Part shown: one piece after another, positions 1-64,000 of the stretch
Layout of the letters: each line of letters begins with the position of its first letter
How positions within the stretch are numbered: position 1 is the first letter of the stretch
From: Polyangiales bacterium
Lineage (GTDB): Bacteria; Myxococcota_A; Polyangia; Polyangiales; Ga0077539
Assembly (NCBI GenBank): GCA_044229975.1
Contig: JBGARZ010000009.1
Span: 347,947 to 411,946, forward strand
DNA: 64,000 nucleotides
Reading direction: 5' to 3'
The notes under the pieces: model-generated
What the model saw: the letters and a program-made list of their open reading frames with translations, nothing else
What the model was told of the DNA's origin: nothing
Databases searched by the model: none
Position numbers and translations under genes: made by a program

Positions 1-210
1 GAGCGCTGCGATGAAGGTCTCCAGGTCGCGACGCACATCCGGCGAGGCGTGCTCGCACAGGATGAGCGACGCGCTCGTGTGGTGGACGAACACGTTGCAC
101 AGCCCCTCGCGCAGCCCCGATCTGGCCACGATCGACTGGACCCGGTCGGTGAGCACGTAGGTTCCGCGGCCCGTGGTGCGGAGCTCGATGGAGGCGCGAT
201 GGACGGTCAT
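1..210 (-). CDS. YjbQ/UPF0047 family protein, N-terminal 70 aa only (gene runs off the window start)
   Basis: Manual minus-strand translation from ATG (cat at 208-210): MTVHRASIELRTTGRGTYVLTDRVQSIVARSGLREGLCNVFVHHTSASLILCEHASPDVRRDLETFIAAL. The HHTSASL and DP.V..DLE motifs are typical of YjbQ. Not in the ORF track because no in-window stop. Confidence 0.55.
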   Translation of the reverse strand, partial: MTVHRASIELRTTGRGTYVLTDRVQSIVARSGLREGLCNVFVHHTSASLILCEHASPDVRRDLETFIAAL

Positions 211-252
211 GCCCACCAGCGTGGGAGCGACGCGCTCGTTGGGCCAGCGCCG

Positions 253-1044
253 TCAGCGCCCGACGAACACCGCCGCCCGCCGCTCGACCGCCGCCGCGAG
301 GCCTTCGCCCAGGTCGGCGCTCCCGTAGCTCTCGGCCTGGCGAAACGCCTCGTTCTCCAGCGCCGCCCGCAGCGCCGCCGCGTCCGGCGCCAGCGTCGCC
401 TTCAACGCGCGGACGGCCAGCGGGGCGTTGTTCGCCATCTGCGCGGCGAGCGCCTGCGCCCGCGGGAGCACCTCGCTGGCACCCACCGCTTCCAGTGCGA
501 CGCCGATGCGCGCGGCCTCGCGCCCGTCGAAGCGTCGACCCGTCAGCAGCAGCTCCGCGGCCCGCTGCGCGCCCACGCGGCGGGGCAAGAGGTACGTCGC
601 GCCCATGCCGGGGTGCAGTCCGAGTTGCGCGAAGTTGAGCGCCAGCTTTGCGTCGGCATCGACCACGCAGAGGTCGCACGCCAGCGCCACGCAGAGCCCC
701 GCCCCGATGGCCGCCCCGCGCACGGCCGCCACCGTCGGAACCGCCAGCGACGTCACCGACAGATACCGCGCATAGAAGTCGAGCATGAAGGCCCGCGCCT
801 CCATGAAGCGCTCGGCGCGCAGGCGTTCGAGCATCTTGAGGTCGCCGCCGCCGGAGAAGGCGTCGCCCGCCCCGGTGAGCACCACGGCGCGCACGGTGGC
901 GTCGTCGCGGAGCTTCGTGACGGCGGCCGCGAGCGCGTCGCCGAGCTCGGGGGTCATCGCGTTGCGGCGACGCGGATCATTGAGGGTGACGGTCGCGACC
1001 TGATCGACGACCTCGACGAGAACAGCAGGAGATGAAGCGTCCAT
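253..1044 (-). CDS. enoyl-CoA hydratase/isomerase (crotonase family)
   Basis: 263 aa; crotonase fold signature TGAGDAFSGGGDL and AAVRGAAIGAGLCVALACD; the + strand ORF 49-1035 is an antisense shadow. Confidence 0.85.
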   Translation of the reverse strand: MDASSPAVLVEVVDQVATVTLNDPRRRNAMTPELGDALAAAVTKLRDDATVRAVVLTGAGDAFSGGGDLKMLERLRAERFMEARAFMLDFYARYLSVTSLAVPTVAAVRGAAIGAGLCVALACDLCVVDADAKLALNFAQLGLHPGMGATYLLPRRVGAQRAAELLLTGRRFDGREAARIGVALEAVGASEVLPRAQALAAQMANNAPLAVRALKATLAPDAAALRAALENEAFRQAESYGSADLGEGLAAAVERRAAVFVGR

Positions 1045-1140
1045 GGAGGGCGCGGACTCTACCGCGGGTTACGGGCGGCTGACGGCCACGGAGAAGCTGC
1101 CCGTGGAGGTCGAGAATCCGTCGACCGTGAGGGTGTTGGT

Positions 1141-1449
1141 TCAGCGCGACGTCAGGGCGCGCCGCACGTGCCGCGGGGAGGGGCCGACGCTGCCACCGCC
1201 CACGGCGCCCGACGCGCAGGTGCCCATGTTCTGGTCGGGGTCGACGACGGAGAAGTAGTCGCCGTGGCTGCAGTCGTTGCGCTGCTGCGACGCGGTGGCG
1301 GCGGGCGAGTAGCGCTCGTCGAGGTTGAAGCCGTAGTACCCGCGGGTGCCCGGGGCTTCGGAGCCTTCGTCGAGGGAGAAGCGGTTGATGACGTAGTCGT
1401 AGCTGCTGCTACCCCCATCGGGTTCGGTCGGGATGACGACGCGGTCCAC
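1141..1449 (-). CDS. hypothetical small protein, possible remnant of a larger Cys-rich secreted protein
   Basis: Strong GC3 codon bias throughout. GTG start at 1449; the same frame upstream (1450-1638) reads as coding (Cys-rich CTPGAQLACACVGV...) but has no ATG/GTG/TTG before an in-frame stop at 1639-1641. Confidence 0.25.
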   Translation of the reverse strand: MDRVVIPTEPDGGSSSYDYVINRFSLDEGSEAPGTRGYYGFNLDERYSPAATASQQRNDCSHGDYFSVVDPDQNMGTCASGAVGGGSVGPSPRHVRRALTSR

Positions 1450-1762
1450 GGGAAAGCCCGCGTCGGGGCAGGTGCAGGAGCCCAGCGATCGTCCGTCCGC
1501 GGAGCAGACCTGCGCGCCCGACGCGACGCCGACGCAGGCGCACGCGAGCTGCGCGCCCGGGGTGCAGAGCTGCGGGCTGGTGACGTCGCCGACGGTGGCG
1601 ACGTCGGGCGTCGGCCCTGCATCGGAAGGAGTACGAGATCACCCGTGCGGAGCAGGCGGCGAGGAGGAGCGGCAGGACGAGGTGGGGCGCGTCAAGGGCG
1701 CATCGTAGGCACAGCGATGGACGGCCGTCACTGCGCGCGGGCGCCGCGGGTGATTGGCGACG

Positions 1763-2275
1763 TCAGGGTGAGCCGGCGTCGGGCACGCAGAGCGCTTCGC
1801 TGGCGACGCACACGCCGAGGAGGTCGCTCGGCTGACGGCAGCAGAACGCACCACTGGCGCAGCGCCCGGCGCCGCGGCGGTCGCAGATCTCGCGCTCGGC
1901 GGTGAGGCCGCCGCAAGCGGGCTTGCAGGTCGAGAAGGTGCGCTGCATGCCGTTGATGCCGAGCTGATACGCGCAGCAGCGCTGGGCTGATGGGCAGTCG
2001 GTGACGTCGTCGCACGCGAGGGCGACCTGGGTGCAGGTGGCGACATCGCCGGTGCAGGTTCCGCTGAGGAAGGGCGGCGTGAAGGCGAGGTCGACGCAGC
2101 AGATGTTGCGGCCCGCGCCCGAGCAGGTGGTGCTCACACACGCGACAGAGCCGGGTGAGCCGGTGGCCTCGGCGCGGTCGCCGGTCGGGCCGCCGTCGGA
2201 GCCGCCGCCGGTGTTGTTGGTCGCGGTGCCGCAGCCGAGCGCCGCGAGGACGACGAGCATCGCCGTCGTCTTCAT
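1763..2275 (-). CDS. Cys-rich secreted lipoprotein
   Basis: Start MKTTAMLVVLAALGCGT (lipobox) with GGAGG RBS upstream (revcomp of 2279-2284); 18 Cys in 170 aa; the long ORF upstream of this Met is an Arg-rich extension. Confidence 0.6.
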   Translation of the reverse strand: MKTTAMLVVLAALGCGTATNNTGGGSDGGPTGDRAEATGSPGSVACVSTTCSGAGRNICCVDLAFTPPFLSGTCTGDVATCTQVALACDDVTDCPSAQRCCAYQLGINGMQRTFSTCKPACGGLTAEREICDRRGAGRCASGAFCCRQPSDLLGVCVASEALCVPDAGSP

Positions 2276-2411
2276 GCGACCTCCTGCGGCGCGCAGCCGA
2301 AGCGCAGCAGGTTGCCGGACTCGTCGATGCTGAGCGAGGCGAGGACCGGGGTCGTGCGCGCGTGGTCGACGTCGGACATGGGCTGCTCTCTCGCGATGGG
2401 TTGAGGCGGCG

Positions 2412-2975
2412 TCACGAGGCCCTCCACGTGTCGGGAACCCAATCGGGAATCGGGGAGAGTTCGCTCGTCCGCCCCGCGCGAAGTTGGACGACGCACCGAG
2501 GAGCCTCCCACCGCACGGAGGAGTCGTAGAGGTTCGCCTCGTCAAACAACCCGCGCGCTCTGGCGAGGTGACCCAGGCTCTTCGCGTAGATGTCCCTGAG
2601 CTCCGCCTCGGGAGCCGAGTGCCCTCCGAGGCGCCCACGCAGCGCGACCCGGCGGAGGTGCTCGTCCACCGATCCCGCACAGACGAAGATCAGAAACGTC
2701 GTGAACCCCACCGCTCGCGCCGAGACCGCCTGACGGAGCGCGGCGTCCGAGCGCAGGGTCGACTCGACCGCGAAGGATCGCCGACGCTCGATGTGGGTCG
2801 CGACGAAGTCCTCGCAGTCGCGCTGCGCTTGCGCACGGACGTCCCGGGGAATCCCAATGTATGAACCGTGGGCTCGCGCAGCACGGTCGTCTACGTTGAA
2901 CGCGTCCGGTGCGAGGGCGGTCACGGCGAAGAGCGTGCTCTTGCCGCCGCCCGATGGCCCCGCGACCACGGTCAT
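2412..2975 (-). CDS. zeta-toxin-like P-loop kinase/ATPase (putative toxin)
   Basis: Start MTVVAGPSGGGKST (Walker A at the N-terminus), then ESTLRS..., GFTTFLIFVCAGSVDEHLRRVALR..GGHSAPEAELRDIY matching the Zeta_toxin/AAA small-ATPase family layout; 187 aa. Confidence 0.55.
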   Translation of the reverse strand: MTVVAGPSGGGKSTLFAVTALAPDAFNVDDRAARAHGSYIGIPRDVRAQAQRDCEDFVATHIERRRSFAVESTLRSDAALRQAVSARAVGFTTFLIFVCAGSVDEHLRRVALRGRLGGHSAPEAELRDIYAKSLGHLARARGLFDEANLYDSSVRWEAPRCVVQLRAGRTSELSPIPDWVPDTWRAS

Positions 2976-2983
2976 GCGCGGTG

Positions 2984-3301
2984 TCACGTCTCGACGCTCG
3001 ACTTCGACCCCGGAGCCATGTCCTCTGGCCAATCCGCGCGCGCAAGCTCACCGTCGGGCGACAGCCCCGCGGCCTCCACCCGCCGCCGAAAGTCGCCGAG
3101 CGCCCGCGACGCACGAGCGTCGATCGCGGCCTGCCAGGCCAGGTACTCCTCTCCAGTCGGCGAGAGGTCATCCGGCACCATGGTCTCAGCCCGCGCGCGG
3201 AGCATCCGCGCAAAGTCCAGCACCAGCGAGCGCTGCTCGTCGTTGAGCGTCGCAAGGGTGTCGAGCACATCGTCGACCTGCGTCATGGCGTCGGGCCTCA
3301 T
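2984..3301 (-). CDS. putative antitoxin partner of the zeta-like toxin
   Basis: 105-aa acidic protein (MRPDAMTQVDDVLDTLATLNDEQRSLVLDFARMLRARAE...). Its stop is 8 nt upstream of the toxin start; GGAGA RBS 4 nt before the ATG at 3301. Confidence 0.4.
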   Translation of the reverse strand: MRPDAMTQVDDVLDTLATLNDEQRSLVLDFARMLRARAETMVPDDLSPTGEEYLAWQAAIDARASRALGDFRRRVEAAGLSPDGELARADWPEDMAPGSKSSVET

Positions 3302-3410
3302 GGGGTCTCCTGTCGTCGAAGCCAAAGCTCGTCTGCACGGATCGAGCATCGTCGAGCTGTCCGATCAGAGGAGTCGATGATGCGGGCCGGAGGGACCGAC
3401 TGTCGACCCC

Positions 3411-5495
3411 TCACTCCAGCCCCACCACCACACCCGCCTCGTCGCCCGCCACCGTCAGCCGCACCCGCGCCGACGGCAGCGCCCACTGCCTCTGCCCCGG
3501 CACCCACCGCGCGAAGCGCGCCACCGGCACCGTCAGCCGCGCCACCGCCTCCCCGCCCGCCGCCACGTCCACTCGCGCGAAGCCCACCAGCCGCGACGGC
3601 TCGCTGTCCCCCTCGACCGTCGCGCGCACCATCACCAGCTCGTTGCCCACCCGCGCACCCTCGTTGCGCACGTCGACCTCGACCTCCACCACGTCGCCCC
3701 GTCGCTCCGCCCGCAGCGCTCCCCGCACCAGCCGCGTGTACGTCAGCCCGAAGCCCAGCGGCATGCTCGCTCGCTTCCCTTGCGCCTCCAGCCACCGCTG
3801 CCCGTGCAGCGCGCCGTAGGTCACCCGCTCGGCCTTCGCGTCGAAGGGCGGCAGCCACGACGGATCATCCACCCACACGCTCGGCAACCGACCCCGCGGC
3901 TCCACCCGACCCAGCAGCAGGTCGGCCAGCGCGCGCCCCCCCTCCATCCCCGGGTACCACGCCATCACTACCGCCCCGACCTTCGATCGCCACGCCGCGA
4001 TGTCCAGCGCGCTCCCGCCGATGAGCACCACCACCGTCGCCGGGTTGCCCGCCGCCGTCGCGCGAATCAACGCCTCGTCTTCGGGTCGCAACCCGAGGCC
4101 CGCGCGATCACCCGCCGTGTGCAACCCCGACGCCCGCCGCAGCGCCCGCGCAAACGGCAGCACCTCCCGCCACGGCGGCGGTCGCAGCACCCGCAGCACG
4201 TCGGCCCGCGGCGGCGGCGCGACGTGCTCGCCCTCCTCGCGCCAGGTGAGGCCCACCACCACCACGGCCACGTCGGCGTCGCGCGCGAGGTCCGATGCGC
4301 GCGTGAGGTCGGCGCCGTCGTCGTGGGTGACCTTCGCATTTGGGAGCGCCTCGCGCAGACCATCGAGCGCCGTCACCACCGACGGCGGACGCACCGCGCT
4401 GCTGCCGCGATCACCAAGATTGGACGCCACCGCGAGCTTGCCCAGCACCGCCACGCGACGCAGCGCACTGGCATCGAGCGGCAGCAGTGGTGCACCGCGG
4501 ACGGGATCGTTCTGGAGCAGAACCATCGAGCGCGCGGCGACATCGCGGGCGAGCTCACGGTGCTCGGCGCACGCGACGACGGAGCGATCGTAGCGGCCGG
4601 GCTCACCCACCTCGGCGAAGCGAAACTGCTGGCGGAGCAGTCGCAGCACGGCGTCGTCGAGGCGCGCGGGGTCGAGACGCCCTGAGGCGAGGGCGCGCGG
4701 CAGGTCGCGCTCGAAGCGGTTGGGGAAGGGCATCTCCAGGTCCATCCCGGCGCGGAGGGCGCGCTCGCCGTCGCGCAGCCCGAAGAGGAAGTCCGACACC
4801 ACGAAGCCCTCGAAGCCCCACTGCTTTCGCAACACACCCGTGAGGAGTGTTTCGCTCTCGCCGCAGTGCTCGCCGTTGACGCGGTTGTACGCGCTCATCA
4901 CGGAGGCAGCGCCTGCGTCGACGCAGTCCTTGAAGTGGGGGAGGTAGGTCTCGTGGAGCGTTCGGTCGTCGACCTCGACGTCGACGTAGTAGCGGGAGTC
5001 CTCGATGCTGTTGCAGGCGAAGTGCTTCACGCACGCCATGACGTGGCGCTGGATGCCGCGGGTGAGCGACGCGCCCATCGCGCCGAGGTGCAGCGGGTCT
5101 TCGCCGAAGGTCTCCTGCGCGCGTCCCCAGGCGGGGTGCCGCAGCACGTTGATGCACACGCTGCCGATGAGGTTGGCACCACCGGCGCGGGCCTCGACGC
5201 CGATGACGTCGCCGACACGCGCTTCGAGCGACGGGTCCCACGTCGCGCCGCGCGCCATGGACACCGGGAAGCAGGTCGACGCGCCCAGCGCCACCCCGCG
5301 CGGACCGTCGGTGAACTGGATGCCCGCGACCCCGAGCGCAGGCATCGCCCCGGCGGGCCACGGCCTGACGTTGTACTCGCCGAGCATCTCCGTCATGCCC
5401 GGCCAGAAGGGCGTGTCGCCGGTCACCGCGGCGAGCTTCTGCGCGGGGTTGAGGCGGGAGAGCAGCGCGCGGGCGCGGTCGTCATCGGGTGGCAT
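3411..5495 (-). CDS. glycoside hydrolase family 3 beta-glucosidase (BglX-like)
   Basis: GH3 motifs KHFACNSIEDSRYYVDVEVDDRTLHETYLPHF and FEGFVVSDF; start taken at MPPDDDRARALLSRLNPAQKLAAV (5495). Alternative start MARTNDRR at 5606 would overlap the divergent gene. Confidence 0.8.
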   Translation of the reverse strand: MPPDDDRARALLSRLNPAQKLAAVTGDTPFWPGMTEMLGEYNVRPWPAGAMPALGVAGIQFTDGPRGVALGASTCFPVSMARGATWDPSLEARVGDVIGVEARAGGANLIGSVCINVLRHPAWGRAQETFGEDPLHLGAMGASLTRGIQRHVMACVKHFACNSIEDSRYYVDVEVDDRTLHETYLPHFKDCVDAGAASVMSAYNRVNGEHCGESETLLTGVLRKQWGFEGFVVSDFLFGLRDGERALRAGMDLEMPFPNRFERDLPRALASGRLDPARLDDAVLRLLRQQFRFAEVGEPGRYDRSVVACAEHRELARDVAARSMVLLQNDPVRGAPLLPLDASALRRVAVLGKLAVASNLGDRGSSAVRPPSVVTALDGLREALPNAKVTHDDGADLTRASDLARDADVAVVVVGLTWREEGEHVAPPPRADVLRVLRPPPWREVLPFARALRRASGLHTAGDRAGLGLRPEDEALIRATAAGNPATVVVLIGGSALDIAAWRSKVGAVVMAWYPGMEGGRALADLLLGRVEPRGRLPSVWVDDPSWLPPFDAKAERVTYGALHGQRWLEAQGKRASMPLGFGLTYTRLVRGALRAERRGDVVEVEVDVRNEGARVGNELVMVRATVEGDSEPSRLVGFARVDVAAGGEAVARLTVPVARFARWVPGQRQWALPSARVRLTVAGDEAGVVVGLE

Positions 5496-5580
5496 CGCGG
5501 TCGAGTGTGGCGCACGCGAGAGGGAGACGGCTACGAGTGTCTGGTTGTGTCGTTGTGCGCGACGAGCCGATGCTCCCACG

Positions 5581-6651
5581 ATGCGACGATCGTTCGTCCT
5601 CGCCATGGTCCTCGCCGCGTGCAGCGGTCCCCAGAACACCGCCACCACACCGCCCCTCGACGCCTCCGTCGCGGACGTTCCACCGTCACCGCGCGACGTC
5701 ATCGCGAGCGACCGCGCCGCGCCCTCACCCGACACCGGAGTTGCCCCGACGACGCGCTACTTCCCCGCGGACTCTCCCTGGTACCGGGACGTCACGGGCG
5801 CTGCGGTGGACGGTGAGTCGGCGACGGTGATCCCGTGGCTCGACGCGCAGGGCTTCGGCCTCGGCCGGCTCCAGATCGACTTCTCCATCGAGGTGCTCGA
5901 CGCCGACGCGAGCGCCCCGCTCCGCACCTTTACGCCGACGGATGACTTCTACGCGCCCGACTGCGACGCGGTTCCCATGCCCGTCCCGGTGGGCGGTGTA
6001 CTGGAGGGCGAGACGGGGTACGCGTGCGCGGGCGACGGCGACTGTCACCTCATCGTGGTGCACCGACCCACGCGACAGCTCTTCGAGATGTGGCGCGCCG
6101 ACATCACGGGCGCGACCTTCCGCGGCGGCTGCCTCGCGGTGTGGGACATGACCCGGACGTACCCGCCCAACGGCCGCGGCGAGCAATGCACCAGCGCCGA
6201 CGCGAGCGGCTTCCCCATCGCGCCGCTGCTCTTCACCGCCGACGAGGTCGCCGCGGGGAGCATCGACCACGCGATCCGCTTCATCCTGCCCAACGCGCGC
6301 ATCCGGTCGCGGAGCTACGTCTACCCCGCGTCGCACGCCACCGGCGCGGCCTCGGGCCCGGCCTCCGCTCCGCCCTATGGTGCGCGCTTGCGACTGCGCG
6401 CGGACTATCCGCTGGAGACGCTCCCCAACGAGGGAGCGCGCGTGGTCGCCCGCGCCCTGCAACGCTACGGGATGCTGCTCGCCGACGGTGGCAACGTGGC
6501 GCTCACCGCGCAGAGCGACCGCTCCACCCGCGCACACTGGGAGGGCCTGCTGGGCCCGCGCGACCTCGCTGCCATCCGCCCGCGCGACTTCGCGATGGTC
6601 GAAGGCGGCGCGCGCCAGCGCTTCACCGGCGACTGCGTTCGCAACCGCTAA
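5581..6651 (+). CDS. lipoprotein of unknown function
   Basis: Real start MRRSFVLAMVLAACSGPQN (signal peptide plus lipobox LAAC); the upstream part of ORF 5005-6651 is antisense to GH3. Confidence 0.6.
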   Translation: MRRSFVLAMVLAACSGPQNTATTPPLDASVADVPPSPRDVIASDRAAPSPDTGVAPTTRYFPADSPWYRDVTGAAVDGESATVIPWLDAQGFGLGRLQIDFSIEVLDADASAPLRTFTPTDDFYAPDCDAVPMPVPVGGVLEGETGYACAGDGDCHLIVVHRPTRQLFEMWRADITGATFRGGCLAVWDMTRTYPPNGRGEQCTSADASGFPIAPLLFTADEVAAGSIDHAIRFILPNARIRSRSYVYPASHATGAASGPASAPPYGARLRLRADYPLETLPNEGARVVARALQRYGMLLADGGNVALTAQSDRSTRAHWEGLLGPRDLAAIRPRDFAMVEGGARQRFTGDCVRNR

Positions 6652-6712
6652 GGCCCGCAGTCCCCGACCTTACCCGGAGGGACGCGCCTCTCGCGTCGTC
6701 GGCGTCGTCCGA

Positions 6713-7588
6713 CTACGCCGCGAGCGGTCGGGCCGCCACGAGCGGCAGGCGGGCGGAGAGCCCGATGAGCGTGTCGATGATCCACCGGGCGCCCTCGACG
6801 GCGCGGGGCGCAGCGAGCCAGCACGCGGTGCGGGTGGCGGCCCGATCGAGGGAGGCCGCGAAGACCCCGCGACGGCCTTCGCCGGGCAGCGAACGGAGGG
6901 CGAGCGCATCGTCCCAGATCTGCGTGCGCCACAGGTGCAGCAGCCGAACGGCCGCGTCGGAGGCCATCCGCCGCATCAGGAGGTCGGCGGCGAGCGAGCG
7001 CGTGGCGCCACAGTCGTAGCGCGCCGTGAGGTGGACGATCACGTCGGAGAGCGCCTCGTGCAGCAGCGAGCTGATGGCGAAGAAGTCGTGGCGGCGCATC
7101 TCGACGGTCTCGACGTCGGCGCCCGCGAGGTCTTCGGCGAGGCACTGCGCGAGGTCGATGGCGAGGTGCGCGTGGACGCCGAGCAGCGCGTCCTGCGCGG
7201 GGATGGTCGCGCGGGCGCGGGAGCGCGAGGCGTCGAAGGCGACGGCCCACACGCCGGGGAGGTCGTCGCGCCCGCCGAGGGAGGTCGAGAGCGCGGTGAG
7301 GTAGCGCTCGCAGAGGCGACCCGCGAGGCGCGAGGTGCGCTGCGGGTCGAGCAGCTCGGGGCCGCGCCGCCCTTCGACCGCGTCGATGACGTCACGAATG
7401 ACCACCGCGTAGACATCCGGAAACACCGCTCGCGCGTCGTTGAGCGCGCGAAACCGCGCCGAGACGGTCTCCAGCACACGCAGCGCGTCGCGCGCCGTCG
7501 CGGGGTGGAGGTCGACGCCGATGAGGACGTACGCGACCGCGTCGTGGGGCTCCAGGGAGACGCGAGAGGTGGTGGCGAGGGTGGTCAT
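6713..7588 (-). CDS. hypothetical protein
   Basis: Start MTTLATTSRVSLEPH with GGAGG RBS (revcomp of 7593-7598); 291 aa; no motif recognised. Confidence 0.5.
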   Translation of the reverse strand: MTTLATTSRVSLEPHDAVAYVLIGVDLHPATARDALRVLETVSARFRALNDARAVFPDVYAVVIRDVIDAVEGRRGPELLDPQRTSRLAGRLCERYLTALSTSLGGRDDLPGVWAVAFDASRSRARATIPAQDALLGVHAHLAIDLAQCLAEDLAGADVETVEMRRHDFFAISSLLHEALSDVIVHLTARYDCGATRSLAADLLMRRMASDAAVRLLHLWRTQIWDDALALRSLPGEGRRGVFAASLDRAATRTACWLAAPRAVEGARWIIDTLIGLSARLPLVAARPLAA

Positions 7589-7931
7589 GCGGGGCCTCCG
7601 TAACGATCGCGTCGCGGCTTGCGACGACGGCGACGAAGCACTCAGCACAAGGGGTGCCAGCGTCTCTCCACGCATGCAGTCGCCTCCGCGCATGCAGTCG
7701 TTTCCCACGCTCGCGGTCAGCAACACCACCGCGACCGCCGACACGACCACCCTCGTGTCAGTGACACAGCCGCTCGTGTCATTCGCGATCGCCGTGTCAC
7801 ACGGCGTTTTCAGCGGTTCTGGCGTCTGGCATGTCGATTGAAAAGAGGTTGTTCATCCCAACAAGGGGCCGACGATCAGCGCTGAGAGACAGCGGTGTTC
7901 GCAGGGCCCACTCGCAACAGAGGCCACCACC

Positions 7932-8315
7932 ATGATCATTACCCTCGTCGTCACGCTCGTCTCCCTCGCGTTCACCGGCTTCATCTTCTGGAAGACCTTC
8001 CTGCCGATGATCAACAGCGCCAACAAGCTCATGGGTGACCTCAGCCAGCAGAGCGCCCAGCACAACCAGCTCATGGCGACGGGCGTCCCGGCCAGCGCCC
8101 GTGTGCTCTCCCTCGAAGGCACCGGAACCCTCATCAACCACTCGCCGCAGGTGGTGCTCGGCCTCGAAGTGCACCCCTCCACGGGGGCCGCTCCCTTCAT
8201 GGTCCGCTGCACGTCGATCGTGTCGCAGCTCAAGATCCCGCAGGTCCAGCCGGGCTGCATGGTCCCGGTGCGCTTCGACCCGATGAACCCGCAGCGCGTC
8301 GCCCTCGCGATGTAG
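7932..8315 (+). CDS. small membrane protein
   Basis: 127 aa; N-terminal TM helix MIITLVVTLVSLAFTGFIFW; lies in a lower-GC patch downstream of a palindrome-rich promoter region. Confidence 0.5.
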   Translation: MIITLVVTLVSLAFTGFIFWKTFLPMINSANKLMGDLSQQSAQHNQLMATGVPASARVLSLEGTGTLINHSPQVVLGLEVHPSTGAAPFMVRCTSIVSQLKIPQVQPGCMVPVRFDPMNPQRVALAM

Positions 8316-8403
8316 TCGCCCCCCCCGGCTCCCTCTCTCCCAACGCCACCACGCGACCGCGCCCCGGAACCCTTCAGTGTGGTTCGCGGGGCGCTCGGCG
8401 TTT

Positions 8404-9102
8404 CTATCGATACGACACCCCGGTGCCCGCGTGTCCGCAGTACCCGGTGGGGTTCAGCTCGCAGTACTGCTGGTGATACGCCTCTGCGTAATAGAACGGC
8501 GGCGCCTCGCGGATCTCCGTCGTGATGGCCGCCGACCGACCCGCGGCCCGCAGCGCCGCCGCATACCGATCGCGCGAGGCGAGCACCGCGGTTCGCTGAG
8601 CGGGTGTCGTGGTGTAGATCGCCGAGCGGTACTGCGTTCCCACGTCGTTGCCCTGCCGCATGCCCTGCGTCGGGTCGTGCCCCTCCCAGAACACCCTCAA
8701 CAACTGCTCAAGCGTCGTCTGCCTCGGATTGAACACCACGCGCACCATCTCGGCGTGCCCCGTCCGGCCGGTGCAGACCTCGTGGTAGTCGGCGTTGGGC
8801 GTCGCGCCGCCCGCGTACCCGACGGCCGTCGAGACCACGCCGGGGAGGTGGAAGAAGTGCTCCTCGGCACCCCAGAAGCACCCCATGCCGAAGTACACGA
8901 CCTCGGTGTTGGCGGGCGTCACGTTGAGGGGCGTTCCGAAGATGTGGTGAGGCGCCGTGAGGGGCATCGGTGTCGACCGACCCGGCAGCGCCTGACCAGG
9001 CCCGGGGAGCTGCGCCATCTGCGCGCCGACGTACGGCCGCGCCACGAGAAACACCCCCGCCAGCGCGACCACGACCACGGATGAGCGGATGAGATTGTTC
9101 AT
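8404..9102 (-). CDS. msrA: peptide methionine sulfoxide reductase MsrA (membrane-anchored or secreted)
   Basis: GCFWG active-site motif ([14 protein letters not shown]); N-terminal hydrophobic segment [20 protein letters not shown]. Confidence 0.85.
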
Positions 9103-9157
9103 GGGTGACGCAGCGTACGTCACCGATGGGGTTGTGGTTACGAGCGGGTGTGGGGCG

Positions 9158-10462
9158 TCAGTCGCCGCCGAGGTGGACGTGCACCTCGCGGCCCGCCACG
9201 AAGGTGCGCTCGACGCGACCCGTGACGTTCCATCCCTCGAAGGGGGTGTTCTTCGACTTGGAGTTGAGCTTGGCGGCCTGCACCGTCCACGCGCGCTCGG
9301 GGTCGATGACCACCACGTCGGCGCGCGAGCCCTCCCGCAGCGACGGCGCCCGCAGCCCGAACACCTTCGCCGGCCCGATGGTGAGCGCCTCGATCACCCG
9401 CGCCACCGACACACGCCCCTTGGCGACCAGACCCAACAGCAACGGCAGGCAGGTCTCCAATCCCACCATCCCGTGCTTGGCCTCGGCGAACTCGCAGTCC
9501 TTCTCCCGCTCGGCGTGCGGCGCGTGGTCGGTCGCCACGCAGTCGATGGTGCCGTCGGCGAGGGCGTCGATCATCGCGTCGACGTCGGCCTGCTCACGCA
9601 GCGGGGGATTCACCTTGCACGCGGTGTTGTACCCGAGCACCGCTTCGTCGGTGAGCGTGAGGTGATGCGGCGTGACCTCAGCGGTCACTCTCAGCCCGCG
9701 GGACTTCGCCTCGCGGACGAGCGCCGCCGTGCCCGCCGTGCTGGCATGGGCGACGTGGTAGTGGGCGCCGGTGCTCTGCGCGAGCATCACGTCGCGGGCG
9801 ACGATGTGGTCCTCGGCGACGCGCGGCCAGCCCTTGAGGCCGAGGCGCGTGGAGACGCGGCCCTCGTGCATCTGGGCGTTGGCGGTGAGCGCGTGGTCTT
9901 CGGCGTGCTGCACCAGCACGAGGCCGTGGGTGCGGGCGTACTCCAGCGCGCGTCGCATCACGCCCGCGTCGGTGACGCAGCGGCCGTCGTCGCTCACGGC
10001 GACGCAACCTGCATTGCGCAGGTCGGCCATCTCGGCGAGCACGCGACCTTCGAGGCCCTTGGTGATCGCCCCAATGGGATGCACCTCTACGATGCCGTGC
10101 GAGCGCCCCTTGGCGACCATCATCTCGGTGATCGCGCGGTGGTCGTTGACGGGGTTGGTGTTGGGCATCGCGCACACGGTGGTGAACCCGCCCGCGGCGG
10201 CCGAGCGCGTGCCCGTCGCGATGTCTTCCTTGTACTCGAGGCCCGGCTCGCGGAGGTGCGCGTGCAGGTCGACGAAGCCCGGTGTCACCCAGCGCCCGGC
10301 GCAGTCGATGATGACCGTGTCGCGGTCGTCGGCCTTCACCGCCGCGGCCGCCATCGGGCCCACCGCGGTGATGCGGTCCCCCTCGATGATGACGTCCGCG
10401 ACCTCATCGCGGCCCGTCGATGGATCCATCACTCGCCCGCCACGAAGCACCGTCCTGGTCAC
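9158..10462 (-). CDS. pyrC: dihydroorotase
   Basis: 434 aa; [16 protein letters not shown] and the metal-binding pattern of the cyclic amidohydrolase family; GTG start. Confidence 0.85.
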
Positions 10463-10759
10463 GGCGCGACCCTACACGCCCGCCGCGCCGCGAGGCAACG
10501 ATCGGCGTAGCGGGCTGAGGTTCGGAGTGGGCGGTGACACGGGTGCTTGCGTCGCCCACCGACGCGTTGATAGCTTCCGTTCAACCGCGTCCCGGCTTCG
10601 ATCACCTACCGATCGGCCGCACTCGACGCGACCCTTGCAACAACAGCCTCGTCTCGGTTCGTTCACATCGCGCTGCACGTCGTCCGCGCGACACAACAAC
10701 CCCTCACCCCTCACGAGACCCGCGCCGTCTCGCCGAGGCACCGGTGCCCTGCGCGCACG

Positions 10760-11743
10760 ATGAGCGCGCTCGATACGTCCGGGTGGGCGACCCGGGTCGA
10801 GCTCCGCGTGCGCGGGCGCCTCTCGCGCGTGGTGTCCGCGGTACGCAGCGCGAGCCGTCCCGCGTCGGCGTGGGAGACCCTCGCGGCGCGCGACCTGATC
10901 CCGCTCGACTGGACCACGGGCACCCACGCGCGGGCGTTCGCGCCCGCCTCGATGTGCGGGCGGTGTGACCGCGGACTGACGCGGGAGCGCCACCGCTGGG
11001 GCCGTAGGTCGGCGCCGTTGACGCGGTGCCCGGAGTGCCTCGACCACTACGACGACTGCGCCGCGCGGACAGTACCACCGAGCCTCGACGACGTGATCGG
11101 GTTCGCGCTCGACCCGTCGGGAGTGGCGACCGCCGAGGCGCTCGGGCTCGAGGTCGCCGCACGGCTCGCCGAGGACCGACCGTGCGCGCAACGCGTGCTC
11201 TGGCGCTTTCGCGGCACGCGCGCGAGCAACCAGCTCGTCGAAGGTCGGCAGTACGACCCACGACTGCGCGCCTTCGACGAGATGAGCGCCCGCGCGTGGG
11301 ACATCGAAGAGGCGCTCACCGAAGGACCGCGCGACGACGACGATGCAGACGACGACGAGTACGACGAGCCCTATCGACCGCGCTTCAACGCCACGGTCTG
11401 GTCGTCGCACGGCGTACCGCCCTGCGCGGATCGGCACGTGGGCGTCGCCGCGATCTGGCGCGCAGCGCAGCGCATGGTGCTCGATCCATTCGCGGCACCG
11501 AGCAAGGCCGCGGACGTGGCGGGCGACCCGGTCGAGGCGCTGCTCGCGCGACACGAGAAGTGGGCGCACGAGCACGTCGGCGACACGCTCCGCCGCGGCG
11601 GCCCCGATCGTGACCGGCTCGCGGCCCTCACGCGGTGGCCGAACCCGTACGAGCCCGCGGTCGCGATCTGGGCGCTCGGGTACGGCATCGAGGCCGTCAC
11701 CGATCACACCGTGGTGCTGATCGCACCGACCTATGAGTCGTAG
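10760..11743 (+). CDS. hypothetical protein with CxxC...CxxC pairs
   Basis: 327 aa of diverse composition with an acidic DDDDADDDEYDE stretch; the antisense 561-aa ORF is Arg-rich shadow. Confidence 0.5.
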   Translation: MSALDTSGWATRVELRVRGRLSRVVSAVRSASRPASAWETLAARDLIPLDWTTGTHARAFAPASMCGRCDRGLTRERHRWGRRSAPLTRCPECLDHYDDCAARTVPPSLDDVIGFALDPSGVATAEALGLEVAARLAEDRPCAQRVLWRFRGTRASNQLVEGRQYDPRLRAFDEMSARAWDIEEALTEGPRDDDDADDDEYDEPYRPRFNATVWSSHGVPPCADRHVGVAAIWRAAQRMVLDPFAAPSKAADVAGDPVEALLARHEKWAHEHVGDTLRRGGPDRDRLAALTRWPNPYEPAVAIWALGYGIEAVTDHTVVLIAPTYES

Positions 11744-12356
11744 GAGCGTCGTGACAACGCAGGCGAGGAAGTTGGAGGTGTGGGGGCGGAACGTCACCCG
11801 CGCCGAGGTCTGGTCGTACGTCGTTCCGCACGTCAGGGCCGCTGGCTTCGAGGGGCCGCGGCTCGCCGAGGGAGCGCCGCCGCCGGGGGAGTGCGAAGAG
11901 CCCTGGGAGCAGGTCAGCCTCGGGGGCAGAGCCGTCTTCCTCGGCTTGTTGTCGATGAGCGAAGGCTGCGTCCTGTTCGACCTCATGCTGCGTCCGCCCG
12001 CCCTGGACGCGGCGCTGTCAGCGCTGTGGGAGGCGCTGCTCCGTGAGCCGCCCCGCTGGCTGGGCGAGTGCACCCTCCGGGAGCGGGCGGGCTGCGAAGA
12101 GACGGTGTTGATACACTCGTTCGCGCGACTGGCGCCGACGGTGGCGGGCGTCGACAACGACGACGGGCCGGTCCGTTGGGTCGTGCCCGGCGACGACGAC
12201 TACTGGTCGGTGATCGGGCGTCAGCGGCGCTTCCTCGCCGACTGGCTGCTCGCGGAGGAGAGCACCCCGAGCGCCGACGAGATCGCCGCCCTGTATGCAG
12301 CGTCCGTCGAGCGGGTGTGCGGCGGCGTCGTGCTCAACTGCGGATGGACGGGGTGA
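11733..12356 (+). CDS. hypothetical protein
   Basis: 207 aa; start overlaps the upstream gene's end by 11 nt, suggesting a two-gene unit. Confidence 0.45.
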   Translation: MSRRSVVTTQARKLEVWGRNVTRAEVWSYVVPHVRAAGFEGPRLAEGAPPPGECEEPWEQVSLGGRAVFLGLLSMSEGCVLFDLMLRPPALDAALSALWEALLREPPRWLGECTLRERAGCEETVLIHSFARLAPTVAGVDNDDGPVRWVVPGDDDYWSVIGRQRRFLADWLLAEESTPSADEIAALYAASVERVCGGVVLNCGWTG

Positions 12357-12558
12357 GCGCCTACCGGTCGTTGCACAGCAGGCATCCCCGCGCGTGGCAG
12401 TAGACGCCGTGCTGCGGGCAGAGCGCGAACGACGACGGCTCCGAAAACCTGTGGCGGAATGGTCGACCCGCGCGTGCCTGCCACAGGTCGCTGTACCCCG
12501 CGTGTCGTCGCGTCCCGCGGTGGCACCGTCGCGCCCCGTTCTTGCTCAGCGCCGCGCG

Positions 12559-13350
12559 ATGCTTCCCCGCGCCGCCTCGTGGTCGTCCCTCGCGCTCACC
12601 CTCGCCATCGCTTCGGCGGCCTCGCGCGCCGAGGCGCAGCCCGCGTTTCGACTCGACCCCTCCATCGATGTCCCGGTCATGGCGCTGGCGGCGCCGGTGC
12701 TCCTGAGCTGGCCGCTCGCCAACGAGCTGAGCCCGCCGTTCTGCGCGCCGCGCTGTGATGCGGCGACGCTCAACCCCCTCGATCGCCTCGCCGCGGGCAA
12801 CTACGACCCCGGCCTCGGAACCGCCGCCGACATCACGGCCATCTCCCTCGACGTCCTCGCGCTCGGCTCCATCGCGCTGGTCGAGGGCTTCCCCAACGCC
12901 GCCGTCGACGGGACGGTGGTGATCGAGTCGGTGATGGTCGCCAACGCGACGGCCATCTTGTTCAACTACGCGATCCGGCGACCGAGGCCGCGGCTGTACG
13001 GCGACGAGGCGCCGATGGACGAACGCACGGGCGGGCTCGCGGCGATGTCGGCCTTCAGCGGGCACGTGGCCAACGTGGTGGCGGCGACGGTGGCGACGTT
13101 TCAGGTGCTGCGTCGGACGGCGTCCCCGGCGGTCGCGTGGACGGAGCTCGGCGTGGGCCTGGCGGCGTCGACCTTCGTGGCGATCGCGCGGGTGTACTCC
13201 GGGTCGCACTTCCCGACGGACGTGCTCGCGGGCGCGGCGGTGGGCGCGGGCATCGGGTGGTTGGTTCCGGCGCTGCACCGGTCGCCGGTACGGGTGGCGC
13301 CGGTCGCGACGGTGGGCGGCGCGGGGCTCTCGCTGCTGGGAGCGTTTTGA
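12559..13350 (+). CDS. PAP2-family phosphatase (membrane)
   Basis: PAP2 motifs SGHVANV and SGSHFPTDVLAGAAVG; start MLPRAASWSSLALTLAIASAASRAEA (signal peptide). Confidence 0.75.
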   Translation: MLPRAASWSSLALTLAIASAASRAEAQPAFRLDPSIDVPVMALAAPVLLSWPLANELSPPFCAPRCDAATLNPLDRLAAGNYDPGLGTAADITAISLDVLALGSIALVEGFPNAAVDGTVVIESVMVANATAILFNYAIRRPRPRLYGDEAPMDERTGGLAAMSAFSGHVANVVAATVATFQVLRRTASPAVAWTELGVGLAASTFVAIARVYSGSHFPTDVLAGAAVGAGIGWLVPALHRSPVRVAPVATVGGAGLSLLGAF

Positions 13351-13371
13351 GGGGCGCGTTAGAGTGCGCCG

Positions 13372-15627
13372 ATGAGGGCTCCTTCATCCCGTCGGGTGTG
13401 TCTTCTCGTGGGCTTCGCCGCGCTCGCCGGGTGCGCGTCGCGGGGGCCGTCGCCGCTGCTCACGCTCCGCCGCGTGGTGCTCAACCAGAGCGGCAGCGGG
13501 TACTTCGAGCGCACCGGCCGCGTGGCGGGCGATCGCCTCGCGCTGCGCCTCCGCTCGCACGAGGTCGACGACGTGCTCGCGACGCTCACCGTGCTCGAAC
13601 GCGGCGAGCACCCGCGGCAGACGGTGGTGGCCGCGGGCGTTCCTCATGCGACGAGCGCCGTCGCCGCCGACGCCACGGTCAACCTCGACCTGCGCCTCCC
13701 CGACGCGCGCCCGCGAGACCTGATGGTGGCCTACGCGGTGCCCACCGCGAACTGGCAGGCCACCTACCGCGTGGTGCTCCCCGACCACGAGGGGGCGCCC
13801 GCGCTCGTGCAGATCTGGGCCCTCCTCCACAACTCCTCCGACGAGGACTGGAACTCCGTCCAGATGACCCTCGCCACCGGCGCGCCGCTGTCCTTCGCGT
13901 TCCACCTGCGGACGCCGTCGTTCACCGCGCGGCCCGACGCGACGGGGCGGCTCGTGGCGCCGGTGGTCAACGGCCCGGTGCTCTCCGAGCAGAGCCGCAA
14001 CCGCGAGGAGAGCGACAACGAGGTCGCGCTCATCCAACGTGAGCGCGGCGGCCGCGGCGAGGTCGCCGACCGCGACGGCGACGGCATCATGGACACCACC
14101 GACCGCTGCCCCGACCAGGCCGAGACCTTCAACGGCCAGCGGGACGACGACGGCTGCCCCGATCACGGAAACGTCGTCGCGATGGAGTCGGCGCAGCTCC
14201 GCCTCCTCCAGTCCGTCTCCTTCACCGCGAACTCCGTCGACCTCTCACCCCGCGCCGTCACCATCCTCGAAGCGGTGGCCGCGGTGATGCGTGGTCAGCC
14301 GGCGATCCAGCTCATCGAAGTGCAGGGCAACGCCTCGGACGAAGAGACCTCCGCGTGGTCGCTGGCGCTCAACCGCGCGGCCACCGTGCGTGCCCGGCTC
14401 ATCGCCATGGGCATCGCGCCCGAGCGGCTCCGCGCGCGCTCCTTCGGGACGACCCGCCCGCTGTCACCCGGCACCACCGCCACCGCGCGCGCCGCCAACC
14501 GCTACGTGGGTTTCCACATCCACTCGGCCGCGAGCGACGGCACCGCCAACACCACTGCCTCCAACGGCGTGACCGTCGCCAACCTCTCGGCGAGCGCCTC
14601 GCCCGATGCGAGCGCGCGGGAGTTTGCGGGAGCCACCCGCTTCACCGTCGCCGAGCCCGTGAGCATCGCCGCGGGGTCCGCTGCGCTCGTGACCATCGCG
14701 AGCCGCGAGGTTCCGGGCGACGACGTGTACCTCTTCCGCCCGGAGCCCGCGGCGCCGTCGAGCCGCGAGCACCCCTACCGCGCGGCCCGCCTGCGCAACG
14801 CCACCGGCATGACGCTCCTCCCCGGCCCGGTCGCCCTCTTCGCGGGCGGAACCTTCGCGGGCGAAGGTCTCCTCCAGCGCCTCCATGATGGAGAGACGAC
14901 GTTCATCCCCTACGCCATCGACCCGAGCACGGGCGTTCGCACCGAGGTGACCGAGCGCCGCGAACCCCGCCGCATCGTGTCCGTGCAACGCGCGGAGGTC
15001 GTGCTCGAAGACACGGCCGTCCACGCCACGCGCTACACCATCTCGCCGGGCGCGCAGTCCCCGTCGAACATCTACCTCCGCCACGCGCACCTCTCGGGCT
15101 ACGAGCCCCGCGCGCTTCCGCCGGGGAGCGAGTCGACGCCCGAGGCCGACCTCGTGCCGGTTCCGCTCTCGGGGCGCCGCGAGAGCGTGGTGACGCTGGA
15201 GCAGACGACCCCCGCGCGTCGCACCCTCTCGCTCCTCGACGATGTGTCCACCGACCTCGCGCCGTACCTCGCCGCGTCGAGCGAGGAGATGCGTCGGCGG
15301 CTCACGGCCGTCGTCGATCAGCGCAACGCCCTCGCGCGGGCCGAGCGCGAAGCCGAAGAGATCCGCGAGCAGCTCTCCGACGTGGCCGAGCGCAACGCCG
15401 AGCTCCGCGAGACGCTCCGTACGCTGGGCGTGGTGACCGACGCCGCGCGCGTGACGTTGCGAACGCGCCTCACCCAGCAGCTCACGGCCTCGATGACCCG
15501 GCACGCGACGCTCTCGGGTGATCTCGCGACGCGCGGGGCCAACGCCTCGGTGCTCCGCACGCAGCTCGTCGATGCGCTTCGCGGGCTGCGCTACGACGCC
15601 GACGCGCCGACGGCTCCCGCGCCGTAG
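13372..15627 (+). CDS. lipoprotein with TSP3 repeats and OmpA-like domain
   Basis: Signal and lipobox LAGCAS; thrombospondin type-3 repeats DRDGDGIMDTTDRCPDQAETFNGQRDDDGCPD; OmpA C-terminal-like region (SVDLSPRAVTILEAVAAVMRGQPAIQLIEVQGNASDEE...LNRAATVRARLIAMGIAPERL); long coiled-coil C-terminus. Confidence 0.7.
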   Translation: MRAPSSRRVCLLVGFAALAGCASRGPSPLLTLRRVVLNQSGSGYFERTGRVAGDRLALRLRSHEVDDVLATLTVLERGEHPRQTVVAAGVPHATSAVAADATVNLDLRLPDARPRDLMVAYAVPTANWQATYRVVLPDHEGAPALVQIWALLHNSSDEDWNSVQMTLATGAPLSFAFHLRTPSFTARPDATGRLVAPVVNGPVLSEQSRNREESDNEVALIQRERGGRGEVADRDGDGIMDTTDRCPDQAETFNGQRDDDGCPDHGNVVAMESAQLRLLQSVSFTANSVDLSPRAVTILEAVAAVMRGQPAIQLIEVQGNASDEETSAWSLALNRAATVRARLIAMGIAPERLRARSFGTTRPLSPGTTATARAANRYVGFHIHSAASDGTANTTASNGVTVANLSASASPDASAREFAGATRFTVAEPVSIAAGSAALVTIASREVPGDDVYLFRPEPAAPSSREHPYRAARLRNATGMTLLPGPVALFAGGTFAGEGLLQRLHDGETTFIPYAIDPSTGVRTEVTERREPRRIVSVQRAEVVLEDTAVHATRYTISPGAQSPSNIYLRHAHLSGYEPRALPPGSESTPEADLVPVPLSGRRESVVTLEQTTPARRTLSLLDDVSTDLAPYLAASSEEMRRRLTAVVDQRNALARAEREAEEIREQLSDVAERNAELRETLRTLGVVTDAARVTLRTRLTQQLTASMTRHATLSGDLATRGANASVLRTQLVDALRGLRYDADAPTAPAP

Positions 15628-15689
15628 GCTATGCGAGCAGGCACGCTCCTTCGTCTAGGTCGTTCCAGTGCATGGCGGGTCGCCGTGGG

Positions 15690-15725
15690 CTGCTGGGGTT
15701 CGCGCGCTGGCGCTCACCCCAGCAG
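15690..15725. terminator. GC-rich hairpin between convergent genes (putative bidirectional terminator)
   Basis: ctgctgggg (15690-15698) pairs with ccccagcag (15717-15725) around an 18-nt loop; sits in the 110-bp gap between convergent CDS ends. Confidence 0.35.
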
Positions 15726-15739
15726 ACCCCTCATCGGCC

Positions 15740-16165
15740 TCACGCCCCGCGACCGACGCGACCCAGGTGGGTGTCACCGAAGGCCGTGGCGTACTTGAGC
15801 CCGTAGCCGAGCGCGCGGTCGAAGCCGACGTGCGCGACCCAGATGGCCACGCCCGGCAGCAGCGACGGCGCGCCCAGCGCAAAGGCGACGAGCGCGAGCA
15901 GCGCGGGCCCGATATAGCTGTGCGCCATGTTGTAGGTGATGGACCCGACGCGGGCGTTGGCGAGGTACCCGATGAAGGACAGGTCGGGCAGCAAGAAGAG
16001 CGCCGCGAACCATCCCCAGCGCCCGCTCAGGTGGGCGTACGCGCAGACGGCAGCGGCGAGCACGACGGCGGCTTCGAGGCGCAGCACGATGCGGGGGACG
16101 CCGCGGATCGCTCCGACGGGAGTGGGGGTGGTGGGGGCGGCGGAGTCGGTGGCGGCGGTGTTCAT
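15740..16165 (-). CDS. small integral membrane protein (DUF4260-like)
   Basis: Start MNTAATDS; several TM helices; divergent from the LysR regulator. Confidence 0.45.
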   Translation of the reverse strand: MNTAATDSAAPTTPTPVGAIRGVPRIVLRLEAAVVLAAAVCAYAHLSGRWGWFAALFLLPDLSFIGYLANARVGSITYNMAHSYIGPALLALVAFALGAPSLLPGVAIWVAHVGFDRALGYGLKYATAFGDTHLGRVGRGA

Positions 16166-16236
16166 GGGAAGGAATCTGCGCCGTCGATGCACCTATGAAC
16201 ATTGTTCAAATGTGTTGATCCGCTCATCATGTCTTG

Positions 16237-17163
16237 ATGAGCAGCAGTGACCCCTCCTGGGACCTCTACGGCGCCTTCCTCGCGGTCATGCAGGGCGGCA
16301 GCCTCTCGGCCGCGGCGCGCTCCCTCGACGTGGCGCAGCCCACGGTGCGGCGGCAGATCGAGCAGCTCGAAGCGCAGCTCGGCGTGGTGCTCTTCACCCG
16401 CGCGCCCAACGGGCTCGTCCCGACGGAGGTCGCGCGCTCGACGCTGCCCTACGCGGAGGCCATCGCCTCGGCCGCGCGCTCGCTGGTGCGCTCGGTCTCC
16501 GCGCCCGCCGACGCCGACCGCGGGACGGTGCGGGTCACGTGCAGCGAGGTGGTGGGCATCGAGGTGCTGCCGCCGATCATCGCCGCGCTCCAACGCAAGC
16601 ACCCGCAGCTCCAGGTCGAGCTCGCCGCCACCAACCACAACGAAGACCTCCTGCGTCGCGACGCGGATGTGGCCGTGCGCATGACCGAGCCCACGCAGGA
16701 GGGGCTCGTCCGGCAGCGGGCGGGGCGCATCGAGCTGGGGTTCTTCGCGACGAAGGCGTACCTCGCGGAGCACGGGACGCCGAAGACGCTGGCGCAGCTC
16801 GGGCGGGGTCACGCGCTCGTGGGGTCCGACCGCTCGCGGGCGACCATCGAGGCGCTCGCGGCGATGGGGCTCGTCACGACGCCGAAGAGCTACGCGTTTC
16901 GCAGCGACAACCACGTGGCCCAGATCGCGGCGGTGCGGGCGGGTGTCGGGGTCGGCGTGTGCCAGGTGCCCATCGCGGGCGAGCTGGTGCGGGTGCTGCC
17001 GTCGGTGGCGTTTCACCTCGACGCATGGGTGGTGACGCACGAAGACCTGCGGGCCGTGGGGCGGGTGCGCGCGGTGTTCGATCACCTGGTGAAGGGCATC
17101 GGAGCGTACGCGACGAAGGGACACACCCGACCGGGCCCGGCGGGCATCCCACGGCGGAAGTGA
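16237..17163 (+). CDS. LysR-family transcriptional regulator
   Basis: N-terminal HTH (LSAAARSLDVAQPTVRRQIEQLE) plus LysR substrate-binding domain; divergently arranged with a membrane protein gene. Confidence 0.85.
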   Translation: MSSSDPSWDLYGAFLAVMQGGSLSAAARSLDVAQPTVRRQIEQLEAQLGVVLFTRAPNGLVPTEVARSTLPYAEAIASAARSLVRSVSAPADADRGTVRVTCSEVVGIEVLPPIIAALQRKHPQLQVELAATNHNEDLLRRDADVAVRMTEPTQEGLVRQRAGRIELGFFATKAYLAEHGTPKTLAQLGRGHALVGSDRSRATIEALAAMGLVTTPKSYAFRSDNHVAQIAAVRAGVGVGVCQVPIAGELVRVLPSVAFHLDAWVVTHEDLRAVGRVRAVFDHLVKGIGAYATKGHTRPGPAGIPRRK

Positions 17164-18620
17164 CCCACGACGTCGCCATCATCGGAGCCGGCTTCGGCGG
17201 ACTCGGCGCCGCCCTCACGCTCGCCGAGCGCGGCGCCCGCGTCGTCCTCTTCGAGTCGCTCAAGTACGCTGGCGGCTGCGCATCCACCTTCACCCGCGGC
17301 GGGTGGCGCTTCGAGAGCGGCGCCACCCTCTTCTCGGGCTTCGATGACGGCCAGCTCTTCGCCCGCTGGATCGCTCGCCACCACCTCCCCGTCGAGACCC
17401 GCGTCCCCGACCCCATCGTCGAAGTCCGAACCCCCACCTGGACGCTACCCGTCACCGCTCGCCGCGACGACCTCATCGCCCGCCTCTCTGCCTTCCCCGG
17501 CGCACCCCGCGATCGCCTCGCCGCCTTCTTCGCGCAGCAGTCCTCGCTCGCCGACGCGCTCTGGTCGCTCTTCGACGACCCGGCGCTGCTCCCGCCCTTC
17601 GGCGCGCGCGAGCTCCTCACCCACCTCGCCCGCAGCCCGCGCTACCTGCCGCTCGTCCCCTGGCTCGGGCGCCCGCTCGCCGACCTCGTCGCCCACCACG
17701 GACTCGCCGACTTCGACCCGCTGCGCGTCTACCTCGACGCCGTCTCGCAGATCACCGTGCAGGCCTCCTCCGCCGAAGCCGAGGCCCCCTTCGCCGTCGC
17801 CACGATGGACTACTACTTCCGCGGAACGCGCCACGTCCACGGCGGCATCGGCGCGCTCGCGACGGCCCTCGTCGACGCCCTCCGCACGCTCGGCGTCGAG
17901 GTGCGCCTGAGCGACGCCGCGCGACGCATCACACCCAACGACGGGGGCTGGCGGGTGCACGCGCGCCGCGGTGACGTCGACGCCCGACAGGTCATCGCCA
18001 ACCTCACGCCGCACGCCCTCCGCGCCGTGCTCGACGACCCGGCGCCCGAGCTCGACGCGCTCACGAAGCGGGTCGAGTCTGGATGGGGCGCCGCGATGCT
18101 CTACCTCGGGCTCGCGCGCGACGCCGCGGTGCGATCGGAGGCGCACCACCTGGAGCTGGTCGACGACCCGACGCGGGCCTTCATCGAGGGCAACCATGTC
18201 TTCTGCTCCATCAGCGGAGCGGACGAAGAGCGCGGGCCCGATGGGGCGCGCACCGCGACGGCCTCGACGCACGTCCCGATGACGAAGCTCATGGCGATGA
18301 GCCCCACGGCGCAGGGCGAACACATCGCCGCGGTGCAGGCCGCGATGGCGCGCACCATCGAGCGACGAGCGCCCGAGCTCACCGCCGCGACGGTGCACCG
18401 GATGACGGCGTCGCCCCGAACCTTCGCGCGCTTCGTGGGGAGGCCGGGCGGGTATGTCGGGGGGGTTCCGCGGAGGCGGGGGCTCGCCAACTACGCGGGG
18501 ATGATTCCGTCGCCGGTGCGGCCGGGGCTGTGGATGGTGGGGGACTCGGTGTTTCCGGGGCAGAGCACGCTGGCGACGGCGCTCGGCGGCGTGAAGGTCG
18601 CGGGGCGCGTCATGCGGTGA
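17160..18620 (+). CDS. FAD-dependent oxidoreductase, phytoene desaturase (CrtI)-like
   Basis: GTG start at 17160 overlapping the LysR stop (GTGA); N-terminal dinucleotide-binding motif DVAIIGAGFGGLGAALTLAERGARVVLFE; about 486 aa. Confidence 0.7.
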   Translation: MTHDVAIIGAGFGGLGAALTLAERGARVVLFESLKYAGGCASTFTRGGWRFESGATLFSGFDDGQLFARWIARHHLPVETRVPDPIVEVRTPTWTLPVTARRDDLIARLSAFPGAPRDRLAAFFAQQSSLADALWSLFDDPALLPPFGARELLTHLARSPRYLPLVPWLGRPLADLVAHHGLADFDPLRVYLDAVSQITVQASSAEAEAPFAVATMDYYFRGTRHVHGGIGALATALVDALRTLGVEVRLSDAARRITPNDGGWRVHARRGDVDARQVIANLTPHALRAVLDDPAPELDALTKRVESGWGAAMLYLGLARDAAVRSEAHHLELVDDPTRAFIEGNHVFCSISGADEERGPDGARTATASTHVPMTKLMAMSPTAQGEHIAAVQAAMARTIERRAPELTAATVHRMTASPRTFARFVGRPGGYVGGVPRRRGLANYAGMIPSPVRPGLWMVGDSVFPGQSTLATALGGVKVAGRVMR

Positions 18621-18669
18621 GAAGGTCCGCGCCCGACCCCGTGACCATTGCGGTACCTTCCGTCCCGCC

Positions 18670-21015
18670 ATGAGAGCCCACCGCGCCATCGTCGTCTCGC
18701 TCTGTCTCGCCGGGTGCTCCGAGAGCGCCGCCACCGTCACCCAGGACGCCGCGGTCGCCGACGTGCCCGCCGCGACCGACGTCGGCGCCAAGCTGGACGC
18801 CGCGCCCGCTGAGGACGTCGTCGAGGCGGTCGATGTGCAGCCCGATGTTCCGCCTGCGGCGCCGGTGCGCGCGACGGCGCCGTACACCCGCTACGCCAAC
18901 CCCCTCGTCGGAACCGGCGGCCTCGGCTTCGGCACCGGCAGCGCCTTCCCCGGTCCGCAGCGCGCGTTCGGCCTCGCGCGCCCAGGGCCCGACACCACCA
19001 ACGAGCGCGGCGACGCGCCGATCTTCAACCACTGCGCGGGCTACGCGTACTCCGACACGCACATCGGGAGCTTCAGCCAGACGCACCTGCACGGCACCGG
19101 CATCGTCGATTCAGGCGCGCTCGGGTTCATGCCCACCATCGGGATGACCGCCGCCAAGACCGACAACAACAACCGCCTCCAGCGCTTCCGCCACGAGCGC
19201 GAGACCGTCGAGCCCGGCTACTACCGCGTGGCCTTCGACAACAGCGAGATGATCACCGAGGTCACCGCGACCGACCACGTCGCGCTCTATCGGGTGACCT
19301 TCCCGCGCGGCTCCGACGGGCACCTGCTCTTCGACGTGGGCCACACGCTCTCCGAGGTGGACATCACCGAAGGCGAAGTGGCCGTCGACGCAGCCGCGGG
19401 AGAGTTTCGCGGCCGGGCGCGCTTCGCGGGTGGCTACTCCGACCGCTTCGGCGGCGTCGACGTGTACTGGGTCGCGCGCCTCTCGCGCCCCATCGCCCGC
19501 GCCGGGACGTGGTCCGCGGGTGTTCTCGCCGCTGACGCCCGCGCGCAGACCGGAACCACCGTCGGCGCCTACGTCCCCATCGACACGACCACCGACGGGA
19601 CGGTCACCGTGGCCATCGGGCTGTCGTACACGGACATCGAGCACGCCCGCGCCAACCTCGTCGCCGAGGCCAACGACCTCGACTTCGATCGCGCGCGTCG
19701 CGAGACCACCGCGAGCTGGGAGTCGCTGCTCTCGCGGGTGCGCGTCGAGGCGCGCGGCGAGACGGAGCTGCGGAAGATCTACAGCGCCGTCTACCACACG
19801 CTGCTCATGCCGACGCTGGGCTCGGACGTCGACGGAACCTACCGCGGCGTCGACAAGATGGTGCGCCGCGCGGAGGGCTACCGGTACTACTCCGACCTCT
19901 CGCTCTGGGACACCTACCGCACCGAGCACCCGTGGCTCTCGGTGGTCTACCCGGAGTACCAGCGGGACTTCGTTCGGTCGATCATGGCGATGGGCGACGT
20001 GCTGGGGTTCTATCCGCGGTGGCCGCTCGCGACGGGCGAGACCGGCGGGATGCTCGGCGACTGCGGCGCGCTCATGGTGGCCGACTCGTGGCTGCGCGGC
20101 GTGCGCGACTACGACGTGCCGCACGCGTGGAGCATCGCGCGGGCGGGAGCGTTCATGGCGCCGACGCGGCGCGAGTCCATCGAGGAGTACAACACGCTGG
20201 GGTATGTTCCCGTGGACTCGCAGGGGTCGAGCGCGTCGAAGACGATGGAGTACGCCTACGCCGACGGGGCGCTCTCGCGCATGGCGCGCGGCCTCGGTCA
20301 CACCGCCGACGCCGACGCGCTCGCGACGCGGTCGACCAACTACCGCAACCTGTACGACCCCGCGCAGCGCTGGATGGTGGGCCGCCGCCGCGACGGGACC
20401 TTCGTGCCGATGCAGCAGCGCGCCGAGGCGTGGCAGGACTTCTACGCCGAGGGCAACGCGTGGCAGTACCTGTGGTTCGCGCCGCACGACCTCGATGGCC
20501 TCGCGACGATGCTCGGCGGTCGCACGGCCTTCCTCGCGCGGCTCGACGACATGTTCGTGCGGTCGATGGCGGCCCGGCGCACGCCGCTGTTCGACACCTA
20601 CTACTGGCACGGCAACGAGCCCGACATCCACGCGCCGTGGATGCCTTCGGCCTTCGACGACTTCGCGGCCTCGTCGCGCTACGTCGACTGGGTCCGGCGC
20701 ACCCGCTACACCGACGGCCCCGACGGCATCCCCGGCAACGACGACGGCGGAACCATGAGCGCCTGGTACGCCTTCGCGGCGCTGGGGATGTTCCCGATCG
20801 CGGGCACCGAGGACTGGCTGCTCGCGACGCCGTCGGTGACGAGCGCCGAGGTGACGCTGGCGGGTGGCGCGACGCTGCGGGTGACGGCCCCGGCGGCAGG
20901 CACCGGGGCGACGCGATCGCGTGCGCTGCGCTGGGGGACGGAGACGCTGGCGCACCCGCGGCTGACGCAGGCGCAGGTGGCGCAGGGCGGGACGATGACC
21001 TTCGAGCTGGAGTGA
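18670..21015 (+). CDS. glycoside hydrolase family 92 alpha-1,2-mannosidase, lipoprotein
   Basis: 781 aa; lipobox LCLAGCS; GH92 signatures YSDLSLWDTYRTEHPW and GGMLGDCGALMVADSW. Confidence 0.85.
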   Translation: MRAHRAIVVSLCLAGCSESAATVTQDAAVADVPAATDVGAKLDAAPAEDVVEAVDVQPDVPPAAPVRATAPYTRYANPLVGTGGLGFGTGSAFPGPQRAFGLARPGPDTTNERGDAPIFNHCAGYAYSDTHIGSFSQTHLHGTGIVDSGALGFMPTIGMTAAKTDNNNRLQRFRHERETVEPGYYRVAFDNSEMITEVTATDHVALYRVTFPRGSDGHLLFDVGHTLSEVDITEGEVAVDAAAGEFRGRARFAGGYSDRFGGVDVYWVARLSRPIARAGTWSAGVLAADARAQTGTTVGAYVPIDTTTDGTVTVAIGLSYTDIEHARANLVAEANDLDFDRARRETTASWESLLSRVRVEARGETELRKIYSAVYHTLLMPTLGSDVDGTYRGVDKMVRRAEGYRYYSDLSLWDTYRTEHPWLSVVYPEYQRDFVRSIMAMGDVLGFYPRWPLATGETGGMLGDCGALMVADSWLRGVRDYDVPHAWSIARAGAFMAPTRRESIEEYNTLGYVPVDSQGSSASKTMEYAYADGALSRMARGLGHTADADALATRSTNYRNLYDPAQRWMVGRRRDGTFVPMQQRAEAWQDFYAEGNAWQYLWFAPHDLDGLATMLGGRTAFLARLDDMFVRSMAARRTPLFDTYYWHGNEPDIHAPWMPSAFDDFAASSRYVDWVRRTRYTDGPDGIPGNDDGGTMSAWYAFAALGMFPIAGTEDWLLATPSVTSAEVTLAGGATLRVTAPAAGTGATRSRALRWGTETLAHPRLTQAQVAQGGTMTFELE

Positions 21016-21016
21016 C

Positions 21017-21613
21017 ATGAAGACAGCCACCATGGCGCTCGGAGGGGCGCTCGCGATGATCCAGGGGTGCGCGACGGTGTTGCCGGAGCCGCTGCGGCTG
21101 CCGCCGCGGAGCGCGCCCATCGAGCACCGCATCGCGGCCTACCGGGGTCATGCCGCGATGCCGCACGTCACGTTCAGCGGGTGGGCGATGCGCCTCGGCG
21201 ACGAGGAGCTGGCGCCGCTCGGTGAGGTGCGGCCGTACCTCGCCAACTCGCCCGGGGCCGAGGAGCAGATGCACGCGCGGGACAACCAGATGGCCATCGG
21301 CTGGACCCTCTTCGGCGTCGGCCTGGCGTCGATGCTGAGCGCCGTCGCGGTGGTCCCCGCCTACTCCGATCGGGGCGGCTCGGTCAGCGGCGAGGTGACG
21401 CTCCCCCTCACGCTGCTCCTCGTCGGCGCCGGGCTCGCCGTCCCCGCGGCCTTCGTGATGAACGCCGCGCAGCGTCGCGTTCCGCCCGCCGCCGAAGCCT
21501 ACAACCGCTGGCTCTGGAACGAGCTCGACCTCCCGCGCGTCGCCCCCGACGGCCGCGTCGTCGGCCCCACGCCACACCCCGCGCTGTCGCCCTCGCCGTG
21601 GGCATTGCCGTAG
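21017..21613 (+). CDS. lipoprotein of unknown function
   Basis: MKTATMALGGALAMIQGCAT lipobox; ATG 1 nt after the GH92 stop, so likely co-transcribed. Confidence 0.5.
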   Translation: MKTATMALGGALAMIQGCATVLPEPLRLPPRSAPIEHRIAAYRGHAAMPHVTFSGWAMRLGDEELAPLGEVRPYLANSPGAEEQMHARDNQMAIGWTLFGVGLASMLSAVAVVPAYSDRGGSVSGEVTLPLTLLLVGAGLAVPAAFVMNAAQRRVPPAAEAYNRWLWNELDLPRVAPDGRVVGPTPHPALSPSPWALP

Positions 21614-23400
21614 GCGCGCACGCCACCGAGAAGCGCCACCGACACGCCCGACTGATCACCCTCCGCCTCGCCCTCGAAGACCTCCACCGGCCTCTCCGGG
21701 ATGCCCGTCGCGCTCCCATGGAACACCCGCGTCTCGCCCGTCCTGTCGCGTCCACCGCGCGTCGCCTGCCCCGCGCCGATGACCACGTCCGCGTAGCCGT
21801 CGCCGTCGACGTCGCCCGCGCTCGACGCGGCGTTGCCGAAGAAGTCCCCCGCCGCCGTGCCCTCGATGACCCGCACCGCGGTCGTCGGGATGCCCTTCGT
21901 GCTCCCGTGAAAGATGCTCACCACGCCCAGCTCGCGGCGGCCGCCGCGGGTGGCGCCGAAGGCCCCGACCACGAGGTCATCGAAGCCGTCGCCGTTGACG
22001 TCCCCCGCGCCCGCCGTGCAGCTGAAGAAGTCCAACGCCGCGTCGCCTCCAAGCACCACCGCCGCGGTCAACGGAAGGCCCGACGCGCTGCCGTGGTACA
22101 CGCTCGCCGTGCCCGCCCGCTCGTGCCCGCCGGGGTCGCTCCCGTTGGCGCCGACCACGAGGTCGCTGTACCCGTCGCCGTTGACGTCGCCCGCGGTCGA
22201 CAGCGAGTTGCCGAACTGGTCACCCGCCGCGCCGCCCCGTAGCACCCGCGCGGCCGCCATCGGGAGCCCCGTCGCGCTCCCCAGGAAGACGCTCACCGTT
22301 CCCGCGTTGGTCACCCCGCCGGGGCTGCCGTAGACCGCCGTGACCGCGACGTCGCTGTACCCGTCGCCGTTGACGTCGCCCGCGCCCCGCACCGTGTAGC
22401 CGAAGCGCTCACCCCGCGCCGTGCCTTCGAGCACCCGCGCCGCCGTCTCCGCGATGCCCGACGCGCTCCCGTGAAAGACGCTCGTCGACCCCACCCCGCT
22501 GTGCCCGCCCGGGCTCGCGCCGTAGGCCCCGACGATGACGTCCGCGTAGCCGTCACCGTCGACGTCCCCCACGCCCGCCGCCGAGAACCCGAACCCGTCG
22601 TCCTGGGCGACCCCGTGGAACACCCGCTGCGGCGTCTCGCCCAGCCCCATCGGACCACCGAGGTACACGCTCGCGCTGCCCGCCGACCCGGGCATCCCTT
22701 CGAGGGCGGTGGCGCCGATGATCACGTCGCCGTAGCCGTCGCCGTTGACGTCGCCCGCGCTCCCCACCGACACGCCGAAGCGGTCTTGCGCCGTCACCCC
22801 TTCGAGCACCCGCGCCGCCGTCGGCGAGACGCCCCCCGGACCGCCGTGAAACACGCTCGCGATGCCCGCGTCGCGGCGCCCGTTGGGGTCGGCGGTGTAG
22901 GCCCCGATGAGCACGTCGTCGTAGCCGTCGCCGTTGACGTCGACGTGGGGATTGGCGCTCGTGTCGACGGCGGTGCTCGCGCTCGTCGCGGGCACGTGGA
23001 AGAGCCACGTCGGGCCGCGCGCCGCGTCGATCGTCGCCCCGGCGCGACCCCGCAGCCGCCAGAACACCACGCTGCGCGGCGGCAGGTCGCGCGTGGGCTG
23101 CGCGCTCGTCCCGGTCGCCATCACCGTCTCGATCACGTTGGTGCACGCGCGGTCGCGACAGAGTTCGACCACCGCCCCGTCGTGCCCCGCGGACAGCGCC
23201 CAGCGCAGCGTCGGCCGGAGCTGCGTCACGCCCCCGAGGGAGAGCGGCGCGAGTGGTCGCGGCGGCGGCACCACGGCGACGTCGACATCGCTCGCGGCGT
23301 CGACCAGGCCGCCGTCGTAGACCCAGACGTCCCGCACGCACGCCGTCACACCGACGATCGCCAACAGCCCGCTGATACGGGCCGCTGCCCCGTGCTTCAT
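21499..23400 (-). CDS. FG-GAP / integrin-alpha-like repeat secreted protein
   Basis: 633 aa; signal peptide; at least 8 repeats of the type DVNGDGYDDVLIGAYTADPNGRRDAGIASVFHG. Confidence 0.8.
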   Translation of the reverse strand: MKHGAAARISGLLAIVGVTACVRDVWVYDGGLVDAASDVDVAVVPPPRPLAPLSLGGVTQLRPTLRWALSAGHDGAVVELCRDRACTNVIETVMATGTSAQPTRDLPPRSVVFWRLRGRAGATIDAARGPTWLFHVPATSASTAVDTSANPHVDVNGDGYDDVLIGAYTADPNGRRDAGIASVFHGGPGGVSPTAARVLEGVTAQDRFGVSVGSAGDVNGDGYGDVIIGATALEGMPGSAGSASVYLGGPMGLGETPQRVFHGVAQDDGFGFSAAGVGDVDGDGYADVIVGAYGASPGGHSGVGSTSVFHGSASGIAETAARVLEGTARGERFGYTVRGAGDVNGDGYSDVAVTAVYGSPGGVTNAGTVSVFLGSATGLPMAAARVLRGGAAGDQFGNSLSTAGDVNGDGYSDLVVGANGSDPGGHERAGTASVYHGSASGLPLTAAVVLGGDAALDFFSCTAGAGDVNGDGFDDLVVGAFGATRGGRRELGVVSIFHGSTKGIPTTAVRVIEGTAAGDFFGNAASSAGDVDGDGYADVVIGAGQATRGGRDRTGETRVFHGSATGIPERPVEVFEGEAEGDQSGVSVALLGGVRAYGNAHGEGDSAGCGVGPTTRPSGATRGRSSSFQSQRL

Positions 23401-23555
23401 GGACCCATAACTCCTTCGCGCCGCTTCGGATTGTCAACGTCGAAGCAGGTGGTCGACGTGGGCCGCGACGCCGGTGGCAGCGCGGTGGCAACGCGCGAAA
23501 ACGCCACATCTGCGGCCACGGCCGAGGCTGGAGTTTCGCGCTGCGATCACCTACC

Positions 23556-24992
23556 GTGACCAGCAACGGAGGGCCCGCCGCCACCAACACCATGGAAGAC
23601 ACGTCCGACACCTTCGATCTCCTCGGTCGGACCTTCGCCGAGAAGTACAAGGTCGAGCGCGTCGTCGCCAAAGGGGGGTTCGGGGTCGTCTACCAGGCGC
23701 GCCACGTCGAGCTCGACACACCCGTCGCGCTCAAGGTGCTGCTGGTGCCGGAGCGCTTCCGGGCGGAGCTGAGGGAAGAGTTTCTGGAGATGTTCAAGCG
23801 CGAGGCGCGCACCATCGCGGCGCTCGCGCACCCGGCCATCGTGCGCGTGCTCGACTATGGCACCGCGCGCTTCGAGTCGGGCGAGGCGCCGTGGATGACC
23901 CTCGAATGGCTCGACGGCCGCACCCTCGAAGCCGACCTCGGCGCGCGCCCCGCCCACGCCGGTCGCTCGCCCGTCGAGACGCTCGCGCTCCTGCGTCCCG
24001 CCTTCGACGCCCTCTCCGTCGCCCACGCGGCGGGCATCGCGCATCGCGACATCAAGCCCGCCAACATGATGATCGTGCGCGCGCGCCGCGGTGAGCCGGG
24101 CCTGCGCGTGCTCGACTTCGGCATCGCGAAGGTCATGGAGGCCGACGAAGAAGCGGGCAGCGGGCAGACCGCCACGCGCACCGAGCTCTCGTCGTACTCG
24201 CTCCACTACGCCGCGCCCGAGCAGGTGAGCCACGCGCGCACCGGACCGTGGACCGACGTGCACGCCCTCGCGCTCATCGCCGTCGAGCTGCTCACGGGCC
24301 GACGCGCCTACCGCTCCACCGACCCCGTCGCCGTCTACGCCGACGTGCTCGACCGCGAGCGCCCCACCCCGAAGCGCGTCGGGGGCGACGTGGGGCCGTG
24401 GGAGGACGTTCTGGCGCGGGCGCTCGCGCTGCGGCCGATGGAGCGCCACGCCGACGCCGACACTCTGCTCGCCGCCCTCGAAGCCGACGTCGATCGAGCC
24501 GAAGTCGCCTGGCAGGCCGGCCACGCTGGCGAGGCTCCCACCGCGGAGACGCGGCCCGCCCCCGTCGCCGTCGCCGCCCCGAAGGTGGTGCCCCCCGACA
24601 CGCTCGCAGGCGCCAGCGCCGTGAGCCGCCAGCCGACGACGCAGCCCCGCCGCCGCGGGCTCGTCCCCCTCGCCGTGGGCCTCGCGCTCGTCGCCGCCGT
24701 CGGCGTGCGGACGCTGATGCGACCCGCCGTCACCGCCGCGACGAGCCCGGGTCACGTCCGACCCGCGCCGATCGTGCGCGCGGAGCCCGTCGTCACCACG
24801 CCGCCGGTCGTCCCCGCCGTGGTCGCGCCCGTGGTCGCGCCCGTGGTCGCGCCGACGATCGCTGCGGTCGTTGCCCCGGTCGCTCCGTCCGTCACGCGGC
24901 GCGGGCGCCCCGTTCGAGCGCGCCCCGTCCCTGTCGCCGCTCCTGTCGCGAGCCCGACACCCGCCCCGACCCCCACCATCGTGATCGAGTAG
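23556..24992 (+). CDS. serine/threonine protein kinase (Hanks type) with Pro/Val-rich tail
   Basis: GGFGVVYQARH...ALKVL, HRDIKPANMM, DFGIAK...APE kinase subdomains; alternative ATG at 23592 (MEDTSD). Confidence 0.85.
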   Translation: MTSNGGPAATNTMEDTSDTFDLLGRTFAEKYKVERVVAKGGFGVVYQARHVELDTPVALKVLLVPERFRAELREEFLEMFKREARTIAALAHPAIVRVLDYGTARFESGEAPWMTLEWLDGRTLEADLGARPAHAGRSPVETLALLRPAFDALSVAHAAGIAHRDIKPANMMIVRARRGEPGLRVLDFGIAKVMEADEEAGSGQTATRTELSSYSLHYAAPEQVSHARTGPWTDVHALALIAVELLTGRRAYRSTDPVAVYADVLDRERPTPKRVGGDVGPWEDVLARALALRPMERHADADTLLAALEADVDRAEVAWQAGHAGEAPTAETRPAPVAVAAPKVVPPDTLAGASAVSRQPTTQPRRRGLVPLAVGLALVAAVGVRTLMRPAVTAATSPGHVRPAPIVRAEPVVTTPPVVPAVVAPVVAPVVAPTIAAVVAPVAPSVTRRGRPVRARPVPVAAPVASPTPAPTPTIVIE

Positions 24993-25011
24993 GCGGAGCA
25001 TCGACCCGACC

Positions 25012-26019
25012 ATGACCCGACGGATCGTTCCCGCTTCACTGCTCGTCACGCTCGCGCTCGCGAGCGGCGTCGCGTCGGCCCAGGACGGCCCCACCGAGGT
25101 CGCGCGGCGCGAGCTCATCGCCCAGGCCGAGGCGGCCGCGACGGCAGGCGATCACGCGCGGGCGGCGCAGCTCGGCGAGCGGGCGGCGCAGCTCCGCGTC
25201 ACGCCCACCATCCAGTACTTCCTCGCGCGCGAACACCTCGCGCTCGAACACCCCGTCGAGGCCCTCGGATACAGCGGGGCCTGCGCGCGCGCCGCCGAGG
25301 CCGACACCACACTTCGCAACCGCGACGGCGTGCTCGCGGCGTGTCGCGCCATCGTGACGACGACCGAGGCCCAGGTGGGACGGGTGACGGTCCACGTCCC
25401 GTCCGATGCGCCGGCGGGGCTCACGGTGCGCCTGCGCGGCGCGGCGTTTCCGTCGACGCTCTTCGACGTGGCGTACCCCGTGGCGCCGGGCACCGTGGTG
25501 CTCGAAGCGAGCGCGCCGGGTCACCTGCCGCTGCGCCGCGAGGCGACCGTCGCCGCGGGTCACACGGAGACGCTCGACGTGCGCCTCGAAGCGGAGCCCA
25601 CGGTGGTGGCGCCGACGCCTCCGGTCGCGCCCGCGGTGGTGGCGGTGGTCGTCCCGCCGCGCGTCGCCGCACCGATGCCGCGCAGCTACAGCATCGGGCC
25701 GTGGATGGTTGTTGGTGGTGGGGCGGCGGCGTTCATCCTGAGCGGGGTGTTCTATGGGTTGGCGTCGAGCGAGCTGAGCGCCCGCGATGGGCTGTGTCCC
25801 GCCCCTTGTGTGGACCCAGGCCCCGAGGCGCGCGCACACGACGCCAGCTACGGCGAACACATCGAGCGAACCAACGTCGCGCTCGGCGTCGGCGCGGCGC
25901 TCGTCGTGGGCGGTGGGGTGTGGCTGCTCGTCGACCGGCTGAGCCACCGCGCGTCGACGGAGACGACGGTGCGCGCAGTCGTGACGCCGAACTCCATCGG
26001 GCTCGCCGGGCGGTTCTAG
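25012..26019 (+). CDS. secreted/membrane hypothetical protein
   Basis: Signal peptide MTRRIVPASLLVTLALASGVASA and C-terminal TM segments; sits next to the Ser/Thr kinase. Confidence 0.5.
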   Translation: MTRRIVPASLLVTLALASGVASAQDGPTEVARRELIAQAEAAATAGDHARAAQLGERAAQLRVTPTIQYFLAREHLALEHPVEALGYSGACARAAEADTTLRNRDGVLAACRAIVTTTEAQVGRVTVHVPSDAPAGLTVRLRGAAFPSTLFDVAYPVAPGTVVLEASAPGHLPLRREATVAAGHTETLDVRLEAEPTVVAPTPPVAPAVVAVVVPPRVAAPMPRSYSIGPWMVVGGGAAAFILSGVFYGLASSELSARDGLCPAPCVDPGPEARAHDASYGEHIERTNVALGVGAALVVGGGVWLLVDRLSHRASTETTVRAVVTPNSIGLAGRF

Positions 26020-26993
26020 ACGACGGTGACCACGGCCCCGGGCGCGAGGCAGAAGCGCAGCCCGCCGCCCCGTCGATCGAAGAGCGCGGTCGCGTCGATG
26101 CCCTCCTCGGCGAGCGCCTGGCGCAATCGATACAGCAGCGAGTTGAGCTCGACGCGGCCGTTTCTCTCGCCGGGCCAGACGCGCGCGCAGAGCAGGTCTT
26201 CGGGGATGAGCTCGCCCGGCGCGAAGGGCGACGGCGGTCGCAGCAGGCACGCCACCAGATCACAGCGCCGCTCGGACAGCGCCGTCGTGTGCACCTGTCC
26301 ACCAATCTCCACCGTGAGCTGACCGCCGCGCGGCATGAACTCCAGCACCACCCGCACGGCCGCCTTCGCCGCGCCCGGTGATGGCGCGGTCACGCCCGCC
26401 ACCTCCACCTGGCGCGCCCGCACGGTGAGCAGCTCGTCGCGGTACCTGATGCGCGACTCGTCCGCGAGCTCGACGCGCTCGCCCGCCGCGAGGACGCGCT
26501 CGCACCACACGTCCGACCGCAGCGCCGCGAGCACCGGGGCCTCGGCGCCCACGTCGATCGCGAACACCGACGGCTCCCAGCCCACGAAGATGAGGTCGTC
26601 GCGCGCGTCGCCGCCGACCCGGTACGTCGGCCCCGTGAGGTAGTGCAGCAGCCCCGTCTCGCGCTCCAGGAACCACGCCACCTTCACCTCCGCGGGCTCC
26701 GCGGCGGTCTCGTCTTCGCCGACGCGGAAGGTCCACCCGCAGACGTCGACGACGTCGCCCGCGCGCAGCGCCGTCAGCGATCGCCGCTCGGCGCCGTTGA
26801 TGAGCACGGGCTCGCGGCCCAGCGGCAGCATCTCGGCGCCCGCCTCGCTCAGCCGCACGACGGCGTGGTACCGGCTGACCTGCGGTCCTTCGAGGACGAT
26901 GGTGCAGTCGGGGCTGCGACCGATCAGCACCTTCGTGGCGCCGATGGCCACGCGCCCCTGCGCCGTGTCGAGCCAGTAGATCTTGGTGGGCAA
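26016..26993 (-). CDS. FHA-domain protein with C-terminal winged-helix (OmpR/BTAD-like) DNA-binding region
   Basis: FHA motif GRSPDCTIVLEGPQVSRYHAVV; C-terminal LIPEDLLCARVWPGERNGRVELNSLLYRLRQAL resembles trans_reg_C. Confidence 0.7.
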   Translation of the reverse strand: MPTKIYWLDTAQGRVAIGATKVLIGRSPDCTIVLEGPQVSRYHAVVRLSEAGAEMLPLGREPVLINGAERRSLTALRAGDVVDVCGWTFRVGEDETAAEPAEVKVAWFLERETGLLHYLTGPTYRVGGDARDDLIFVGWEPSVFAIDVGAEAPVLAALRSDVWCERVLAAGERVELADESRIRYRDELLTVRARQVEVAGVTAPSPGAAKAAVRVVLEFMPRGGQLTVEIGGQVHTTALSERRCDLVACLLRPPSPFAPGELIPEDLLCARVWPGERNGRVELNSLLYRLRQALAEEGIDATALFDRRGGGLRFCLAPGAVVTVV

Positions 26994-27085
26994 TGTCCTG
27001 GTAGGAAGACCAGGCGCTTCGAGCAGGGGCCGGTCTACCGACCGTTACTTTTGCTCAAGAGGTGGGCACCGCGCAATGGACCTGC

Positions 27086-30000
27086 TCAGGGAAGGGCGCG
27101 AGCGCAGCGGAAGCCGACGTACGGGTTGTCGTTCATCGCGGGCGGGGCCGTGAAGCGCCCCACCGAGAGCAGGCCGTTGGGGTCGCTGTCGCCCCACGAC
27201 CCGCCGCGGACGATGCGATCGGCGGTCAGGCTCAGGTTGCTGAGCGGGTTCAGGTTGGACGACCACGACGGGCGGTAGGACTGGAAGGTGTCCGCCATCC
27301 ACTCGTAGACGTTGCCTGCCATGTCGTTCAGCCCGCCGCTCACGCCGGTGGGGTAGCTGCCCACGCGGCGGGTGCCGCCGCCGTCGGTGCCGCCGCAGCC
27401 GCGCCAGAGGGCGCGGTCGCAGCTGGTGCTCGGAGGGGTGTTGCCCCACGGGAAGAGGCGCCCGGAGACGAGCCCCTCGCTGGGAATCGTGCGACCGCGG
27501 GCCGCGAACTCCCACTCGGCCTCGGTGGGAAGGCGGCCGCCGTCCCACACGCAGAACTCCTGCGCCGCCCAGTAGCTGACGGCGTTCATCGGGTGCGCGT
27601 CGCGCGTCGTCGACGCGGGCGACCAGTTGAACGAGCCCGACTGCGCCCCCGGCGCGACCGCCGCCGCGCCCCAGGCGATGGTGTTCGCCCCGGGGTAGGC
27701 GATGGGCGCCGAGCGCACGGTCGCGAGGTCGCGCGAGCGCACCGACCACCATGCGTTGAAGCGCGCCACGGTGACCTCATAGGTGTCCATCGCGAAGCTG
27801 CCCACCGCGATGCTCGGCTGCTCCGGGGTGCCGCCGTAGAACGACGAGGTCGCGTTCGACCCCACCGTGAAGGTGTCGCCGCCGACGATGGCGACGAGGC
27901 CGCAGCCGGGGGTTCCCGCGACCGCGCAGCTCCGCTGGCCGCAGACGCCTGCGACGCACGCCTCGATGGCGCCGCACACGCGCCCGCAGGCGCCGCAGTT
28001 GTTGCGGTCGGTCTGCGCGTTGACGCAGGTCCCCGCGCAGCTCAACTGGTCGGGCGCGCAGAGGGTGGGACCCTCGGCGTAGAGCGCGGCGATCGCGCAG
28101 GGGCTGAGGGCCGTGTTGTAGAGCCGGGCCTCGTCGACGTCGCCGGCGAAGAAGGGGTCGTTGCCCGCCGCCGTGCCCACGCCGTTGACGTGCACCGCGT
28201 GGCGAACGCCCAGGAGGATCTGCGCCACGTTGGCCCCGTAGGCCTGCATCGTGCCCTGGGTGTAGGCCGCGTAGAGCGCGCCGTTGCGGTAGATCTTGAT
28301 GCTGTTGTCCGCCGCGTAGGCGATCGCGATCATCACGCTCGTGGGGTACGCGACGGTCTCCAGGGCGCCGCCGTTGTTGCCCGGGCTGCGCAGGGCGTAG
28401 TAGCTGGCGCTCTGCCACTGGCGCGGGGTGCCCTCGCCGAAGACGATGGCGTCGAAGAGGTCGTCGCCCGCGATCGGGGTGTCGATCGCGAGCACGCCGC
28501 CCGAGCGCTGCGTGAGGTTCTGCGGGCTGACCCAGGCCACGAGGGTCCGCACGGTCACCGTCTGAGGCATCGCGGCGGTACGGGCGTACTGCGTGATGCC
28601 GTCGAGGCCCAGCCGACCTCCGACCACCGACGCGCCGTTGTAGAGCGTCAGGTGGAGGTTGCCGATCGAGTCGTTCCCGGTGCCGTCGTTGAAGGTCCAG
28701 CGGTGGATCGGCGCGGGAGCCGTCGTCGGCGCGCACCCGCAGGCGCCCGCCGTACAAGCCTGCCCGGCCGCGCACGCCTGGCCGCAGGCGCCGCAGTGGG
28801 CGGTGTTGGCGGTGACGTTGACCTCGCAGCCGTTGGCTGCGGTACCGTCGCAGTTGGCGTAGCCCGCGGCGCACCCGCAGGTGCGGCTACCGGGCGTGTT
28901 GGTGCAGACCTCGTTGGCGGCGCAGTTGCCGTTGTTGGTGGCGCACTCGTTGACGTCGACGCAGGCGCCGCCCGCGAGGGTGTAGCCGGTGTTGCACGCC
29001 GCCGGGGCGCAGGCGCCCGCGAAGCAGGCGGCCGTCCCGTTGGCGACGACGCAGGTGTTGCCGCAGCCGCCGCAGTTGGCGGCGCTGCTCCCGAGGTTGA
29101 CCTCGCAGCCGTCGGTGGAGCTCGCGTTGCAGTTGGCGTAGCCCGGCGCGCAGGTAGCGAGGGCGCAGGCGCCCGCGGTGCACGAGCCGGTGCCGTTGGT
29201 GTACGAGCACGCCACGCCGCAGCCGCCGCAGTGGGCGGCGTTGGAGGCGAGCGTCACTTCGCAGCCATTGCTGCCGTCGTTGTCGCAGTCAGCGAGTCCG
29301 CCGGCGCAGACCGCCGTGGTGCATGAGCCCGCCTGGCAGGTGCGTCCCTGGGTGCAGACCACGCCGCAGCCGCCGCAGTTGGCGCTGTCGGCGTTGGCGT
29401 CGACCTCGCAGCCGTTGGTCGTGTTGCCGTCGCAGTCGCGCTGCCCCGGGGCGCACGCGTAGCCGCACACGCCCGCCGAGCAGGTGGCAGTCGCGGACGG
29501 AGCGTCGTTGCAGACGACCCCGCACGCGCCGCAGTTGCCGGTCTCGGTGGCGGTGGAGACCTCGCAGCCGTTGCCCGCGAGGTGATCGCAGTCGGCGAAG
29601 TTCGCGTCGCACGAGCCGACGCCACACGCACCGTTGCTGCACGCCGCCGTGCCGTTGATGGTGGTGCAGGCAGTCCCGCACGCGCCGCAGTTCGAGGCGT
29701 CGGTGGTGATGGCCACCTCGCAGCCGTTGGCCGCGTTGCCGTCGCAGTTGGCGTAGCCCGCAGCGCACGCGCCCATCACGCACGCACCCGCCGCGCAGGC
29801 GGCGCCGGCGTTCGCGAAGGAGCAGGCGTTCTGGCAGCTACCGCAGTGGGCGGCGCTGGAGCCGAGGGAGACCTCGCAGCCGTTGCTCTCGTCGGCGTCG
29901 CAGTTGGCGAGGCCCGCGGTGCAGGTCGTGGCCGAGCACGCCCCGCTCACGCAGGTGCGACCGTCGGTGCAGGCGTTGCCGCAGACGCCGCAGTTGGCGC

Positions 30001-32488
30001 CGTCCGTGGTGATCGCCACCTCGCAGCCGTTGGCGGCGTTGCCGTCGCAGTCGGCGTGCGTCGCGTCGCAGGTGTACCCGCAGGTCGCGCCGCCGCAGGT
30101 CGCGGTGGCGTTGGCGGGCACGTCGCAGGCGGTCGCGCAGGCGCCGCAGTGGGCGAGGTCGGAGGTCAGCGAGACCTCGCAGCCGTTGGCCGGGTTGCCG
30201 TCGCAGTTCGCCCAGCCGGCGTCACACGCGCCGAGCGCGCAGACGCTGGCACCGCACACGCCCGTGGCATGCGCGTAGGTGCAGCGGGTGCCGCAGCCGC
30301 CGCAGTTGCTCGCGTCGTTGCCGAGCGCGATCTCGCAGCCGTTGGCCTGGGTGCCATCGCAGTCGGCATAGCCCATGTCGCAGACCGTGAAGCCGCACGA
30401 CCCTTCGGTGCACACCGGAGCGGCGTTGGCGAAGGAGCACGCGTTGCCGCACGCCCCGCAGTGGCCGCTGTCGGTCGCGGGCGTGGTCTCGCAGCCGTCG
30501 GAGAGGAGCCCGTTGCAGTCGGCGTGACCGGCCGAGCACACCGCCGTCGAGCAGGCGCCCGACTGGCAGGTGGTGGCGTTGGTGCAGACCGTTCCGCAGG
30601 CGCCGCAGTGCGAGCCGCTGGTGGTGGTGTCGACCTCGCAGCCGTTGCTCGCCACGCCGTCGCAGTTGGCGTAGCCCGCTTCGCAGGTGATGCCGCAGGT
30701 GCTCGCGCCGCAGGTCGGCGTCGAGTGCGGGCCCGAGGCGCAGGTCACGCCGCAGGCGCCGCACGAGGTGACCGACGAGAGGTCGGTCTCGCAGCCGGTG
30801 GCCGCGTCGCCGTCGCAGTTGGCGAAGCCGGTCGAGCAGGCCCCGACCGCGCACGCGCCCGCCGCGCACACCGCGGTGGCGTTGGAGAGCGAGCAGGCGC
30901 TGCCGCACGCACCGCAGTGGGCGGCGCTGGTGTCGAGCGCGACCTCGCAGCCATTGGCCGCGATGCCGTCGCAGTTGGCGTAGCCCTCGGCGCAGCTCCC
31001 GATGGCGCACGCGCCCGCCGCGCACACCGGCTCGGCGTTGGCGAGGGAGCAGGTGTTGCCGCACGCGCCGCAGTGGGCGGTGTCCGTGGCAGGAACGGTC
31101 TCGCAGCCGTTGGCCGCGCTGCCGTCGCAGTTGGCGAAGCCGGGGTTGCAGGTTCCGACCGCGCACGCTCCCGCCGCGCAGGCCGCGGTAGCGTTGGCGA
31201 CCGCGCACGCGTGCTGGCAGGCCCCGCAGTGCGCGGGGTCGCTGGCGAGCGAGACCTCGCAGCCGTCCGCGGCGGAGGTATTGCAGTTGGCCTGCTGGGC
31301 CGGGCACACGATGGAAGAGCAGGCGCCGCTCACGCAGGTGCTGGTGCTCCCCGCGCTGGAGGTGCAGACATTGCCCGGGGTGCCGCAGTTGGCGTTGGTG
31401 GTGACGTCGAGCTCGCAGCCGTCGGCGCGGTTGCCGTTGGCGTCGGCCCAGCCCGCCGCGCAGGTGAGCGCGCAGGTGCCGGTGCCGCAGGTCGGGGTCG
31501 AGTGCGCGCCAGAGGTGCACGAGACACCGCAGGCGCCGCAGTTGGTGAGGGTGCGGGTGGAGGTCTCACAGCCGTCCCTGGATCGCCCGTTGCAGTCGCC
31601 GTAGCCCGTCGCGCAGGTGGAGCGGTCGCAGCTGCCGGCGACACAACCCGCGTTGGCATGACCGATGGTGCAGGGCGTCCCGTCGGGCGCGACGGCGAAC
31701 GAGCACCGGCCCTCGCGGGGATCGCAGATGCCCGCGAGGCGACACTGGTCGTCGGGCTCCCGACAGGTGACACCGACGCACTCGCAGACGTCACCTACCC
31801 CGTTGCGGTTGGTGTCCCGCTGGTCGGCGTTGGCCACCGTCGGGCAGTTGTCCTGCCAGTCGAAGCGGCCGTCGCCGTCCTGGTCCACCGCGGGGCGGTC
31901 GATGCGAAACTTGATCTCGAGCGTGTCCCCGTTGAGCAGCGGCGCGAAGTTGACGGTGTCGACGGTGCGAAACTCGCGGGTCGTGCCGACCACGTCGACG
32001 TCCGCGAAGCCGAGCTCGCGGGTGCCGCCGTCGGCCGCCGGGACCATCACGCGCACCCGGTATCGGGCGTCGGTCGAGAGCCGCGCGCGGCGGGTGTCCC
32101 ACTCGACGAGGAAGTACCCGTCGGGGTCGTCGGCGCGGTCGTTGGGTCGGCGCGTGGTGATCGCCTCGACCCGTTGGTCCGACTTCCCGCGCGTGGTGAA
32201 GGTCGCCAGGGTGCGCAGCGTGGTGCCCGCGGCGTTGATCTCGTCGATGCGCACCGTGGGCTCGACCGAGGGGACGAAGTCGCCGAACTGCGCCGGCCGC
32301 GGGACCATCGGCGGCAGGAAGAGGAAGCCCGCCGTCCCGCCGTTGTGGAGCTGGTCGGAGATGACCGCCTGCGCGGCCCGGTGGGTGCCGTCGCCGCCGG
32401 GCGTGTCGGTGGAACTACACCCGACGGCGATCATCAGCGGCACACAGAGTGCTGCCAACGTGGGGCGTCTGGGTCTTCGATTGGGCAT
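27086..32488 (-). CDS. giant multidomain lipoprotein: TSP3 repeats, about 18 Cys-rich 40-aa repeats, cbEGF-like, LamG-like and C-terminal FGE-sulfatase (SUMF1-like) domain
   Basis: Start MPNRRPRRPTLAALCVPLMIAVGCSS with GGGAGAA RBS (ORF-track start 32506 is 6 codons upstream). TSP3 DQDGDGRFDWQDNCPTVANADQRDTNRNGVGD. Repeats of the form CGACG..C....C..GAC..G.C..G.ANCDG...NGCEV. CVDVNECATNNGNC (cbEGF-like). C-terminus contains RGGSW...GFRCAR (FGE-sulfatase fold). Confidence 0.8.
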   Translation of the reverse strand: MPNRRPRRPTLAALCVPLMIAVGCSSTDTPGGDGTHRAAQAVISDQLHNGGTAGFLFLPPMVPRPAQFGDFVPSVEPTVRIDEINAAGTTLRTLATFTTRGKSDQRVEAITTRRPNDRADDPDGYFLVEWDTRRARLSTDARYRVRVMVPAADGGTRELGFADVDVVGTTREFRTVDTVNFAPLLNGDTLEIKFRIDRPAVDQDGDGRFDWQDNCPTVANADQRDTNRNGVGDVCECVGVTCREPDDQCRLAGICDPREGRCSFAVAPDGTPCTIGHANAGCVAGSCDRSTCATGYGDCNGRSRDGCETSTRTLTNCGACGVSCTSGAHSTPTCGTGTCALTCAAGWADANGNRADGCELDVTTNANCGTPGNVCTSSAGSTSTCVSGACSSIVCPAQQANCNTSAADGCEVSLASDPAHCGACQHACAVANATAACAAGACAVGTCNPGFANCDGSAANGCETVPATDTAHCGACGNTCSLANAEPVCAAGACAIGSCAEGYANCDGIAANGCEVALDTSAAHCGACGSACSLSNATAVCAAGACAVGACSTGFANCDGDAATGCETDLSSVTSCGACGVTCASGPHSTPTCGASTCGITCEAGYANCDGVASNGCEVDTTTSGSHCGACGTVCTNATTCQSGACSTAVCSAGHADCNGLLSDGCETTPATDSGHCGACGNACSFANAAPVCTEGSCGFTVCDMGYADCDGTQANGCEIALGNDASNCGGCGTRCTYAHATGVCGASVCALGACDAGWANCDGNPANGCEVSLTSDLAHCGACATACDVPANATATCGGATCGYTCDATHADCDGNAANGCEVAITTDGANCGVCGNACTDGRTCVSGACSATTCTAGLANCDADESNGCEVSLGSSAAHCGSCQNACSFANAGAACAAGACVMGACAAGYANCDGNAANGCEVAITTDASNCGACGTACTTINGTAACSNGACGVGSCDANFADCDHLAGNGCEVSTATETGNCGACGVVCNDAPSATATCSAGVCGYACAPGQRDCDGNTTNGCEVDANADSANCGGCGVVCTQGRTCQAGSCTTAVCAGGLADCDNDGSNGCEVTLASNAAHCGGCGVACSYTNGTGSCTAGACALATCAPGYANCNASSTDGCEVNLGSSAANCGGCGNTCVVANGTAACFAGACAPAACNTGYTLAGGACVDVNECATNNGNCAANEVCTNTPGSRTCGCAAGYANCDGTAANGCEVNVTANTAHCGACGQACAAGQACTAGACGCAPTTAPAPIHRWTFNDGTGNDSIGNLHLTLYNGASVVGGRLGLDGITQYARTAAMPQTVTVRTLVAWVSPQNLTQRSGGVLAIDTPIAGDDLFDAIVFGEGTPRQWQSASYYALRSPGNNGGALETVAYPTSVMIAIAYAADNSIKIYRNGALYAAYTQGTMQAYGANVAQILLGVRHAVHVNGVGTAAGNDPFFAGDVDEARLYNTALSPCAIAALYAEGPTLCAPDQLSCAGTCVNAQTDRNNCGACGRVCGAIEACVAGVCGQRSCAVAGTPGCGLVAIVGGDTFTVGSNATSSFYGGTPEQPSIAVGSFAMDTYEVTVARFNAWWSVRSRDLATVRSAPIAYPGANTIAWGAAAVAPGAQSGSFNWSPASTTRDAHPMNAVSYWAAQEFCVWDGGRLPTEAEWEFAARGRTIPSEGLVSGRLFPWGNTPPSTSCDRALWRGCGGTDGGGTRRVGSYPTGVSGGLNDMAGNVYEWMADTFQSYRPSWSSNLNPLSNLSLTADRIVRGGSWGDSDPNGLLSVGRFTAPPAMNDNPYVGFRCARALP
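28726..31756. repeat. tandem ~120-nt coding repeats (Cys-rich 40-aa units) inside the giant gene
   Basis: Recurrent DNA units such as cgcagccgttggccgcg.tgccgtcgcagttggcgtagcc every ~120 nt; protein repeat ...ANCDG.A.NGCEV... about 18 times. Confidence 0.6.
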
Positions 32489-32666
32489 TGAGGTTCTCCC
32501 TGGCATTGGCCGACCGGGAGCTCACGACTTGTGGGCGTTTGGGCAGCCAACGGGACTCATCGCACGGCGACCATGCGCATCCCGATAGCAGCGTGGTTGC
32601 AGCGGCTCTTGGCCGCGGCGGAAGCGGCGAGGGAATGAGATCCCCCGCCGCTGCTTCAGGTGGGGT

Positions 32667-35600
32667 TCAGGGGCAGGTGAGCGCGGCGCAGGTCGACGGC
32701 GGGTCGGCCGGGCACGGGCCCTCGACCAGTTGAATCTGGTCGAAGTCCGCCGAGCTCCCGACCGGGCCCTGGAAGAGCTGGAACCGCAGGTACACATGCG
32801 TCCAGTCCGCGGGCATGACCATCTGCTTGGGGTACCAGCGCCACGTGTTGTCCGAGACCATCGGGGTGATGGTGCCGCCCAGGTAGTCGCTGTCGCCGCA
32901 ACCGCCGAGGCCCCAGAACTGCTCGTAGATCGACGCCTGACCCGCCGCGTTGGAGCGGTGGAAGCCGACGTAGGGGACGGCGCCGGGCGTTCCGCGCACC
33001 CACGACGAGAGGCAGTAGGTGCGCCCGCCGACCACCGGGGTCGGGACGTTGGTGAACACCCGACCGCCGCCCTGCGGAAGAAGCGCCGTCTCGTGGAAGT
33101 ACGTCCCCGCGCACTGCGGGCTCGCCGACGCGAGGGTCAGCGGACGCGCGTCGATGGAGTGCCAGGCCCCGGCGCCCGACTCCCAGTTCTCGGTGAAGGT
33201 GACGCTCGTGCACACCGGGCAGGCCGCGCCGGAGCAGCGCGTCGGCGGCGTGCAGATGGTGTTGACGCAGGCGCCCGCCGAGCACGCCTGATGGTAGGCG
33301 CACACGTTGCCGCACGCGCCGCAGTTGCTCGTGGTGGTGACGCTGGTGCACACGCCGCCGCAGCTCGCGAAGCCCGCGTTGCAGGCGCAGGTGCGGCTGC
33401 CCGGCGTGTTGGTGCAGGTCGAGTTCGTCCCGCAGCCGCCGTTGCTGGTGAGGCACTCGTTGACGTCGGCGCAGGTCACGCCGTTGCCCGTGTAGCCCGC
33501 GTTGCACGCGCAGGTGCGGCTGCCCGGGGTGTTGGTGCAGGTCGCGTTGGCGCTGCACCCGCCGTTGCCGGTCGCGCACTCGTTGACGTCGACGCAGGCG
33601 CCGCCCGCGAGGGCGTAGCCGGTGTTGCACGCCGCCGGGGCGCAGGCGCCCGCGAAGCAGGCGGCCGTCCCGTTGGCGACGACGCAGGCGTTGCCGCAGC
33701 CGCCGCAGTGCGCGGCCGTGCTCCCGAGGTCGACCTCGCAGCCGTCCGCGGAGCCCGCGTTGCAGTTGGCGTAACCCGCGTTGCAGCTCGCGAGCGCGCA
33801 GGAGCCCGCGGTGCACGACCCGGCGCCGTTGGCGTAGTTGCAGGCGACGCCGCAGCCGCCGCAGTGGGCGGCGTTGGCGTCGAGCGTCACCTCGCAGCCG
33901 TTGGCCGCAGCGTGATCGCAGTCGGCGAGGCCCGCGGTGCAGACCGCCGTGGTGCACGAGCCCGCCTGGCAGGTGCGGCCCTGGGTGCAGACCACCCCGC
34001 AGCCGCCGCAGTTGGCGCCGTCGGCGTTGGCGTCGACCTCGCAGCCGTTGGCCGCGCTGCCGTCGCAGTCGCGCTGCCCCGGGGCGCACGCGTAGCCGCA
34101 CACGCCCGCCGAGCAGGTGGCCGTCGCGGACGGAGCGTCGTTGCAGACGACCCCGCACGCGCCGCAGTTGCCGGTCTCGGTGGCGGTGGAGACCTCGCAG
34201 CCGTTGCCCGCGAGGTGATCGCAGGCAGCCGTTGCCCGCGAGGTGATCGCAGTCGGCGAAGTTCGCGTCGCACGAGCCGACGCCACACGCACCGTTGCTG
34301 CACGCCGCCGTGCCGTTGATGGTGGTGCAGGCAGTCCCGCACGCGCCGCAGTTGGAGGCGTCGGTGGTGATGGCCACCTCGCAGCCGTTGGCCGCGTTGC
34401 CGTCGCAGTTGGCGTAGCCCGCAGCGCACGCGCCCATCACGCACGCACCCGCCGCGCAGGCGGCGCCGGCGTTCGCAAAGGAGCAGGCGTTCTGGCAGGT
34501 TCCGCAGTGGGTGGCGTCGGCGTCGAGCGCGACCTCGCAGCCGTTGCTCTCGTCGGCGTCGCAGTTGGCGAGGCCCGCGGTGCAGGTCGTCGCCGAGCAG
34601 GCCCCGCTCGCGCAGGTGCGACCCTGGGTGCAGGCGTTGCCGCACGCGCCGCAGTTCGCGCCGTCGGTGGTGGTCGCGACCTCGCAGCCGTTGCTCGCGA
34701 GACCGTCGCAGTCGGCGTGGGTGGCGTCGCAGGTGTAGCCGCACGATCCGCCGCCGCAGGTCGCGGTGGCGTTGAACGGGACGTCGCACGCCGTCGCGCA
34801 GGCGCCGCAGTGGGCGAGGTCGGAGGTCAGCGAGACCTCGCAGCCGTCGGCCGGGTTGCCGTTGCAGTCGGCCCAGCCCGCATCACACGCGCCGAGCGCG
34901 CAGGCGCTGGCGCCGCACACGCCCGTCGCGTGGGCGTAGGTGCAGCGCGTGCCGCAGCCGCCGCAGTTGTCGGCGTCGTTGCCGAGCGCGATCTCGCAGC
35001 CGTTGGCGCGAACGCCGTCGCAGTCGGCGTACCCGACGTCGCACACCACGAAGCCGCAGACGCCCGCCGTGCACTGGGGCGCGGCGTTGGCGAAGGAGCA
35101 CGCGTTGCCGCACGCCCCGCAGTGGCCGCTGTCGCTGTCCGGCGTGGTCTCGCAGCCGTCGGCCGCGAGGCCGTTGCAGTCGGCGTGACCGGCCGCGCAC
35201 ACCGCCGTCGAGCAGGCGCCCGACTGGCAGGTGGTCGCGTTGGTGCAGACCGTCCCGCACGCGCCGCAGTTCGATGCGCTCGTGGTGGTGTCGACCTCAC
35301 AGCCGTTGGCCGCGTTGCCGTCGCAGTTGCTCCAGCCCGCTTCGCAGGTGAGGCCGCAGGCGCCCGCGCCGCAGGTCGGCGTCGAGTGGGGCCCCGACGC
35401 GCAGGTCACGCCGCAGCCGCCGCAGGAGGTGACCGCCGAGAGGTCGGTCTCGCAGCCGCTCGACGCGTTGCAGTCCGCGAAGCCCGGCGCGCAGGCGCCG
35501 ATGACGCACGCGCCCGCCGCGCAGACCGCCGAGGCGTGCGAGAGCGAGCAGACGTTGCCGCACGCGCCGCAGTGGGACGCGCTGCTGTCGAGCGCGACCT

Positions 35601-37146
35601 CGCAGCCGTTGGCCGCGCTGCCGTCGCAGTTGGCGTAGCCGGGCGCGCAGCTCCCGATGGCGCAAGCGCCCGCCGCGCAGACCGGCGAGGCGTTGGCAAA
35701 GGAGCACACGTTGCCGCAGGCGCCGCAGTGGGCGACGTCGGTGGCGGGCGTGGTCTCGCAGCCGTTGGAGGGATTGCCGTCGCAGTTGGCGTGGCCGGGA
35801 GCGCACGACCCGAGAGCGCACGCACCGGCCGCGCAGACCGCGCTGGCCTGAGCGTAGGAGCAGGCGTTGCCGCAGGCGCCGCAGTGGGCGACGTTGGAGG
35901 CGGGGTCGACCTCGCAGCCGTTGGCCTCGTTGCCGTCGCAGTTGGCGAGGCCGCCGGTGCAGACCGTGGCCGAGCACGCGCCCGCGATGCAGGTGCGACC
36001 CGCGGTGCAGGCGTTGCCTGCGGTTCCGCAGTTGGCGTTGGTGGTCACGTCGAGCTCACAGCCGTCGGCGCGGTTGCCGTTGGCGTTGGCCCAGCCGGGC
36101 GCGCAGGTGAGGGCGCAGGTACCGGTCGCGCAGGTGGGCGTCGAGTGGGCGCCCGCGGTGCACGCGACGTTGCAGCCGCCGCAGTGGGTGAGCGTGTTGG
36201 TGGCGACTTCGCAGCCGTCGGCCGCCGAGCCGTTGCAGTTGGCGCGGCCTGCGTCGCAGGTGGCGACGCCGCATGTGCCGTTGGTGCAGACCGCCGTCGC
36301 GTTGGCGAGCGAGCAGGCCGACCCGTTGGGCGCGTTGGGGTTGGAGCACAGGCCGGTGGCGGGGCTGCACACGCCCGCGGTGTGACAGGTCCCGCTGGTG
36401 GTGCAGGTGACGCCGAGGCACTCACAGGCGTCGCCCTGGCCGTCGTGGTTGGTGTCGAGCTGGTTGGCGTTGGCCACCGTGGGGCAGTTGTCCTGCCAGT
36501 CGAGGTCGCCGTCGCCGTCGCGGTCCACCGCGGGTCGGTCGATGCGGAACTTGATGCGCAGCACGCGCCCGTTGATGAGCGGGGAGAAGTTCACCGTGTC
36601 GACGCTGCGGAATTCCTGCTGGTTGCGGACGACGTCCACGTCCGCGAAGCCGAGCTCGCGGGTGCCGCCGCCGACCGCCGGGACGAGCACGCGCACGCGG
36701 TAGCGGGCGGTGGGCGAGAGGCACTCGTTGTTGGTCTTCCAGCGCGCGAGGAAGTAGCCCTCCGGGTCGGTGTCGCCGTCGTCGTCGTCCCAGTCGCAGG
36801 GGGAGCCCTGGTAGTGGATGCGGAGGCGCTCGTTGCCGGGGCCGCTGTTGGCGGTGAAGGTCGCGAGCGTGCGGATGGTGACACCCGCAGCGTTGACCTC
36901 GTCGATGCGAACGGTGGGGTTCACCGTCGGCAGGAAATCGCCGAACTGCGCCGGTCGCGGGACCATCGGCGGCAGGAAGAGGAAGCCCGACGTCCCACCG
37001 TTGTGGAGCTGGTCGGAGATGACCGCCTGCGCGGCGCGATGGGTCCCGTCGCCGCCGGGTGTGTCGGTGGAACTACACCCGACGGCGAGGAGGAGCGGCA
37101 CACAGATGGCCGCGAGCGTGGGTCGCCTGAGTCGTCGACTGGACAT
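32667..37146 (-). pseudogene. paralog of the giant lipoprotein, disrupted by a +28-nt frameshift (or assembly artifact); C-terminal cbEGF x2 and galactose-binding-like domain instead of an FGE domain
   Basis: N-terminal frame (ORF 32656-37224, start MSSRRLRRPTLAAICVPLLLAVGCSS at 37146 with GGGAG RBS) runs into Arg-rich out-of-frame sequence after about 34225. The correct C-terminal frame is ORF 32667-34292. The shift coincides with a 28-nt tandem duplication absent from the paralog. Confidence 0.7.
34197..34252. repeat. 28-bp perfect tandem duplication (gcagccgttgcccgcgaggtgatcgcag x2) causing a frameshift
   Basis: Directly visible. The paralogous site 29564-29591 in the intact gene has a single copy; flanks are identical. 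Confidence 0.9.
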
Positions 37147-37273
37147 GGAGTCTCCCTCGTGTGGTCGCGGAGAGACCCACGGAGTGTGAGCGCCCCAGTG
37201 ACCAACGGGAGCCATGCCAGACAACCGTCCAGAGACCGATGGCAGGTCGGTGGCGACGCGCGCCGCAGCGCGT

Positions 37274-37753
37274 TCAGACGCCCGTCGGGATTGTCAGCCC
37301 GTGCTCCGTCGCAAACCGCCGCGCCCCATCGGCGTCCTTGCGCAGCTTCCCCGCCCACAGCTCGCGCTCGGGGCACACCGGCACGCCGTCGATCCAGCGC
37401 GCGTCACGCACCAGCGCGCCGACGTCGAAGTCCGCCTCCTCGAAGGTCGCGTCCACCTGCAACCCGTCGCACACCGCGCGCACGTACCACCGCCCCTCGA
37501 GCGAGCGCTCCGTCCACCGCGCGTCCCAGGGCTCACCCCAGCAGGTCACCGCGCCTCCCCGGCTCTCGGCCCACGCCACGAAGCCCCGCAGCGCGCCCTC
37601 CGCCAGCAGCACGTCGCTGTCCGTCAACGCGTACGCCTCGCGCAGTCGCGGGTGCGCCAGCAGCAGCCCCGCGCTCCCGATGGTGACGAAGCCGACGCCC
37701 GCCTCCGCGAGCGATCGCAGCAGCGCGAAGTGGCGCTCGTTGTCCGCGCTCAC
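37274..37753 (-). CDS. nucleotidyltransferase-fold-like small protein (GS...DxD motif)
   Basis: GTG start at 37753 overlapping the upstream stop (GTGA). 159 aa with IGSAGLLLAHPRLREAYALTDSDVLL resembling the pol-beta-type NTase / ANT(2'')-like motif; the N-terminal part of ORF 37274-38383 is shadow. Confidence 0.35.
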   Translation of the reverse strand: MSADNERHFALLRSLAEAGVGFVTIGSAGLLLAHPRLREAYALTDSDVLLAEGALRGFVAWAESRGGAVTCWGEPWDARWTERSLEGRWYVRAVCDGLQVDATFEEADFDVGALVRDARWIDGVPVCPERELWAGKLRKDADGARRFATEHGLTIPTGV

Positions 37754-38829
37754 GGCTCGAAATAGTTGCCCACGACCTTCGCGTTGGGAACCCAGTCCCC
37801 ACACAGGTCGCCGCTCGAATGGAACACCAGCTTCTGCAACACCCCGCCCCTCACCTCGTCGTGGTGCGCCACGTAGCTCGACCCCTCCAGCACCACCTCC
37901 ATCACACCCCGCCGATAGACCTCGTTGTAGTAGTAGTAACCCGACGTCACGCCCACGAGGCTCCACCCCTCGCGCGCCGTCCCCTCCTCGCTCAACACCG
38001 CGTCCATCAGCGCGCGGGCCGACACCCGATGGCGGGCGATCCAGCGCGTCTCGCGGTTGTCCCGGTAGATGTCCCCGAGCTCGCTCAGCGCGCGAAACAC
38101 CACGCGCCGCACGCCCAGCGCCTCGGCGCCGTCGAGGTACGCCTCGACCTCCTCCACCGTCGACACGCCCTGCCCGTTGAGAACGCACACCAGCATCACC
38201 TCGACGCCCGCCGCGAGCACCCGCCGCACCGTCTCGTCGAAGGCCGCTCCACCGCGAATCGCCACGTCGCGATCGAAGCGCATCACCCGCTCGTTGATGC
38301 GCTCGTCGAGGTGGCAGCGCGACAGCTCCACCCGGTCGAAGCGCGCCCGCGCGAGGTCGGCCGCGAGCCCCGCATCGGCGCACAGCCCGCTGCCGTTGGT
38401 GTACAGCACCCTCGCCGGAAACAGCGCCCCGTGCTCACCCACCAGCGTGAGCAATCGACGCAGCCACGAGGGGTCGGAGGTCGCTTCGAGGCCGCTCAGG
38501 CTCAGGCCCATCTCGAAGCCAGCGAGCTCGCGCCACGCGCGGTCGAGCCCGGCGAAGTAGCGGTCGTGGTCGTCGATGGTGCGCTTCGCGGTGAGGCGCT
38601 CGGCGTCGAGGCGCATGAGCTCCTCGGAGCAGAACGAGCAGTGCGCGTTGCACGGCGTCGGGTTGGCGTAGGGCGTAAACGTCAGCCCCGGCCGCAGCAG
38701 AAAGGGCCTTCCCCGCAGCACACGCTCGACGGGCTCCTTCGGCTCGAAGGTGCGCCAGCGGCCGTCGCGAAACTCCCCCGGGCTCGTCACCGTCGCGGCG
38801 TGGCGAAACTGGTTGGGCCGGAAGCTCAT
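37750..38829 (-). CDS. viperin-like radical SAM enzyme
   Basis: 359 aa from MSFRPNQF. CNAHCSFC (viperin CNYKCGFC). SLSGLEAT (GGE motif). VLYTNGSGL (viperin SIVSNGSLI). LSRCHLDERIN (ISCDSFDEEVN). LVCVLNG (KINSVIN). VRRVVFRA (PVRWKVFQ). Motif spacing matches human viperin to within a few residues, with +10 aa between the CxxxCxxC and GGE motifs. No SPASM Cys cluster. ATG overlaps the upstream stop (ATGA). Confidence 0.6.
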   Translation of the reverse strand: MSFRPNQFRHAATVTSPGEFRDGRWRTFEPKEPVERVLRGRPFLLRPGLTFTPYANPTPCNAHCSFCSEELMRLDAERLTAKRTIDDHDRYFAGLDRAWRELAGFEMGLSLSGLEATSDPSWLRRLLTLVGEHGALFPARVLYTNGSGLCADAGLAADLARARFDRVELSRCHLDERINERVMRFDRDVAIRGGAAFDETVRRVLAAGVEVMLVCVLNGQGVSTVEEVEAYLDGAEALGVRRVVFRALSELGDIYRDNRETRWIARHRVSARALMDAVLSEEGTAREGWSLVGVTSGYYYYNEVYRRGVMEVVLEGSSYVAHHDEVRGGVLQKLVFHSSGDLCGDWVPNAKVVGNYFEP

Positions 38830-40826
38830 CGCGGCGCCTCGTCGAGCGTGACGCTCCCGGCCATCGCCGTGCAGATGCTGCGCGGCCCGTCGAAGGACTC
38901 CCGCGAGTGCCCGTACCGCACGTTGTCCACCAGCAGCAGATCGCCCGCCCCGTAGTGGACGCCCTCGCGCGTCGCGAGGAAGCCGTTGAGCAGCAGGTCG
39001 AGCTCGCCGTCGGTGAACTCCTCGCCGTTGCCGCGCGGATACCTCCGATATCCGTTGCGCAGCGCCGGCGCGTCGAGGCCCACGCGCGGAAACAGCAGCG
39101 CTCCCTGGTGGAACGCGGGCACCCGGATGCGGGTCATCAACGTGGCGAAGCCGTCGCCTTCCTCGACCCACCAGCAGTCGTCGAACTGCAACGTCGACGC
39201 GCGGCAGCGGGCCTCGGCCTCGACGCGATCGGTGGTCTGGAAGCGGTCCTGCCATGAGCGGAAGGTGTTGCTCGCCTTCTCGGGATGCCCCTCGTCGAGA
39301 AAGCCCATCTCGATGAGGTAGCCGTGTCGTCGCAGTGACTCCAGCAGCGCCACGCCCTCGTCGCCGCGCGCCCGCAGCCACGCTTCGAGCCCCGCCGCCG
39401 AGTGCACGAAGGTGCGACCGCCGCGCTCCGTGCCCGCCGCCTCCGACGAGAAGAACATCACCCGCCCCGGCATCCGCCGCTGGTAGAGCACCTCGTTGTG
39501 CGGCAGCAGCCACAGGTGTCGCGGGTAGTCGTCCGTCGCCCGCAGCTCGCGGCTCACCCGCTTCCTGACGGTGCGACCGCTGTGCAGTCCGCCCCACGGA
39601 AACGCATCGTCCCCGCCGAAGCGCAGCGCACCGAGCACCTCGTCGGGAAGGCTCGTTCCGCCGAGCCCGGTGCGCCGCACATGAAGCGCACCGTAGCGCT
39701 CGAACTCCCTGCGAATGGCGTCGAGCGTCGGGCCGTCGAGCACCCCATAGGCATCGAAGGTGCGCGCCGTGAAACGCGTCGACCAGTCGACCAGCGCGGG
39801 CGCAAACGCGTACCGCACGCCGCCGTGGGTGGCGCAGCGAGCGAGGGGCGCGGGTGCCTCGCGCGGAGCTGGTTCGCACGGGTCGCGTAGCTCACCCGCC
39901 ATGCCGACGAGCACCTCGCGTGCTCCTGAGAAGGGCTCGCGCGAGTGGCCGTAGCGGAGGTTGTCGAAGAGCACGAGGTCGCCCGCGCGCAGCGTCGTGC
40001 CTTCGCGCGTCGCGAGGTAGGCGGCGCGCAGGAGAGACTTGTCGGCGTCGTCGAGCTCGTCGCCGTTGCCCAGCGGAAAGCGCCGGTAGCCGTTGCGCGC
40101 CATCGGTCCGTCGAGCGCGATGCGGGGGAAGCGGAGGTAGCGCTGACCGTCGCGGGGGTCGGTCCACCACGGGTTGAGCGTGATGCGGGTCATCAGCGTG
40201 CGGTCGTCGCGCCACCAGCACGCGTCGTACTCGTCGGTGCGCTCGCGCGCGGTGCGCAGCGCGGCGTCGGGGTCGTCGGTGGCGAAGCGCTCCTGCCAGG
40301 ACTGGAAGTAGTTGTCGGCCTTGGCGGGGTGCTCGCGATCGAGGAAGCCCGTCTCGATGGAGAGCCCGTGGCGGGCGATGCGATCGAGCAGCGACGCGCC
40401 CGCAACGCTCTGTCGAAGCGCGGACTCGACGGCGTGGGCGGAGTGCAGGAAGACCCGACCACCGTGAGTGGGAGCGACGGTGCAGGCGATGAGAACCCAC
40501 CGCGGAGAGCGCCGCTGGTACTGCACCTCGTTGTTGGGCAGCAGGTAGAGATCGGGCGGATAGTGGTCCATGCGCCGTAGCCCCGGCGCCGCCCACTTCT
40601 CCTGCCGCGCGGCGCTCGTGCGACCGCCCGCCGTGAAGCGCTCGGCCTCGCCGAAGCCCAGCGGATCGAGCACCCGTTGCAGCGTGTCGATGGCCGAGAG
40701 CCCGGTGTTCTCGACGTGCACCGCGCCGTAGGTGACAAGCGCGGCGCGGATCTCGGCCAGCCGTCGTGCGTCCAGTGCTCCGCCGGCGTCGAAGGTGCGG
40801 GCGCTGAAGCGTTCGTCGCCCATCAT
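38826..40826 (-). CDS. tandem-didomain Fe(II)/2-oxoglutarate oxygenase of the TauD/TfdA / clavaminate-synthase-like family
   Basis: Start MMGDERFSARTFDAGG (AGGAAGA RBS 8 nt upstream). Two ~320-aa repeats, each with LLP[N/H]NEV.YQRR...GGR.F.HS and [FV]DN.RYGHSRE (TauD-like hhhWDNR...H.R). Repeat 1 has N-x-E and repeat 2 has H-x-E at the first triad position. The N-terminal 426 codons of ORF 38826-42104 are Arg-rich shadow. Confidence 0.6.
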   Translation of the reverse strand: MMGDERFSARTFDAGGALDARRLAEIRAALVTYGAVHVENTGLSAIDTLQRVLDPLGFGEAERFTAGGRTSAARQEKWAAPGLRRMDHYPPDLYLLPNNEVQYQRRSPRWVLIACTVAPTHGGRVFLHSAHAVESALRQSVAGASLLDRIARHGLSIETGFLDREHPAKADNYFQSWQERFATDDPDAALRTARERTDEYDACWWRDDRTLMTRITLNPWWTDPRDGQRYLRFPRIALDGPMARNGYRRFPLGNGDELDDADKSLLRAAYLATREGTTLRAGDLVLFDNLRYGHSREPFSGAREVLVGMAGELRDPCEPAPREAPAPLARCATHGGVRYAFAPALVDWSTRFTARTFDAYGVLDGPTLDAIRREFERYGALHVRRTGLGGTSLPDEVLGALRFGGDDAFPWGGLHSGRTVRKRVSRELRATDDYPRHLWLLPHNEVLYQRRMPGRVMFFSSEAAGTERGGRTFVHSAAGLEAWLRARGDEGVALLESLRRHGYLIEMGFLDEGHPEKASNTFRSWQDRFQTTDRVEAEARCRASTLQFDDCWWVEEGDGFATLMTRIRVPAFHQGALLFPRVGLDAPALRNGYRRYPRGNGEEFTDGELDLLLNGFLATREGVHYGAGDLLLVDNVRYGHSRESFDGPRSICTAMAGSVTLDEAPR

Positions 40827-40840
40827 CACGAGAGGTCTTC

Positions 40841-42061
40841 CTACGTCGAGCCCGGCGTGCGCAGCTTGTCGCTGCCGACCCACTCGTCGTAGCTGTCGTT
40901 CCAGCCCTCGTAGTGGATGCGGTGGAGCGACGCGCGCACCTCGCGGATCGTGGCCGCGTACCACCGCCGTCGCCAGCGGGCCTCGACGCTCGTGCCCACC
41001 GCGTAGACCACCGGCGTGTACGCCCGGATGCGGTCGGCCCCGACCCACTCGTCGAACAGGTGATTGAACTCCGCGTACCGGACAAACACCTGCCCGTTGG
41101 CGCGGCGCTCCAGCACGATGGCGCGGTACCACCGGCCCTGGTAGCGCACCTCGATGGTCTCGCCCTCGCCCATCGCCGGCGCGCTGGTGCGCGGACCCAG
41201 CGCCCACGACGTCGCGAAGCCGCCGCGGGTGGTGGCCGTCGAGCGCTGCTGGTCGAGGTACGCGAGGCGGGTCTCGGCGTGCGTAGCCACGTCGGCGAAG
41301 GTGATGGCCGCGTCGCCGTTGCGATCGGCCGCGGCGGCACCGCGGATGCCGTCGAGGAGGCAGTCGGTGAAGGTCCACGCGCCGGTCGACTGCTCGCTCG
41401 CGTCGCTCGAAGCGAGCACCGCGGCCGGGACGTTGAGGCGACTCATCACCTCGGCGTCGAGCGCGCCCGAGTAGCAGCAGTCGGCGGTGAGCATCACGGC
41501 CGCGCCGCGAAACGACGCGAGCGCCTGGGCGATGCTCGACAGGCCCCAGCACGTCGCCTGGGCGTCGAGGGTTCCGTCGTAGGGGACGAAGAAGCTCGCG
41601 GTGGCGCCGCCCATGCCCGCGTCGCGGTCGGCGGAGACGCGCATCCCGTGGCCCGCGAAGTAGAGCCAGAGCAGCTCGCCCGGCTGGGTGGCGGCCACCG
41701 CTGCGGCGAAGCCCGCGACCACCGCCGCGCGCGTCGCAGCCCGGTCTTGCAGGTAGGTGATGTTGCCCCGCGGAACGCCCCGCGCCGCGAAGGCCTCGAC
41801 GAGCTCCACGTCGCGCCGCCCTTCGGCGGTAAACGACCCGAAGGTCTCGCTGTCGGCCCACGCGAGCAGCCCCACCGCGAAGACGCGGGTGCGCGCCGGA
41901 TCGAAGGCCGCGCTCACCGGCAGCACGTCCGCGCCGACGGAGGTACCCGCGTCCCGCGCGGCGCCCGACGACCCGCCGTTGCCACAGGCGGCGAGCGGTG
42001 TGGCGAGGGCGGCCCCGCAGAGGCCGAGGACGCTGCGACGGGTGAGTCGGGTTTCGCTCAT
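40841..42061 (-). CDS. caspase-like (peptidase C14) TAT-exported lipoprotein with tandem C-terminal Tudor/Agenet-like domains
   Basis: Twin-arginine signal TRRSVLGLCGAALATPLAACG. Caspase dyad motifs LWLYFAGHGM and LTADCCYSGAL. Two repeats RWYRAIV...VRYAEFNHLFDEWVGADRIR / RWYAATIREV...IHYEGWNDSYDEWVGSDKLR. Confidence 0.65.
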   Translation of the reverse strand: MSETRLTRRSVLGLCGAALATPLAACGNGGSSGAARDAGTSVGADVLPVSAAFDPARTRVFAVGLLAWADSETFGSFTAEGRRDVELVEAFAARGVPRGNITYLQDRAATRAAVVAGFAAAVAATQPGELLWLYFAGHGMRVSADRDAGMGGATASFFVPYDGTLDAQATCWGLSSIAQALASFRGAAVMLTADCCYSGALDAEVMSRLNVPAAVLASSDASEQSTGAWTFTDCLLDGIRGAAAADRNGDAAITFADVATHAETRLAYLDQQRSTATTRGGFATSWALGPRTSAPAMGEGETIEVRYQGRWYRAIVLERRANGQVFVRYAEFNHLFDEWVGADRIRAYTPVVYAVGTSVEARWRRRWYAATIREVRASLHRIHYEGWNDSYDEWVGSDKLRTPGST

Positions 42062-42127
42062 TGGGGTGGCACCGACGGTACGGTCGGCGCGACGGCGAGC
42101 GCAATGCCGGGGGCGGGAGGGGTGCGA

Positions 42128-43153
42128 CTACCAGGCGCCGTCGACGTTCTTCATGAACTCGTACGGGTAGCCGAGCTCGAAAGCGCTGGCGCGGTCGAGG
42201 GACTCGGTGACCGACGCCGGGAGGTCGAGGTCGGCCGCGCCGAGGTTCTCATCGAGCTGCGCCACGGTGCGCGCGCCGAAGATCACCGACGACACCGCCG
42301 GGCGCGACAGCAGCCACGCAAGCGCCACCTGACCCGGCGGCCGATCGAGCTCCGTCGACGCGGCGACCAGGGCCTCGACGATGTTCCAGTTGCGGTCCTT
42401 GTCGAAGTCCGCGTAGCGCTGCTTCCACTGCTCCAGACGGCTGCCCGCGGGGGGCGCCTGGCCGCGGCGGTACTTGCCCGTGAGCAGACCGCCCGCGAGG
42501 GGAGACCACGGCAGGATGCCCACCCCGTGGCGCACGCACAGCGGCCGGTGCTCGCGTTCGAGGTCGCGCACCGCGAGGCTGTACTGCGCTTGCAGCGTCA
42601 CGTGCCGCGCGAGGTTGCGCTTGTCCGACACCATCAGCGACTCCATCAGCCGGTAGGCCGCGTAGTTGGAGGCGCCGAAGTAGACGATCTTGCCCGCGGT
42701 GATGGCGTCGTCGAGGGCGCGCAGCAGCTCCTCCTCGGGCGTCTTCAGGTCCTGCATGTGGATCTGGTAGAGGTCGATGCGATCGGTGCCGAGGCGCTTG
42801 AGGCTCTGGTCGATGGCGCGGGTGATGCGCATGCGCGAGGCGCCCGTCCCGTTGGGCCCCTCGGCCATGCGAAAGCGCCCCTTGGTGGCGAGCACCACCT
42901 TCTCACGCACGCCGCGCTCGGCGATCCAGCGACCGAGCAGGCGCTCGGAGAGACCGTCCTGGCCGTAGACGTCGGCCGTGTCGATGAAGTTGATGCCCGC
43001 CGCGAGGGCCCGGTCGAGCACCGCGAAGCTCTCCTCCTCGCTCGCCCCCACCTTGTGCATGAACGACTTCTCGTCCGCCTCCCCGAAGGTCATGGCGCCG
43101 AGACAAAGAACCGACACCTGCGTGCCGGTCGAACCGAGCTGTCGATATCGCAT
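42128..43153 (-). CDS. aldo/keto reductase
   Basis: 341 aa; AKR signatures GAMTFGE, IDTADVYG, LYQIHMQD, ILPWSPLAGGLLTGKY. Confidence 0.85.
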   Translation of the reverse strand: MRYRQLGSTGTQVSVLCLGAMTFGEADEKSFMHKVGASEEESFAVLDRALAAGINFIDTADVYGQDGLSERLLGRWIAERGVREKVVLATKGRFRMAEGPNGTGASRMRITRAIDQSLKRLGTDRIDLYQIHMQDLKTPEEELLRALDDAITAGKIVYFGASNYAAYRLMESLMVSDKRNLARHVTLQAQYSLAVRDLEREHRPLCVRHGVGILPWSPLAGGLLTGKYRRGQAPPAGSRLEQWKQRYADFDKDRNWNIVEALVAASTELDRPPGQVALAWLLSRPAVSSVIFGARTVAQLDENLGAADLDLPASVTESLDRASAFELGYPYEFMKNVDGAW

Positions 43154-43258
43154 GGCGCGGGAGGGTAGCGCCGTGCTCGGCCGCGTGTCGCGCCCCGTCC
43201 GGGCATCCCCTCGCCGGGGCGGCGCTCCGTCGGTGCCGGACGTCGGACCCGCGGCGGG

Positions 43259-44311
43259 TCAGGCGCCGAGCGTCGCGTTGTCGATGACGAAGCGATACTT
43301 CACGTCGCTCTTCAGCATCCGCTCGTACGCCGTTTCGATCTGCTGAATCGGGATCATCTCGACGTCGGCGACGATTCCCTTCTGCGCGCAGAAGTCGAGC
43401 ATCTCCTGCGTCTCGGCGATGCCGCCGATCATCGACCCGGCGATCGCCCGGCGCTTGCCCACGAGGTTGAAGACGTTGGGCGACGGGTGCGCATGCTCCG
43501 GCACGCCCACGAGCACCAGCGCGCCATCCCGCTTGAGGAGCCGCGTGAAGGCGTCGAGGTCGTGGCTCACGGCGACGGTGTTGACGATGAAGTCGAAGCT
43601 CTCCCGGTGGGCCTTCATCTCGCTCACGTTGCGGGACACGACGACCTCGTCCGCGCCGAGGGCCAGCGCATCCTGCCGCTTCGACTCCGACGTCGTGAAC
43701 GCCACGGTGTGGGCGCCCATCGCGTGGGCCAGCTTGACGCCCATGTGCCCGAGGCCGCCGATGCCCACGATGCCGACCTTCTTGCCGGGCCCGGCGTTCC
43801 AGTGACGGAGCGGCGAGTACAGGGTGATGCCCGCGCAGAGCAACGGCGCCACGGCGGCGAGCTGCGCCTCCGGGTGGCTCACCCTCACGACGTACGCGTC
43901 CTTGACGACGATGCGCTGGGAGTAGCCGCCGAGGGTGTGCCCGGGGGCGTCGGGCGTGCGGGAGTTGTACGTCCCGATCATCCCCTTCTCGCAGTACTGC
44001 TCCAGGTGTTCGGTGCACGACGCGCAGGCGCCGCAGCTATCGACGATGCAGCCCACGCCGACCAGATCGCCCTTCTGGAAGCCCGTCACCTGCGCGCCCA
44101 CCGCGGAGACGCGGCCGACGATCTCGTGCCCCGGAACGCACGGATAGAGCGTGCCCGACCACTCGCCGCGGACCGTGTGCAGGTCCGAGTGGCAGACGCC
44201 GCAGTAGGCGATGTCGATCTGCACGTCGTGGTCGCCGGGGGCGCGGCGGACGATGTCGATCGCTTCGAGGGACTTGTCGGCGGCGTGCGCGCCGAAGGCT
44301 TTCACGGTCAT
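43259..44311 (-). CDS. zinc-dependent alcohol dehydrogenase (NAD(P)-dependent, MDR family)
   Basis: Start MTVKAF with GGGAG RBS; GVCHSDLH zinc motif; GIGGLGHMGVKLA Rossmann motif. Confidence 0.85.
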   Translation of the reverse strand: MTVKAFGAHAADKSLEAIDIVRRAPGDHDVQIDIAYCGVCHSDLHTVRGEWSGTLYPCVPGHEIVGRVSAVGAQVTGFQKGDLVGVGCIVDSCGACASCTEHLEQYCEKGMIGTYNSRTPDAPGHTLGGYSQRIVVKDAYVVRVSHPEAQLAAVAPLLCAGITLYSPLRHWNAGPGKKVGIVGIGGLGHMGVKLAHAMGAHTVAFTTSESKRQDALALGADEVVVSRNVSEMKAHRESFDFIVNTVAVSHDLDAFTRLLKRDGALVLVGVPEHAHPSPNVFNLVGKRRAIAGSMIGGIAETQEMLDFCAQKGIVADVEMIPIQQIETAYERMLKSDVKYRFVIDNATLGA

Positions 44312-44572
44312 GTCGAACTCCCGAGTCAGGTGCTGTGGTTCGCGCGCGATCGTTCGGACTCCGACGAGTGCTCGTACCGCGGCGCCCGCACACCATGCAC
44401 TCGGCGCCGACGACGCACCAGATGCCGCGTGGTGCACGGGCAGTGAAGCAAAGGTCGTCACTCCGCCGCCATGGCGGCCGCCACCGCCGCCACCCCCCGC
44501 GGAGGACCATCACCTCGATCACTGAAGCAGATTCGCGATGGCACAAACGTCGCTCAGAGCACACCCATCGCC

Positions 44573-45466
44573 ATGCCGGGTCCCGCTCGCGAGATGATGG
44601 TTCGAGTGCTCAAGGACCACCCGGCCTGGTTCAACCTCCTCCTGAAGACACTCAAGCTCAAGCCGCTGGGTCGCGGCCTCAAGCCCGTGGACACTGCGCT
44701 CCAGAAGGTGGTCACCATCGAGCGGCGTCCCGATTCCTTCTTGCTCGATCCAGGCGTCTCGTGGGCCCTCCTGGAGGTCCAGAACGACTGGAAGGACGAG
44801 AAGGTGAGCTCCTGGATCGTCACCATCGCCATGCTCGTCGCCGAGCATGGTGTGATGGGCGACCTCTTCGTGGTGACCGCCGACCGCGCGGTCGCTGCGC
44901 ACGCACGCGGTGAGCTCACGCTGACGGGCTCCCACGGGACTCGCCTGCACCTCAAGCCGGTCGTGGTGCTCCTGACCGAGCACGAGGCTCGCACGCTGCT
45001 CGCGACGGGGCGACCCGAGCTGGCCTTCTTCGCTGCGTGGGCCGTGCGTCATCGTCGCGGACCGGTCGCGAAGGAGATCGTCCACGAGGCGATCGCCCTG
45101 ACCCATCGCGCAGGGGATGAAGGCTTGCGGAAGGCGCAGGTCCAGGCAATTCTCAATGTGCTCGGCGCGCCCCTGCTAGAGCTGCTGAAGGAGACGCTGA
45201 TGAACCTCGATGGCATCCCCGAGAGCAAAGGATTCCGTGAGCTACGACTGCTGATGGAGGCCCGTGCCGAAGCTCGTGGCGAAGCCCGCGGTGAAGCCCG
45301 CGGTGAAGCCCGCATGCTGCTCCAGTTGCTCACGGTGCGCGGCCTCACCGTCGACGATGCCTTCCGCACGAGAGTGATGGCCTGCGACGACCGGGAGCTG
45401 CTGGAGCGTTGGCACGCGCGAGCCATCACCGCGCAGACGCTCGACGAGGTCGTCGACGAGCGCTGA
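44573..45466 (+). CDS. Rpn/YhgA-like (Transposase_31 / DUF4351) recombination-promoting nuclease family protein
   Basis: LLEVQNDWKD (E-x-Q variant of the PD-(D/E)XK motif). C-terminal EARGEARGEARGEARMLLQLL...RGLTVDDAF repeat typical of this family. Lower GC than neighbours. Confidence 0.55.
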   Translation: MPGPAREMMVRVLKDHPAWFNLLLKTLKLKPLGRGLKPVDTALQKVVTIERRPDSFLLDPGVSWALLEVQNDWKDEKVSSWIVTIAMLVAEHGVMGDLFVVTADRAVAAHARGELTLTGSHGTRLHLKPVVVLLTEHEARTLLATGRPELAFFAAWAVRHRRGPVAKEIVHEAIALTHRAGDEGLRKAQVQAILNVLGAPLLELLKETLMNLDGIPESKGFRELRLLMEARAEARGEARGEARGEARMLLQLLTVRGLTVDDAFRTRVMACDDRELLERWHARAITAQTLDEVVDER

Positions 45467-45491
45467 GCGCGCCTCCTCCCCGCCTACCGCC

Positions 45492-46685
45492 TCACTCCCC
45501 CAACAGCCCCGCCATGAAGTGAACCACCTCCCAGCGCTGCCGCGCCGTCGGGTTGCGCTGCACCGTGACGTGGTCGACCACCGACGTCAGCAGCAGGTGC
45601 ACCGGCGCCCGACCCGCGAAGCTCATCGCCGCGAAGCGCGACTCCGACGGCGGGATCACGTCGTCGTGCGAGCCGTGCAGCAGGTACACCGGCGCCGTCA
45701 CCCCATCGAGGTGCCCCGCGGGGGAGCCCTCGCGCATCGTCTCCGCGAGCGACGGAAGCACCGCCACGACGCGCGTCGCCACCGCCGGCTTGTCGTGGGC
45801 GAGCAACCTCCCCGCGAGCCACGCGGCGTCGCCCGTGAGCCCCGCCGCCACGCGCTCGGCGCCGCGGCGATCACCGTGCAGAAACGTCCGCATCGACTCG
45901 CGAAACACCGGCAGCGACGGCGCGTCGACGAAGCGCTCGGCGTACGCGTACACGAACACCACCAGCCCGTAGTCGTGCGACGCCGCGTGGCGCGTCCCCT
46001 CTGGGGTGGTGAGCTCGTCGAGCGCGAGGTACCGACTGACCCGACCGAGGTCGTGGTGGCCGCCCACCGACGCCACGAACGACAGCTTCCCCCGCAGCGC
46101 CGGGTCGGCCGCCGCGAGCAGCGAGAGCCCGCCCGCGAAGGACAGCCCCATCACCCCCGCGCGGTGACCACGTGCCCACGGCCGCGATGACAGATGGAGC
46201 GCGGCGTCGCGGATCACGCCGACGGTCGACGGCTCCACGCGATAGTCGGCGAGGGCGTCGAGCTGCGGGGTGAGCACGGCCACGCCGGTGCCCGCCATGG
46301 AGCGCGCGAAGGCCAGCAGCCGCGGCTCGTCGATGCCCCGGTAGTGAACGCCATGCGCGATGACCATCGCGGGCCACGGCCCCGCGCCGCGCGGGAGGTA
46401 GAGCCGCGCCCGGACGGGCACCGACCCCGAGCGCAGCGTGAGGTCGCGGACTTCGAGCGGGTGATCGTAGCGGCGCACCACCCACGCAACCGTCCCGGTC
46501 GAGCGTTCGGTGACGCTGCCGGAGAGGCGCAGCAGCAGCGACGCCGCGCGGGCGTGGCGGTTGGCGATCGGGAGGAGCAGCGCCACGAGGACGATCACCA
46601 CGAGCGCCACCCCGACGCGACGCCTCGTCCGGACACTCCACCGCGTGGTCACCAACGGCGGATACGCTACCGCGGGGCGCTTCAT
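45492..46685 (-). CDS. alpha/beta hydrolase (dienelactone hydrolase / S9-like), membrane-anchored
   Basis: Start MKRPAVAYPP; N-terminal TM; nucleophile elbow GLSFAGG; HGSHDDVIP near the C-terminus. Confidence 0.65.
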   Translation of the reverse strand: MKRPAVAYPPLVTTRWSVRTRRRVGVALVVIVLVALLLPIANRHARAASLLLRLSGSVTERSTGTVAWVVRRYDHPLEVRDLTLRSGSVPVRARLYLPRGAGPWPAMVIAHGVHYRGIDEPRLLAFARSMAGTGVAVLTPQLDALADYRVEPSTVGVIRDAALHLSSRPWARGHRAGVMGLSFAGGLSLLAAADPALRGKLSFVASVGGHHDLGRVSRYLALDELTTPEGTRHAASHDYGLVVFVYAYAERFVDAPSLPVFRESMRTFLHGDRRGAERVAAGLTGDAAWLAGRLLAHDKPAVATRVVAVLPSLAETMREGSPAGHLDGVTAPVYLLHGSHDDVIPPSESRFAAMSFAGRAPVHLLLTSVVDHVTVQRNPTARQRWEVVHFMAGLLGE

Positions 46686-46743
46686 TCCCGGCGACGGTGA
46701 CGTTGGTGCGATGGGGGGTGGTTGGCTGGTAAGGTCGCCGTCC

Positions 46744-47295
46744 ATGTCGACCACGGATACGACGAAGGCCCTGCGGGTGCTCTTTGAGCGCTACCTCTCG
46801 GCGATTCAAGAGGTGTCGGGGTCGCTGCCCATCACCGAGCACGACCCGCTCGTACGCTCGCCGTGCGAGGTGGGCGAGCCCGACGCGGACGGCACCGTGA
46901 CGTGGCGACCCGTTCCGCGGAAGCCGCGCTCCAACCTGGCCGAGATGGAGAAGATCGCCGACGTGCGGTTGCCCGACGACCTGCGCGAGTGGCTGGGCGG
47001 CTGGTGGTGCCTGCCCATCGAGGCGACGCTCTACAACGAGCCGCTCGTGCTGTTGGGCATCACCGGGCCGCAGGACGAGGCGGAGGTCGCGAAGCGCTGG
47101 GCGGCGCACATCGCGGTGCGGCGGGCGCGCGGGGCGGACGACACGGTGCCGGTGGCGGCGTTCATGGATGGGCGCTTCCTGACGGTGTCGTGCCCGGATG
47201 GGGAGGTGCGGATGGAGTCGCCCGCGCGCTCGCTCAGCTTCGTCGCCCGGTCGGTGGGTGACCTGTTCGGGATGTTGGTTCCGCAGACGCCTTGA
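46744..47295 (+). CDS. syd: SecY-interacting protein Syd-like
   Basis: 183 aa from MSTTDTTKAL; ALRVLFERYLSAIQE...PLVRSPCEV...TVTWRPVP parallels E. coli Syd ALKDFTARYCDAWHE...GVPSPCII...AVYWQPQP. Confidence 0.6.
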   Translation: MSTTDTTKALRVLFERYLSAIQEVSGSLPITEHDPLVRSPCEVGEPDADGTVTWRPVPRKPRSNLAEMEKIADVRLPDDLREWLGGWWCLPIEATLYNEPLVLLGITGPQDEAEVAKRWAAHIAVRRARGADDTVPVAAFMDGRFLTVSCPDGEVRMESPARSLSFVARSVGDLFGMLVPQTP

Positions 47296-47296
47296 G

Positions 47297-49744
47297 ATGG
47301 CTGACGAGCCGCTGCTCCCGCCGCCTTCCGTGCCCGCCGGGGAGCGCGTCCCGTCGCCGACGCGGGGCGCCCTCATCGGGCTCGCCTCGCTCGTCGTCAT
47401 CACCCTCCTCCGCCTAGGGCTCGATCGCTTCGGGGGACAGCCGACTCCCTTCTTCCTGTACCTCGCGCCCGTCGCCCTCGGCGCCTGGCACGGCGGGCTG
47501 CGCATGGGCGTGGTCACCACCGTCGTCGCCGCGCTGCTCGGGCACTACCTCTTCGTCGAACCGCGCGCGTCGTGGGCGCTCCCGCAGTCCCCGGGCGCCG
47601 AGCAGCTGCTCCTCTTCCTCGCGCAGGCGCTGAGCGCCTCGCTCGTCGTGGCGCGCGCCGCGGGCGATCGCCGGCGCGCCCTCATCGGCGCCCGCGAGGG
47701 CCGCGCCGCGCTGGAGAAGCTCCACGGCGTCCTCGACGCGGTCGACGACGGAATCGTGGTGCAGGACGCCACCGGCCGCGTGCTCTACGCCAACGAGATG
47801 GCGGCGCGCACCTTCGGGTTTCCGTCGGTGTCGGCCCTGCGCGGCGCGACCGCGGCCGCGACGCTGGGTGGCGTCGAGATCTTCGACGAGGAGCGGCGCC
47901 CGCTGCCCCACGAGCGCATGCCCGGCCGCAACGCCAGGGACACCCGGCAGTCCGTCGAGCGGGTGCTGCTCTTCCGGCTGGCCGCCACGGGCGAGGAGCG
48001 CTGGTGCGCCGTGCGCTCGAAGCCGCTCTTCAACGCCGACGGGTCGCCCAGCTCGGTCATCAGCCTGCTGCACGACGTCACCCGCCGGCGCAGCGACGAG
48101 GCCCGCAACGCCTTCGTCGCCCGCGTCGCGCAGGAGCTTTCCTCCTCGCTCGACTACCACGAGACCCTCGGGAAGCTGACCCGCTTGTCGGTGCCCGAGA
48201 TCGCCGACTGGGCGGCGGTCGACTTCGTCGAGGACGGCCGACGGGTGCGCCGCGCGGTCGCGCACGCCGACCCCGCGAAGGTCGCGATCGCCGAGGAGAT
48301 CGAGCGCCGCTTCCCGCTCGACCCTGACGCGAAGAGAAACGCGCCCAACGTCCTGCGAACGGGGAAGCCCGAGATCCTCAGCACCGTCTCCGAAGAGTCG
48401 ATGGCGGCGCTGGCCCGCGATCCCGAGCACCTCGCGCTCGTCCGCTCGCTGGGGCTGCGCTCGGTCCTCGCGGTCCCGATCATGGTGCGCGGCGCTCCGA
48501 TGGGCGTGCTCACCTTCGCGACGGCGGAGTCGGGGCGACGCTACGGGCCGGAAGACCTCGCGCTCGCGACCACGCTGGCCGAGCGGGCGTCGGTGGCCAT
48601 CGAGCACGCGGTGCTCTACCGCGAGGCCGAGCGGGCGCGCGCCGACGCGGAGCTGGCCAACCGCTCGAAGGACGAGTTCCTGGCGATGCTGGGGCACGAG
48701 CTGCGCAACCCGCTGGCGCCCATCCTCACGGCGCTCTCGCTCGTGAAGATGCGGTCGGGCGCGTGGCCCGAGCGCGAGCTCGCGGTCATCGAGCGGCAGG
48801 TGAAGCACCTCGTTCGGCTGGTGGACGACCTGCTCGACGTGTCGCGCATCACGCGCGGCCGGGTCGAGCTCAAGCTGGAGCGCCTCACGCTGGCGGCCGT
48901 GGTGTCGCGCGCCGTGGAGATGTCGCTCCCGCTCATCGAGCAGCGGGCGCACCGGCTGGAGGTGGACGTTCCGAGCGGGCTCGCGCTGCGGGGCGACGCG
49001 CTGCGGCTCGCGCAGGTGGTGGCCAACCTGCTCAACAACGCCGCGAAGTACACCGAGAAGGGCGGGCGCATCGAGGTGCGCGGCGCGCTCGTCGGAGCGT
49101 GGGTCGAGCTGCGGGTGCGCGACCGGGGCATCGGCATCACCCCAGAGATGCTGCCGCGGGTGTTCGAGCTGTTCACGCAGGAGTCGCAGGCCATCGACCG
49201 CGCGCTGGGCGGGCTCGGGCTCGGGCTCGCGATCGTGAAGAGCCTCGTCGTGCAGCACGGCGGCGAGGTGACGGCGGCGAGCGAGGGCGCCGGGCTGGGG
49301 AGCGAGTTCTGCGTACGATTGCCGGCGCTCGACGAGAGGTCCAGCGCGCCGGGCGACGAGGCGACGACGGCGATCGTGACGGCGACGACGGCGCTGCGGG
49401 TGCTGGTGGTCGACGACAACGAGGACGCGGCCGACATGCTGGCCGACGCGCTGACGGCGATGGGCCACGAGGTGCGCAAGGCCCACGACGGGCCGACCGC
49501 GCTGGAGATCGCGGCCGAGCTGCGGCCGACGGTGGCGGTGCTCGACATCGGGCTGCCGGTGATGGACGGCCACGAGCTGGCGCGGCGGCTGCGAGCGATG
49601 GAGGGCATGGCGGGCGTGCGCATCATCGCCGTCACCGGGTACGGCCAGGACGCCGACCGGCGACGCACGACCGAGGCGGGATTCGACGCCCACCTGGTGA
49701 AGCCGGTCGACCTCGACGAGCTGGCGGCGGTGGTCGCGGGGTAG
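47297..49744 (+). CDS. hybrid sensor histidine kinase (DUF4118 membrane domain, PAS, GAF, HisKA, HATPase_c, receiver)
   Basis: Start MADEPLL; H-box MLGHELRNPLAPI; ATPase G-boxes; C-terminal REC domain VLVVDDNEDAADMLADAL...VLDIGLPVMDG. Confidence 0.85.
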   Translation: MADEPLLPPPSVPAGERVPSPTRGALIGLASLVVITLLRLGLDRFGGQPTPFFLYLAPVALGAWHGGLRMGVVTTVVAALLGHYLFVEPRASWALPQSPGAEQLLLFLAQALSASLVVARAAGDRRRALIGAREGRAALEKLHGVLDAVDDGIVVQDATGRVLYANEMAARTFGFPSVSALRGATAAATLGGVEIFDEERRPLPHERMPGRNARDTRQSVERVLLFRLAATGEERWCAVRSKPLFNADGSPSSVISLLHDVTRRRSDEARNAFVARVAQELSSSLDYHETLGKLTRLSVPEIADWAAVDFVEDGRRVRRAVAHADPAKVAIAEEIERRFPLDPDAKRNAPNVLRTGKPEILSTVSEESMAALARDPEHLALVRSLGLRSVLAVPIMVRGAPMGVLTFATAESGRRYGPEDLALATTLAERASVAIEHAVLYREAERARADAELANRSKDEFLAMLGHELRNPLAPILTALSLVKMRSGAWPERELAVIERQVKHLVRLVDDLLDVSRITRGRVELKLERLTLAAVVSRAVEMSLPLIEQRAHRLEVDVPSGLALRGDALRLAQVVANLLNNAAKYTEKGGRIEVRGALVGAWVELRVRDRGIGITPEMLPRVFELFTQESQAIDRALGGLGLGLAIVKSLVVQHGGEVTAASEGAGLGSEFCVRLPALDERSSAPGDEATTAIVTATTALRVLVVDDNEDAADMLADALTAMGHEVRKAHDGPTALEIAAELRPTVAVLDIGLPVMDGHELARRLRAMEGMAGVRIIAVTGYGQDADRRRTTEAGFDAHLVKPVDLDELAAVVAG

Positions 49745-49752
49745 CGGGCCGT

Positions 49753-50952
49753 CTACGGAGCCGTGGAGGGGCGCGGTCCGCTCTCTTCCATCTGCACCCG
49801 CGAGCGCAGCGTCACCTGTCCCGGAACCTCCAGCCGAAACCACCCCCGACTCTCGTCGAAGGCCCCGCCGATGTTGGGTGTGAAGAGCCTTCGTGTGGCC
49901 ACCACGGTGAAGCTCCAGCGCGAGCGTCGACCGCCCGGCAGCGGCATCGGGTCCTGCTCCTCGACGCCGTGGCGCACGGCTTCTTGCGCGGCGCGGTCGA
50001 AGCCCGGGATGCCCGACGGGTGCAACAGCGTCACGGAGAGCACGCGGCCGTTTTCGTCCTGCTCGACGAGCACCTCCGCGCGGGTCGTCCGAACGTTGCG
50101 CCGCCACGACTCCTCGCCCTGATCGGTCGGCATCATCGGGCGGGTGGTGAGGCCCTGGCCTGCGGTTCCGCCGATGGCGTCGATGGCGTCGCGGGCGCCG
50201 CCGAGGCGCGGGGCTGCGGCGTCATCGAGCACCTGCCGCTGACGGCGCATCACGCGCTCGCCCATGATGCGAATGGCCCGCTCCGGTGCGATGAAGCTCG
50301 CCATGATCGTGTCGGCGAGGTTGGGGACGCGCACCACGCCGGGGCGCCATGCTTCGGCGACGCGGCGGCGGACGTTCCAGAGGTAGGTGCGGACGCCGGG
50401 GGCCTCGCGGACGGTGGTGGCGGCGAGGGTCTCGCGGACGAAGCCCTGCGAGGCGGCGACGGCGCGCTCGGCGTCGGTTCCGGTGGTGCCCGCGAAGAGG
50501 GGCGCACGAGCGGGCGCGGCGGAGGGAGGTGCGGGGAGCGTGGTCGCGAGCTCGGTGGTGCGCGGACGGAGGAGGTCGGCGGCGCTCAACACGGGCGGAG
50601 CGACGGGCGTCGGAGGGACGACGGGCGTCGGAGGGAGAACGGGCGTGGGCGGAGCGACGGCAGGCGCTGGAGGGAGAGCCGCGGGCGCGGGGCGGGTGGC
50701 GGCGAGGCGAGCGGCGGGACGAGCCGCGGCCTCGGTTGGGACGACAGGCGCGGGCTCAGCGGGCGCGGGAGCTGGCGTGGGTGGCGACGGCGGTGGCGGC
50801 GGCGGGGCTTCGATGGTGAGCTCGGTGACGTTCACCGCGCGCGGTAGTGGGAGCGACGAGGGCGGGTGCGGCAGTGCGATGAGGAGGGCAAAGACGGCGG
50901 CGTGCCCCGCGACGGAGGCGATCAGCCAACGTGAGCGCCCATCGACGGTCAT
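49753..50952 (-). CDS. TonB-like energy transducer (N-terminal TM, Pro-rich linker, TonB C-terminal domain)
   Basis: TM LIASVAGHAAVFALLIAL; linker PPPPPPSPPTPAPAPAEP...; C-terminal GRVLSVTLLHPSGIPGFDRAAQEAVR. Confidence 0.65.
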   Translation of the reverse strand: MTVDGRSRWLIASVAGHAAVFALLIALPHPPSSLPLPRAVNVTELTIEAPPPPPPSPPTPAPAPAEPAPVVPTEAAARPAARLAATRPAPAALPPAPAVAPPTPVLPPTPVVPPTPVAPPVLSAADLLRPRTTELATTLPAPPSAAPARAPLFAGTTGTDAERAVAASQGFVRETLAATTVREAPGVRTYLWNVRRRVAEAWRPGVVRVPNLADTIMASFIAPERAIRIMGERVMRRQRQVLDDAAAPRLGGARDAIDAIGGTAGQGLTTRPMMPTDQGEESWRRNVRTTRAEVLVEQDENGRVLSVTLLHPSGIPGFDRAAQEAVRHGVEEQDPMPLPGGRRSRWSFTVVATRRLFTPNIGGAFDESRGWFRLEVPGQVTLRSRVQMEESGPRPSTAP

Positions 50953-51013
50953 CGCCCGTACGATGACACGGAAGGCCGATCGGGCTCAGAGCGCTCCCCT
51001 CAGGGTCGGTGTC

Positions 51014-51284
51014 CTCAACGAGGTCGCGCCTGCGTGCCGGAGTTCGCGTGACCCCGTAGCGGGGGCGTGCAGTCGCTCACTCCGGGCTATTTCAGGTGGT
51101 CACCTCGCTCCGCGAGGTTGCAGGGACCGCGGCCGACGATGAATCGGGCGATGGTTTGCTCGTCGCCGCCAGTGCCGCAACCTCGCGGAGCGAGGTGACC
51201 ACCTGAAATAGCCCGGAGTGAGCGACTGCACGCCCCCGCTACGGGGTCACGCGAACTCCGGCACGCAGGCGCGACCTCGTTGAG
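51014..51284. repeat. perfect inverted repeat, 108-bp arms (51014-51121 and 51177-51284) with a 55-bp spacer; candidate MITE / foldback element
   Basis: Right arm is the exact reverse complement of the left arm (checked base by base). Lies 12 nt downstream of the qor stop and upstream of the tonB-like start. ORFs 50387-51142 (+) and 51087-51584 (-) encode the same peptide because of it. Confidence 0.85.
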
Positions 51285-51295
51285 GCGAGAGCCCC

Positions 51296-52267
51296 TTACG
51301 GCACCAGCACGACCTTGCCCAGCACCTCGCGGCGCTCCAGCCGCTCCAGCGCTTCCGTCGCTTGCGCAAACGGGTACGCCCGGTCGACGTGCGGCGTCAG
51401 CTTCCCCTCGGCGACCCACTGGAAGATGCGCGTCGCATGAGCGCGGTTCTTCTCCGGCTCGCGCATCGCAAACGACCCCCAGAACACCCCGACGATGTCG
51501 CAGCCCTTCAGCAGCGTGAGGTTCAACGGGATCTTCGGAATCTCCCCCGACGCGAAGCCCACCACGAGGTAGCGCCCCTGCCACGCGATGGACCGCAGCG
51601 CCTGCTCGGCGAGCGCTCCGCCCACCGGGTCGTAGACCACGTCCACCCCAGCACCGCTCAACTCCTTCGCGCGGTCCTTCAGCGACTCGCGCCCGTAGTT
51701 GATCCCGAGGTCGGCGCCGTTCTTCTGGCAGAACGCCACCTTCTCATCCGTCGACGCCGCGGCGATGACCCGCGCGCCGAGCGCCTTGCCCAGCTGCACC
51801 GCCGCGATGCCCACACCCCCGGCGGCGCCCAGCACCAGCAGCGTCTCGCCCGACGCGAGGTGCGCGCGGTCCACCAGCGCGTGCAGCGTCGTCGCGTACG
51901 TCAGCAGCGTGGCCGCGCCCACCTCGAAGCTCACCGCGTCGGGGAGCTTCGCCGTCGCCAGCTCCGGCACCACCACGCGCTCGGCGAACGCGCCCGACAG
52001 CATCGTCGCCGCCACGCGGTCGCCCACCTGGAGCGACGTCACGCCGCGGCCCACGGCCTTCACGACGCCTGCCACCTCGCCGCCCGGGACAAACGGCGGC
52101 TCGCTCCTGAACTGGTACTTCCCGCGGGTGACCAGCACGTCGGGGAAGTTCACCCCCGCGGCGCGCACGTCGACGAGCACCTCGCCGTCACCCGCGACGG
52201 GCTCGTCGATCTCGTCCACCCGCAGGGCGCCCGGCCCCGACAACTCCTGGCATCGAACAGCGCGCAT
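51296..52267 (-). CDS. qor: NADPH:quinone oxidoreductase / zinc-binding MDR dehydrogenase
   Basis: Start MRAVRCQELSGPGALRVDEIDEP; GAAGGVGIAAVQLGKALGARVIA Rossmann motif. Confidence 0.8.
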   Translation of the reverse strand: MRAVRCQELSGPGALRVDEIDEPVAGDGEVLVDVRAAGVNFPDVLVTRGKYQFRSEPPFVPGGEVAGVVKAVGRGVTSLQVGDRVAATMLSGAFAERVVVPELATAKLPDAVSFEVGAATLLTYATTLHALVDRAHLASGETLLVLGAAGGVGIAAVQLGKALGARVIAAASTDEKVAFCQKNGADLGINYGRESLKDRAKELSGAGVDVVYDPVGGALAEQALRSIAWQGRYLVVGFASGEIPKIPLNLTLLKGCDIVGVFWGSFAMREPEKNRAHATRIFQWVAEGKLTPHVDRAYPFAQATEALERLERREVLGKVVLVP

Positions 52268-52334
52268 GGTGTCGGCGACGCTATCACGCCGCGTCCCCAC
52301 GCCGACCAGATCCGTTGGGGTACTGTCGGCGGCC

Positions 52335-52877
52335 GTGACGCTGACGATACGACCCGCGACTCTGGCCGACGCAACAGCCGTGCAGGCCATCTACGCGCAC
52401 CACGTGGCGCACGGCACCGGCACCTTCGAGGAGGTCGCGCCGACGCCCGAGGAGATGGCCACCCGCATCGCCGCGGTGCTCGACCGCGCGCTGCCGTACC
52501 TCGTCGCCGAAGAGGGCGACGCAGTGTTGGGCTTCGCCTACGCCGGGCCGTTTCGGCTGCGCTCGGCGTACCGCTACACCGCCGAGGACTCGGTCTACGT
52601 GGCGCCCGCGGCGACGGGTCGCGGCGTCGGTCGCGCGCTGCTCACGGCCCTCGTCGCGGCGTGCGAGGCGGCCGGGCTGCGGCAGCTCATCGCGGTCATC
52701 GGCGACTCGGACAACGCGGCGTCCATCGGCGTGCACCGCGCGTGCGGCTTCGAGCACAGCGGCGTCGCGAAGGGCGTCGGGTACAAGCACGGGCGCTTCC
52801 TCGACGTGGTGTTCATGCAGCGGGCGCTCAATGGTGGGGCGACGCGTCCACCCGACGCCGCGGGCATGCGACTCTAG
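52335..52877 (+). CDS. GNAT N-acetyltransferase (phosphinothricin acetyltransferase-like)
   Basis: GTG start VTLTIRPATLADA; RGVGRALLTALV acetyl-CoA-binding motif; about 180 aa. Confidence 0.65.
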   Translation: MTLTIRPATLADATAVQAIYAHHVAHGTGTFEEVAPTPEEMATRIAAVLDRALPYLVAEEGDAVLGFAYAGPFRLRSAYRYTAEDSVYVAPAATGRGVGRALLTALVAACEAAGLRQLIAVIGDSDNAASIGVHRACGFEHSGVAKGVGYKHGRFLDVVFMQRALNGGATRPPDAAGMRL

Positions 52878-52885
52878 GCGCGACG

Positions 52886-54526
52886 ATGCCGTACCGAAGC
52901 GCGCCGCTGCGATCGTCGGAGCCTCACCCGCAACGAAGGTTGTGGGGAGCGGTCGTGATCGTGAGCGCGGCAGCGACGGCCTTCTCGGGATGGCGCTGCG
53001 AGCAGCTACGGCGACAGCACGCGTGGGAGATGGACGCGGGCGTGCGTCGGGCGGCAGCGGAGGGCGCGGGGAGAATGGCTGCCAGCGCTCACATGGTGGC
53101 GGTGCTTCATGGAGAGGGCGCGGAGGCGGTCGTGGTGCGCCTGCCGGGCGTCCGGGTGCGGCGAGGGACCGATCTCGTACGGGAGCCCGAGGTGTTTCCG
53201 GCGCGCGACGCGGTGGCGCTGACGGCCGGTGGGGAGTGCGCCATCGACGTGCGCGGCGACCTCTTCGACGTGTCGAGCGCCGAGGCGTCGCGCGAGCGTC
53301 GCCCATGCACATCGTCGCAAGAGCCATCGCGTGGGTGGAACCGACCGGAGGTCCCCGAGAGCCTGACGTACCCGGTGGAGGTCGCGATCTCCGACGAGGT
53401 CGGCTGCGCGCGCGAGCGGACGGGACCGGTGCGATGCTGGGGGCCCATCTTGCGCGATCGGGGTGTCGTCCGCCGGGACGTCGCGGTGCCGCTCGTGGAC
53501 GTGGACGCCGTCGAGCGGATGGTTCCCTTCGGCGACCGCATCTGCGGGCTCCGGCGGGGGACGGTGTTGTGCTGGGGAGGCTCCTCACGCGACCCGGCAC
53601 GGGGCCCGCGGGCCGGGCTTCCGCGCGCGATCCCGATGGGGACGGAGGTCACGGGGCTCGTGAGCTTCGACCGCGATTGGTACACGCGCGGTCCGTTGTG
53701 CGCCCTCCACGCCGATGGAACGGTCCGGTGCTGGACCCACGACCCCTTCACGACGCCCCCGCGCGAGGTGGCGCACGCGAGTCTGAACCTCCACTCCCTG
53801 GTCCGGGGCACGTCGCATCTCTGCGCCCTCGACGAGCGATCGCAGGGGTGGTGCGCAACGGTCTCGGACGACGAGGACGCGACCTTTGTCCGCGCCCCGG
53901 CCTTCGACGGCTTCACGCGAGTCGTCGACGCCAGCAGTCGTCACTTCCCTGTCCGTGGCGCTTCGCTGCGCTGTGACGAGGCGACGCTTCGCAGCCCCTT
54001 CATCACCCCCGACCGTGACGAGCCCGAAGGGTGGGTCCGACGCGACTGTGAAGAGGCGGCACGTCTGCTGCCGAGGACGAGCCCTGTCCCCGGCGCGCTG
54101 CTCCAGACCGCGACGCCGTCCGTACTCACCGCGGACGAACTGGGGGGCTTCACGCACGCGGCCTATCGCGAGGTGTTGGGCAGCGGGGTTACGGCGATCC
54201 CCACGAGTGCCGCCTATCACCGGTGCGAGCTCGGCGTGAACCGCCGCGTCGCTTGCCAATGGGTTCCCATCGACGAGTTCGATGGCCCGTGGGACGTCGA
54301 CCCGCACGAGGTCATGACCTCCGACGAGCCCGTGCGGCTCATCGCAGGCGTCGACGACGCCGTCGAGCTCGCCGTGACCGGCGATGGCCTCGCGTGCGCT
54401 CGACGCTCCACGGGCAGTGTCGTGTGCTGGGGTCGCAACGACGGCGGCGTGCTCACCGCCGGAGTCGCTCAGACGCCCGACGACTGGTCCATCGAGGAGC
54501 TGCTCGCCCGCGTCCCCTCGCACTGA
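52886..54526 (+). CDS. membrane-anchored RCC1-like repeat (beta-propeller) protein
   Basis: Start MPYRSAPL; TM LWGAVVIVSAAATAF; repeated VRCWG/VLCWGG/VRCWTH/VVCWGRNDGG motifs. Confidence 0.5.
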   Translation: MPYRSAPLRSSEPHPQRRLWGAVVIVSAAATAFSGWRCEQLRRQHAWEMDAGVRRAAAEGAGRMAASAHMVAVLHGEGAEAVVVRLPGVRVRRGTDLVREPEVFPARDAVALTAGGECAIDVRGDLFDVSSAEASRERRPCTSSQEPSRGWNRPEVPESLTYPVEVAISDEVGCARERTGPVRCWGPILRDRGVVRRDVAVPLVDVDAVERMVPFGDRICGLRRGTVLCWGGSSRDPARGPRAGLPRAIPMGTEVTGLVSFDRDWYTRGPLCALHADGTVRCWTHDPFTTPPREVAHASLNLHSLVRGTSHLCALDERSQGWCATVSDDEDATFVRAPAFDGFTRVVDASSRHFPVRGASLRCDEATLRSPFITPDRDEPEGWVRRDCEEAARLLPRTSPVPGALLQTATPSVLTADELGGFTHAAYREVLGSGVTAIPTSAAYHRCELGVNRRVACQWVPIDEFDGPWDVDPHEVMTSDEPVRLIAGVDDAVELAVTGDGLACARRSTGSVVCWGRNDGGVLTAGVAQTPDDWSIEELLARVPSH

Positions 54527-55169
54527 TCGCGTTGCCGACCCCGCCGCGTGCGCGGGCTACACCCAGTCCGACGAGATCACCCTGGTGATGGCGCCCGTCG
54601 GCGAAGACTCGCAGATCTACTTCAACGGGCGCCTCCAGAAGATGGTGTCCCAGCTCGCGGCGTACGCGACGGCGGCGTTTCACCACCTGCTGCCCGAGCA
54701 CCTGCCCGAGAAGGCCGCGGCCCGCACGGCGACGTCGCTGCCGACCTTCGATGCGCGCGTGTGGTCGGTGCCCGATCGCTCCGTCGCGGTCGACGTGCTC
54801 CGCTGGCGACAGCAGGACGGCGTTCGCAACAGCGTGTCGATGGCCGCGCGGGCGCACTTCTCGGCGAAGGCCCTGCACCAGAAGGACGTCCACGCGATGC
54901 GCGCGATGCTCCGCGAGTGCGGTGATGCGTGGGAGGAGAAGCCCGACTACTTCAAGCGCGGCACGCTCGTGTTGCGCCGGACGGCGTTGCGTCGCTTCAG
55001 CGCGGAGGAGCTCGAACGCCTCCCTCCCATGCACGCTGCCCGACGCGACCCCGAGCTGACGGTGGAGCGCACCGAGCTCGTCGAGACCTCGCTCGACCTG
55101 CGACGGGTGAACAACCTCGAAGCCGTGGTCTTCGACGGCGCCGAGCCCGCGATCGCCGATGGGAAGTAG
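54384..55169 (+). CDS. Thg1-like protein (tRNA-His guanylyltransferase family), apparently N-terminally truncated
   Basis: YTQSDEITLVM (hThg1 AYGQSDEYSFVF), VLRWRQQDGVRNSVSM (YLSWRQADCHINNLYN), KRGTLVLRR (RKGTVLIWQK). An in-frame stop at 54375-54377 leaves no room for the ~70-aa N-terminal catalytic region; overlaps the RCC1-like gene by 143 nt. Confidence 0.4.
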   Translation: MASRALDAPRAVSCAGVATTAACSPPESLRRPTTGPSRSCSPASPRTDRVADPAACAGYTQSDEITLVMAPVGEDSQIYFNGRLQKMVSQLAAYATAAFHHLLPEHLPEKAAARTATSLPTFDARVWSVPDRSVAVDVLRWRQQDGVRNSVSMAARAHFSAKALHQKDVHAMRAMLRECGDAWEEKPDYFKRGTLVLRRTALRRFSAEELERLPPMHAARRDPELTVERTELVETSLDLRRVNNLEAVVFDGAEPAIADGK

Positions 55170-55388
55170 GACCGCCAACGCCCCTCGGCGTGCGGAGAAG
55201 AAGGGCCGCCAGGACGCAAGGGTCGCAAGGGGGAAGGAGGATGGGGCTCGAAGCGTGTGTCGGGTGCGAGGCATCTCTCACCTCGCGCCTCTCACCTCCT
55301 CCCGACACCGCCTGCTGTGAGAATTCTCTCCCCTTGCGACCCTTGCGCCCTGGCGGCTTTTTCTCTCACCGCGCTCCTCGAATGCAGC

Positions 55389-56633
55389 TCACCCCGTGCC
55401 GTTGAGCGCCCTCAGATCGACCAGATCGAAGCCCGGCCGGTACGTCGCCGCGTCGAAGTCCGGGTCGACGTTTTCCGCGCGAAACAACCGCAGCATCGCC
55501 TCGGACTCCGCGCGCTCCACCCTCCGCCGCTCGTCGTCCGTCATCGCCGCCCGCGCGCTCGCCCGCGCCTCGCCTTCGTCGCGCGTCGCGCCCTTTGCCC
55601 CGACGCCCCACACCGCGCCCGTCGCCGGGTGCAGGTGCGTCCCGATGCACCGGAACGTCAGCGAGATGCGAGGCCCGTCCTGCTCGCTCGCGCCCTCCTG
55701 GCGAATCGCGTGGTAGTGCGTTCGGTTGGTCGCGAGACCCATCACCAGCAGCGACGCGTGCGGCAGCGGAACCTTCTGCACCGACTCCCCTTCTCCGCGC
55801 TTCGGTCGGAGCTGCATGGTGCGCGCGCGGCCGAGCGACACGTTGATGATCGACGACGGTCGCACCACGTCGAGGGTCTTGTCCGAGTGCTCGCTGATCC
55901 AGTCGCGGCCGTGGCGGTAGAGCTGGAGCAGGCAGTGGTTGAGCGGGTGCCCCACGCGCGCCTCCACCGCGCGGCGGATGGCGTCGACGAGCGGCGTCCA
56001 GTCACCCAACACCGGCTGCCCGTCGACCGGGTGTCGGTACAACGGCTCGATGCCACCCGCTTCGCGCGTGCCCTGCACCGCCACCAGCCTCGGAACCTCT
56101 CCGCCCCGGTGATACATGGTGTTCCAGTCGACCTCGCGTTCGAGCGCGGCGTAGGTGGTGTCGTCGACGCAGCCGCGCAGGGCGTTGCACCAGAGCGTGG
56201 TGTCGCCCGAGCCGATCCCGGTGAGGGCCACCGGCTCATCGCCCTCGTCGAGCAGCGTGCGCCACAAGCGGGTGCGTCCGCCGAGGGCCACGACATCGCG
56301 CATCGCCGCAGCGTGCTTGCCGCGGGTGGGCGCCGTCGTGGCATCGGCGAGCACCTCCACGTCGTAGCCGAGAGCCCGCGCATCCCGCACGGTCGGGAGC
56401 ACGCCATGGCCCGCGAGCAGCACGCACCGCACGCCCGCAGCGGCGAGGCGAGCGTGCAGGTCGACGTCGCGGAAGGCCGAGCCCTCTTCGCTCACGCGCA
56501 TCACCACGCGGCGTTGTTGACGGGCGGCGGAGACGATCCAGTCGAGGGCCTGCGCGAGCTGCGCGGCGTCGAGGTGCGATGACTCACCAGCACGCGGATC
56601 GATGACGACGAGGGCGGTGTACTCGGGGCTCAT
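55389..56633 (-). CDS. fusion protein: isochorismatase-like hydrolase domain plus AlkB-family Fe/2OG dioxygenase domain
   Basis: N-terminal isochorismatase-like VVIDPRAGES...CVLLAGHGVLPTVRDARALGYDVEVLADA; C-terminal AlkB motifs WISEHSDKT, ASLLVMGLATNRTHYHAI, RISLTFR. Confidence 0.6.
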   Translation of the reverse strand: MSPEYTALVVIDPRAGESSHLDAAQLAQALDWIVSAARQQRRVVMRVSEEGSAFRDVDLHARLAAAGVRCVLLAGHGVLPTVRDARALGYDVEVLADATTAPTRGKHAAAMRDVVALGGRTRLWRTLLDEGDEPVALTGIGSGDTTLWCNALRGCVDDTTYAALEREVDWNTMYHRGGEVPRLVAVQGTREAGGIEPLYRHPVDGQPVLGDWTPLVDAIRRAVEARVGHPLNHCLLQLYRHGRDWISEHSDKTLDVVRPSSIINVSLGRARTMQLRPKRGEGESVQKVPLPHASLLVMGLATNRTHYHAIRQEGASEQDGPRISLTFRCIGTHLHPATGAVWGVGAKGATRDEGEARASARAAMTDDERRRVERAESEAMLRLFRAENVDPDFDAATYRPGFDLVDLRALNGTG

Positions 56634-56682
56634 GGCGGGCGGAGTTTGGGCCAGTTGACGCGCGTCTGCCCCCAGATCCCCT

Positions 56683-57843
56683 CTACCGCCCGAACACCAC
56701 CCGATGGATCACCACCGGCCCCGCCGCCGCCGCGATCACCACGCCCATGCCGTCGGTGCCCGTAAACGCCACCGAGCCCTGCTCGGCGCGGTACGCCACC
56801 GGCAGCCCGATGGCCACCGCGTCGGCGCCCGAGCGCACCTCCGCCGCGCCGCCCGTCACCACCACGTGACCCGTCGCCGTGAGCAGACCCGTCGCGTCGG
56901 CGATGGGCCACGTCCCGCGGTTGGCGCCGGTTCCGTCGAGCACCACGACCACGCCGCCCGCGCGCACGAAGCCCACCGCCGGGCCCGCCACGCGCAACGC
57001 CAACGCCGCGATGGACTCGTCCGTCGCCGTCGCGAGGTGATGGATCAACACCACGTCCGTCGTGTCGACCGAGAACGCCGCCGGCAGCGCCTCTGCGGAC
57101 ACCACCGGGAGCTCGGTCCACGCGCGCAACCCGGCCACCTGGCGGATGGCATCGCCCGCGTTGGTCACGCCCGTCGCCCTCGCTCCGACGGCGTACGTCG
57201 CCACCCGCGGCGCCGACGACGCGCTCAAGAACACCGAGTTGCCCAGCACGCGGTTCTGGTCGGGGCGCGTGGCCTCGTAGTCGTGCCCGATGAGCACGAG
57301 GTGACCCGCGCGCGCGTCACGGCAACGACCCGCGTTGCAGATGCCCGTCGAGCACACCACGCCGCAGCCGCCGCAGTTCTCGGGGTCGGTCTGCGGGTCG
57401 ATGCAGGCGCCGTCGCACAGCAGCAACGGCGGCGCGCAGAACGCGCTGCACACCCCCGACGCGCAGACCTGCGCCGCGGCGCAAGCGCGACCACAACCGC
57501 CGCAGTGGGCGCGGCTCGACGCGGGGTCGACGCAGGTCCCGTCGCAGAGCATCTCCGGCGGTGTGCACACGACGTCCGTCGCGACGACATCGCGGGCCGC
57601 GGCGCCATCCAGCGCTCCGTCACCGCCGTCGACCGCCGCGTCGCCCGCGTCCATCGCGACGCCGACGTCCGCTAGAGCGCCCGCATCCCTCTCGACCACG
57701 ACGTCGATGGACGGCCCGACGTCGCGCGCGACCGTGCCCGCGTCGCACGCGCCCGGCGACGGCATCCAACCCTCTTCGCAGCGACCGCCCAGCAGCGGAT
57801 CGCAGCCCAACAGCGCCGCCAGCAACACCGCCGCGCGCTTCAC
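56683..57843 (-). CDS. Cys-rich secreted lipoprotein (CDGxCxD...CGGCGxxC repeats) with unknown C-terminal domain
   Basis: GTG start overlapping the upstream OmpA stop (GTGA); lipobox LLAALLGC; three CGGCG-type repeats related to those of the giant lipoproteins. Confidence 0.5.
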   Translation of the reverse strand: MKRAAVLLAALLGCDPLLGGRCEEGWMPSPGACDAGTVARDVGPSIDVVVERDAGALADVGVAMDAGDAAVDGGDGALDGAAARDVVATDVVCTPPEMLCDGTCVDPASSRAHCGGCGRACAAAQVCASGVCSAFCAPPLLLCDGACIDPQTDPENCGGCGVVCSTGICNAGRCRDARAGHLVLIGHDYEATRPDQNRVLGNSVFLSASSAPRVATYAVGARATGVTNAGDAIRQVAGLRAWTELPVVSAEALPAAFSVDTTDVVLIHHLATATDESIAALALRVAGPAVGFVRAGGVVVVLDGTGANRGTWPIADATGLLTATGHVVVTGGAAEVRSGADAVAIGLPVAYRAEQGSVAFTGTDGMGVVIAAAAGPVVIHRVVFGR

Positions 57844-59186
57844 GGCTGCGGCTCCGGGATGCGCTGCGACTGACCCTCGGCGTCGAAGTGCAGCCATCCC
57901 CCGACGGCCTGCGCGTCGCCCACCGATCCGTTGCCCGACACCACGATCTCCACCCGACGATTGGCGGCGAGCGCCTCGCGGCTCGTCCCCTCGCTGCGCG
58001 GAACCCGTCGGCCGAAGCCCAGCGGACGCAGCCGCGCCGCGGGGATGCCTCGCGCGACGAGCTCCTGCTGCACCGCCAGCGCCCGCATGAACGACAGCAT
58101 GAAGTTGTACCGATCATCGCCGCGCTGGTCGGCGTGCCCCTCGATGTGCGCGACCCGACGCGGCGGCTGGTTGCGCAGGATCACCGCGATGGCGTCGAGC
58201 ACCTCCCGCGACCGCTCCCTGATGCGATACGAGTCCGAGTCGAAGAACACCTGCTCGGCCACGACGATGCGCCCGTTGCGCACCTCGACGACCCCCTGGT
58301 CGGGGCAGCCGTCCTCGTCCTCGACGCCGTTGACCACCTCCCTCTCGTTGGGACAGCGATCGACCGCATCGAGGATCGTGTCCTGATCGTTGTCGGGATC
58401 GGGGCAGCCGTCCTCGTCCTGAAAGCCATCGCGATCTTCAGCGACCGCTGGGCACTGGTCGACGGCATCGGCGATCTGATCGCCGTCGCGGTCGGGCTCG
58501 GCGCACCCGTCGCCGTTGGCGTCGGCGACCGACGGCCCGGTGATCTCCGCGCACGCGGGCGGCGCAGGCGTCGGCGCAACCACCACGGGCGGCGGTGGTG
58601 GTGGTGGCGCGGGCCGATGCGGGAGCAGCGTGAGCGCGAGACCGAGCTGCGCGAGGTGCGCGTCACCGGGGTACGCGAGCGAGTCGGTCTGCGGGAGCCA
58701 CGCCCAACCGATCCATGGACCGAGGTCGACGGGGCCCGCCGCGAAGGACCACCCCAGCCGCGCGCGCACCGCGGGCGCGAAGAGGTCACCGGTGCGAGCG
58801 AGCCCGACGTCGGCTTCGATCCAGAGGCGCTCGGACCCGTCGTTGGTCGCATGGCCCAACGGGCGAACGCGCAGCCCGAGGTCGACCCAGGCATACCCGC
58901 CCGTCGAGAGCGCGGGGATGGTCTGCACGGCGGAGCGTCCGTTGAAGTCCGAGGCGAGGCCCGTCCACCCGACGCTGGCCGTGAGCCCGAGCGCGGGGAC
59001 GAAGGACCACTCGACGCCGACCGCGAGCCCGCCGCCGAACGAGTAGCGGGACGCCTGCCAGCCGACGAGCGGGAGCGCGCCGAAGGCGTCGGCGCGGAGC
59101 CGGAGCTGGGCCTCCGCGCGAGCGCCGAAGGTCAGCAGCGCACCGACGACGAAGAGGCTGGCGAAGCGAGGGATTCGGGTGCGCAT
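57840..59186 (-). CDS. OmpA-family outer-membrane protein with TSP3 repeats
   Basis: Signal peptide; N-terminal beta-barrel-like region; TSP3 repeats DRDGDQIADAVDQCP...DEDGCPDPDNDQD; OmpA domain FFDSDSYRIRERSREVLDAIAVILRNQP...IEGHADQRGDDRYNFMLSFMRA. Confidence 0.8.
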   Translation of the reverse strand: MRTRIPRFASLFVVGALLTFGARAEAQLRLRADAFGALPLVGWQASRYSFGGGLAVGVEWSFVPALGLTASVGWTGLASDFNGRSAVQTIPALSTGGYAWVDLGLRVRPLGHATNDGSERLWIEADVGLARTGDLFAPAVRARLGWSFAAGPVDLGPWIGWAWLPQTDSLAYPGDAHLAQLGLALTLLPHRPAPPPPPPPVVVAPTPAPPACAEITGPSVADANGDGCAEPDRDGDQIADAVDQCPAVAEDRDGFQDEDGCPDPDNDQDTILDAVDRCPNEREVVNGVEDEDGCPDQGVVEVRNGRIVVAEQVFFDSDSYRIRERSREVLDAIAVILRNQPPRRVAHIEGHADQRGDDRYNFMLSFMRALAVQQELVARGIPAARLRPLGFGRRVPRSEGTSREALAANRRVEIVVSGNGSVGDAQAVGGWLHFDAEGQSQRIPEPQP

Positions 59187-59267
59187 GGACGGGCCGACGT
59201 GAGCGGTGTCTGCGCTCGCGACGCCGCAGCGGTCAACGAAGTGACAAGCGGGGAGAGTGGGCGGGGT

Positions 59268-60635
59268 TCAGCCCCCGACGACGTCGTCCTCGGTCATCTT
59301 CATCGTGCGCCAGGCCCCGCCGCGGAAGCGCCACGCCATCAGCGCCGACAGCGCGGCCATGTACGCCACCACCCAGCCGAGCGCGCCCACCGGCCCGCCA
59401 CCCATCCGCGCCGTCAGCAGCGTCACCGGGACGAACAACCCCCACGACACCGCGATGCGCACCCGCATCGGCCACGCCGTGTCGCCCGCCGCGCGCAGCG
59501 CCTCGCTGACGGCCATGGTCGTCGCGTCGAAGAGCTGCCACGCCACCGCCACCCACAACAACGGAACCGCCACCGCCATGAACGCCGCGCGCTCGCCCGC
59601 CACGCCCGGCGCGAAGGCCGACAGCAGCCACCGCGGCGCCAGCGCATAGCCGACGCCGACGACGCCCATCCACGCGCACGACACCAGCACCGCCCGCTTC
59701 ACCAGCGACGGCACCGCGTCGTGCTGCTCGGCGCCGATGGCCTGCCCGACGTGAATGGCCCCCGCGTTGGACAACCCGAAGGCCGGCATGAACGCGATGG
59801 AGTTGAGCTGGAGCACCGCCATCAACGCCGCGAGCGCCGCCGTCCCCATCCGCGCGAACACCACATCAATGAAGAAGAGGAAGGCACCAAACTCCAGGAA
59901 CCAGTTCACGCCGTTGGGCAGCCCGAAGCGCAGCACGCGCCGAAACTCCGACCACCGCCAGCCCGCCGTCGGCACGTCGCGCCCCGCCCGCGCGAAGGCC
60001 CACGCCACGTACGCGAAGCCCGCCACGCTCGCGATCACCGACGCCAGCGCCGCGCCCCGCACGCCCATCGCGGGTACGCCCGCGCCACCGTGGATGAGCC
60101 ACCACGCGAGCGGCACGTTGAGCCCCATGACCAGCACGCTCGCCACGAGCCCGATGCGCGTATTGCCCTGCCCCCCGAACCAGTTGGCCAGCGCCTCGAC
60201 GCCCACCGCCGCCCCGACGCCGACGAGCCGTATCGCCATGTAGTCGCCCATCAGCGCGCGCACCGCCGGGGTGTAGTCCGAGTGCGCGAGCAGCCACGGC
60301 GTCAGCGGGATCATCGCCAGCGCCGCCGCCTCCGCGAGCAGCGCGATGCCGAGGCCGTACCACCCATAGCGTCGTAGCCGCGCCTTGTCGGGCTGCCCCG
60401 AGAGCTGCGCCGCGAAGCTCTGGACGATGAACGCCACCCCCAGCGGCAGCATGAACACCGCCAGCGCATTGAGCGCCCCGTTGCCCGTCGCCGCGAGCGC
60501 ATCGGGCCCGAGCGGCGCCACGAGGATGGCGTCGGTGAAGCCCACCACCGACTGCGCCGCGCGCCCGAGAATCATCGGCCACGCCAGCACGAACAGGTCT
60601 CGCAGGGAGGGCGTGCGCCACGCGGTGGTTTCCAT
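59268..60635 (-). CDS. MATE-family multidrug/oligosaccharide efflux transporter
   Basis: 455 aa; 12 predicted TM helices; MATE-type N- and C-terminal halves. Confidence 0.75.
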   Translation of the reverse strand: METTAWRTPSLRDLFVLAWPMILGRAAQSVVGFTDAILVAPLGPDALAATGNGALNALAVFMLPLGVAFIVQSFAAQLSGQPDKARLRRYGWYGLGIALLAEAAALAMIPLTPWLLAHSDYTPAVRALMGDYMAIRLVGVGAAVGVEALANWFGGQGNTRIGLVASVLVMGLNVPLAWWLIHGGAGVPAMGVRGAALASVIASVAGFAYVAWAFARAGRDVPTAGWRWSEFRRVLRFGLPNGVNWFLEFGAFLFFIDVVFARMGTAALAALMAVLQLNSIAFMPAFGLSNAGAIHVGQAIGAEQHDAVPSLVKRAVLVSCAWMGVVGVGYALAPRWLLSAFAPGVAGERAAFMAVAVPLLWVAVAWQLFDATTMAVSEALRAAGDTAWPMRVRIAVSWGLFVPVTLLTARMGGGPVGALGWVVAYMAALSALMAWRFRGGAWRTMKMTEDDVVGG

Positions 60636-60709
60636 GAAGGGCGCGCAGCATACGCGCGGGTGATCGCAGGTCGATGTTTCCGCGGGAGCCCGTCGGGCAT
60701 CCTATGTCC

Positions 60710-61525
60710 ATGCCCGAACTCGCCGAGGTCGAACACGCCCGCCGCCTCTGGAGTCCCGCGGTCGGCGAGCGCATCACCGACGTCTTCATCGCCTCGCCCA
60801 CACCGCGCGTCTTCCGCGGAACCGACCGCGACGCCCTCTTCGACACCCTCGTCGGCGCGACCTACACGAGCTCCGAGGCGCGCGGCAAGCAGCTCGCGCT
60901 TCGCTTCGGCGACGCGTGGCTCGGCCTGCACCTCGGCATGAGCGGCGGGCTCGTGCTCGAAGACGCCGCGTACGCTCCACGCAAGCACGACCACCTGGTG
61001 ATTCGCACTGCGAAGCACGCGATGGTGTTCAATGACCCGCGGCACTTCGGTCGGGTGCTCTTCGATCGAGGCCCCGACGAGCCCGCGTGGTGGTCGAAGC
61101 TGGCGCCCTCGGTGCTGAGCGACGAGTTCACCATCGAGGCGCTGACGACCTTCCTGCGGCGTCGCGGCCGGTCACCGCTCAAGGCCGTGCTGCTCATGCA
61201 GGAGCGCTTCCCTGGCGTGGGCAACTGGATGGCCGATGAGATTCTCTGGCGCGTGAAGATGCACCCCGCGACGCTGTCCGGTGCGCTCGGCGAAGAGAGC
61301 ATCGCGGGGTTGTGGCGAGGCGTTCGTCGCGTGGCGCGCCTCTCCATCGACACCATCGATGACAACTGGGAGTACCCGAAGACCTGGCTCTTCTCCCATC
61401 GCTGGGAGCCCGGCGGTCACTGTCCGCGCTGCGACGCCGCGCTCTCCCGCGACGCCATCGGCGGCCGAACCACCTGCTGGTGCCCGCGCTGTCAGGGCGC
61501 TCGCGCGCTGCGCCGCCTGCCTTGA
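60710..61525 (+). CDS. mutM: formamidopyrimidine-DNA glycosylase (Fpg/Nei family)
   Basis: Starts MPELAEVE (catalytic Pro2); C-terminal zinc finger CPRCDAAL...CWCPRCQ. Confidence 0.8.
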   Translation: MPELAEVEHARRLWSPAVGERITDVFIASPTPRVFRGTDRDALFDTLVGATYTSSEARGKQLALRFGDAWLGLHLGMSGGLVLEDAAYAPRKHDHLVIRTAKHAMVFNDPRHFGRVLFDRGPDEPAWWSKLAPSVLSDEFTIEALTTFLRRRGRSPLKAVLLMQERFPGVGNWMADEILWRVKMHPATLSGALGEESIAGLWRGVRRVARLSIDTIDDNWEYPKTWLFSHRWEPGGHCPRCDAALSRDAIGGRTTCWCPRCQGARALRRLP

Positions 61526-61562
61526 CCCGTTCGCAGCCCGTGTCCACGCTCCGCGCTCGCCC

Positions 61563-62765
61563 ATGTCACATCCCCCGACCGCCCTCTTCGCCGCCTTCAG
61601 CGCGCTCGCCTGGCTCTGCGTGGTCGTCCTCGCGAGGACGCTCCGCAACGGGCAGTACGCCACCTTCCTCGCGGTGCTCCTCGGCATCCACACGTCGTCG
61701 TCGCTCGGGGTCTTTCCCGCGGTGGGCGTGGCGTGGCCGGTGTTCGCGTACCTGCAGGCGGCGGTGTTCGTGCACTTCGCGATGCTCATCCGACCGACCC
61801 TGCGCGGGACGCTCTACCGAAGCTTCGTGAGCGTCCCGGCGTCGTGGTTCGTGGCGGGGGTGTTTCTGTCGGTGCCGTGGTCCATCGCGCGGGGGTTGGG
61901 TTTCCATCCATGGGGTGCCTGGTTGCCCTTCGCGCTCGCGGCGGTGGGCCTCGTCGACTCGCTCTGGGCTTCCGAAGACGAGCGCGACCTCTGGCTCGAC
62001 GGCGCCATCGTCCCCTCGCTGCAACGTCACGAGGGCACCGGCACCAAAGACCCCCGTCCGCTCCGCATCGTGCAGATCACCGATCCGCACCTCGGGGCCT
62101 TCATGTCCGTCGCGAGCTTGCAGGCCATCTGCGCGCGGGCCGTCGCGCGTGACCCCGACCTCGTGCTGCTCACGGGCGACCTGCTCACCATGGAGTCGCA
62201 GCGCGACCCGGCGTGGCTGTCCGCAGCACTCGCCCCGCTCAAGGCCATCGAGGGCCGCACGTATGCGTGCCTCGGCAACCACGACCACGAGGCGCTGGAG
62301 ACCGTGAAGGACGCCCTCGCGCTCAACGGCGTGAAGCTGCTGGTGGACGACATGACCGTGGCCGAGACGCCCGCTGGCCCGGTGGAGATCGTCGGGTACG
62401 ACTTCCACTGGCGCGACCGCGCGGCGAAGATGCGTACCGTGAGCGAGCGCTTTCCGCGCAGCGCGGGGGTTCCGCGGCTGGCGATGCTGCACGACCCGGG
62501 AGCGTTCCATCACCTGCCGACGGGAGATGCCGACCTGGTGCTGTCGGGTCACACGCACGGCGGACAGCTCGGGCTGCTGCGACTGGGGTTGCGCGGGACG
62601 GTGGTGTCGGCGCTGTCGCAGGTGCCCGACCACGGGTCTTGGGCGCTCGGCGCGTCGCGGCTGTATGTGCACCGCGGCACGGGGCACTACGGGTTTCCGC
62701 TCCGCATCGGCGTGCCCGCGGAGCGCAGCCTGCTCAACGTCCACGGACTCTGGAAGACGGCGTAG
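61563..62765 (+). CDS. membrane-anchored metallophosphoesterase (calcineurin-like)
   Basis: Start MSHPPTALF; 4-5 N-terminal TM helices; phosphoesterase motifs ITDPHLG, LTGDL, LGNHDHE, GHTHGGQ. Confidence 0.7.
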   Translation: MSHPPTALFAAFSALAWLCVVVLARTLRNGQYATFLAVLLGIHTSSSLGVFPAVGVAWPVFAYLQAAVFVHFAMLIRPTLRGTLYRSFVSVPASWFVAGVFLSVPWSIARGLGFHPWGAWLPFALAAVGLVDSLWASEDERDLWLDGAIVPSLQRHEGTGTKDPRPLRIVQITDPHLGAFMSVASLQAICARAVARDPDLVLLTGDLLTMESQRDPAWLSAALAPLKAIEGRTYACLGNHDHEALETVKDALALNGVKLLVDDMTVAETPAGPVEIVGYDFHWRDRAAKMRTVSERFPRSAGVPRLAMLHDPGAFHHLPTGDADLVLSGHTHGGQLGLLRLGLRGTVVSALSQVPDHGSWALGASRLYVHRGTGHYGFPLRIGVPAERSLLNVHGLWKTA

Positions 62766-62777
62766 TCGGAGAGCCGG

Positions 62778-63242
62778 CTACGCGATTGGTGATTGGATGC
62801 GCTCGAACCGATCGACCGCCACATGTCCCGTCGTCGCGATTCGGTCGAAGTCGCGATCGCTCGTCAACAACACCGCCCCGAGTCGACGTGTCTCTGCCGC
62901 GATCCAGAGGTCGTTCTTCCCCATGCGATGACCGAGCTTCCGGCTCTCGCCGTCCAGCTCGACGTACGCCTCGATCAGCGAGGCGTCGTCCTCCGTGACG
63001 TCGCGCACGATGCATCGCTGCACGATCTTCCGCAGCCGCTCGTTCTTCTCCAGGGTCCACTCGTGCGAGCGAGCGAACTGTCGCGCCTCTGCCACGGCCA
63101 CGACGCTGATGATCGGTGAATCAACGCGCGTGGCGAGGAAGGTCGAATGCAGCCAACGACCCGTCGCATCCCCTCGCGACAGATAGATCAGCACGTTGGT
63201 GTCGAGCACCAGATCGCGCTGGGACCACGGGCGCCCGCTCAC
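62778..63242 (-). CDS. PIN-domain ribonuclease (VapC-like toxin)
   Basis: LVLDTNVLIYL and later acidic residues (DVTEDD, LTSDRDF) of the PIN fold; GTG start overlapping the upstream gene's stop (GTGA). Confidence 0.65.
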   Translation of the reverse strand: MSGRPWSQRDLVLDTNVLIYLSRGDATGRWLHSTFLATRVDSPIISVVAVAEARQFARSHEWTLEKNERLRKIVQRCIVRDVTEDDASLIEAYVELDGESRKLGHRMGKNDLWIAAETRRLGAVLLTSDRDFDRIATTGHVAVDRFERIQSPIA

Positions 63243-64000
63243 GAGAGCTGCGCCTCTAGGTCCACGATCTCTTCGTCGTCCTCGTCTCCCTCGACCCCAT
63301 CAAACAGGTCCGCGAAGCCTCCGACCCCGGCCGCGGCACGCACACGACGAGCTCGCGTCATCGCCGGAATCCGTGACCACGTGGCGTCGGCCGGTCCCGC
63401 GGCCTCTCGCACATTCGTCGCGTCGAGTCGGAGCGGAGTGCCGGACGGGCGGTAGATCAGGTTGCCCTCGACGACCACCTGCTTGCCCATGAGCGGCAAC
63501 ACCTCTGACGCCTTCGGACGGATCAAGATCCCCCGGAGCATCTGCTCATCGAACAGGAGGGCGAAGGCCCCGGTGCTCATACTCAACATGTCGAGCTTCG
63601 CGGTCAGCCTGACGCGACGCGGATCGGGCGCACGCGCAGCGAGCCGCGTGACGGACTCGATCGAGACGCGAGAGAGCTTCACCGAGGCGCCCATGTCGCG
63701 CTTGTCGAATGAGGGCAGGACGATCTCTGCGGCGCCCATGTCAAAGAGAGCCTGCGCCGAGGCGATGTGCTCCACGAGAGGGGCATCGAGCGTCAGCGCG
63801 TCGTCGTTCTCCCGCGCGGCGTCGAGCACGGCTTCACTGAAGAGGTCGAGCGGCGACTGATCCGGGCGCGGCTGTCCCAGGAAGAGTCCTGGCTGCATCC
63901 AGATGGGATGCGGACCGAGGAGGTCGCCGAGGCTCGGCATGGTCAGCGCAAGATCGATGGAGCCCGCTTCGAGGCGCTCCACACCGATCTCACGAGCCAC
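63239..64000 (-). CDS. hypothetical protein, 5'-partial at the window edge; upstream partner of the PIN toxin
   Basis: At least 253 aa, acidic C-terminus GVEGDEDDEEIVDLEAQLS; the ORF runs to the window end so the true start is likely outside. Confidence 0.4.
   Translation of the reverse strand: MAREIGVERLEAGSIDLALTMPSLGDLLGPHPIWMQPGLFLGQPRPDQSPLDLFSEAVLDAARENDDALTLDAPLVEHIASAQALFDMGAAEIVLPSFDKRDMGASVKLSRVSIESVTRLAARAPDPRRVRLTAKLDMLSMSTGAFALLFDEQMLRGILIRPKASEVLPLMGKQVVVEGNLIYRPSGTPLRLDATNVREAAGPADATWSRIPAMTRARRVRAAAGVGGFADLFDGVEGDEDDEEIVDLEAQLS

Follow-up and report, generated by a model that had tools for sequence, protein, structure and literature searches.

Two paralogous genes for giant, predicted cysteine-rich lipoproteins with different C-terminal heads in a Polyangiales bacterium

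Very large envelope proteins rich in cysteine are numerous in myxobacteria, and TraA alone among them has a known role. TraA of M. xanthus (MXAN_6895) is a receptor for outer-membrane exchange and kin recognition that holds a binding domain on a stalk of cysteine-rich repeats at the cell surface (PMC3325183). Its PA14 head, which is polymorphic, stands at the N-terminus, its repeats are of the TIGR04201 type, and a MYXO-CTERM anchor closes the chain at the C-terminus. Another cysteine-rich family is catalogued under the sequence model NF041328 (MXAN_6577-like cysteine-rich protein), which has no described function; a full-text literature search for MXAN_6577 found nothing.

A different set of described proteins shares the FGE-sulfatase fold (PF03781). 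Catalytic formylglycine-generating enzymes (SUMF1 and the FGEs of S. coelicolor, M. tuberculosis and T. curvata) are recognized by an active-site pair of cysteines that lie five residues apart, directly after a GGS[YFW] motif; these are the ligands of Cu(I) (PMC5324649), and an enzyme that loses the active-site cysteines is inactive (PMC2459300). The same fold family contains noncatalytic proteins (CalU17, PorK/GldK, PvdO, SUMF2/pFGE, and TvpA, which is a DGR target), none of which is fused to a cysteine-rich stalk with a LamG domain. Here we describe two adjacent genes, A and B, found in a window of 64 kb (the whole stretch of DNA that was analysed) from a Polyangiales bacterium, whose products add an N-terminal beta-sandwich and TSP3 base and specific C-terminal heads to repeats of the NF041328 family.

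Coding status, anchor and stalk of the paralogous genes

Two adjacent open reading frames on the minus strand (27086-32506 and 32656-37224) have homologous N-terminal domains, in agreement with an initial annotation that described tandem, same-strand giant paralogues. Gene B (27086..32488, minus) is an intact giant lipoprotein gene of 1800 aa; a second possible start lies at ATG 32506, and translation most likely begins at ATG 32488, since this start agrees with the conserved leader and with P0001, a database protein of 1800 aa that is 100% identical to the gene B product. Its paralogue, gene A (32667..37146, minus), had been taken for a single open frame and is instead broken by a perfect 28-nt tandem duplication (2.0 copies, 34197..34252); with one copy removed it encodes 1483 aa. 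The GC content at third codon positions in the coding phase is 0.93-0.99 in both genes, and in gene A this signal switches phase at the duplication, which is missing in gene B and in L001, a 99.5%-identical assembly in which gene A is intact (1486 aa). Gene A here is either inactivated by the duplication or mis-assembled at that site. The surrounding tract (34059..34497, minus) is 99-100% identical in DNA to positions 29426-29836 of gene B and is flanked by clusters of SNPs relative to L001; it is read as a gene-conversion tract through which the two paralogues exchange sequence.

Both products are predicted to be lipoproteins on the basis of a signal peptide and a lipobox (PROSITE PS51257-type pattern, searched as a regular expression), which reads LAVG/C in A and IAVG/C in B; the signal peptide of B (32417..32488, minus) leaves a mature N-terminus of CSSTDTP. 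The pattern is also present in 20 of 28 relatives, those that fail it being mostly truncated gene calls. The sorting positions +2 and +7 carry Ser and Pro, respectively; in M. xanthus, Lys at +2 is associated with inner-membrane lipoproteins and Ala at +7 with matrix lipoproteins (PMC3222651). The anchor is followed by a conserved beta-sandwich domain (31892..32365 in B, minus) and thrombospondin type-3 calcium-binding repeats (31772..31891, minus); in A, the signal peptide with lipobox, beta-sandwich and TSP3 repeat together occupy 36427..37145 (minus). Over the N-terminal domain and TSP3 region the paralogues are about 73% identical, as expected for the shared domain claimed previously, and the claimed TSP3 repeats exceed the TSP_3 (PF02412) cut-off when the N-terminal segment of B is scanned in isolation (33.9 bits against 25, two stretches), whereas whole-protein scans stay below threshold (22.9 bits for B and 18.9 for A).

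The stalks consist of 16-17 repeats of 49-52 aa with eight cysteines each, giving four potential disulfides per unit, and not of some 18 six-cysteine repeats of 40 aa as had been proposed. In B the stalk runs from 28727 to 31771 (minus), with about 17 units ending in GCE[VTIL], a period of 156 nt, and one calcium-binding EGF module inside it (28841-28957, minus; EGF_CA 29.9 bits). The repeats had been assigned to TIGR02232, yet that model gave no match at E<=0.01 on the whole proteins nor at E<=10 on three repeat units; the model that fits is NF041328 (curated cut-off 100 bits), with 221.1 bits over 13 stretches in B, and 151.8 bits for residues 1-961 and 65.6 bits for the C-terminal part of A. 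More than 1100 homologues, mostly from Myxococcota MAGs, carry this type of repeat, and the stalks of relatives contain 9-18 GCE-terminated units by motif count. Given also an FGE-type tip without catalytic cysteines and a break in one of the genes, A and B are uncharacterised members of a catalogued family and not a new enzyme system.

Different heads on a common plan

At their C-termini the two proteins diverge, as noted before, into an FGE-fold domain in B and a galactose-binding-like domain in A. The head of B comprises, after its cbEGF module, a LamG or concanavalin-like domain (28088..28597, minus; residues 1304-1473), detected by Laminin_G_3 (PF13385) at 33.9 bits against a cut-off of 27.6; such a domain had been ascribed to both genes, which holds for B and fails for A. 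A Stig1-like cysteine-rich linker (27938..28063, minus; 27 bits against 24.1) leads to the terminal domain (27098..27895, minus), which has the FGE-sulfatase, C-type-lectin-like fold without the catalytic cysteine pair. The fold had been recognized in the initial annotation, which named a PF03781 profile check, and that check gives 126.9 bits against a gathering threshold of 23.3 (E 1.4e-36) over residues 1538-1803 and profile positions 6-255 of 255. RGGSW and GFRC motifs, which B shares with true FGEs, are both present, and the protein ends in ...FRCARALP.

The head of A consists of two calcium-binding EGF modules of the DVNEC type (33345..33590, minus; period 123 nt; EGF_3 68 bits) followed by a CBM-type beta-jelly-roll domain (32670..33206, minus) that ends in ...CAALTCP, again much as had been described. 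EGF_CA (PF07645, cut-off 27 bits) scores 39.9 bits over the two A modules and also passes for the single module of B, so that cbEGF-like modules do occur in both genes. The jelly roll is superposable on solved CBMs and makes up a family of its own, with 117 cluster representatives at E<=0.001. In contrast to CBM4/9, CBM16 and CBM22, it is not attached to a glycoside hydrolase, and it falls below the PF02018 (CBM4/9) cut-off (15.1 bits, E 0.031, against 25.9); eight of 28 aligned relatives match PF02018 at E<=0.01, the best at 2.1e-5. The earlier domain reading was thus largely right with respect to paralogous cysteine-rich-repeat lipoproteins, TSP3, cbEGF modules and divergent C-termini, while its functional suggestions find no support.

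About 30 of the 120 best homologues have the same N-terminal domain, TSP3 region and stalk, and end in LamG, Kelch, RCC1, beta-helix, EGF or FGE heads. Between orthologues the heads are 92-95% identical, against 69-74% for the N-terminal domains, and we infer that the heads may be conserved ligand-binding modules. A and B are very long, disulfide-rich lipoproteins with a common anchor and stalk and with different lectin-like tips.

Enzyme, kin receptor, operon product or artefact

That B is a genuine envelope-tethered FGE, maturing a sulfatase or converting cysteines of the cysteine-rich repeats to formylglycine, is barely credible in spite of the strong PF03781 match, of the human and bacterial FGE structures that match its head at E values of about 1e-15 to 1e-11, and of an orthologue, P0002, that one source names 'formylglycine-generating enzyme required for sulfatase activity'. 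At this site the head of B reads RGGSWGDSDPNGLLSVGRF..., with no Cys before GFRC and an Asp aligned to position 336 of human FGE; P0002, P0010 and L006 likewise lack a Cys between the RGGSW and GFRC motifs. The head was rejected as a catalytic FGE for want of a Cys at the catalytic pair; judged from its residues, it cannot make formylglycine by the known mechanism, the copper-binding pair having been lost or never present. The whole head resembles CalU17 (E 1.7e-15) and SUMF2 (2e-15), its C-terminal third is closer to CalU17, PorK/GldK and PvdO (5e-8 to 8e-6) than to FGEs (2e-3), and an NCBIfam scan of B returned GldK, SenA and EgtB only far below threshold. Among the called genes no sulfatase is found within about 10 kb, and none of those between 17 kb and 46 kb of the window belongs to a sulfatase family, which bears out the absence reported earlier and is expected rather than puzzling for a head without the catalytic pair. 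The likeness to TvpA also has its limit, as the last 315 nt of B have no DGR template repeat in the window beyond chance matches of <=42 nt. The logic of a head on a cysteine-rich stalk is the one seen in TraA, and A and B might on that ground be taken for polymorphic kin-recognition receptors of the same kind, a reading that we consider very unlikely. Pfam and NCBIfam scans of both proteins found no TIGR04201 repeats (no match at E<=10), PA14 head or MYXO-CTERM tag; the polarity is reversed, with an N-terminal lipid anchor, NF041328-type repeats and the head at the C-terminus; and the heads are the best conserved part of the proteins, which is the opposite of a polymorphic specificity domain.

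An operon with a double TauD and weak caspase and radical-SAM matches lies upstream on the same strand, where an oxygenase/caspase-type operon had been placed. One account, which develops a speculative link made earlier, takes A and B for its last genes and its substrates: all would be transcribed in one long unit, and the dioxygenase would hydroxylate Asn or Asp in their cbEGF modules. Beta-hydroxylases acting on Asp or Asn in peptide biosynthesis belong to the TauD family, although the initial annotation had called the TauD and AspH families unrelated; all genes share one strand, the gaps measure 127 nt and 160-178 nt, and that strand shows no terminator-like site; and in the sister genome a third, A-type paralogue (L005) again has this operon in front of it. 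Since L005 and L001 are parts of one genome and 91-97% identical, however, they represent a segmental duplication and not independent evidence. The TauD2-rSAM-p159 trio (p159 being a 159-aa protein) occurs in eight metagenome loci at 60-94% identity, with no giant gene, stalk or FHA gene beside it in flanks of up to about 10 kb, and orthologues of B (L002, L006, L007) and of A (L003, L004, L013) stand in unrelated contexts without the operon. Each giant gene moreover has its own conserved 5' region, a putative promoter or leader (37147..37263 for A and 32491..32610 for B, both minus), and this block of about 120 nt stays conserved ahead of A, B and the genes in L002, L003, L005 and L006, regardless of the upstream neighbour. 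As to hydroxylation, neither protein matches the Asx site PS00010 of PROSITE, C-x-[DN]-x(4)-[FY]-x-C-x-C, because the three EGF modules read C-x-N-x4-R-x-C-x-C, with Arg at the aromatic position. Both ideas are left unsupported by the recurrence of the operon without a giant gene, and we regard this account as quite unlikely. A much closer call is whether the 28-nt duplication is an artefact of assembly or polishing at a paralogous repeat, both genes being intact in the organism: we hold this to be nearly, if not quite, an even matter. The duplication sits in a tract of about 400 nt that is 99-100% identical between A and B, where reads are not assignable to one copy; GC3 keeps a coding pattern before and after the break; the duplication is missing from the 99.5%-identical assembly, though that assembly has odd +7/+2 indels of its own 20-50 nt away; and its third paralogue contains a perfect 85-nt duplication. 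Base-calling errors, on the other hand, do not typically take the form of perfect 28-nt and 85-nt tandem duplications, and among the perfect duplications of 12 nt or more in the 64 kb, the one in gene A alone is out of frame.

A kinase/p335/FHA cassette and the proposed surface role

Downstream of gene B and on the same strand, as previously noted, is a gene for a 325-aa FHA-domain protein (26016..26993, minus). It is accompanied by genes for p335, a membrane protein with a signal peptide that belongs to an unnamed family (25012..26019, plus), and for a Ser/Thr kinase that has a single TM segment and a short tail of Pro, Ala and Val (23556..24992, plus). Homologues of the FHA gene, with or without p335 and the kinase, adjoin family genes in seven further loci (L002, L007, L021, L022, L025, L026 and L027) in varied orientations, and a search that started from the FHA family recovered the trio in L077/L078, beside a secreted TSP3-array protein, and in L079, beside LamG fragments. 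This recurring synteny supports a probable link between the giant genes and the FHA gene, although within the DNA available the cassette is found in only about one third of Myxococcota family loci. Kinases are abundant in these genomes, which counts against the link.

The arrangement recalls pairs of the PknH-EmbR type, which likewise place genes for a membrane Ser/Thr kinase and an FHA protein next to those for envelope proteins, and the FHA domain itself is similar to EmbR (E 9.5e-7). The cassette differs in its third, unnamed membrane protein and in that a DNA-binding domain of the FHA protein is only a candidate: its C-terminus, a possible winged helix, reaches E 0.13 with Trans_reg_C (Pfam; 12.8 bits against 26.2) and E 0.16 in the recognition-helix region with a PhoB sequence (hhalign), and a PDB profile search with the protein matched the FHA part alone.

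The reading that we favour, with moderate confidence, is that A and B, as paralogues, belong to a large family of envelope lipoproteins in Myxococcota whose members combine an anchor, a stalk and a head, and that they form outer-membrane stalks which display their heads and are probably partnered by the cassette. From the lipid anchor, the beta-sandwich domain and TSP3 repeats would form the membrane-proximal end, the 16-17 repeats a cysteine-rich rod, and the paralogue-specific head the tip (cbEGF, LamG and the FGE-fold, C-type-lectin-like domain in B; two cbEGF modules and the CBM-type jelly roll in A). The heads would be displayed from the outer membrane as ligand binders, a function that we infer; each gene would be expressed from its own conserved 5' region and not as the tail of the upstream operon; and the cassette may be a functional partner that either regulates the giant genes or receives their signal.

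A bolder and unlikely extension joins giant lipoprotein, kinase, p335 and FHA protein into one surface-sensing device: the lectin-type head on its disulfide stalk would be the ligand sensor, acting in trans for a kinase that itself has no sensor domain, while p335 would couple them at the membrane and the FHA protein would give the output. The frame-breaking duplications (28 nt here and 85 nt in L005) would, on this view, switch genes on and off reversibly and so vary the heads displayed. Unless sensing or switching proves true, the locus changes no major open question. The analysis shows to be wrong a name, "formylglycine-generating enzyme", that databases repeatedly give to heads without the catalytic cysteines, sets the giant genes apart from the dioxygenase/radical-SAM operon next to them, and offers the kinase/p335/FHA cassette as a testable partner of the giant lipoproteins. 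For the myxobacterial envelope, the locus may serve as the parts list of a second and larger class beside TraA: a lipid anchor at the N-terminus, a base that is conserved, a stalk whose length varies, and lectin-like heads that are interchangeable.

Paralogous lipoproteins on a common cysteine-rich stalk

The window has a G+C content of about 72%, and two large open reading frames on its reverse strand, 27086-32506 (1806 codons) and 32656-37224, have a third-position G+C (GC3) of 0.93-0.99 and are therefore regarded as coding. Gene B, the downstream one, most likely starts at the second ATG of its frame (27086-32488, 1800 aa): a ribosome-binding site sits before the ATG at 32488 in the alignment of conserved leaders, and a database protein of 1800 aa (P0001) is identical to the product. 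Gene A (32667-37146) lies upstream. The initial annotation numbered as gene 1 the one that ends in a formylglycine-generating-enzyme (FGE) domain and as gene 2 the one with a galactose-binding-like end; these are gene B and gene A, respectively.

Our analysis shows that A and B are paralogous lipoprotein genes with a common scaffold of anchor, base and stalk and with different lectin-type heads. Both proteins begin with a basic, hydrophobic signal that ends in a lipobox (LAVG↓C in A, IAVG↓C in B), a pattern found in 20 of 28 relatives, the failures being mostly truncated gene calls. In Myxococcus xanthus, Lys at +2 marks inner-membrane lipoproteins and Ala at +7 those of the matrix (PMC3222651); the mature ends of A and B, CSSTDTP, have neither, which leaves the outer membrane as the default, inferred destination. 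The conserved N-terminal beta-sandwich (N-domain) is followed by a TSP3 calcium-binding repeat (33.9 bits, cut-off 25) and by a stalk of 16-17 units with a period of 156 nt (TRF), each of 49-52 aa with eight Cys and ending GCE[VTIL], instead of the 40-aa six-Cys units first described. NCBIfam model NF041328 (MXAN_6577-like) matches the stalk at 221 bits in B and 152 bits in A (cut-off 100); a literature search on MXAN_6577 returned nothing. TIGR02232, the repeat family put forward earlier as a check, gave no match even at E<=10, and the TraA-type repeat TIGR04201 was rejected on the same result.

The head of gene B consists of one cbEGF module (29.9 bits), a Laminin_G_3 domain (33.9 bits), a Stig1-like Cys linker and an FGE-sulfatase domain (126.9 bits, E 1.4e-36). 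That of gene A has two cbEGF modules (39.9 bits) and a 170-aa C-terminal domain that matches CBM_4_9 weakly (E 0.031); since an exhaustive search gathered 117 cluster representatives of this domain, with 8 of 28 aligned members matching CBM_4_9, the galactose-binding-like assignment holds at the level of the fold. A LamG domain had been ascribed to both genes and is found in B only.

A search with the full-length protein returned more than 1100 matches, nearly all from uncultured Myxococcota. The N-domain and TSP3 are common to about 30 of the best 120, and the C-terminal ends of the relatives vary (LamG, Kelch, RCC1, beta-helix, EGF, or LamG with FGE). A profile scan of genomes with the N-domain gave 69 loci: at most of those in Myxococcota it is followed by one TSP3 repeat and 9-18 stalk units, at a few more distant Myxococcota loci (L032-L037) by 0-3 units, and in Gemmatimonadota, Bacteroidota and others it forms, with 30-40% identity, the N-terminal part of large, almost Cys-free proteins. 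The presence of the N-domain in such proteins without TSP3 (L039-L074, from Longimicrobium, Gemmatimonadales, Salinimicrobium, Balneolaceae and Pirellulales) indicates that it is older than the Cys-rich stalk. One protein labelled as from the rotifer Adineta steineri (P0005, 2347 aa) aligns with the stalk at 41% identity, covering 54% of the query, and probably reflects bacterial contamination of the rotifer assembly or horizontal transfer.

An FGE fold without catalytic residues

The SUMF1-type reading of the gene B terminus survives as to fold and fails as to catalysis. Compared with solved structures, the domain has CalU17, SUMF2 and SUMF1 as its top matches, all near E 1e-15; over its last 96 residues, CalU17, PorK/GldK and PvdO score 5e-8 to 8e-6, whereas true FGEs score about 2e-3. 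In the alignment with human FGE, RIVRGGSWGDSD lies opposite RVKKGGSYM(S/C336)HR, which places an Asp at position 336. The stretch that separates RGGSW from the terminal GFRC is free of Cys in B, and likewise in the orthologues P0002, P0010 and L006. Loss of the active-site cysteines of FGE abolishes its activity (PMC2459300), and the Cys pair is the ligand of the Cu(I) cofactor (PMC5324649, PMC6676471). As this pair is missing, we reject a catalytic FGE, and the idea of an FGE function for gene B is demoted; no sulfatase is found among the called genes within about 10 kb, and the initial annotation had likewise remarked on none nearby. The best reading of the domain is that of a C-type-lectin-like binding module. 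A DGR-type variable protein was likewise considered, and was rejected as the window contains no template repeat of the gene B 3' end. When orthologues are compared, conservation is highest in the heads (92-95% identity, vs 69-74% for the N-domains), which favours a conserved ligand over a polymorphic recognition function.

Upstream operon and downstream cassette

Upstream of gene A on the same strand are an aldo-keto reductase gene, a gene for a 406-aa caspase-like protein (40841-42061), and a three-gene operon (37274-40829) with overlapping stop and start codons, which encodes a 667-aa double TauD dioxygenase, a 359-aa radical-SAM-like protein and a 159-aa protein (p159), the latter two without family names. 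The 406-aa protein matches the PADLOC caspase model (4.8e-10), Pfam Peptidase_C14 (E 0.0017) and, under the cut-off, NCBIfam caspase_w_EACC1 (6.8e-12); it also carries two Tudor-knot/chromo-like domains, a pairing unusual for bacteria. Identification of the 359-aa protein as a viperin was rejected, as it shows only a CX3CX2C motif and a Radical_SAM match that is weak (E 0.026), and NCBIfam gave no match. Assignment of this operon or of the downstream cassette to a known defence system was also rejected, PADLOC returning generic caspase and kinase matches only.

The initial annotation suggested that these genes and the giant genes could form one long transcription unit. The dioxygenase, radical-SAM and p159 trio recurs in eight metagenome loci (L080-L087, 60-94% identity), none of which has a giant gene, an FHA gene or a stalk in its flanks (up to about 10 kb), and the surroundings of the B orthologues (L002, L006, L007) and the A orthologues (L003, L004, L013) are different ones. 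The sole second case of operon with giant gene is L005, from the sister genome GCA_044228995.1, in which the block that begins with the aldo-keto reductase and ends with the A-type giant gene (L005 3607-14188) is present twice at 91-97% protein identity; this block, shared with the contig L001 of the same genome, is a segmental duplication, and its second copy runs to the contig end. Moreover, each giant gene is directly preceded by its own conserved block of about 120 nt on the reverse strand (37147-37263 for A, 32491-32610 for B), which recurs, irrespective of the upstream neighbour, ahead of the genes in L002, L003, L005 and L006, with weaker matches to its 5' half in L007, L010, L014 and L019. 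These observations run against a single unit, and we conclude that the upstream operon is separate from the giant genes, which would be driven by independent promoters. A proposed link between the oxygenases and hydroxylation of the cbEGF modules finds no support either: the operon is separate, and the three modules of A and B read C-x-N-x4-R-x-C-x-C, which fails the Asx-hydroxylation consensus.

In the leader, CUCCC and the GGGAG of the ribosome-binding site are predicted to pair in a hairpin; a structured RNA was rejected on energy z-scores of -1.35 and -1.74 (not significant), covariation of about zero and the lack of an Rfam match to the leader, the one sub-threshold Rfam match falling within gene B on the other strand. 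The promoter and terminator scan was uninformative: its single promoter-like match falls within gene B, and it found no terminators on the minus strand.

Downstream of B, after a gap of 92 nt and on the same strand as annotated, is the gene for a 325-aa FHA protein, on which two genes converge: p335 (335 aa, a signal peptide and predicted TM segments, no family name) and a Ser/Thr kinase (478 aa, one TM segment, a short Pro/Ala/Val tail). The three genes make up a cassette (23556-26993 in the window). Homologues of the FHA gene, usually with p335 and the kinase, adjoin N-domain genes in L002, L007, L021, L022, L025, L026 and L027, in several orientations and in at least five MAGs, and the giant proteins beside them have LamG, RCC1 or unassigned heads. 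The reciprocal search, which started from the FHA protein and its family of 70 proteins, found the trio in L077 and L078 beside a 720-aa secreted TSP3-repeat protein and in L079 beside LamG fragments. Within the available sequence, about one in three of the family's loci in Myxococcota shows the cassette, which makes the association a recurring one but not universal. For a winged-helix output domain in the FHA protein there are hints at most, the matches to Trans_reg_C (E 0.13) and, by hhalign, to PhoB (E 0.16) being insignificant; a PDB profile search recovered the FHA domain alone.

Adjoining the kinase gene is one for a 633-aa protein with a signal peptide and seven FG-GAP repeats (21499-23400, reverse strand; 165 bits), and FG-GAP is among the Pfam domains on homologues with Cys-rich stalk repeats. 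The extracytoplasmic tail of the kinase contains an in-frame perfect 12-nt tandem repeat (24817-24853, encoding VAPV VAPV VAP), present in L001 too.

Frame-breaking duplications and gene conversion

Gene A is interrupted in this sequence; of its earlier description as a single open frame paralogous to B, the paralogy stands. Translation of the long frame past ...DCDHLAGNGC gives Arg-rich nonsense, and the true continuation, EVSTATETGNCG..., is found in another frame. The frame changes because a 28-nt unit (28 being 1 mod 3), CTGCGATCACCTCGCGGGCAACGGCTGC, is present in two perfect tandem copies at 34197-34252, exactly where the GC3 phase switches; with one copy removed, gene A encodes an uninterrupted 1483-aa protein. 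No other perfect duplication of 12 nt or more within the window is out of frame. L001, which is 99.47% identical to the window over 25.4 kb, is without it, and gene A is called intact there (1486 aa), with +7 and +2 nt insertions of its own (L001 about 8284-8320, equivalent to about 34170-34195 of the window), 20-50 nt downstream of the duplication site, that produce a short out-of-frame stretch before the frame is restored. The sister genome (GCA_044228995.1) has a third paralogue, in L005 (JBGATW010000002.1), whose frame is broken by a perfect 85-nt tandem duplication (L005 10006-10175), such that two different paralogues carry the same kind of lesion.

The 28-nt duplication lies in the mid-point region of a tract of about 400 nt in which A (34059-34497) and B (29426-29836) are 99-100% identical in DNA, the rest of the stalk being 80-90% identical. 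Together with the clusters of SNPs between the window and L001 at the edges of this tract, this indicates ongoing or recent gene conversion between the two paralogues. The duplication in gene A may be an assembly artefact, it may mark a recent pseudogene, or it may act as a reversible switch.

The closest characterised analogue is TraA, with a similar logic of a head on a Cys-rich stalk; however, A and B differ from it in repeat type, in polarity, in anchor and in the behaviour of the head, and membership of A and B in the TraA family was rejected. Proteins of this kind are catalogued but uncharacterised. The results of most use are a corrected anatomy, the downgrading of both the FGE and the hydroxylation idea, the unexplained frame-breaking duplications and the recurring kinase/FHA partnership. 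A and B would be anchored in the outer membrane and hold their heads at a distance from the cell, where these would bind a conserved ligand; the kinase/p335/FHA cassette is probably their functional partner.

Follow-up and report, generated by a model that had tools for sequence, protein, structure and literature searches.

Inside the upstream member of two neighboring giant lipoprotein-type genes, a segment of 28 nucleotides is present twice, head-to-tail. This raises the question of whether the gene was broken by a recent mutation, is reversibly switched by the repeat, or is intact in the organism and broken in the assembly. The window, which is the whole 64-kb stretch of DNA analysed here, was compared with a conspecific strain and with more distant homologs. 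From these comparisons, we consider it probable that the duplication is genuine, very recent, lineage-specific, and unprogrammed, and that the gene (gene B) now amounts to a fresh pseudogene or a truncation allele. The duplication rests on one assembly.

The two paralogs and the 28-nt array

Genes A and B lie in tandem on the minus strand, with B upstream. Gene A is intact and forms a 1806-aa ORF (27086-32506, minus strand); the public call, P0126, comprises 1800 aa, as it starts at a Met six codons downstream of the ORF start. Both genes begin with lipoprotein-like signal sequences, ending in …LLLAVGC in gene B and in …LMIAVGC in gene A, and a putative lipobox, MSSRRLRRPTLAAICVPLLLAVGC followed by SS, was spotted by eye and is conserved in the homologs. 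The two genes also have in common a ~200-aa N-domain, a thrombospondin-type-3-like motif, and an array of ~52-aa cysteine-rich repeats. The C-terminus of gene A carries LamG, Stig1, and FGE-sulfatase domains. The 3' part of gene B encodes more Cys-rich repeats, two cEGF-like modules, and a C-terminal domain with a sub-threshold CBM_4_9 match. The host is an uncultured Myxococcota/Polyangiales-like bacterium, and A and B are predicted cell-surface lipoproteins. A promoter and terminator scan of 32300-37600 returned nothing informative. Outside the pair, the window also contains an aldo-keto reductase gene (42128-43153).

The first-pass annotation had reported two back-to-back copies of a 28-bp unit at 34197-34252, and the exact positions and the 100% identity were reproduced. 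The unit, GCAGCCGTTGCCCGCGAGGTGATCGCAG, is present at 34197-34224 and again at 34225-34252 (plus strand of the window), and the plus-strand context of the array reads GGAGACCTC GCAGCCGTTGCCCGCGAGGTGATCGCAG GCAGCCGTTGCCCGCGAGGTGATCGCAG TCGGCGAAG. Tandem Repeats Finder described the array as 2.0 copies with a 100% match and a score of 112. An exact search of the 64-kb window resulted in three occurrences of the 28-mer, two in the array and one at 29564-29591 (minus strand) in paralog A. The single copy in the paralog had also been described as having identical flanks, which holds: the flanks match paralog A exactly as far as 74 and 101 nt from the array, up to the nearest SNPs that distinguish A from B, at 34122 (G in B) and 34354 (C in B). 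The window has a GC content of 72%, and from its composition we estimated a chance expectation of ~1e-10 for a perfect 28-nt tandem duplication in 64 kb. Among perfect two-copy tandem repeats with a period greater than 12 nt, this array is the only one in the window.

Read in the orientation of the gene, the unit is CTGCGATCACCTCGCGGGCAACGGCTGC. Copy 1 (34225-34252, minus strand) is in the native frame; it supplies the third base of an Asp codon and then the nine codons for CDHLAGNGC, which corresponds to residues 966-974 of gene B. Copy 2 (34197-34224, minus strand) is the extra one; its reading is displaced by one base, and the frameshift starts here. The duplication junction joins GATCGCAG to GCAGCCGT. 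The array is preceded by C, whereas the last base of the unit is G, and it is followed by T, whereas the first base of the unit is G. Neither flanking base thus extends the repeat, so the register is fixed and the junction is without microhomology.

The broken reading frame and the intact allele of relatives

As 28 exceeds a multiple of three (27) by one, residue 974 is the last to be translated in the native frame. Translation from the ATG at 37146 resulted in 974 native codons (34225-37146, minus strand) followed by 522 codons in the shifted frame (32656-34224, minus strand), of which 29.5% specify Arg. From the extra copy onward, the product reads LRSPRGQRL RGLHRHRDRQ..., and translation ends at 32656, overshooting the native stop (32667) by 11 nt. 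The native 3' part, comprising 509 codons plus the stop (32667-34196, minus strand), is no longer in frame with the start codon. These translations confirmed the first-pass claim that a repeat length not divisible by three had separated the C-terminal frame from the N-terminal one, which starts at 37146. The described passage into Arg-rich sequence was also recovered, beginning after residue 974; the shifted frame has no early stop and runs the full remaining length of the gene.

In-silico removal of one copy produced a 4452-nt ORF (37146-32667, minus strand) with zero internal stops. A single copy therefore restores one continuous ORF, as had been proposed, with a length of 1483 aa rather than ~1490 aa. 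The restored ORF is colinear with the orthologs P0124 (1486 aa), P0001, and P0002 (1488 aa), and it aligned end to end with P0124 and P0002. The C-terminal ORF, 32667-34292 (minus strand), had been said to lack a start. This was correct in substance and wrong in the letter: a GTG is present and is used in the public 541-aa call P0122, but it is not a genuine start, since the first 23 residues of this ORF are out-of-frame sequence and a signal peptide is absent.

The 522-codon open frame is the sole observation in favor of programmed recoding, in which a +1 shift within the second copy would yield the full protein, or of dual coding, in which the Arg-rich frame would itself be functional. Long open alternative frames are, however, the rule in a window of 72% GC. 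T occupies codon position 3 at a frequency of 3.3%, and this rarity explains why the shifted frame is open; over 1483 codons, the two alternative frames of gene B are interrupted by 5 and 9 stops. Additionally, the orthologs and the conspecific allele use one continuous frame, and no slippery motif is conserved, as the second copy is absent elsewhere. The shifted tail had zero homologs among 5.8 billion proteins, and the matches were limited to the 59 leading native residues of the query. The 1496-aa chimeric product was absent by exact look-up from the public protein collection. With single-frame orthologs and a tail that matches nothing, programmed frameshifting and dual coding are effectively refuted, and we assign them next to no probability.

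The high GC content that keeps alternative frames open also hides the frameshift from ORF-based gene callers. Gene B appears to such callers as a chimeric giant ORF or as a 541-aa fragment rather than as a plainly truncated gene. The finding matters chiefly for annotation: gene B should be labeled a frameshifted pseudogene or a suspect site, and neither the 541-aa P0122 nor a ~1500-aa chimera. In the affected allele, both cEGF modules, along with the CBM-like C-terminal domain, would be lost, with a 522-residue Arg-rich nonsense tail in their place, and gene B would presumably have lost its function.

The conspecific strain carries the locus (L018; GCA_044228995.1 JBGATW010000066.1) in the same gene order, which is TauD, two small genes, B, A, and an FHA-domain gene. 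It aligned to the window from 47146 to 22667 with 99.58% identity over 24,482 columns. Its gene B is intact (P0124), with the 28-mer single in B and single in A, and P0124 and P0122 share one 90%-identity cluster. A second contig of the same bin as L018 harbors a ~92% identical ortholog (L001; P0001), which has one 28-mer and is canonical. Ten further homologs were inspected, and 10 of the 10 are canonical at the site, with CD(H/Q/G)L..NGCEVS followed by six residues and CG.CG. The canonical 10-residue spacing was observed in L001, in gene A of both strains, and in these ten homologs.

Between the window and the conspecific strain, there are zero differences from about 34167 down to about 29997, a span that covers the displaced 3' part of gene B minus its first ~30 nt. 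The native-frame dN/dS of this 3' part between species ranged from 0.28 to 0.34, which indicates purifying selection and identifies the native frame as the functional one. As the 3' part is free of decay and identical in both strains, the duplication is very recent. The earlier proposal of recent pseudogenisation is thus favored by a single-copy intact conspecific, canonical orthologs, and undecayed downstream coding sequence. Gene B resembles known frameshift pseudogenes formed by short tandem duplications in its perfect head-to-tail copy of a length not divisible by three, in its single-copy orthologs and paralog, and in the restoration of the ORF when one copy is dropped. It is a new instance of a well-known type of event and reveals no new system.

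The non-duplicated state of the conspecific strain could alternatively be regarded as the other position of a reversible switch resembling phase variation, also suggested at first, in which the duplication would arise and revert often and thereby vary the C-terminal binding domains of the lipoprotein. A predicted surface protein is inactivated with no other damage, and the 28-nt repeats would permit precise reversion. The frame open to the gene end would avoid Rho-dependent polarity on the downstream gene A, and a compensated frameshift in the conspecific gene B, 11-35 nt away, may point to a frame that was lost and regained more than once at this spot; it is one further, independent length change, of a kind other than the duplication. 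A mechanistic precedent is found in Streptococcus pneumoniae, where reversible tandem duplications in cap3A lead to capsule phase variation (Waite et al. 2001, summarised in PMC11163986). The two cases are alike in that an intragenic tandem duplication turns the gene off and its precise loss would turn it on. Unlike cap3A as summarised there, gene B was observed once, in a metagenome-type assembly, and each assembly shows one allele.

The remaining evidence does not point to such a switch. Gene B has two copies of a long unit and not a repeat tract, and a single state was observed per genome. Neither the ten homologs nor the 92%-identical ortholog departs from the canonical state, so they show no conserved repeat and no length variation. 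Moreover, every tandem duplication is reversible in principle, and reversibility alone is no evidence of function. The simple-sequence-repeat contingency loci of the Neisseria/Haemophilus type likewise involve a copy-number frameshift in a surface-protein gene; however, they consist of many units of 1-9 nt, whereas gene B has a 28-nt unit present twice and an ancestral state without a repeat. Because every relative has one copy of the 28-mer, gene B was rejected as a locus of this kind. Nothing favors a programmed switch, and we regard a reversible one as improbable.

A conversion core with lesions in both strains

Genes A and B share ~84% identity over 3.7 kb, which rises to 97-100% around the duplication. 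We therefore examined A and B of both strains in a four-way comparison, with L001 as the outgroup and positions given in gene B coordinates. A homogenised A/B core of ~270 bp (34123-34394, corresponding to gene A 29490-29733) is identical in all four copies, except for the SNP at 34354 and the indels. At 34395-34474, the A copy of the window equals both B copies, and the sister A differs from all three and equals L001 at 4 of the 9 sites. At 34477-34530, the sister B carries A-type bases, and the window B has the ancestral B state as in L001. Additionally, the A copy of the sister strain is B-like at 34645-34657. Judging from these site patterns, patches of A-to-B and B-to-A conversion apparently arose separately since the two 99.6%-identical strains split.

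The duplication sits in the middle of the region between these strain-specific patches. A connection between the duplication and gene conversion, raised in the first-pass annotation, is therefore well supported by conversion patches that flank an identical core. The locus resembles concerted evolution of tandem paralogs by gene conversion, as it shows near-identical blocks in ~84%-identical neighbors and different converted patches in the two strains. It differs from it in that the conversion core also bears length mutations, and does so in both strains.

In the strain comparison of 24.5 kb, every indel falls inside 34168-34252, and elsewhere there are zero indels. The sister strain carries a 7-nt insertion, GTTCCAC, located 11 nt downstream of the unit, and 13 nt beyond this insertion GGCA is replaced by CGCGCC (+2 nt). 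This +7/+2 lesion maps to window positions ~34168-34191, <60 bp from the duplication, and with a net gain of 9 nt it remains in frame. The local shifted peptide is STFHRHRDPRHCGACG where the canonical sequence is STATETGNCGACG, and STFHRHRDPRHCGACG was present in no homolog compared. A donor for the odd segment of L018, or for the junction 12-mer, was found in none of the fetched loci; conversion from another paralog there is thus not the source. The CGCGCC replacement forms a perfect 6-bp inverted repeat with the adjoining GGCGCG, a pattern that would fit the expectation for quasi-palindrome template switching and that we offer as a lead, not as proof. By our post-hoc estimate, two random independent events in 24.5 kb would lie 85 bp or less apart with a probability of ~0.007. 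A local mutational hot spot at the core is a modest possibility.

The two lesions can also be combined into a single scheme, in which the ~270-bp core would be a hot spot of break-induced conversion and length mutation, and the duplication and the +7/+2 change would be successive off and on states of a stochastic switch similar to cap3A. If true, such a hot-spot switch would govern the display of the cEGF and carbohydrate-binding-like C-terminus of the lipoprotein. We consider this scheme quite improbable.

The same core bears on the possibility that the duplication is an assembly or polishing artefact in a paralog-identical stretch and that gene B of the organism is intact. A site within ~270 bp identical between A and B makes read placement ambiguous, and assemblers and short-read polishers are least reliable in such paralog-identical sequence. 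The conspecific assembly is also odd less than 60 bp away, and both assemblers may have struggled. There was no independent sighting of the junction in JGI metagenome contigs or of the shifted product among 5.8 billion proteins; in two metagenome scans, the 30-nt duplication junction had no match, and the 35-nt single-copy allele likewise had zero matches. On the other hand, De Bruijn assemblers are unable to create a junction k-mer that is missing from the reads, and long-read errors are typically homopolymer indels and not a perfect 28-nt copy. The two assemblies otherwise differ by no indel over 24.5 kb, and the window contains no second duplication of this kind, which speaks against an assembly that is error-prone in general. 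Furthermore, the closest A/B SNPs are 74 and 101 nt from the array, within the reach of ordinary 150-nt reads, which could thus tie the junction to gene B. We judge an artefact to be unlikely and infer that the variant exists in cells and not in the assembly alone. Gene B is probably an ordinary fresh pseudogene, with an assembly error as the less likely explanation, and not a new kind of element.

Origin of the duplication and the family of genes A and B

With the duplication taken as genuine, a 28-bp segment of gene B would have been copied in tandem. Its most likely origin would be a by-product of break repair or recombination, in a segment that appears to undergo frequent reciprocal gene conversion with the adjoining paralog. 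Several routes could lead to this outcome: repair synthesis may have overlapped before blunt end-joining, a staggered break may have been filled in, or another template-switch error may have occurred. A simple slipped-strand origin, the first mechanism to be proposed, is poorly supported by a junction without microhomology, which is unusual for simple replication slippage and distinguishes gene B from the usual slippage pseudogenes. Slippage is a poor fit also because a slip between the CTGC tetramers at the two ends of the unit would have duplicated 24 nt and left the frame intact. A further difference from usual pseudogenes is that the event lies in the core of an active paralog conversion tract.

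Two other causes were considered and set aside. In the canonical sequence, a 9-bp imperfect stem, ACCTCGCGG/CTGCGAGGT, can form across the right boundary of the duplication; its folding energy was no different from that of shuffled controls (z = -0.3 to -1.1), and a hairpin or cruciform is kept as a lead. A transposon-excision footprint or target-site duplication was rejected since 28 nt is too long and element remnants are absent. To our knowledge, target-site duplications are far shorter than 28 nt.

The locus thus provides a small, clean case of a recent inactivating duplication within an active conversion tract, and a sister strain bears another, compensated lesion at this site. If reads confirm both lesions, it would be a natural model for recombination-associated mutagenesis in large GC-rich myxobacterial genomes.

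With respect to the family, both paralogs matched NF041328 ("MXAN_6577-like cysteine-rich protein") above the curated NCBIfam cut-off of 100 bits. The intact B allele P0124 reached 170.8 bits in 11 stretches, and gene A (P0126) reached 201 bits in 12 stretches. Cys-rich repeats are found also in the myxobacterial receptor TraA. This receptor has a PA14 domain and a MYXO-CTERM sorting signal, whereas neither was detected in the A and B paralogs. The FGE-sulfatase/C-type-lectin-fold end of gene A prompted a search for a diversity-generating retroelement (DGR) target, which was rejected: the last 415 nt of gene A had no second copy in the window, and the YxDD motif, sought as a sign of a nearby reverse transcriptase, occurred in no long ORF of the window.

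Scanning a genome collection for the first 396 residues of gene B resulted in 14 loci, all in Myxococcota MAGs, with a best identity of 78% and no conspecific among the 14. The homologs come from uncultured Myxococcota/Polyangiales MAGs; they share the N-domain and the repeats, and their C-terminal domains are many and varied. Compared with NF041328 proteins in general, the A/B subfamily is characterized by a conserved lipoprotein N-domain combined with swappable C-terminal domains.

Reading frames of the duplicated and conspecific alleles

In gene B, the giant lipoprotein gene carrying the 28-bp tandem duplication, the shifted frame (window 32656-34224, minus strand) runs uninterrupted through 522 codons and terminates 11 nt past the native stop; therefore, ORF-based callers see no truncation. 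The public protein collection contained the 541-aa fragment P0122, called on the displaced 3' part of the gene, and no N-terminal product.

The intact gene B allele of the conspecific strain, encoding P0124, has a compensated frameshift of its own at L018:12920-12965, corresponding to the window 34168-34196 region. Compared with the window, this allele gained 7 nt (GTTCCAC) and changed GGCA to CGCGCC (+2), and these changes replaced the peptide STATETGNCGACG with STFHRHRDPRHCGACG, which is unique to P0124. The GGCA to CGCGCC change created a perfect 6-bp inverted repeat in L018 (CGCGCC-ACTGC-GGCGCG), which is suggestive of template-switch mutagenesis as the source of the change.

Apparent exchange between paralogs and a possible imported tract

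Sequence differences separating the window from the 99.6%-identical strain were mainly clustered where one of the tandem paralogs, A or B, had taken the sequence of the other. These strain-specific conversion patches were located at window 34395-34657 and 29734-29996, and gene conversion apparently runs in both directions.

A further cluster, of 37 substitutions within 1.2 kb (window 38608-39794), covered the TauD-domain gene and the gene after it. In this segment, the window was 97.1% identical to the conspecific contig, against a background of 99.6%, which resembles the signature of an imported recombination tract. The window agreed with L001, the 92%-identical lineage, at 23 of the variable sites and L018 agreed with L001 at 10; because the window matches L001 at most sites, the change appears to have occurred mainly in the sister strain.

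Both comparison loci came from a single MAG bin, GCA_044228995.1, which holds two syntenic versions of the locus: L001 (JBGATW010000002.1), with approximately 92% identity to the window, and L018 (JBGATW010000066.1), with approximately 99.6%. The bin is probably a mix of two related populations. Contig JBGATW010000002.1 stops 38 bp past the gene B ortholog, where the A/B repeat presumably broke it.

Protein family and other tandem repeats

The protein search and loci L004-L017 revealed a modular family, in which a constant lipoprotein N-domain, a TSP3-like motif, and an array of MXAN_6577-like repeats precede very different C-termini (FGE-sulfatase/LamG, cEGF + CBM-like, Kelch, RCC1, FG-GAP, and fibrinogen-like domains). 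Polyangiales MAGs carry several family paralogs per genome. The search also retrieved P0006, a 2347-aa protein recorded under the rotifer Adineta steineri that has the Cys-rich repeats in common with the query (40% identical across 68% of the query length), a match that suggests horizontal transfer or, alternatively, contamination. Such repeats have been discussed as markers of cross-domain transfer (2026 bioRxiv preprint, 10.64898/2026.06.07.730663).

Besides the 28-bp duplication, only one tandem repeat in the window with a unit of at least 12 nt was perfect, namely the 12-nt repeat CCGTGGTCGCGC (24817-24853, 3.1 copies), the length of which is a multiple of three. A more divergent array with a 189-nt period (window 21785-22942, approximately 4-6 copies, 67-69% identity) sits within the gene of a 633-aa FG-GAP repeat protein (21499-23400, minus strand).

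Follow-up and report, generated by a model that had tools for sequence, protein, structure and literature searches.

A radical SAM enzyme and a minimal nucleotidyltransferase form an undescribed two-enzyme unit in bacteria

The conserved core of the locus analysed here is a pair of adjacent genes encoding a radical SAM (rSAM) enzyme and a minimal nucleotidyltransferase (NTase), and this pairing is an undescribed two-enzyme unit within known enzyme superfamilies. Each protein retains the catalytic residues of its fold, and the two are coupled, physically or functionally. The pair is regarded as the core because it recurs, often with overlapping or fused genes, which a caspase-like gene in the window and the other neighbours do not. 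The rSAM protein founds an uncharacterised family and is a separate branch beside viperin and MoaA, not a viperin. With about 730 clusters at 50% identity, spread over six or more phyla, a plasmid and gut phages, it is a third sizeable branch in the vicinity of these two enzymes. The coupling, and often the fusion, of this branch to a nucleotidyltransferase points to unexplored nucleotide radical chemistry, and the natural fusions and compact operons are ready-made constructs for biochemistry. Literature searches on the rSAM-NTase pairing, on PF14907 and on NTases alongside viperin-like families returned nothing relevant, and to our knowledge the obligate pairing or fusion of a minimal NTase with a radical SAM enzyme is undescribed.

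The window, that is, the whole stretch of 64,000 nucleotides that was analysed, has a G+C content of 72%, and at 37274-42061 it carries four ORFs head to tail, all on the minus strand. These encode a caspase-like lipoprotein of 406 aa (40841-42061, start MSETRLTRRSVLGLCGAALATPLAACG), a TauD/TfdA-like didomain oxygenase of 667 aa (38826-40829, GTG start), the rSAM enzyme of 359 aa (37750-38829) with the cluster motif C60-x3-C64-x2-C67, and the NTase of 159 aa (37274-37753, GTG start). The oxygenase stop and the rSAM start overlap in ATGA, and the rSAM stop and the GTG start of the NTase overlap in GTGA. A sequence-only reading of this DNA had given the same four genes and had read the two overlaps as translational coupling; the ORFs and both overlaps were located in the sequence, and the coupling is upheld. 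The gap of 14 nt that it had placed between the caspase-like gene and the oxygenase gene holds to the first ATG, whereas only 11 nt separate the caspase TAG from the GTG start.

For the distribution of these genes, 65 genome loci and several metagenome contigs were fetched and searched by tblastn with all window proteins. Of 71 fetched loci, about 50 have the NTase gene directly behind the rSAM gene. The spacing was measured in 52 pairs, and in 44 of them the NTase start is no more than 30 nt from the rSAM stop, in most cases overlapping it by 4 nt. The pair is found in six or more phyla (Myxococcota, Bacteroidota, Acidobacteriota, Calditrichota, Spirochaetota and Actinomycetota), and one copy is located on the mobilizable plasmid pHsw1 of Hymenobacter. 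At least ten times the two proteins are fused into one polypeptide (L065, P0008, P0017 and seven more divergent cases), for example in the 539-aa fusion L065. The pair occurs without the oxygenase in Hymenobacter, other Bacteroidota, Blastocatellia, Calditrichia and Nocardia, and the oxygenase gene is absent from the Bacteroidota-type pairs. About 20 loci from Myxococcota, and one Leptospiraceae genome, carry all three genes together; counted by the didomain gene itself, 21 loci carry it, nearly all of Myxococcota type, the others being the Leptospiraceae and one MAG labelled Alphaproteobacteria. The oxygenase gene is thus a lineage-specific accessory to the pair, and the rSAM enzyme has its obligate partner in the small NTase rather than in the oxygenase, which had been emphasised earlier. 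The conservation of gene order expected of the whole locus was seen in part: the order oxygenase-rSAM-NTase recurs in about 20 other genomes, but the caspase gene is never included, and the four-gene unit recurs nowhere else, only its last two or three genes being found together.

The rSAM protein shows the features of the radical SAM superfamily, namely a CxxxCxxC motif and a partial TIM-barrel core with the SAM-binding G-x-E. The three cluster cysteines, G-x-E, N145, S-R171, N179 and F-R246 are conserved across the whole superfamily, and the family signature consists of SLSGLEATS where GGEP is expected, followed by YTNGSGL, ELSRCH-D-xx-N, VVFRELS, GYYYYNE and LCGDW. Basic residues are placed on successive strands (R171, R184, K/R212 and R246), and position 212 is K or R in 108 of 117 close relatives and Met in the window protein. 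Outside the cluster motif the only conserved cysteines are C215 and C343, so the protein has no auxiliary cluster; neither auxiliary-cluster cysteines nor a Cys-rich C-terminus was found in it. Sequence searches gave 262 matches to the family, and at E <= 1e-3 it comprises 734 clusters at 50% identity. Pfam, NCBIfam, PADLOC and PHROGs hold no model for this family or for the small NTase protein. The window rSAM protein itself scores only 15 bits on Pfam PF04055 and 11.5 bits (E 0.038) on PADLOC pVip, and it matches none of the NCBIfam rSAM models, including viperin NF038283, at E <= 0.1. PDB sequence searches gave nothing significant, either with the single protein (best real match NifB, E 1.3) or with the family profile (NifB, E 0.18; no viperin).

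The assignment of the 667-aa protein to the TauD/TfdA family as a didomain enzyme stands. It matches PF02668 in two stretches with 68.3 bits against a cut-off of 27, and among solved proteins the nearest to it is the clavaminate-synthase-like protein At3g21360 (3.9e-16 with a profile of both halves against PDB, which also found clavaminate synthase). The fold and, in the C-terminal half, the HxE...H...R motif for iron and 2-oxoglutarate are common to the window protein, At3g21360, CAS1 and PF02668. Unlike At3g21360 and CAS1, however, the window protein carries two TauD domains fused in tandem within a single chain, and its N-terminal half carries Asn in place of the first iron-binding His in every orthologue. 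The C-terminal half (38826-39824, minus strand) has the complete series H-N-E ... GHSRE ... R, comprising the facial triad and the 2OG Arg, and this series is kept in 20 orthologues. Because the N-terminal half (39825-40829, minus strand; same fold) reads N-N-E throughout, it is missing the first iron ligand and is probably a non-catalytic pseudo-subunit; from these motifs we infer that the oxygenase would be a fused pseudo-dimer with one active site.

The 159-aa protein is a minimal nucleotidyltransferase. It has no match of its own in Pfam, NCBIfam or PADLOC, and 23 of 50 members of its family match PF14907 (NTP_transf_5). The features of the pol-beta fold are present, that is, hG[GS] ... 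DxD and a third carboxylate on an alpha/beta fold; the G..DxD..D..E motif is invariant in the family, as are G26, D45, D47, W72, R92, D101 and E105. The NTase-fold call made earlier is upheld by the PF14907 matches and by the structural neighbours, which include the tRNA-modifying toxins MenT1 and TglT and the small-molecule enzymes ANT and Lnu. Sequence identity to TM1012, ANT(2'')-Ia, LnuA and MenT1/TglT is just 10-15%, and the W72 and R92 signature sets the family apart from these minimal NTases and from PF14907.

For the function of the pair, we tentatively favour, short of calling it probable, a self-contained bipartite enzyme that modifies a nucleotide-like small molecule, so that the product would be a modified nucleotide or nucleoside-type metabolite. 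The single-cluster rSAM enzyme and the minimal NTase would act on the same substrate or complex. The substrate would be small, nucleotide-like and probably phosphate-bearing. The NTase would use an NTP to nucleotidylate one of its hydroxyls or phosphates, and the rSAM enzyme would generate a 5'-deoxyadenosyl radical that abstracts a hydrogen atom. This abstraction could drive a rearrangement or a beta-elimination in which the nucleotidyl group might leave. In an alternative scheme it is the NTP that the rSAM enzyme would modify, and the NTase would then transfer the modified nucleotide; the order of the two reactions is purely conjectural. In the Myxococcota and the one Leptospiraceae, the Fe(II)/2-oxoglutarate oxygenase of the TauD/CAS type would add an O2-dependent hydroxylation, its C-terminal half alone being catalytic.

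Several lines of evidence point to such a substrate. First, the nearest families modify NTPs: viperin is an rSAM enzyme that makes an antiviral chain terminator, and MoaA is the GTP 3',8-cyclase that makes the first molybdenum cofactor intermediate, so both are NTP-modifying. Second, R171, R184, K/R212 and R246 are conserved on successive strands, and viperin and MoaA also carry basic residues on successive strands. Third, the partner NTase needs an NTP. The fusion of one homologue, probably eukaryotic, to an amino-methyltransferase domain and the distant phage homologues described below also lean toward a nucleotide. A self-contained module is suggested because no other neighbour recurs and the flanks vary among close relatives, being wholly different where the rSAM proteins are 86%, 88% and 95% identical; neither all-against-all BLAST clustering nor a Pfam scan covering 150 flanking proteins revealed a further recurring neighbour family. 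Counted against a nucleotide modifier are the outcome of the same Pfam scan, which linked no phosphatase, transporter or other pathway gene to the cassette and listed no kinase among its 25 families, the Met at position 212 of the window protein and the SPASM-type peptide maturases, which score almost level with viperin in fold searches with the rSAM protein.

The presence of tRNA-modifying toxins among the structural neighbours of the NTase makes a macromolecular target equally compatible. Two further readings concern the role of the pair. In the first, which we consider rather unlikely, it would be a new nucleotide-based effector, in which the rSAM enzyme makes a modified, e.g. dehydrated non-extendable, nucleotide and the NTase attaches it to a target, either a nucleic acid or a metabolite; if so, it would represent a mechanism of immunity, toxicity or signalling distinct from viperin, of which phages carry their own diverged version. 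The second, a toxin or abortive-infection module, is unlikely. In such a module a MenT/AbiEii-like NTase toxin would block tRNA or RNA 3' ends, and the rSAM enzyme would supply a non-extendable nucleotide or control the toxin in a type VII-like manner. The small-molecule enzymes ANT(2'') and LnuA, however, score as well as MenT in the structural comparison, the small NTase protein is without a PADLOC match, known defence and toxin-antitoxin genes are not enriched nearby, and repeated fusion into one polypeptide would be unusual for a toxin and its regulator.

That the rSAM protein is a genuine prokaryotic viperin, converting CTP, UTP or GTP into antiviral 3'-deoxy-3',4'-didehydro-NTPs with the NTase and oxygenase in place of a kinase, is in our view improbable. 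The likeness to viperin and pVip consists of a single cluster on the same partial TIM-barrel core and of common motifs (CNxxCxFC, SG-x-E, NGS, S-x-D/H-x-D-E-x-x-N and a basic residue on strand 5), among which the D-E-x-x-N motif resembles the DEEVN of viperin. Viperin is also the named family most often matched by the relatives: 26 of 30 match NF038283 (best E 2.7e-7) and 27 of 30 match PADLOC pVip (best E 1.2e-8), compared with 9-10 of 30 for the MoaA models (best E 2.7e-6), and the NF038283 and MoaA matches are far below cut-off. The earlier label of viperin-like therefore applies weakly: it holds for the family that most relatives match, but not beyond these modest E-values or for the scores of the window protein itself, and in fold searches the protein is at least as close to MoaA as to viperin; a test of viperin as the closest solved structure came out against it. 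Six motifs (CNAHCSFC etc.) had been quoted as markers of viperin, and all are present in the rSAM ORF. When the protein was aligned by MAFFT to human viperin and E. coli MoaA, the viperin-aligned motifs aligned equally with CNFRCTYC, TGGEP, TTNGYRL, VSVDSLD and VKVNTVL of MoaA, so these motifs do not mark viperin in particular, and the C-terminal third aligns with neither of the two references. Against the same two references, hhalign with the family profile gave probabilities of 6.9% for viperin and 14.4% for MoaA, a comparison too insensitive to discriminate. Compared with viperin, the window protein has a different 45-residue N-terminal extension, GLE instead of GGE, and a different beta-rich C-terminal domain (GYYYYNE, LCGDW), and it lacks the C-terminal extension with which viperin closes over the NTP; compared with MoaA, it is without the three C-terminal cysteines for a second [4Fe-4S] cluster and has no Moco genes nearby. 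Its placement as a separate branch follows from the weak model scores, the missing auxiliary cluster, the equally MoaA-like motifs and the unaligned C-terminal third.

The genomic context also differs from that of viperin, since the rSAM enzyme is paired, often by fusion, with a minimal NTase, and neither a kinase neighbour nor a defence-island setting is seen. The immediate neighbours in 44 loci, 150 in all, gave one PADLOC match at 1e-15, no Pfam family occurred among them more than twice, and the 25 Pfam families listed for these neighbours include no nucleotide kinase; the typical viperin context is thus absent. Two observations point towards defence instead: a Septu pair lies directly downstream in one close relative, which would suit a viperin, and a locus of the Bacteroidota carries ADP-ribose-processing genes and a pVip-like rSAM gene upstream.

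Equally doubtful is a RiPP-like modification of a peptide or protein, in which an rSAM maturase, a CAS-like beta-hydroxylase and the PF14907 NTase would tailor a peptide. The cysteines of SPASM or auxiliary clusters are absent, protease, transporter and RRE genes are not linked, and no conserved short ORF was found within 500 nt upstream or in 600 nt downstream, the clusters obtained being fragments of known genes.

The caspase-like gene of the window is a neighbour only, outside the conserved cassette. Its product, a lipoprotein of 406 aa, has a twin-arginine and lipobox N-terminus and, besides two Tudor/Agenet-like domains, a caspase-like one (YFAGHG, DCCYSG); it scores 18.5 bits on Pfam C14 (cut-off 21.4), 45 bits on the NCBIfam caspase EACC1-type model (cut-off 140) and E 4.8e-10 on the PADLOC caspase model. 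In the window this gene may be co-transcribed with the cassette. In favour of a four-gene system, it lies on the same strand across a gap of 11-14 nt in which a promoter and terminator scan, uninformative in DNA of 72% G+C, found no terminator-like site before the oxygenase gene. It is nevertheless highly improbable that the four genes are one functional system, as had been proposed: tblastn found no caspase homologue beside the cassette in about 70 other loci, including the relatives whose rSAM proteins are 86%, 88% and 95% identical, and the caspase-like protein is an exported lipoprotein whereas the other three are cytoplasmic. A misleading lead is thereby removed, and the locus is not a viperin-caspase defence operon. 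An aldo-keto reductase gene likewise had no counterpart in any fetched locus.

Homologues of the rSAM protein extend to phages. PHROGs gave no match for any of the three window proteins (oxygenase, rSAM and NTase), and viral contigs scanned with the rSAM family patterns yielded no members; the diverged phage clade in viral contigs was found only with its own sequence as query. The diverged phage homologue, related at an hhalign probability of 99.9%, is present in Dulem virus 40 and 44 gut-phage contigs; it is always preceded by a second rSAM gene of 255 aa, and in P0276 the phage-type homologue and the second rSAM protein are fused.

Within the radical SAM (rSAM) family that is paired or fused with a minimal nucleotidyltransferase (NTase), the protein encoded in the window differs from most of its close relatives at one position of the core. 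Codon 212 of the rSAM gene (38194-38196, minus strand) encodes Met, whereas Lys or Arg is present in 108 of 117 close relatives. This position corresponds to the basic residue of strand 5, which aligns with the K of FKINS in viperin and of VKVNT in MoaA.

P0206 (690 aa; 4962-7034 of locus L122) is a member of this rSAM family fused to a C-terminal amino-methyltransferase domain of the N6/N4 type, and its contig is probably eukaryotic, because the adjoining genes encode mitochondrial-carrier proteins. Diverged homologues were found in a gut-phage clade (L076, 5081-7234, and L078-L121) on contigs of 60-190 kb, where a second rSAM gene, encoding 255 aa, always precedes the homologue; in Dulem virus 40, a GNAT acetyltransferase gene follows it.

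In L075, whose rSAM protein is 88% identical to that of the window, a complete Septu system (6983-8826; PtuA, 2e-140; PtuB, 9e-60) begins 58 nt after the cassette. In the Bacteroidota locus L073, the rSAM-NTase pair is closely preceded by genes (233-6547) for NADAR, PARG, Macro and Tpt1 (PTS_2-RNA) proteins and for a 420-aa radical SAM protein matching the pVip model (7e-15), and thus these genes may form a separate ADP-ribose/viperin-like island. Around the Leptospiraceae copy of the three-gene cassette (L001), small toxin-antitoxin-like genes (362-1932; XisI, DUF433, DUF3368/UPF0175) are located about 4 kb upstream, and the 508-aa protein encoded directly before the cassette had no family match.

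In the window, the caspase-like lipoprotein (40841-42061, minus strand), with 'caspase, EACC1-associated type' as top NCBIfam match (6.8e-12) and two Tudor-knot/Agenet-like domains at its C-terminal end, has an unusual exported architecture and no relation to the rSAM-NTase cassette. On the 3' side of the cassette, a lipoprotein of about 1500 aa (32656-37224, minus strand) has repeated cysteine-rich units (CG.CG..C ... NGCE). Its sensible frame appears to switch near 34290, where 'DHLAGNGC' occurs in both of two overlapping ORFs; this would fit a frameshift or an error in the sequence, or a gene that has become a pseudogene.

Follow-up and report, generated by a model that had tools for sequence, protein, structure and literature searches.

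Between a qor-type oxidoreductase gene and a tonB-like gene, in a 64,000-nt stretch of DNA (hereafter, the window), lies a perfect palindrome of 273 bp that belongs to a new repeat family of a known kind in uncultured Myxococcota. Our reading, which we hold to be probable as a whole, is that a palindromic repeat dimer was inserted once at the qor stop and that its arms have since been homogenised by arm-to-arm copying. The element would be a MITE-like or REPIN/BIME-like dimer, its two inverted units of ~86–109 nt being separated by a spacer of 55 nt, and its family would be dispersed in the genomes of an uncultured, ~72% GC clade of Myxococcota. The insertion most likely took place a single time, immediately behind the last codon of qor, in the ancestor that the window shares with two related lineages (represented below by the contigs L010 and L022/L029); it would have moved the old TGA stop ~296 bp downstream and probably duplicated ~10 bp of the target. 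The arms would then have been kept identical by copying between them, whether through intramolecular gene conversion or through template switching at the hairpin during replication, so that lineage-specific changes and an outward extension of ~15 nt would have come to stand in both of them.

The palindrome and its repeat family

The palindrome sits between the qor stop and the tonB-like start, both genes being on the minus strand, as an earlier note on this DNA had placed it (Table 1). The same note described a perfect inverted repeat of 108 bp with a 55-bp spacer; the repeat is indeed exact and the spacer right, but a base-by-base check gives arms of 109 nt each. Used as a query, the 108-nt arm returns exactly two matches, without mismatches and on opposite strands, where 0 are expected from 100 shuffles, and neither the arm search nor nhmmer with core and spacer profiles found a second copy of the palindrome in the 64-kb window, the GC content of which is 72%. 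A relaxed repeat search stretches the arms to 125 nt at 94%; the additional 16–17 nt are complementary at 10 of 17 positions and rest on a short self-complementary motif, CCCTGAGGG. The self-complementarity of the spacer is weak. Folded as RNA of the minus strand, the palindrome reaches -315.4 kcal/mol (z = -28.7 versus shuffles); the arm by itself and the spacer by itself fold no better than shuffles.

Table 1. Positions in the window of the palindrome, its parts and the neighbouring genes.
Feature	Position	Strand	Remarks
TonB_2-domain gene, downstream	49753..50952	-	Pfam TonB_2
tonB-side copy of putative duplication, CCCTGAGGGG	50996..51005	-	holds displaced ancestral qor stop TGA (51000-51002)
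7 inserted non-palindromic bases, ACACCGA (minus)	51006..51012	-	absent from empty sites L011, L015
tonB-side arm	51013..51121	.	exact reverse complement of 51177-51285, 109 nt
Family-conserved core, ~86 nt (GCCGGAGTTCGCG...GAGGTTGC)	51036..51121	+	inside tonB-side arm
Phantom ORF 1, 43 aa	51067-51198	+	
Phantom ORF 2, 43 aa	51100-51231	-	
Asymmetric spacer, 55 nt	51122..51176	.	homologous to spacers of other family copies
qor-side arm	51177..51285	.	109 nt, exact inverted partner of tonB-side arm
Family-conserved core	51177..51262	-	inside qor-side arm
6 inserted non-palindromic bases, CTCTCG (minus)	51286..51291	-	absent from empty sites L011, L015
qor-side copy of putative ~10-bp target duplication, CCGTAAGGGG	51292..51301	-	holds present stop TAA
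qor-type zinc-dependent oxidoreductase gene	51296..52267	-	Pfam ADH_N, ADH_zinc_N, ADH_zinc_N_2

The palindrome is non-coding. The phantom ORFs that the earlier note had called identical both exist, on opposite strands, but what is common to them is limited to the first 18 and the last 6 residues, and a peptide search of 5.8 billion proteins found no homologues of either. One strand of the conserved core at 51177-51262 has stops in all three frames, within CCACCTGAAATAGCCCGGAGTGAGC, and the opposite strand is open in all three. No promoter pattern was found in the element, and an intrinsic terminator was rejected as a candidate: the scan for a Rho-independent signal (a GC-rich stem-loop with a U tract) was negative in the element, and a T run follows neither arm. 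The best Rfam match, to mir-1294, scores 47 bits where the gathering score is 90 and is a generic long-hairpin match, and Rfam found nothing on the family copies at other loci (L001–L004).

On the upstream side, the qor product ends in ...VLGKVVLVP as it does in relatives; the gene is intact, its stop codon alone having been swapped. On the downstream side, ~10 nt before the tonB-like ATG (50959-50973, minus strand), a motif TTCCGTGTCATCGT(A/T) is kept in the closer relatives L010, L011 and L015 and may serve the tonB-like gene as a signal for translation or regulation; L005 and L007 retain its inner GTGTCATCGT only, and the remaining intergenic sequence is variable. Within the tonB-like gene, a direct repeat with a period of 18–21 nt (50593-50677) encodes the proline-rich PPTPV-type repeats of the TonB linker. 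Farther off in the window are a 406-aa ORF at 40841-42061 (minus strand) with matches to Tudor-knot, Agenet and chromo-like domains, which are usually eukaryotic chromatin readers and unusual for a bacterium, and two very large ORFs of 1806 aa and 1522 aa at 27086-37224 (minus strand). The 1806-aa ORF has FGE-sulfatase, Laminin_G_3 and TSP_3 domains and an atypical codon-position GC; the 1522-aa ORF has no Pfam match.

The earlier note had read the palindrome as a MITE or foldback element, and this reading is supported: the arm core is dispersed, with copies at no fewer than four other loci in related genomes, and relatives differ in whether the qor locus itself contains the element. The family was searched for with an exact 20-mer from the arm, which was found in four contigs of metagenome Ga0075163 (L001–L004), near contig ends and in different genomic contexts. 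In 185,579 species-representative genomes it had 0 exact matches, as a query that is too strict, the copies in L022/L029 differing from it by one base. Plasmid and phage collections gave no match (blastn, distant mode), and a core k-mer had 0 matches in viral contigs. The nhmmer core and spacer profiles revealed no diverged copies in the window or in L005–L013, and ~170 kb of the window and the relatives' loci held no further family copies beyond the qor site. Together with L029, Ga0075163 has at least five family loci, and these appear to be from one related lineage. Our literature search found no paper on palindromic repeats of Myxococcota; a repeated core of ~87 bp is said to have been reported from Myxococcus xanthus in 1991.

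What the copies have in common is the core, made up of a 47-nt block that is invariant in all copies at other loci and one variable sub-hairpin. The window core is 92–94% identical to those of L001–L004, which are 95–98% identical among themselves; with L029 included, the range for the window core becomes 89.5–94%. Similarity falls sharply outside GCCGGAG, and the perfect arms of the window extend ~22 nt past this family-conserved core. The spacers (~52 nt) are homologous among copies as well, those of L002, L004 and L029 being 61–70% identical to that of the window (nhmmer E 1e-11 to 1e-13). The outer end of the core tends to come soon after a gene: a cytochrome-c-like ORF in L003 (22 nt after its stop), a GST gene in L004 (~15 nt), a UPF0047 gene in L002 (~39 nt) and, in the window, qor (33 nt). 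L001 is different, as its outer end faces a lipoprotein-like gene on the 5' side of that gene.

Not every copy has two arms. L002 and L004 have another common module attached to the core and spacer in place of the second arm, the inverted-repeat pairing is limited to the inner 19 nt, and the spacer is flipped between the two loci. L007, from a more distant relative, has the linker motif TGTGTCCCGAAGTGAAC of this module beside other palindromic units, which together with L002 and L004 indicates that these genomes carry mosaics of palindromic modules. The palindrome may therefore not be the mobile unit, as the core of L002 and L004 is paired with a different module. The common module itself is non-coding (L002 1-135, L004 1-135, L007 5337-5625) and consists of an A-rich stretch and the invariant 17-mer TGTGTCCCGAAGTGAAC; it always adjoins the base of a hairpin, the hairpin differing by locus, and in L007 it is preceded by an inverted repeat with 64-nt arms. 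The 17-mer is conserved as far as relatives whose TonB-like proteins are ~76% identical to that of the window, and is not in the window. An 18-mer of the L002/L004 linker had one match in a 53% GC phage contig (L014), which we judged to be chance. At the contig end of L001 (1-105), the spacer includes 8.8 perfect tandem copies of CCATCGACTCGT, either a minisatellite expansion within the element or an assembly loop.

History of the insertion site

Orthologous loci were gathered via the TonB-like and qor proteins. In the qor tree the window groups with L010 and L022 (92.8–94.5% identity), with L015 (~90%) and L011 (~88%) outside this group and L005 and L007 (~80%) farther out. The loci outside the group are empty sites, where the gap between qor and the tonB-like gene measures 33 nt (L011–L013), 52 nt (L015) or 48–51 nt (L005 and L007). 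The window sequence 3' of the palindrome, CCCTGAGGGGAGCGCTCTGAGCCCGATCGGCCTTCCGTGTC, matches L015 at its qor stop and intergenic region (alignment score 18, reached by 0 of 2000 shuffles), and the sequence past the palindrome aligns to the same region of L011 as well. The alignment to L015 indicates that the ancestral TGA and the DNA downstream of it were displaced; the present qor stop is a new TAA (51296-51298).

Comparison with the empty sites also suggests an imperfect target duplication of ~10 bp, CCGTAAGGGG / CCCTGAGGGG, lying 6–7 nt outside the perfect arms. The two copies are identical at 8 of 10 positions, both align to the single CCCTGAGGGG of L015, and they enclose 286 bp, that is, 6 nt, the 273-bp palindrome and 7 nt. 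On the qor side, GTGCTGGTGCCGTAAGGGG aligns to GTGCTGGTGCCCTGAGGGG of L015, and L022/L029 have CCTTGAGGG at the position of the duplication. As a direct repeat of two sequences, the pair scores at chance level (p ~0.37), and the outermost inserted bases (6–7 nt) are not inverted repeats of one another. Since the window is the sole copy recovered with both flanks, the termini and the target duplication of the element are not established. The earlier note had seen no target-site duplication, which is correct for the bases directly at the arms, whereas the three-way comparison with the empty site hints at the imperfect pair farther out.

The element is present at the same site in a sister lineage that was recovered from NCBI, JGI, ENA and five Logan samples (L022/L029/L030 and L023–L027). 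Here the family core stands 11 nt after the qor TGA, and next to it comes a spacer of 52 nt that is oriented as it is in the window. The contigs L022–L027, L029 and L030 all end within the element; in L029, 42 nt of the second arm are visible, and these are the exact reverse complement of the first.

In the third relative, L010, the nucleotide position of the window's palindrome is taken by ~1.1 kb of unrelated inserted DNA. This insert (8498-9600; GCA_044228995.1, JBGATW010000002.1) holds a 278-aa ORF with a GTP_EFTU domain, starting 10 nt after the qor stop, and then a palindromic element of another family. Its flanks are TAGAGCCCGGCGG / TGAGCCCGATCGG, the old TGAGCCCGATCGG being kept downstream in both the window and L010, and apart from the junction the two inserts have no sequence in common. 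The palindromic element inside the L010 insert (L010 9409-9559) is a ~65%-similar member of the family of a second palindromic intergenic element of the window, at 55188-55374, which is of a different family from the one at qor. This second element lies just after the stop of a Thg1-like gene and has 45-nt arms, 82% complementary, around a 97-nt spacer, with the motif GCAAGGGTCGCAAGGG; the comparison with L010 gave no empty site for it, as it fell on a synteny break.

The simplest history for these three states would be a single insertion before the three sisters diverged, with the element later replaced in L010. A common origin of the same-site copies is not proven, because those of the window and L029 are the least similar pair of all (core 89.5%, spacer 68%), the spacer of L029 being nearer to those of L002 and L004 (79–83%). 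It could be argued from this that the qor stop is a hot spot, a preferred site of recombination or insertion (att-like, or the target of a site-specific enzyme) at which three elements arrived independently. Three different contents at one nucleotide position within a tight clade, the TGAGCCCGATCGG retained in both inserted versions, same-site copies less alike than copies at different loci, and the general placement of family copies just past stop codons would all fit with such a site. However, nothing in the inserts of the window and L010 is common to the two beyond the junction, the flanks of the other family copies have no common target motif except a nearby TGA, and no recombinase gene was found nearby in the 64-kb window. 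One insertion and a replacement, moreover, takes fewer events given the qor tree, and we therefore think a hot spot unlikely.

Identity of the two arms

Substitutions were polarised with the unanimous state of L001–L004 as the reference. The window core has four derived substitutions in the perfect arm, and all four (4/4) are present in both arms; L029 has three, of which one (TTTCAGG to TTTCAAG) lies where its second arm is visible, and this one is mirrored. Mirroring in both lineages is also seen at a polymorphic site, GCTCCG versus GCTGCG. The ~22 nt of outer sequence of the window arms are missing in L022/L029, and 15–16 nt of them are part of the perfect palindrome. The arms have thus diverged from their counterparts elsewhere and never from each other; they evolve in concert, which implies arm-to-arm copying. 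Such copying could proceed by gene conversion within the molecule or by template switching at the hairpin during replication; the alternative to copying is selection for a perfect stem. Three features were out of reach of the earlier note, namely the age of the palindrome and its conservation in a sister lineage, the concerted evolution of its arms, and their extension ~22 nt beyond the core.

Selection would mean that the perfect stem has been kept because its RNA or DNA structure acts at the locus; it might uncouple qor from the tonB-like gene as an RNase III processing site or 3'-end stabiliser, block transcription, or bind a protein as a cruciform. The symmetry held in two lineages despite changes in primary sequence, made in both arms, would be expected of such a structure, as would the invariance of the 47-nt core block at other loci; the outer end, too, faces the 3' end of the upstream gene in 4 of the 5 contexts with an upstream gene. 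Arm-to-arm conversion without selection, however, predicts mirrored changes equally. The element also lacks an Rfam family and a promoter or terminator signal, and among the predicted pairs of the arm sub-structure 0 of 28 are compensatory (RNAalifold on five copies, which are too similar to inform). It is dispensable: it is absent from L011, L015, L005 and L007 and has been replaced in L010. We give selection for the stem little credence as the main explanation.

A more far-reaching idea is that the element represents an undescribed class of long-arm hairpins of Myxococcota that regenerate their own perfect arms, for example through hairpin-primed or snap-back synthesis in single-stranded transposition, where gene conversion would be a passive process, and that mark a fragile, exchangeable slot at the qor stop. 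If this were true, the replacement of the element by unrelated cargo (the GTPase ORF and second palindromic element of L010) would make the locus a cassette-exchange site without an integron. We regard this as rather improbable.

Arms that are identical at 109 of 109 positions, with the identity reaching ~22 nt beyond the family core, might also be the product of a young, local inverted duplication, in which a half-element with ~22 nt of flank was copied by a recent template-switch or fold-back event; the palindrome would then be neither mobile nor old, and the cores of L002 and L004, which have no second arm, could be taken as examples of the half-element. L029 speaks against this, since it is palindromic at the same site, at 94.5% qor identity, and with a mirrored private substitution of its own, and so does L020 (see below), in which arm and spacer are already those of the window, with 0.28% of sites differing elsewhere. 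A recent duplication is in our judgement very improbable.

The palindrome is real and not an assembly artefact, although the earlier note had allowed for an artefact of assembly or amplification. Within GCA_044228995.1, the 37-kb contig L020 matches the window at 99.72% identity over 6.4 kb; its first base is window 51176, where the spacer ends, and its first 260 nt, comprising spacer, tonB-side arm and flank, are those of the window. A separate assembly of run SRR28480386 supplied two more contigs. L028 is 100% identical to window 58300-51256 and stops 30 nt inside the qor-side arm, the outer 30 nt of which it joins to the qor flank; L021 is 100% identical to 51042-49541 and begins inside the tonB-side arm, of which it has the outer 30 nt. 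The two contigs, one from each side, thus run into the same 30-mer in inverted orientation, and breaks 30 nt into each arm are what a true inverted repeat would cause in a de Bruijn graph with k = 31, the value that we take to have been used for the assembly collection behind L028 and L021. Fold-back chimeras can yield perfect palindromes, and the junction of the qor-side arm with the spacer is seen in the window only; with three other assemblies concordant and breaking where a real inverted repeat would break them, the same architecture in the sister lineage, flanks collinear with relatives, and inserted DNA that is a repeat known at other loci, the chance of a chimeric or mis-resolved palindrome that the organism does not have is negligible.

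The element does break short-read assemblies here, at least nine contigs of the locus from different data sets being affected. A further observation concerns the bin GCA_044228995.1, which holds two versions of the locus, on contig 2 (L010) with 91–95% and on contig 66 (L020) with 99.7% identity to the window, and which therefore appears to be a mix of two related strains.

Relation to known elements, and significance

Among the known systems, REPINs and MITEs come closest to the element. A REPIN consists of two inverted REP units, 20–110 bp apart, that fold into one hairpin (PMC3337134), each unit being an imperfect palindrome of 20–40 bp with a GTAG or CGTC tag (PMC3733652); REPINs are ~89 bp long and occur in hundreds of copies (PMC3337134, PMC3733652). 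The palindrome resembles them in its inverted pair of units, its spacer of tens of bases (55 nt in the window, 52 nt in L029) and its one long predicted hairpin. Like REPINs and BIMEs, the family is intergenic, often at the 3' ends of genes, dispersed and vertically persistent, with spacers less conserved than the units, and it enters into mosaic clusters with other palindromic modules. There are differences too. The unit here is ~86–109 nt long with several sub-hairpins, in an element of 273 bp; neither end of the core has a conserved GTAG or CGTC, GTAG being found only in the variable loop of the window; the density is low, with 1 element per 64 kb in the window and none in ~100 kb of the relatives' loci; and no RAYT (Y1 HUH transposase) is found among the genes of the 64-kb window.

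Bacterial MITEs measure 50–800 bp, with terminal inverted repeats of at least 10–15 bp and target-site duplications of 2–10 bp (PMC11602168). The element at 273–286 bp is within that size range and non-coding, its terminal inverted repeats are 109 nt long and perfect, save for the 6–7 inserted bases outside them, and it has several copies in related genomes, presence/absence polymorphism and a possible target duplication of ~10 bp. Unlike in a typical MITE, the inverted repeats make up 80% of the element, as in foldback elements, and the target duplication is imperfect and putative. A related autonomous element is not known, and neither a transposase nor an integrase or RT domain, nor indeed any mobilising enzyme, was found in the 64-kb window, which is a caveat to our explanation.

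Arm-to-arm gene conversion is familiar from large palindromes such as those of the human Y chromosome and from plastid inverted repeats. Replication template switching corrects quasipalindromes in E. coli (PMC7202029). Both processes make imperfect repeats perfect and keep arms identical while lineages diverge, much as the mirrored substitutions suggest here; the documented E. coli tracts, however, are much shorter than 109 nt, and the analogy is a mechanistic one only.

Several other systems were considered and rejected. Integron attC sites are typically 57–141 bp long. The likeness to them lies in the position of the palindrome directly after a gene stop, in the outer ends CCTCAAC / GTTGAGG, which resemble RYYYAAC / GTTRRRY, and in the ORF and palindrome that L010 has at the same place. 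However, these ends fail at the R and Y positions, the stem is perfect with no extrahelical bases, 273 bp exceeds the typical length, the neighbours do not form a cassette array but are chromosomal genes in synteny, and the window has no intI. A retron msr-msd was rejected on account of the neighbours, which are the qor-type and TonB_2 genes, and of the lack of an RT domain in the window. Inverted-repeat ends of Tn3 type would have the wrong orientation, with the GGGG end inward; a TA-targeting IS630/mariner element does not agree with the borders of the other copies, which lack TA, nor do IS200/IS605-type ends, as there is no fixed tetranucleotide at the border; and a CRISPR repeat is excluded by the single copy and the lack of an array.

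As for what the palindrome may do to its hosts, the spacing of 33–52 nt between qor and the tonB-like gene in relatives suggests that the two are probably co-transcribed there. A transcript through both genes would here carry a perfect RNA duplex of 109 bp, a likely substrate of RNase III and a likely insulator of translation or transcription that would uncouple qor from the tonB-like gene. By separating the two, the element may alter the expression of the tonB-like gene. The DNA itself would be prone to form a hairpin or cruciform, and this tendency would explain both the instability of the site, as seen in the replacement in L010, and the breaks in short-read assemblies.

The general view is that bacteria do not maintain long perfect palindromes stably. 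In this case, arms of 109 bp around a 55-bp spacer have persisted at one locus across lineages that are ~6% apart in the neighbouring gene. There is practical value in recognising the family, as its members give rise to phantom ORFs and assembly breaks, and a repeat-family model would help those who annotate Myxococcota MAGs. Two aspects seem to us the most worth following: that so long a perfect palindrome has persisted with its arms evolving in concert, and that a single nucleotide position is polymorphic for three states. With these, the locus offers a natural system for how bacterial palindromes are maintained, by conversion or template switching, and how they are lost, as in the replacement in L010 and the absence from the outgroups.
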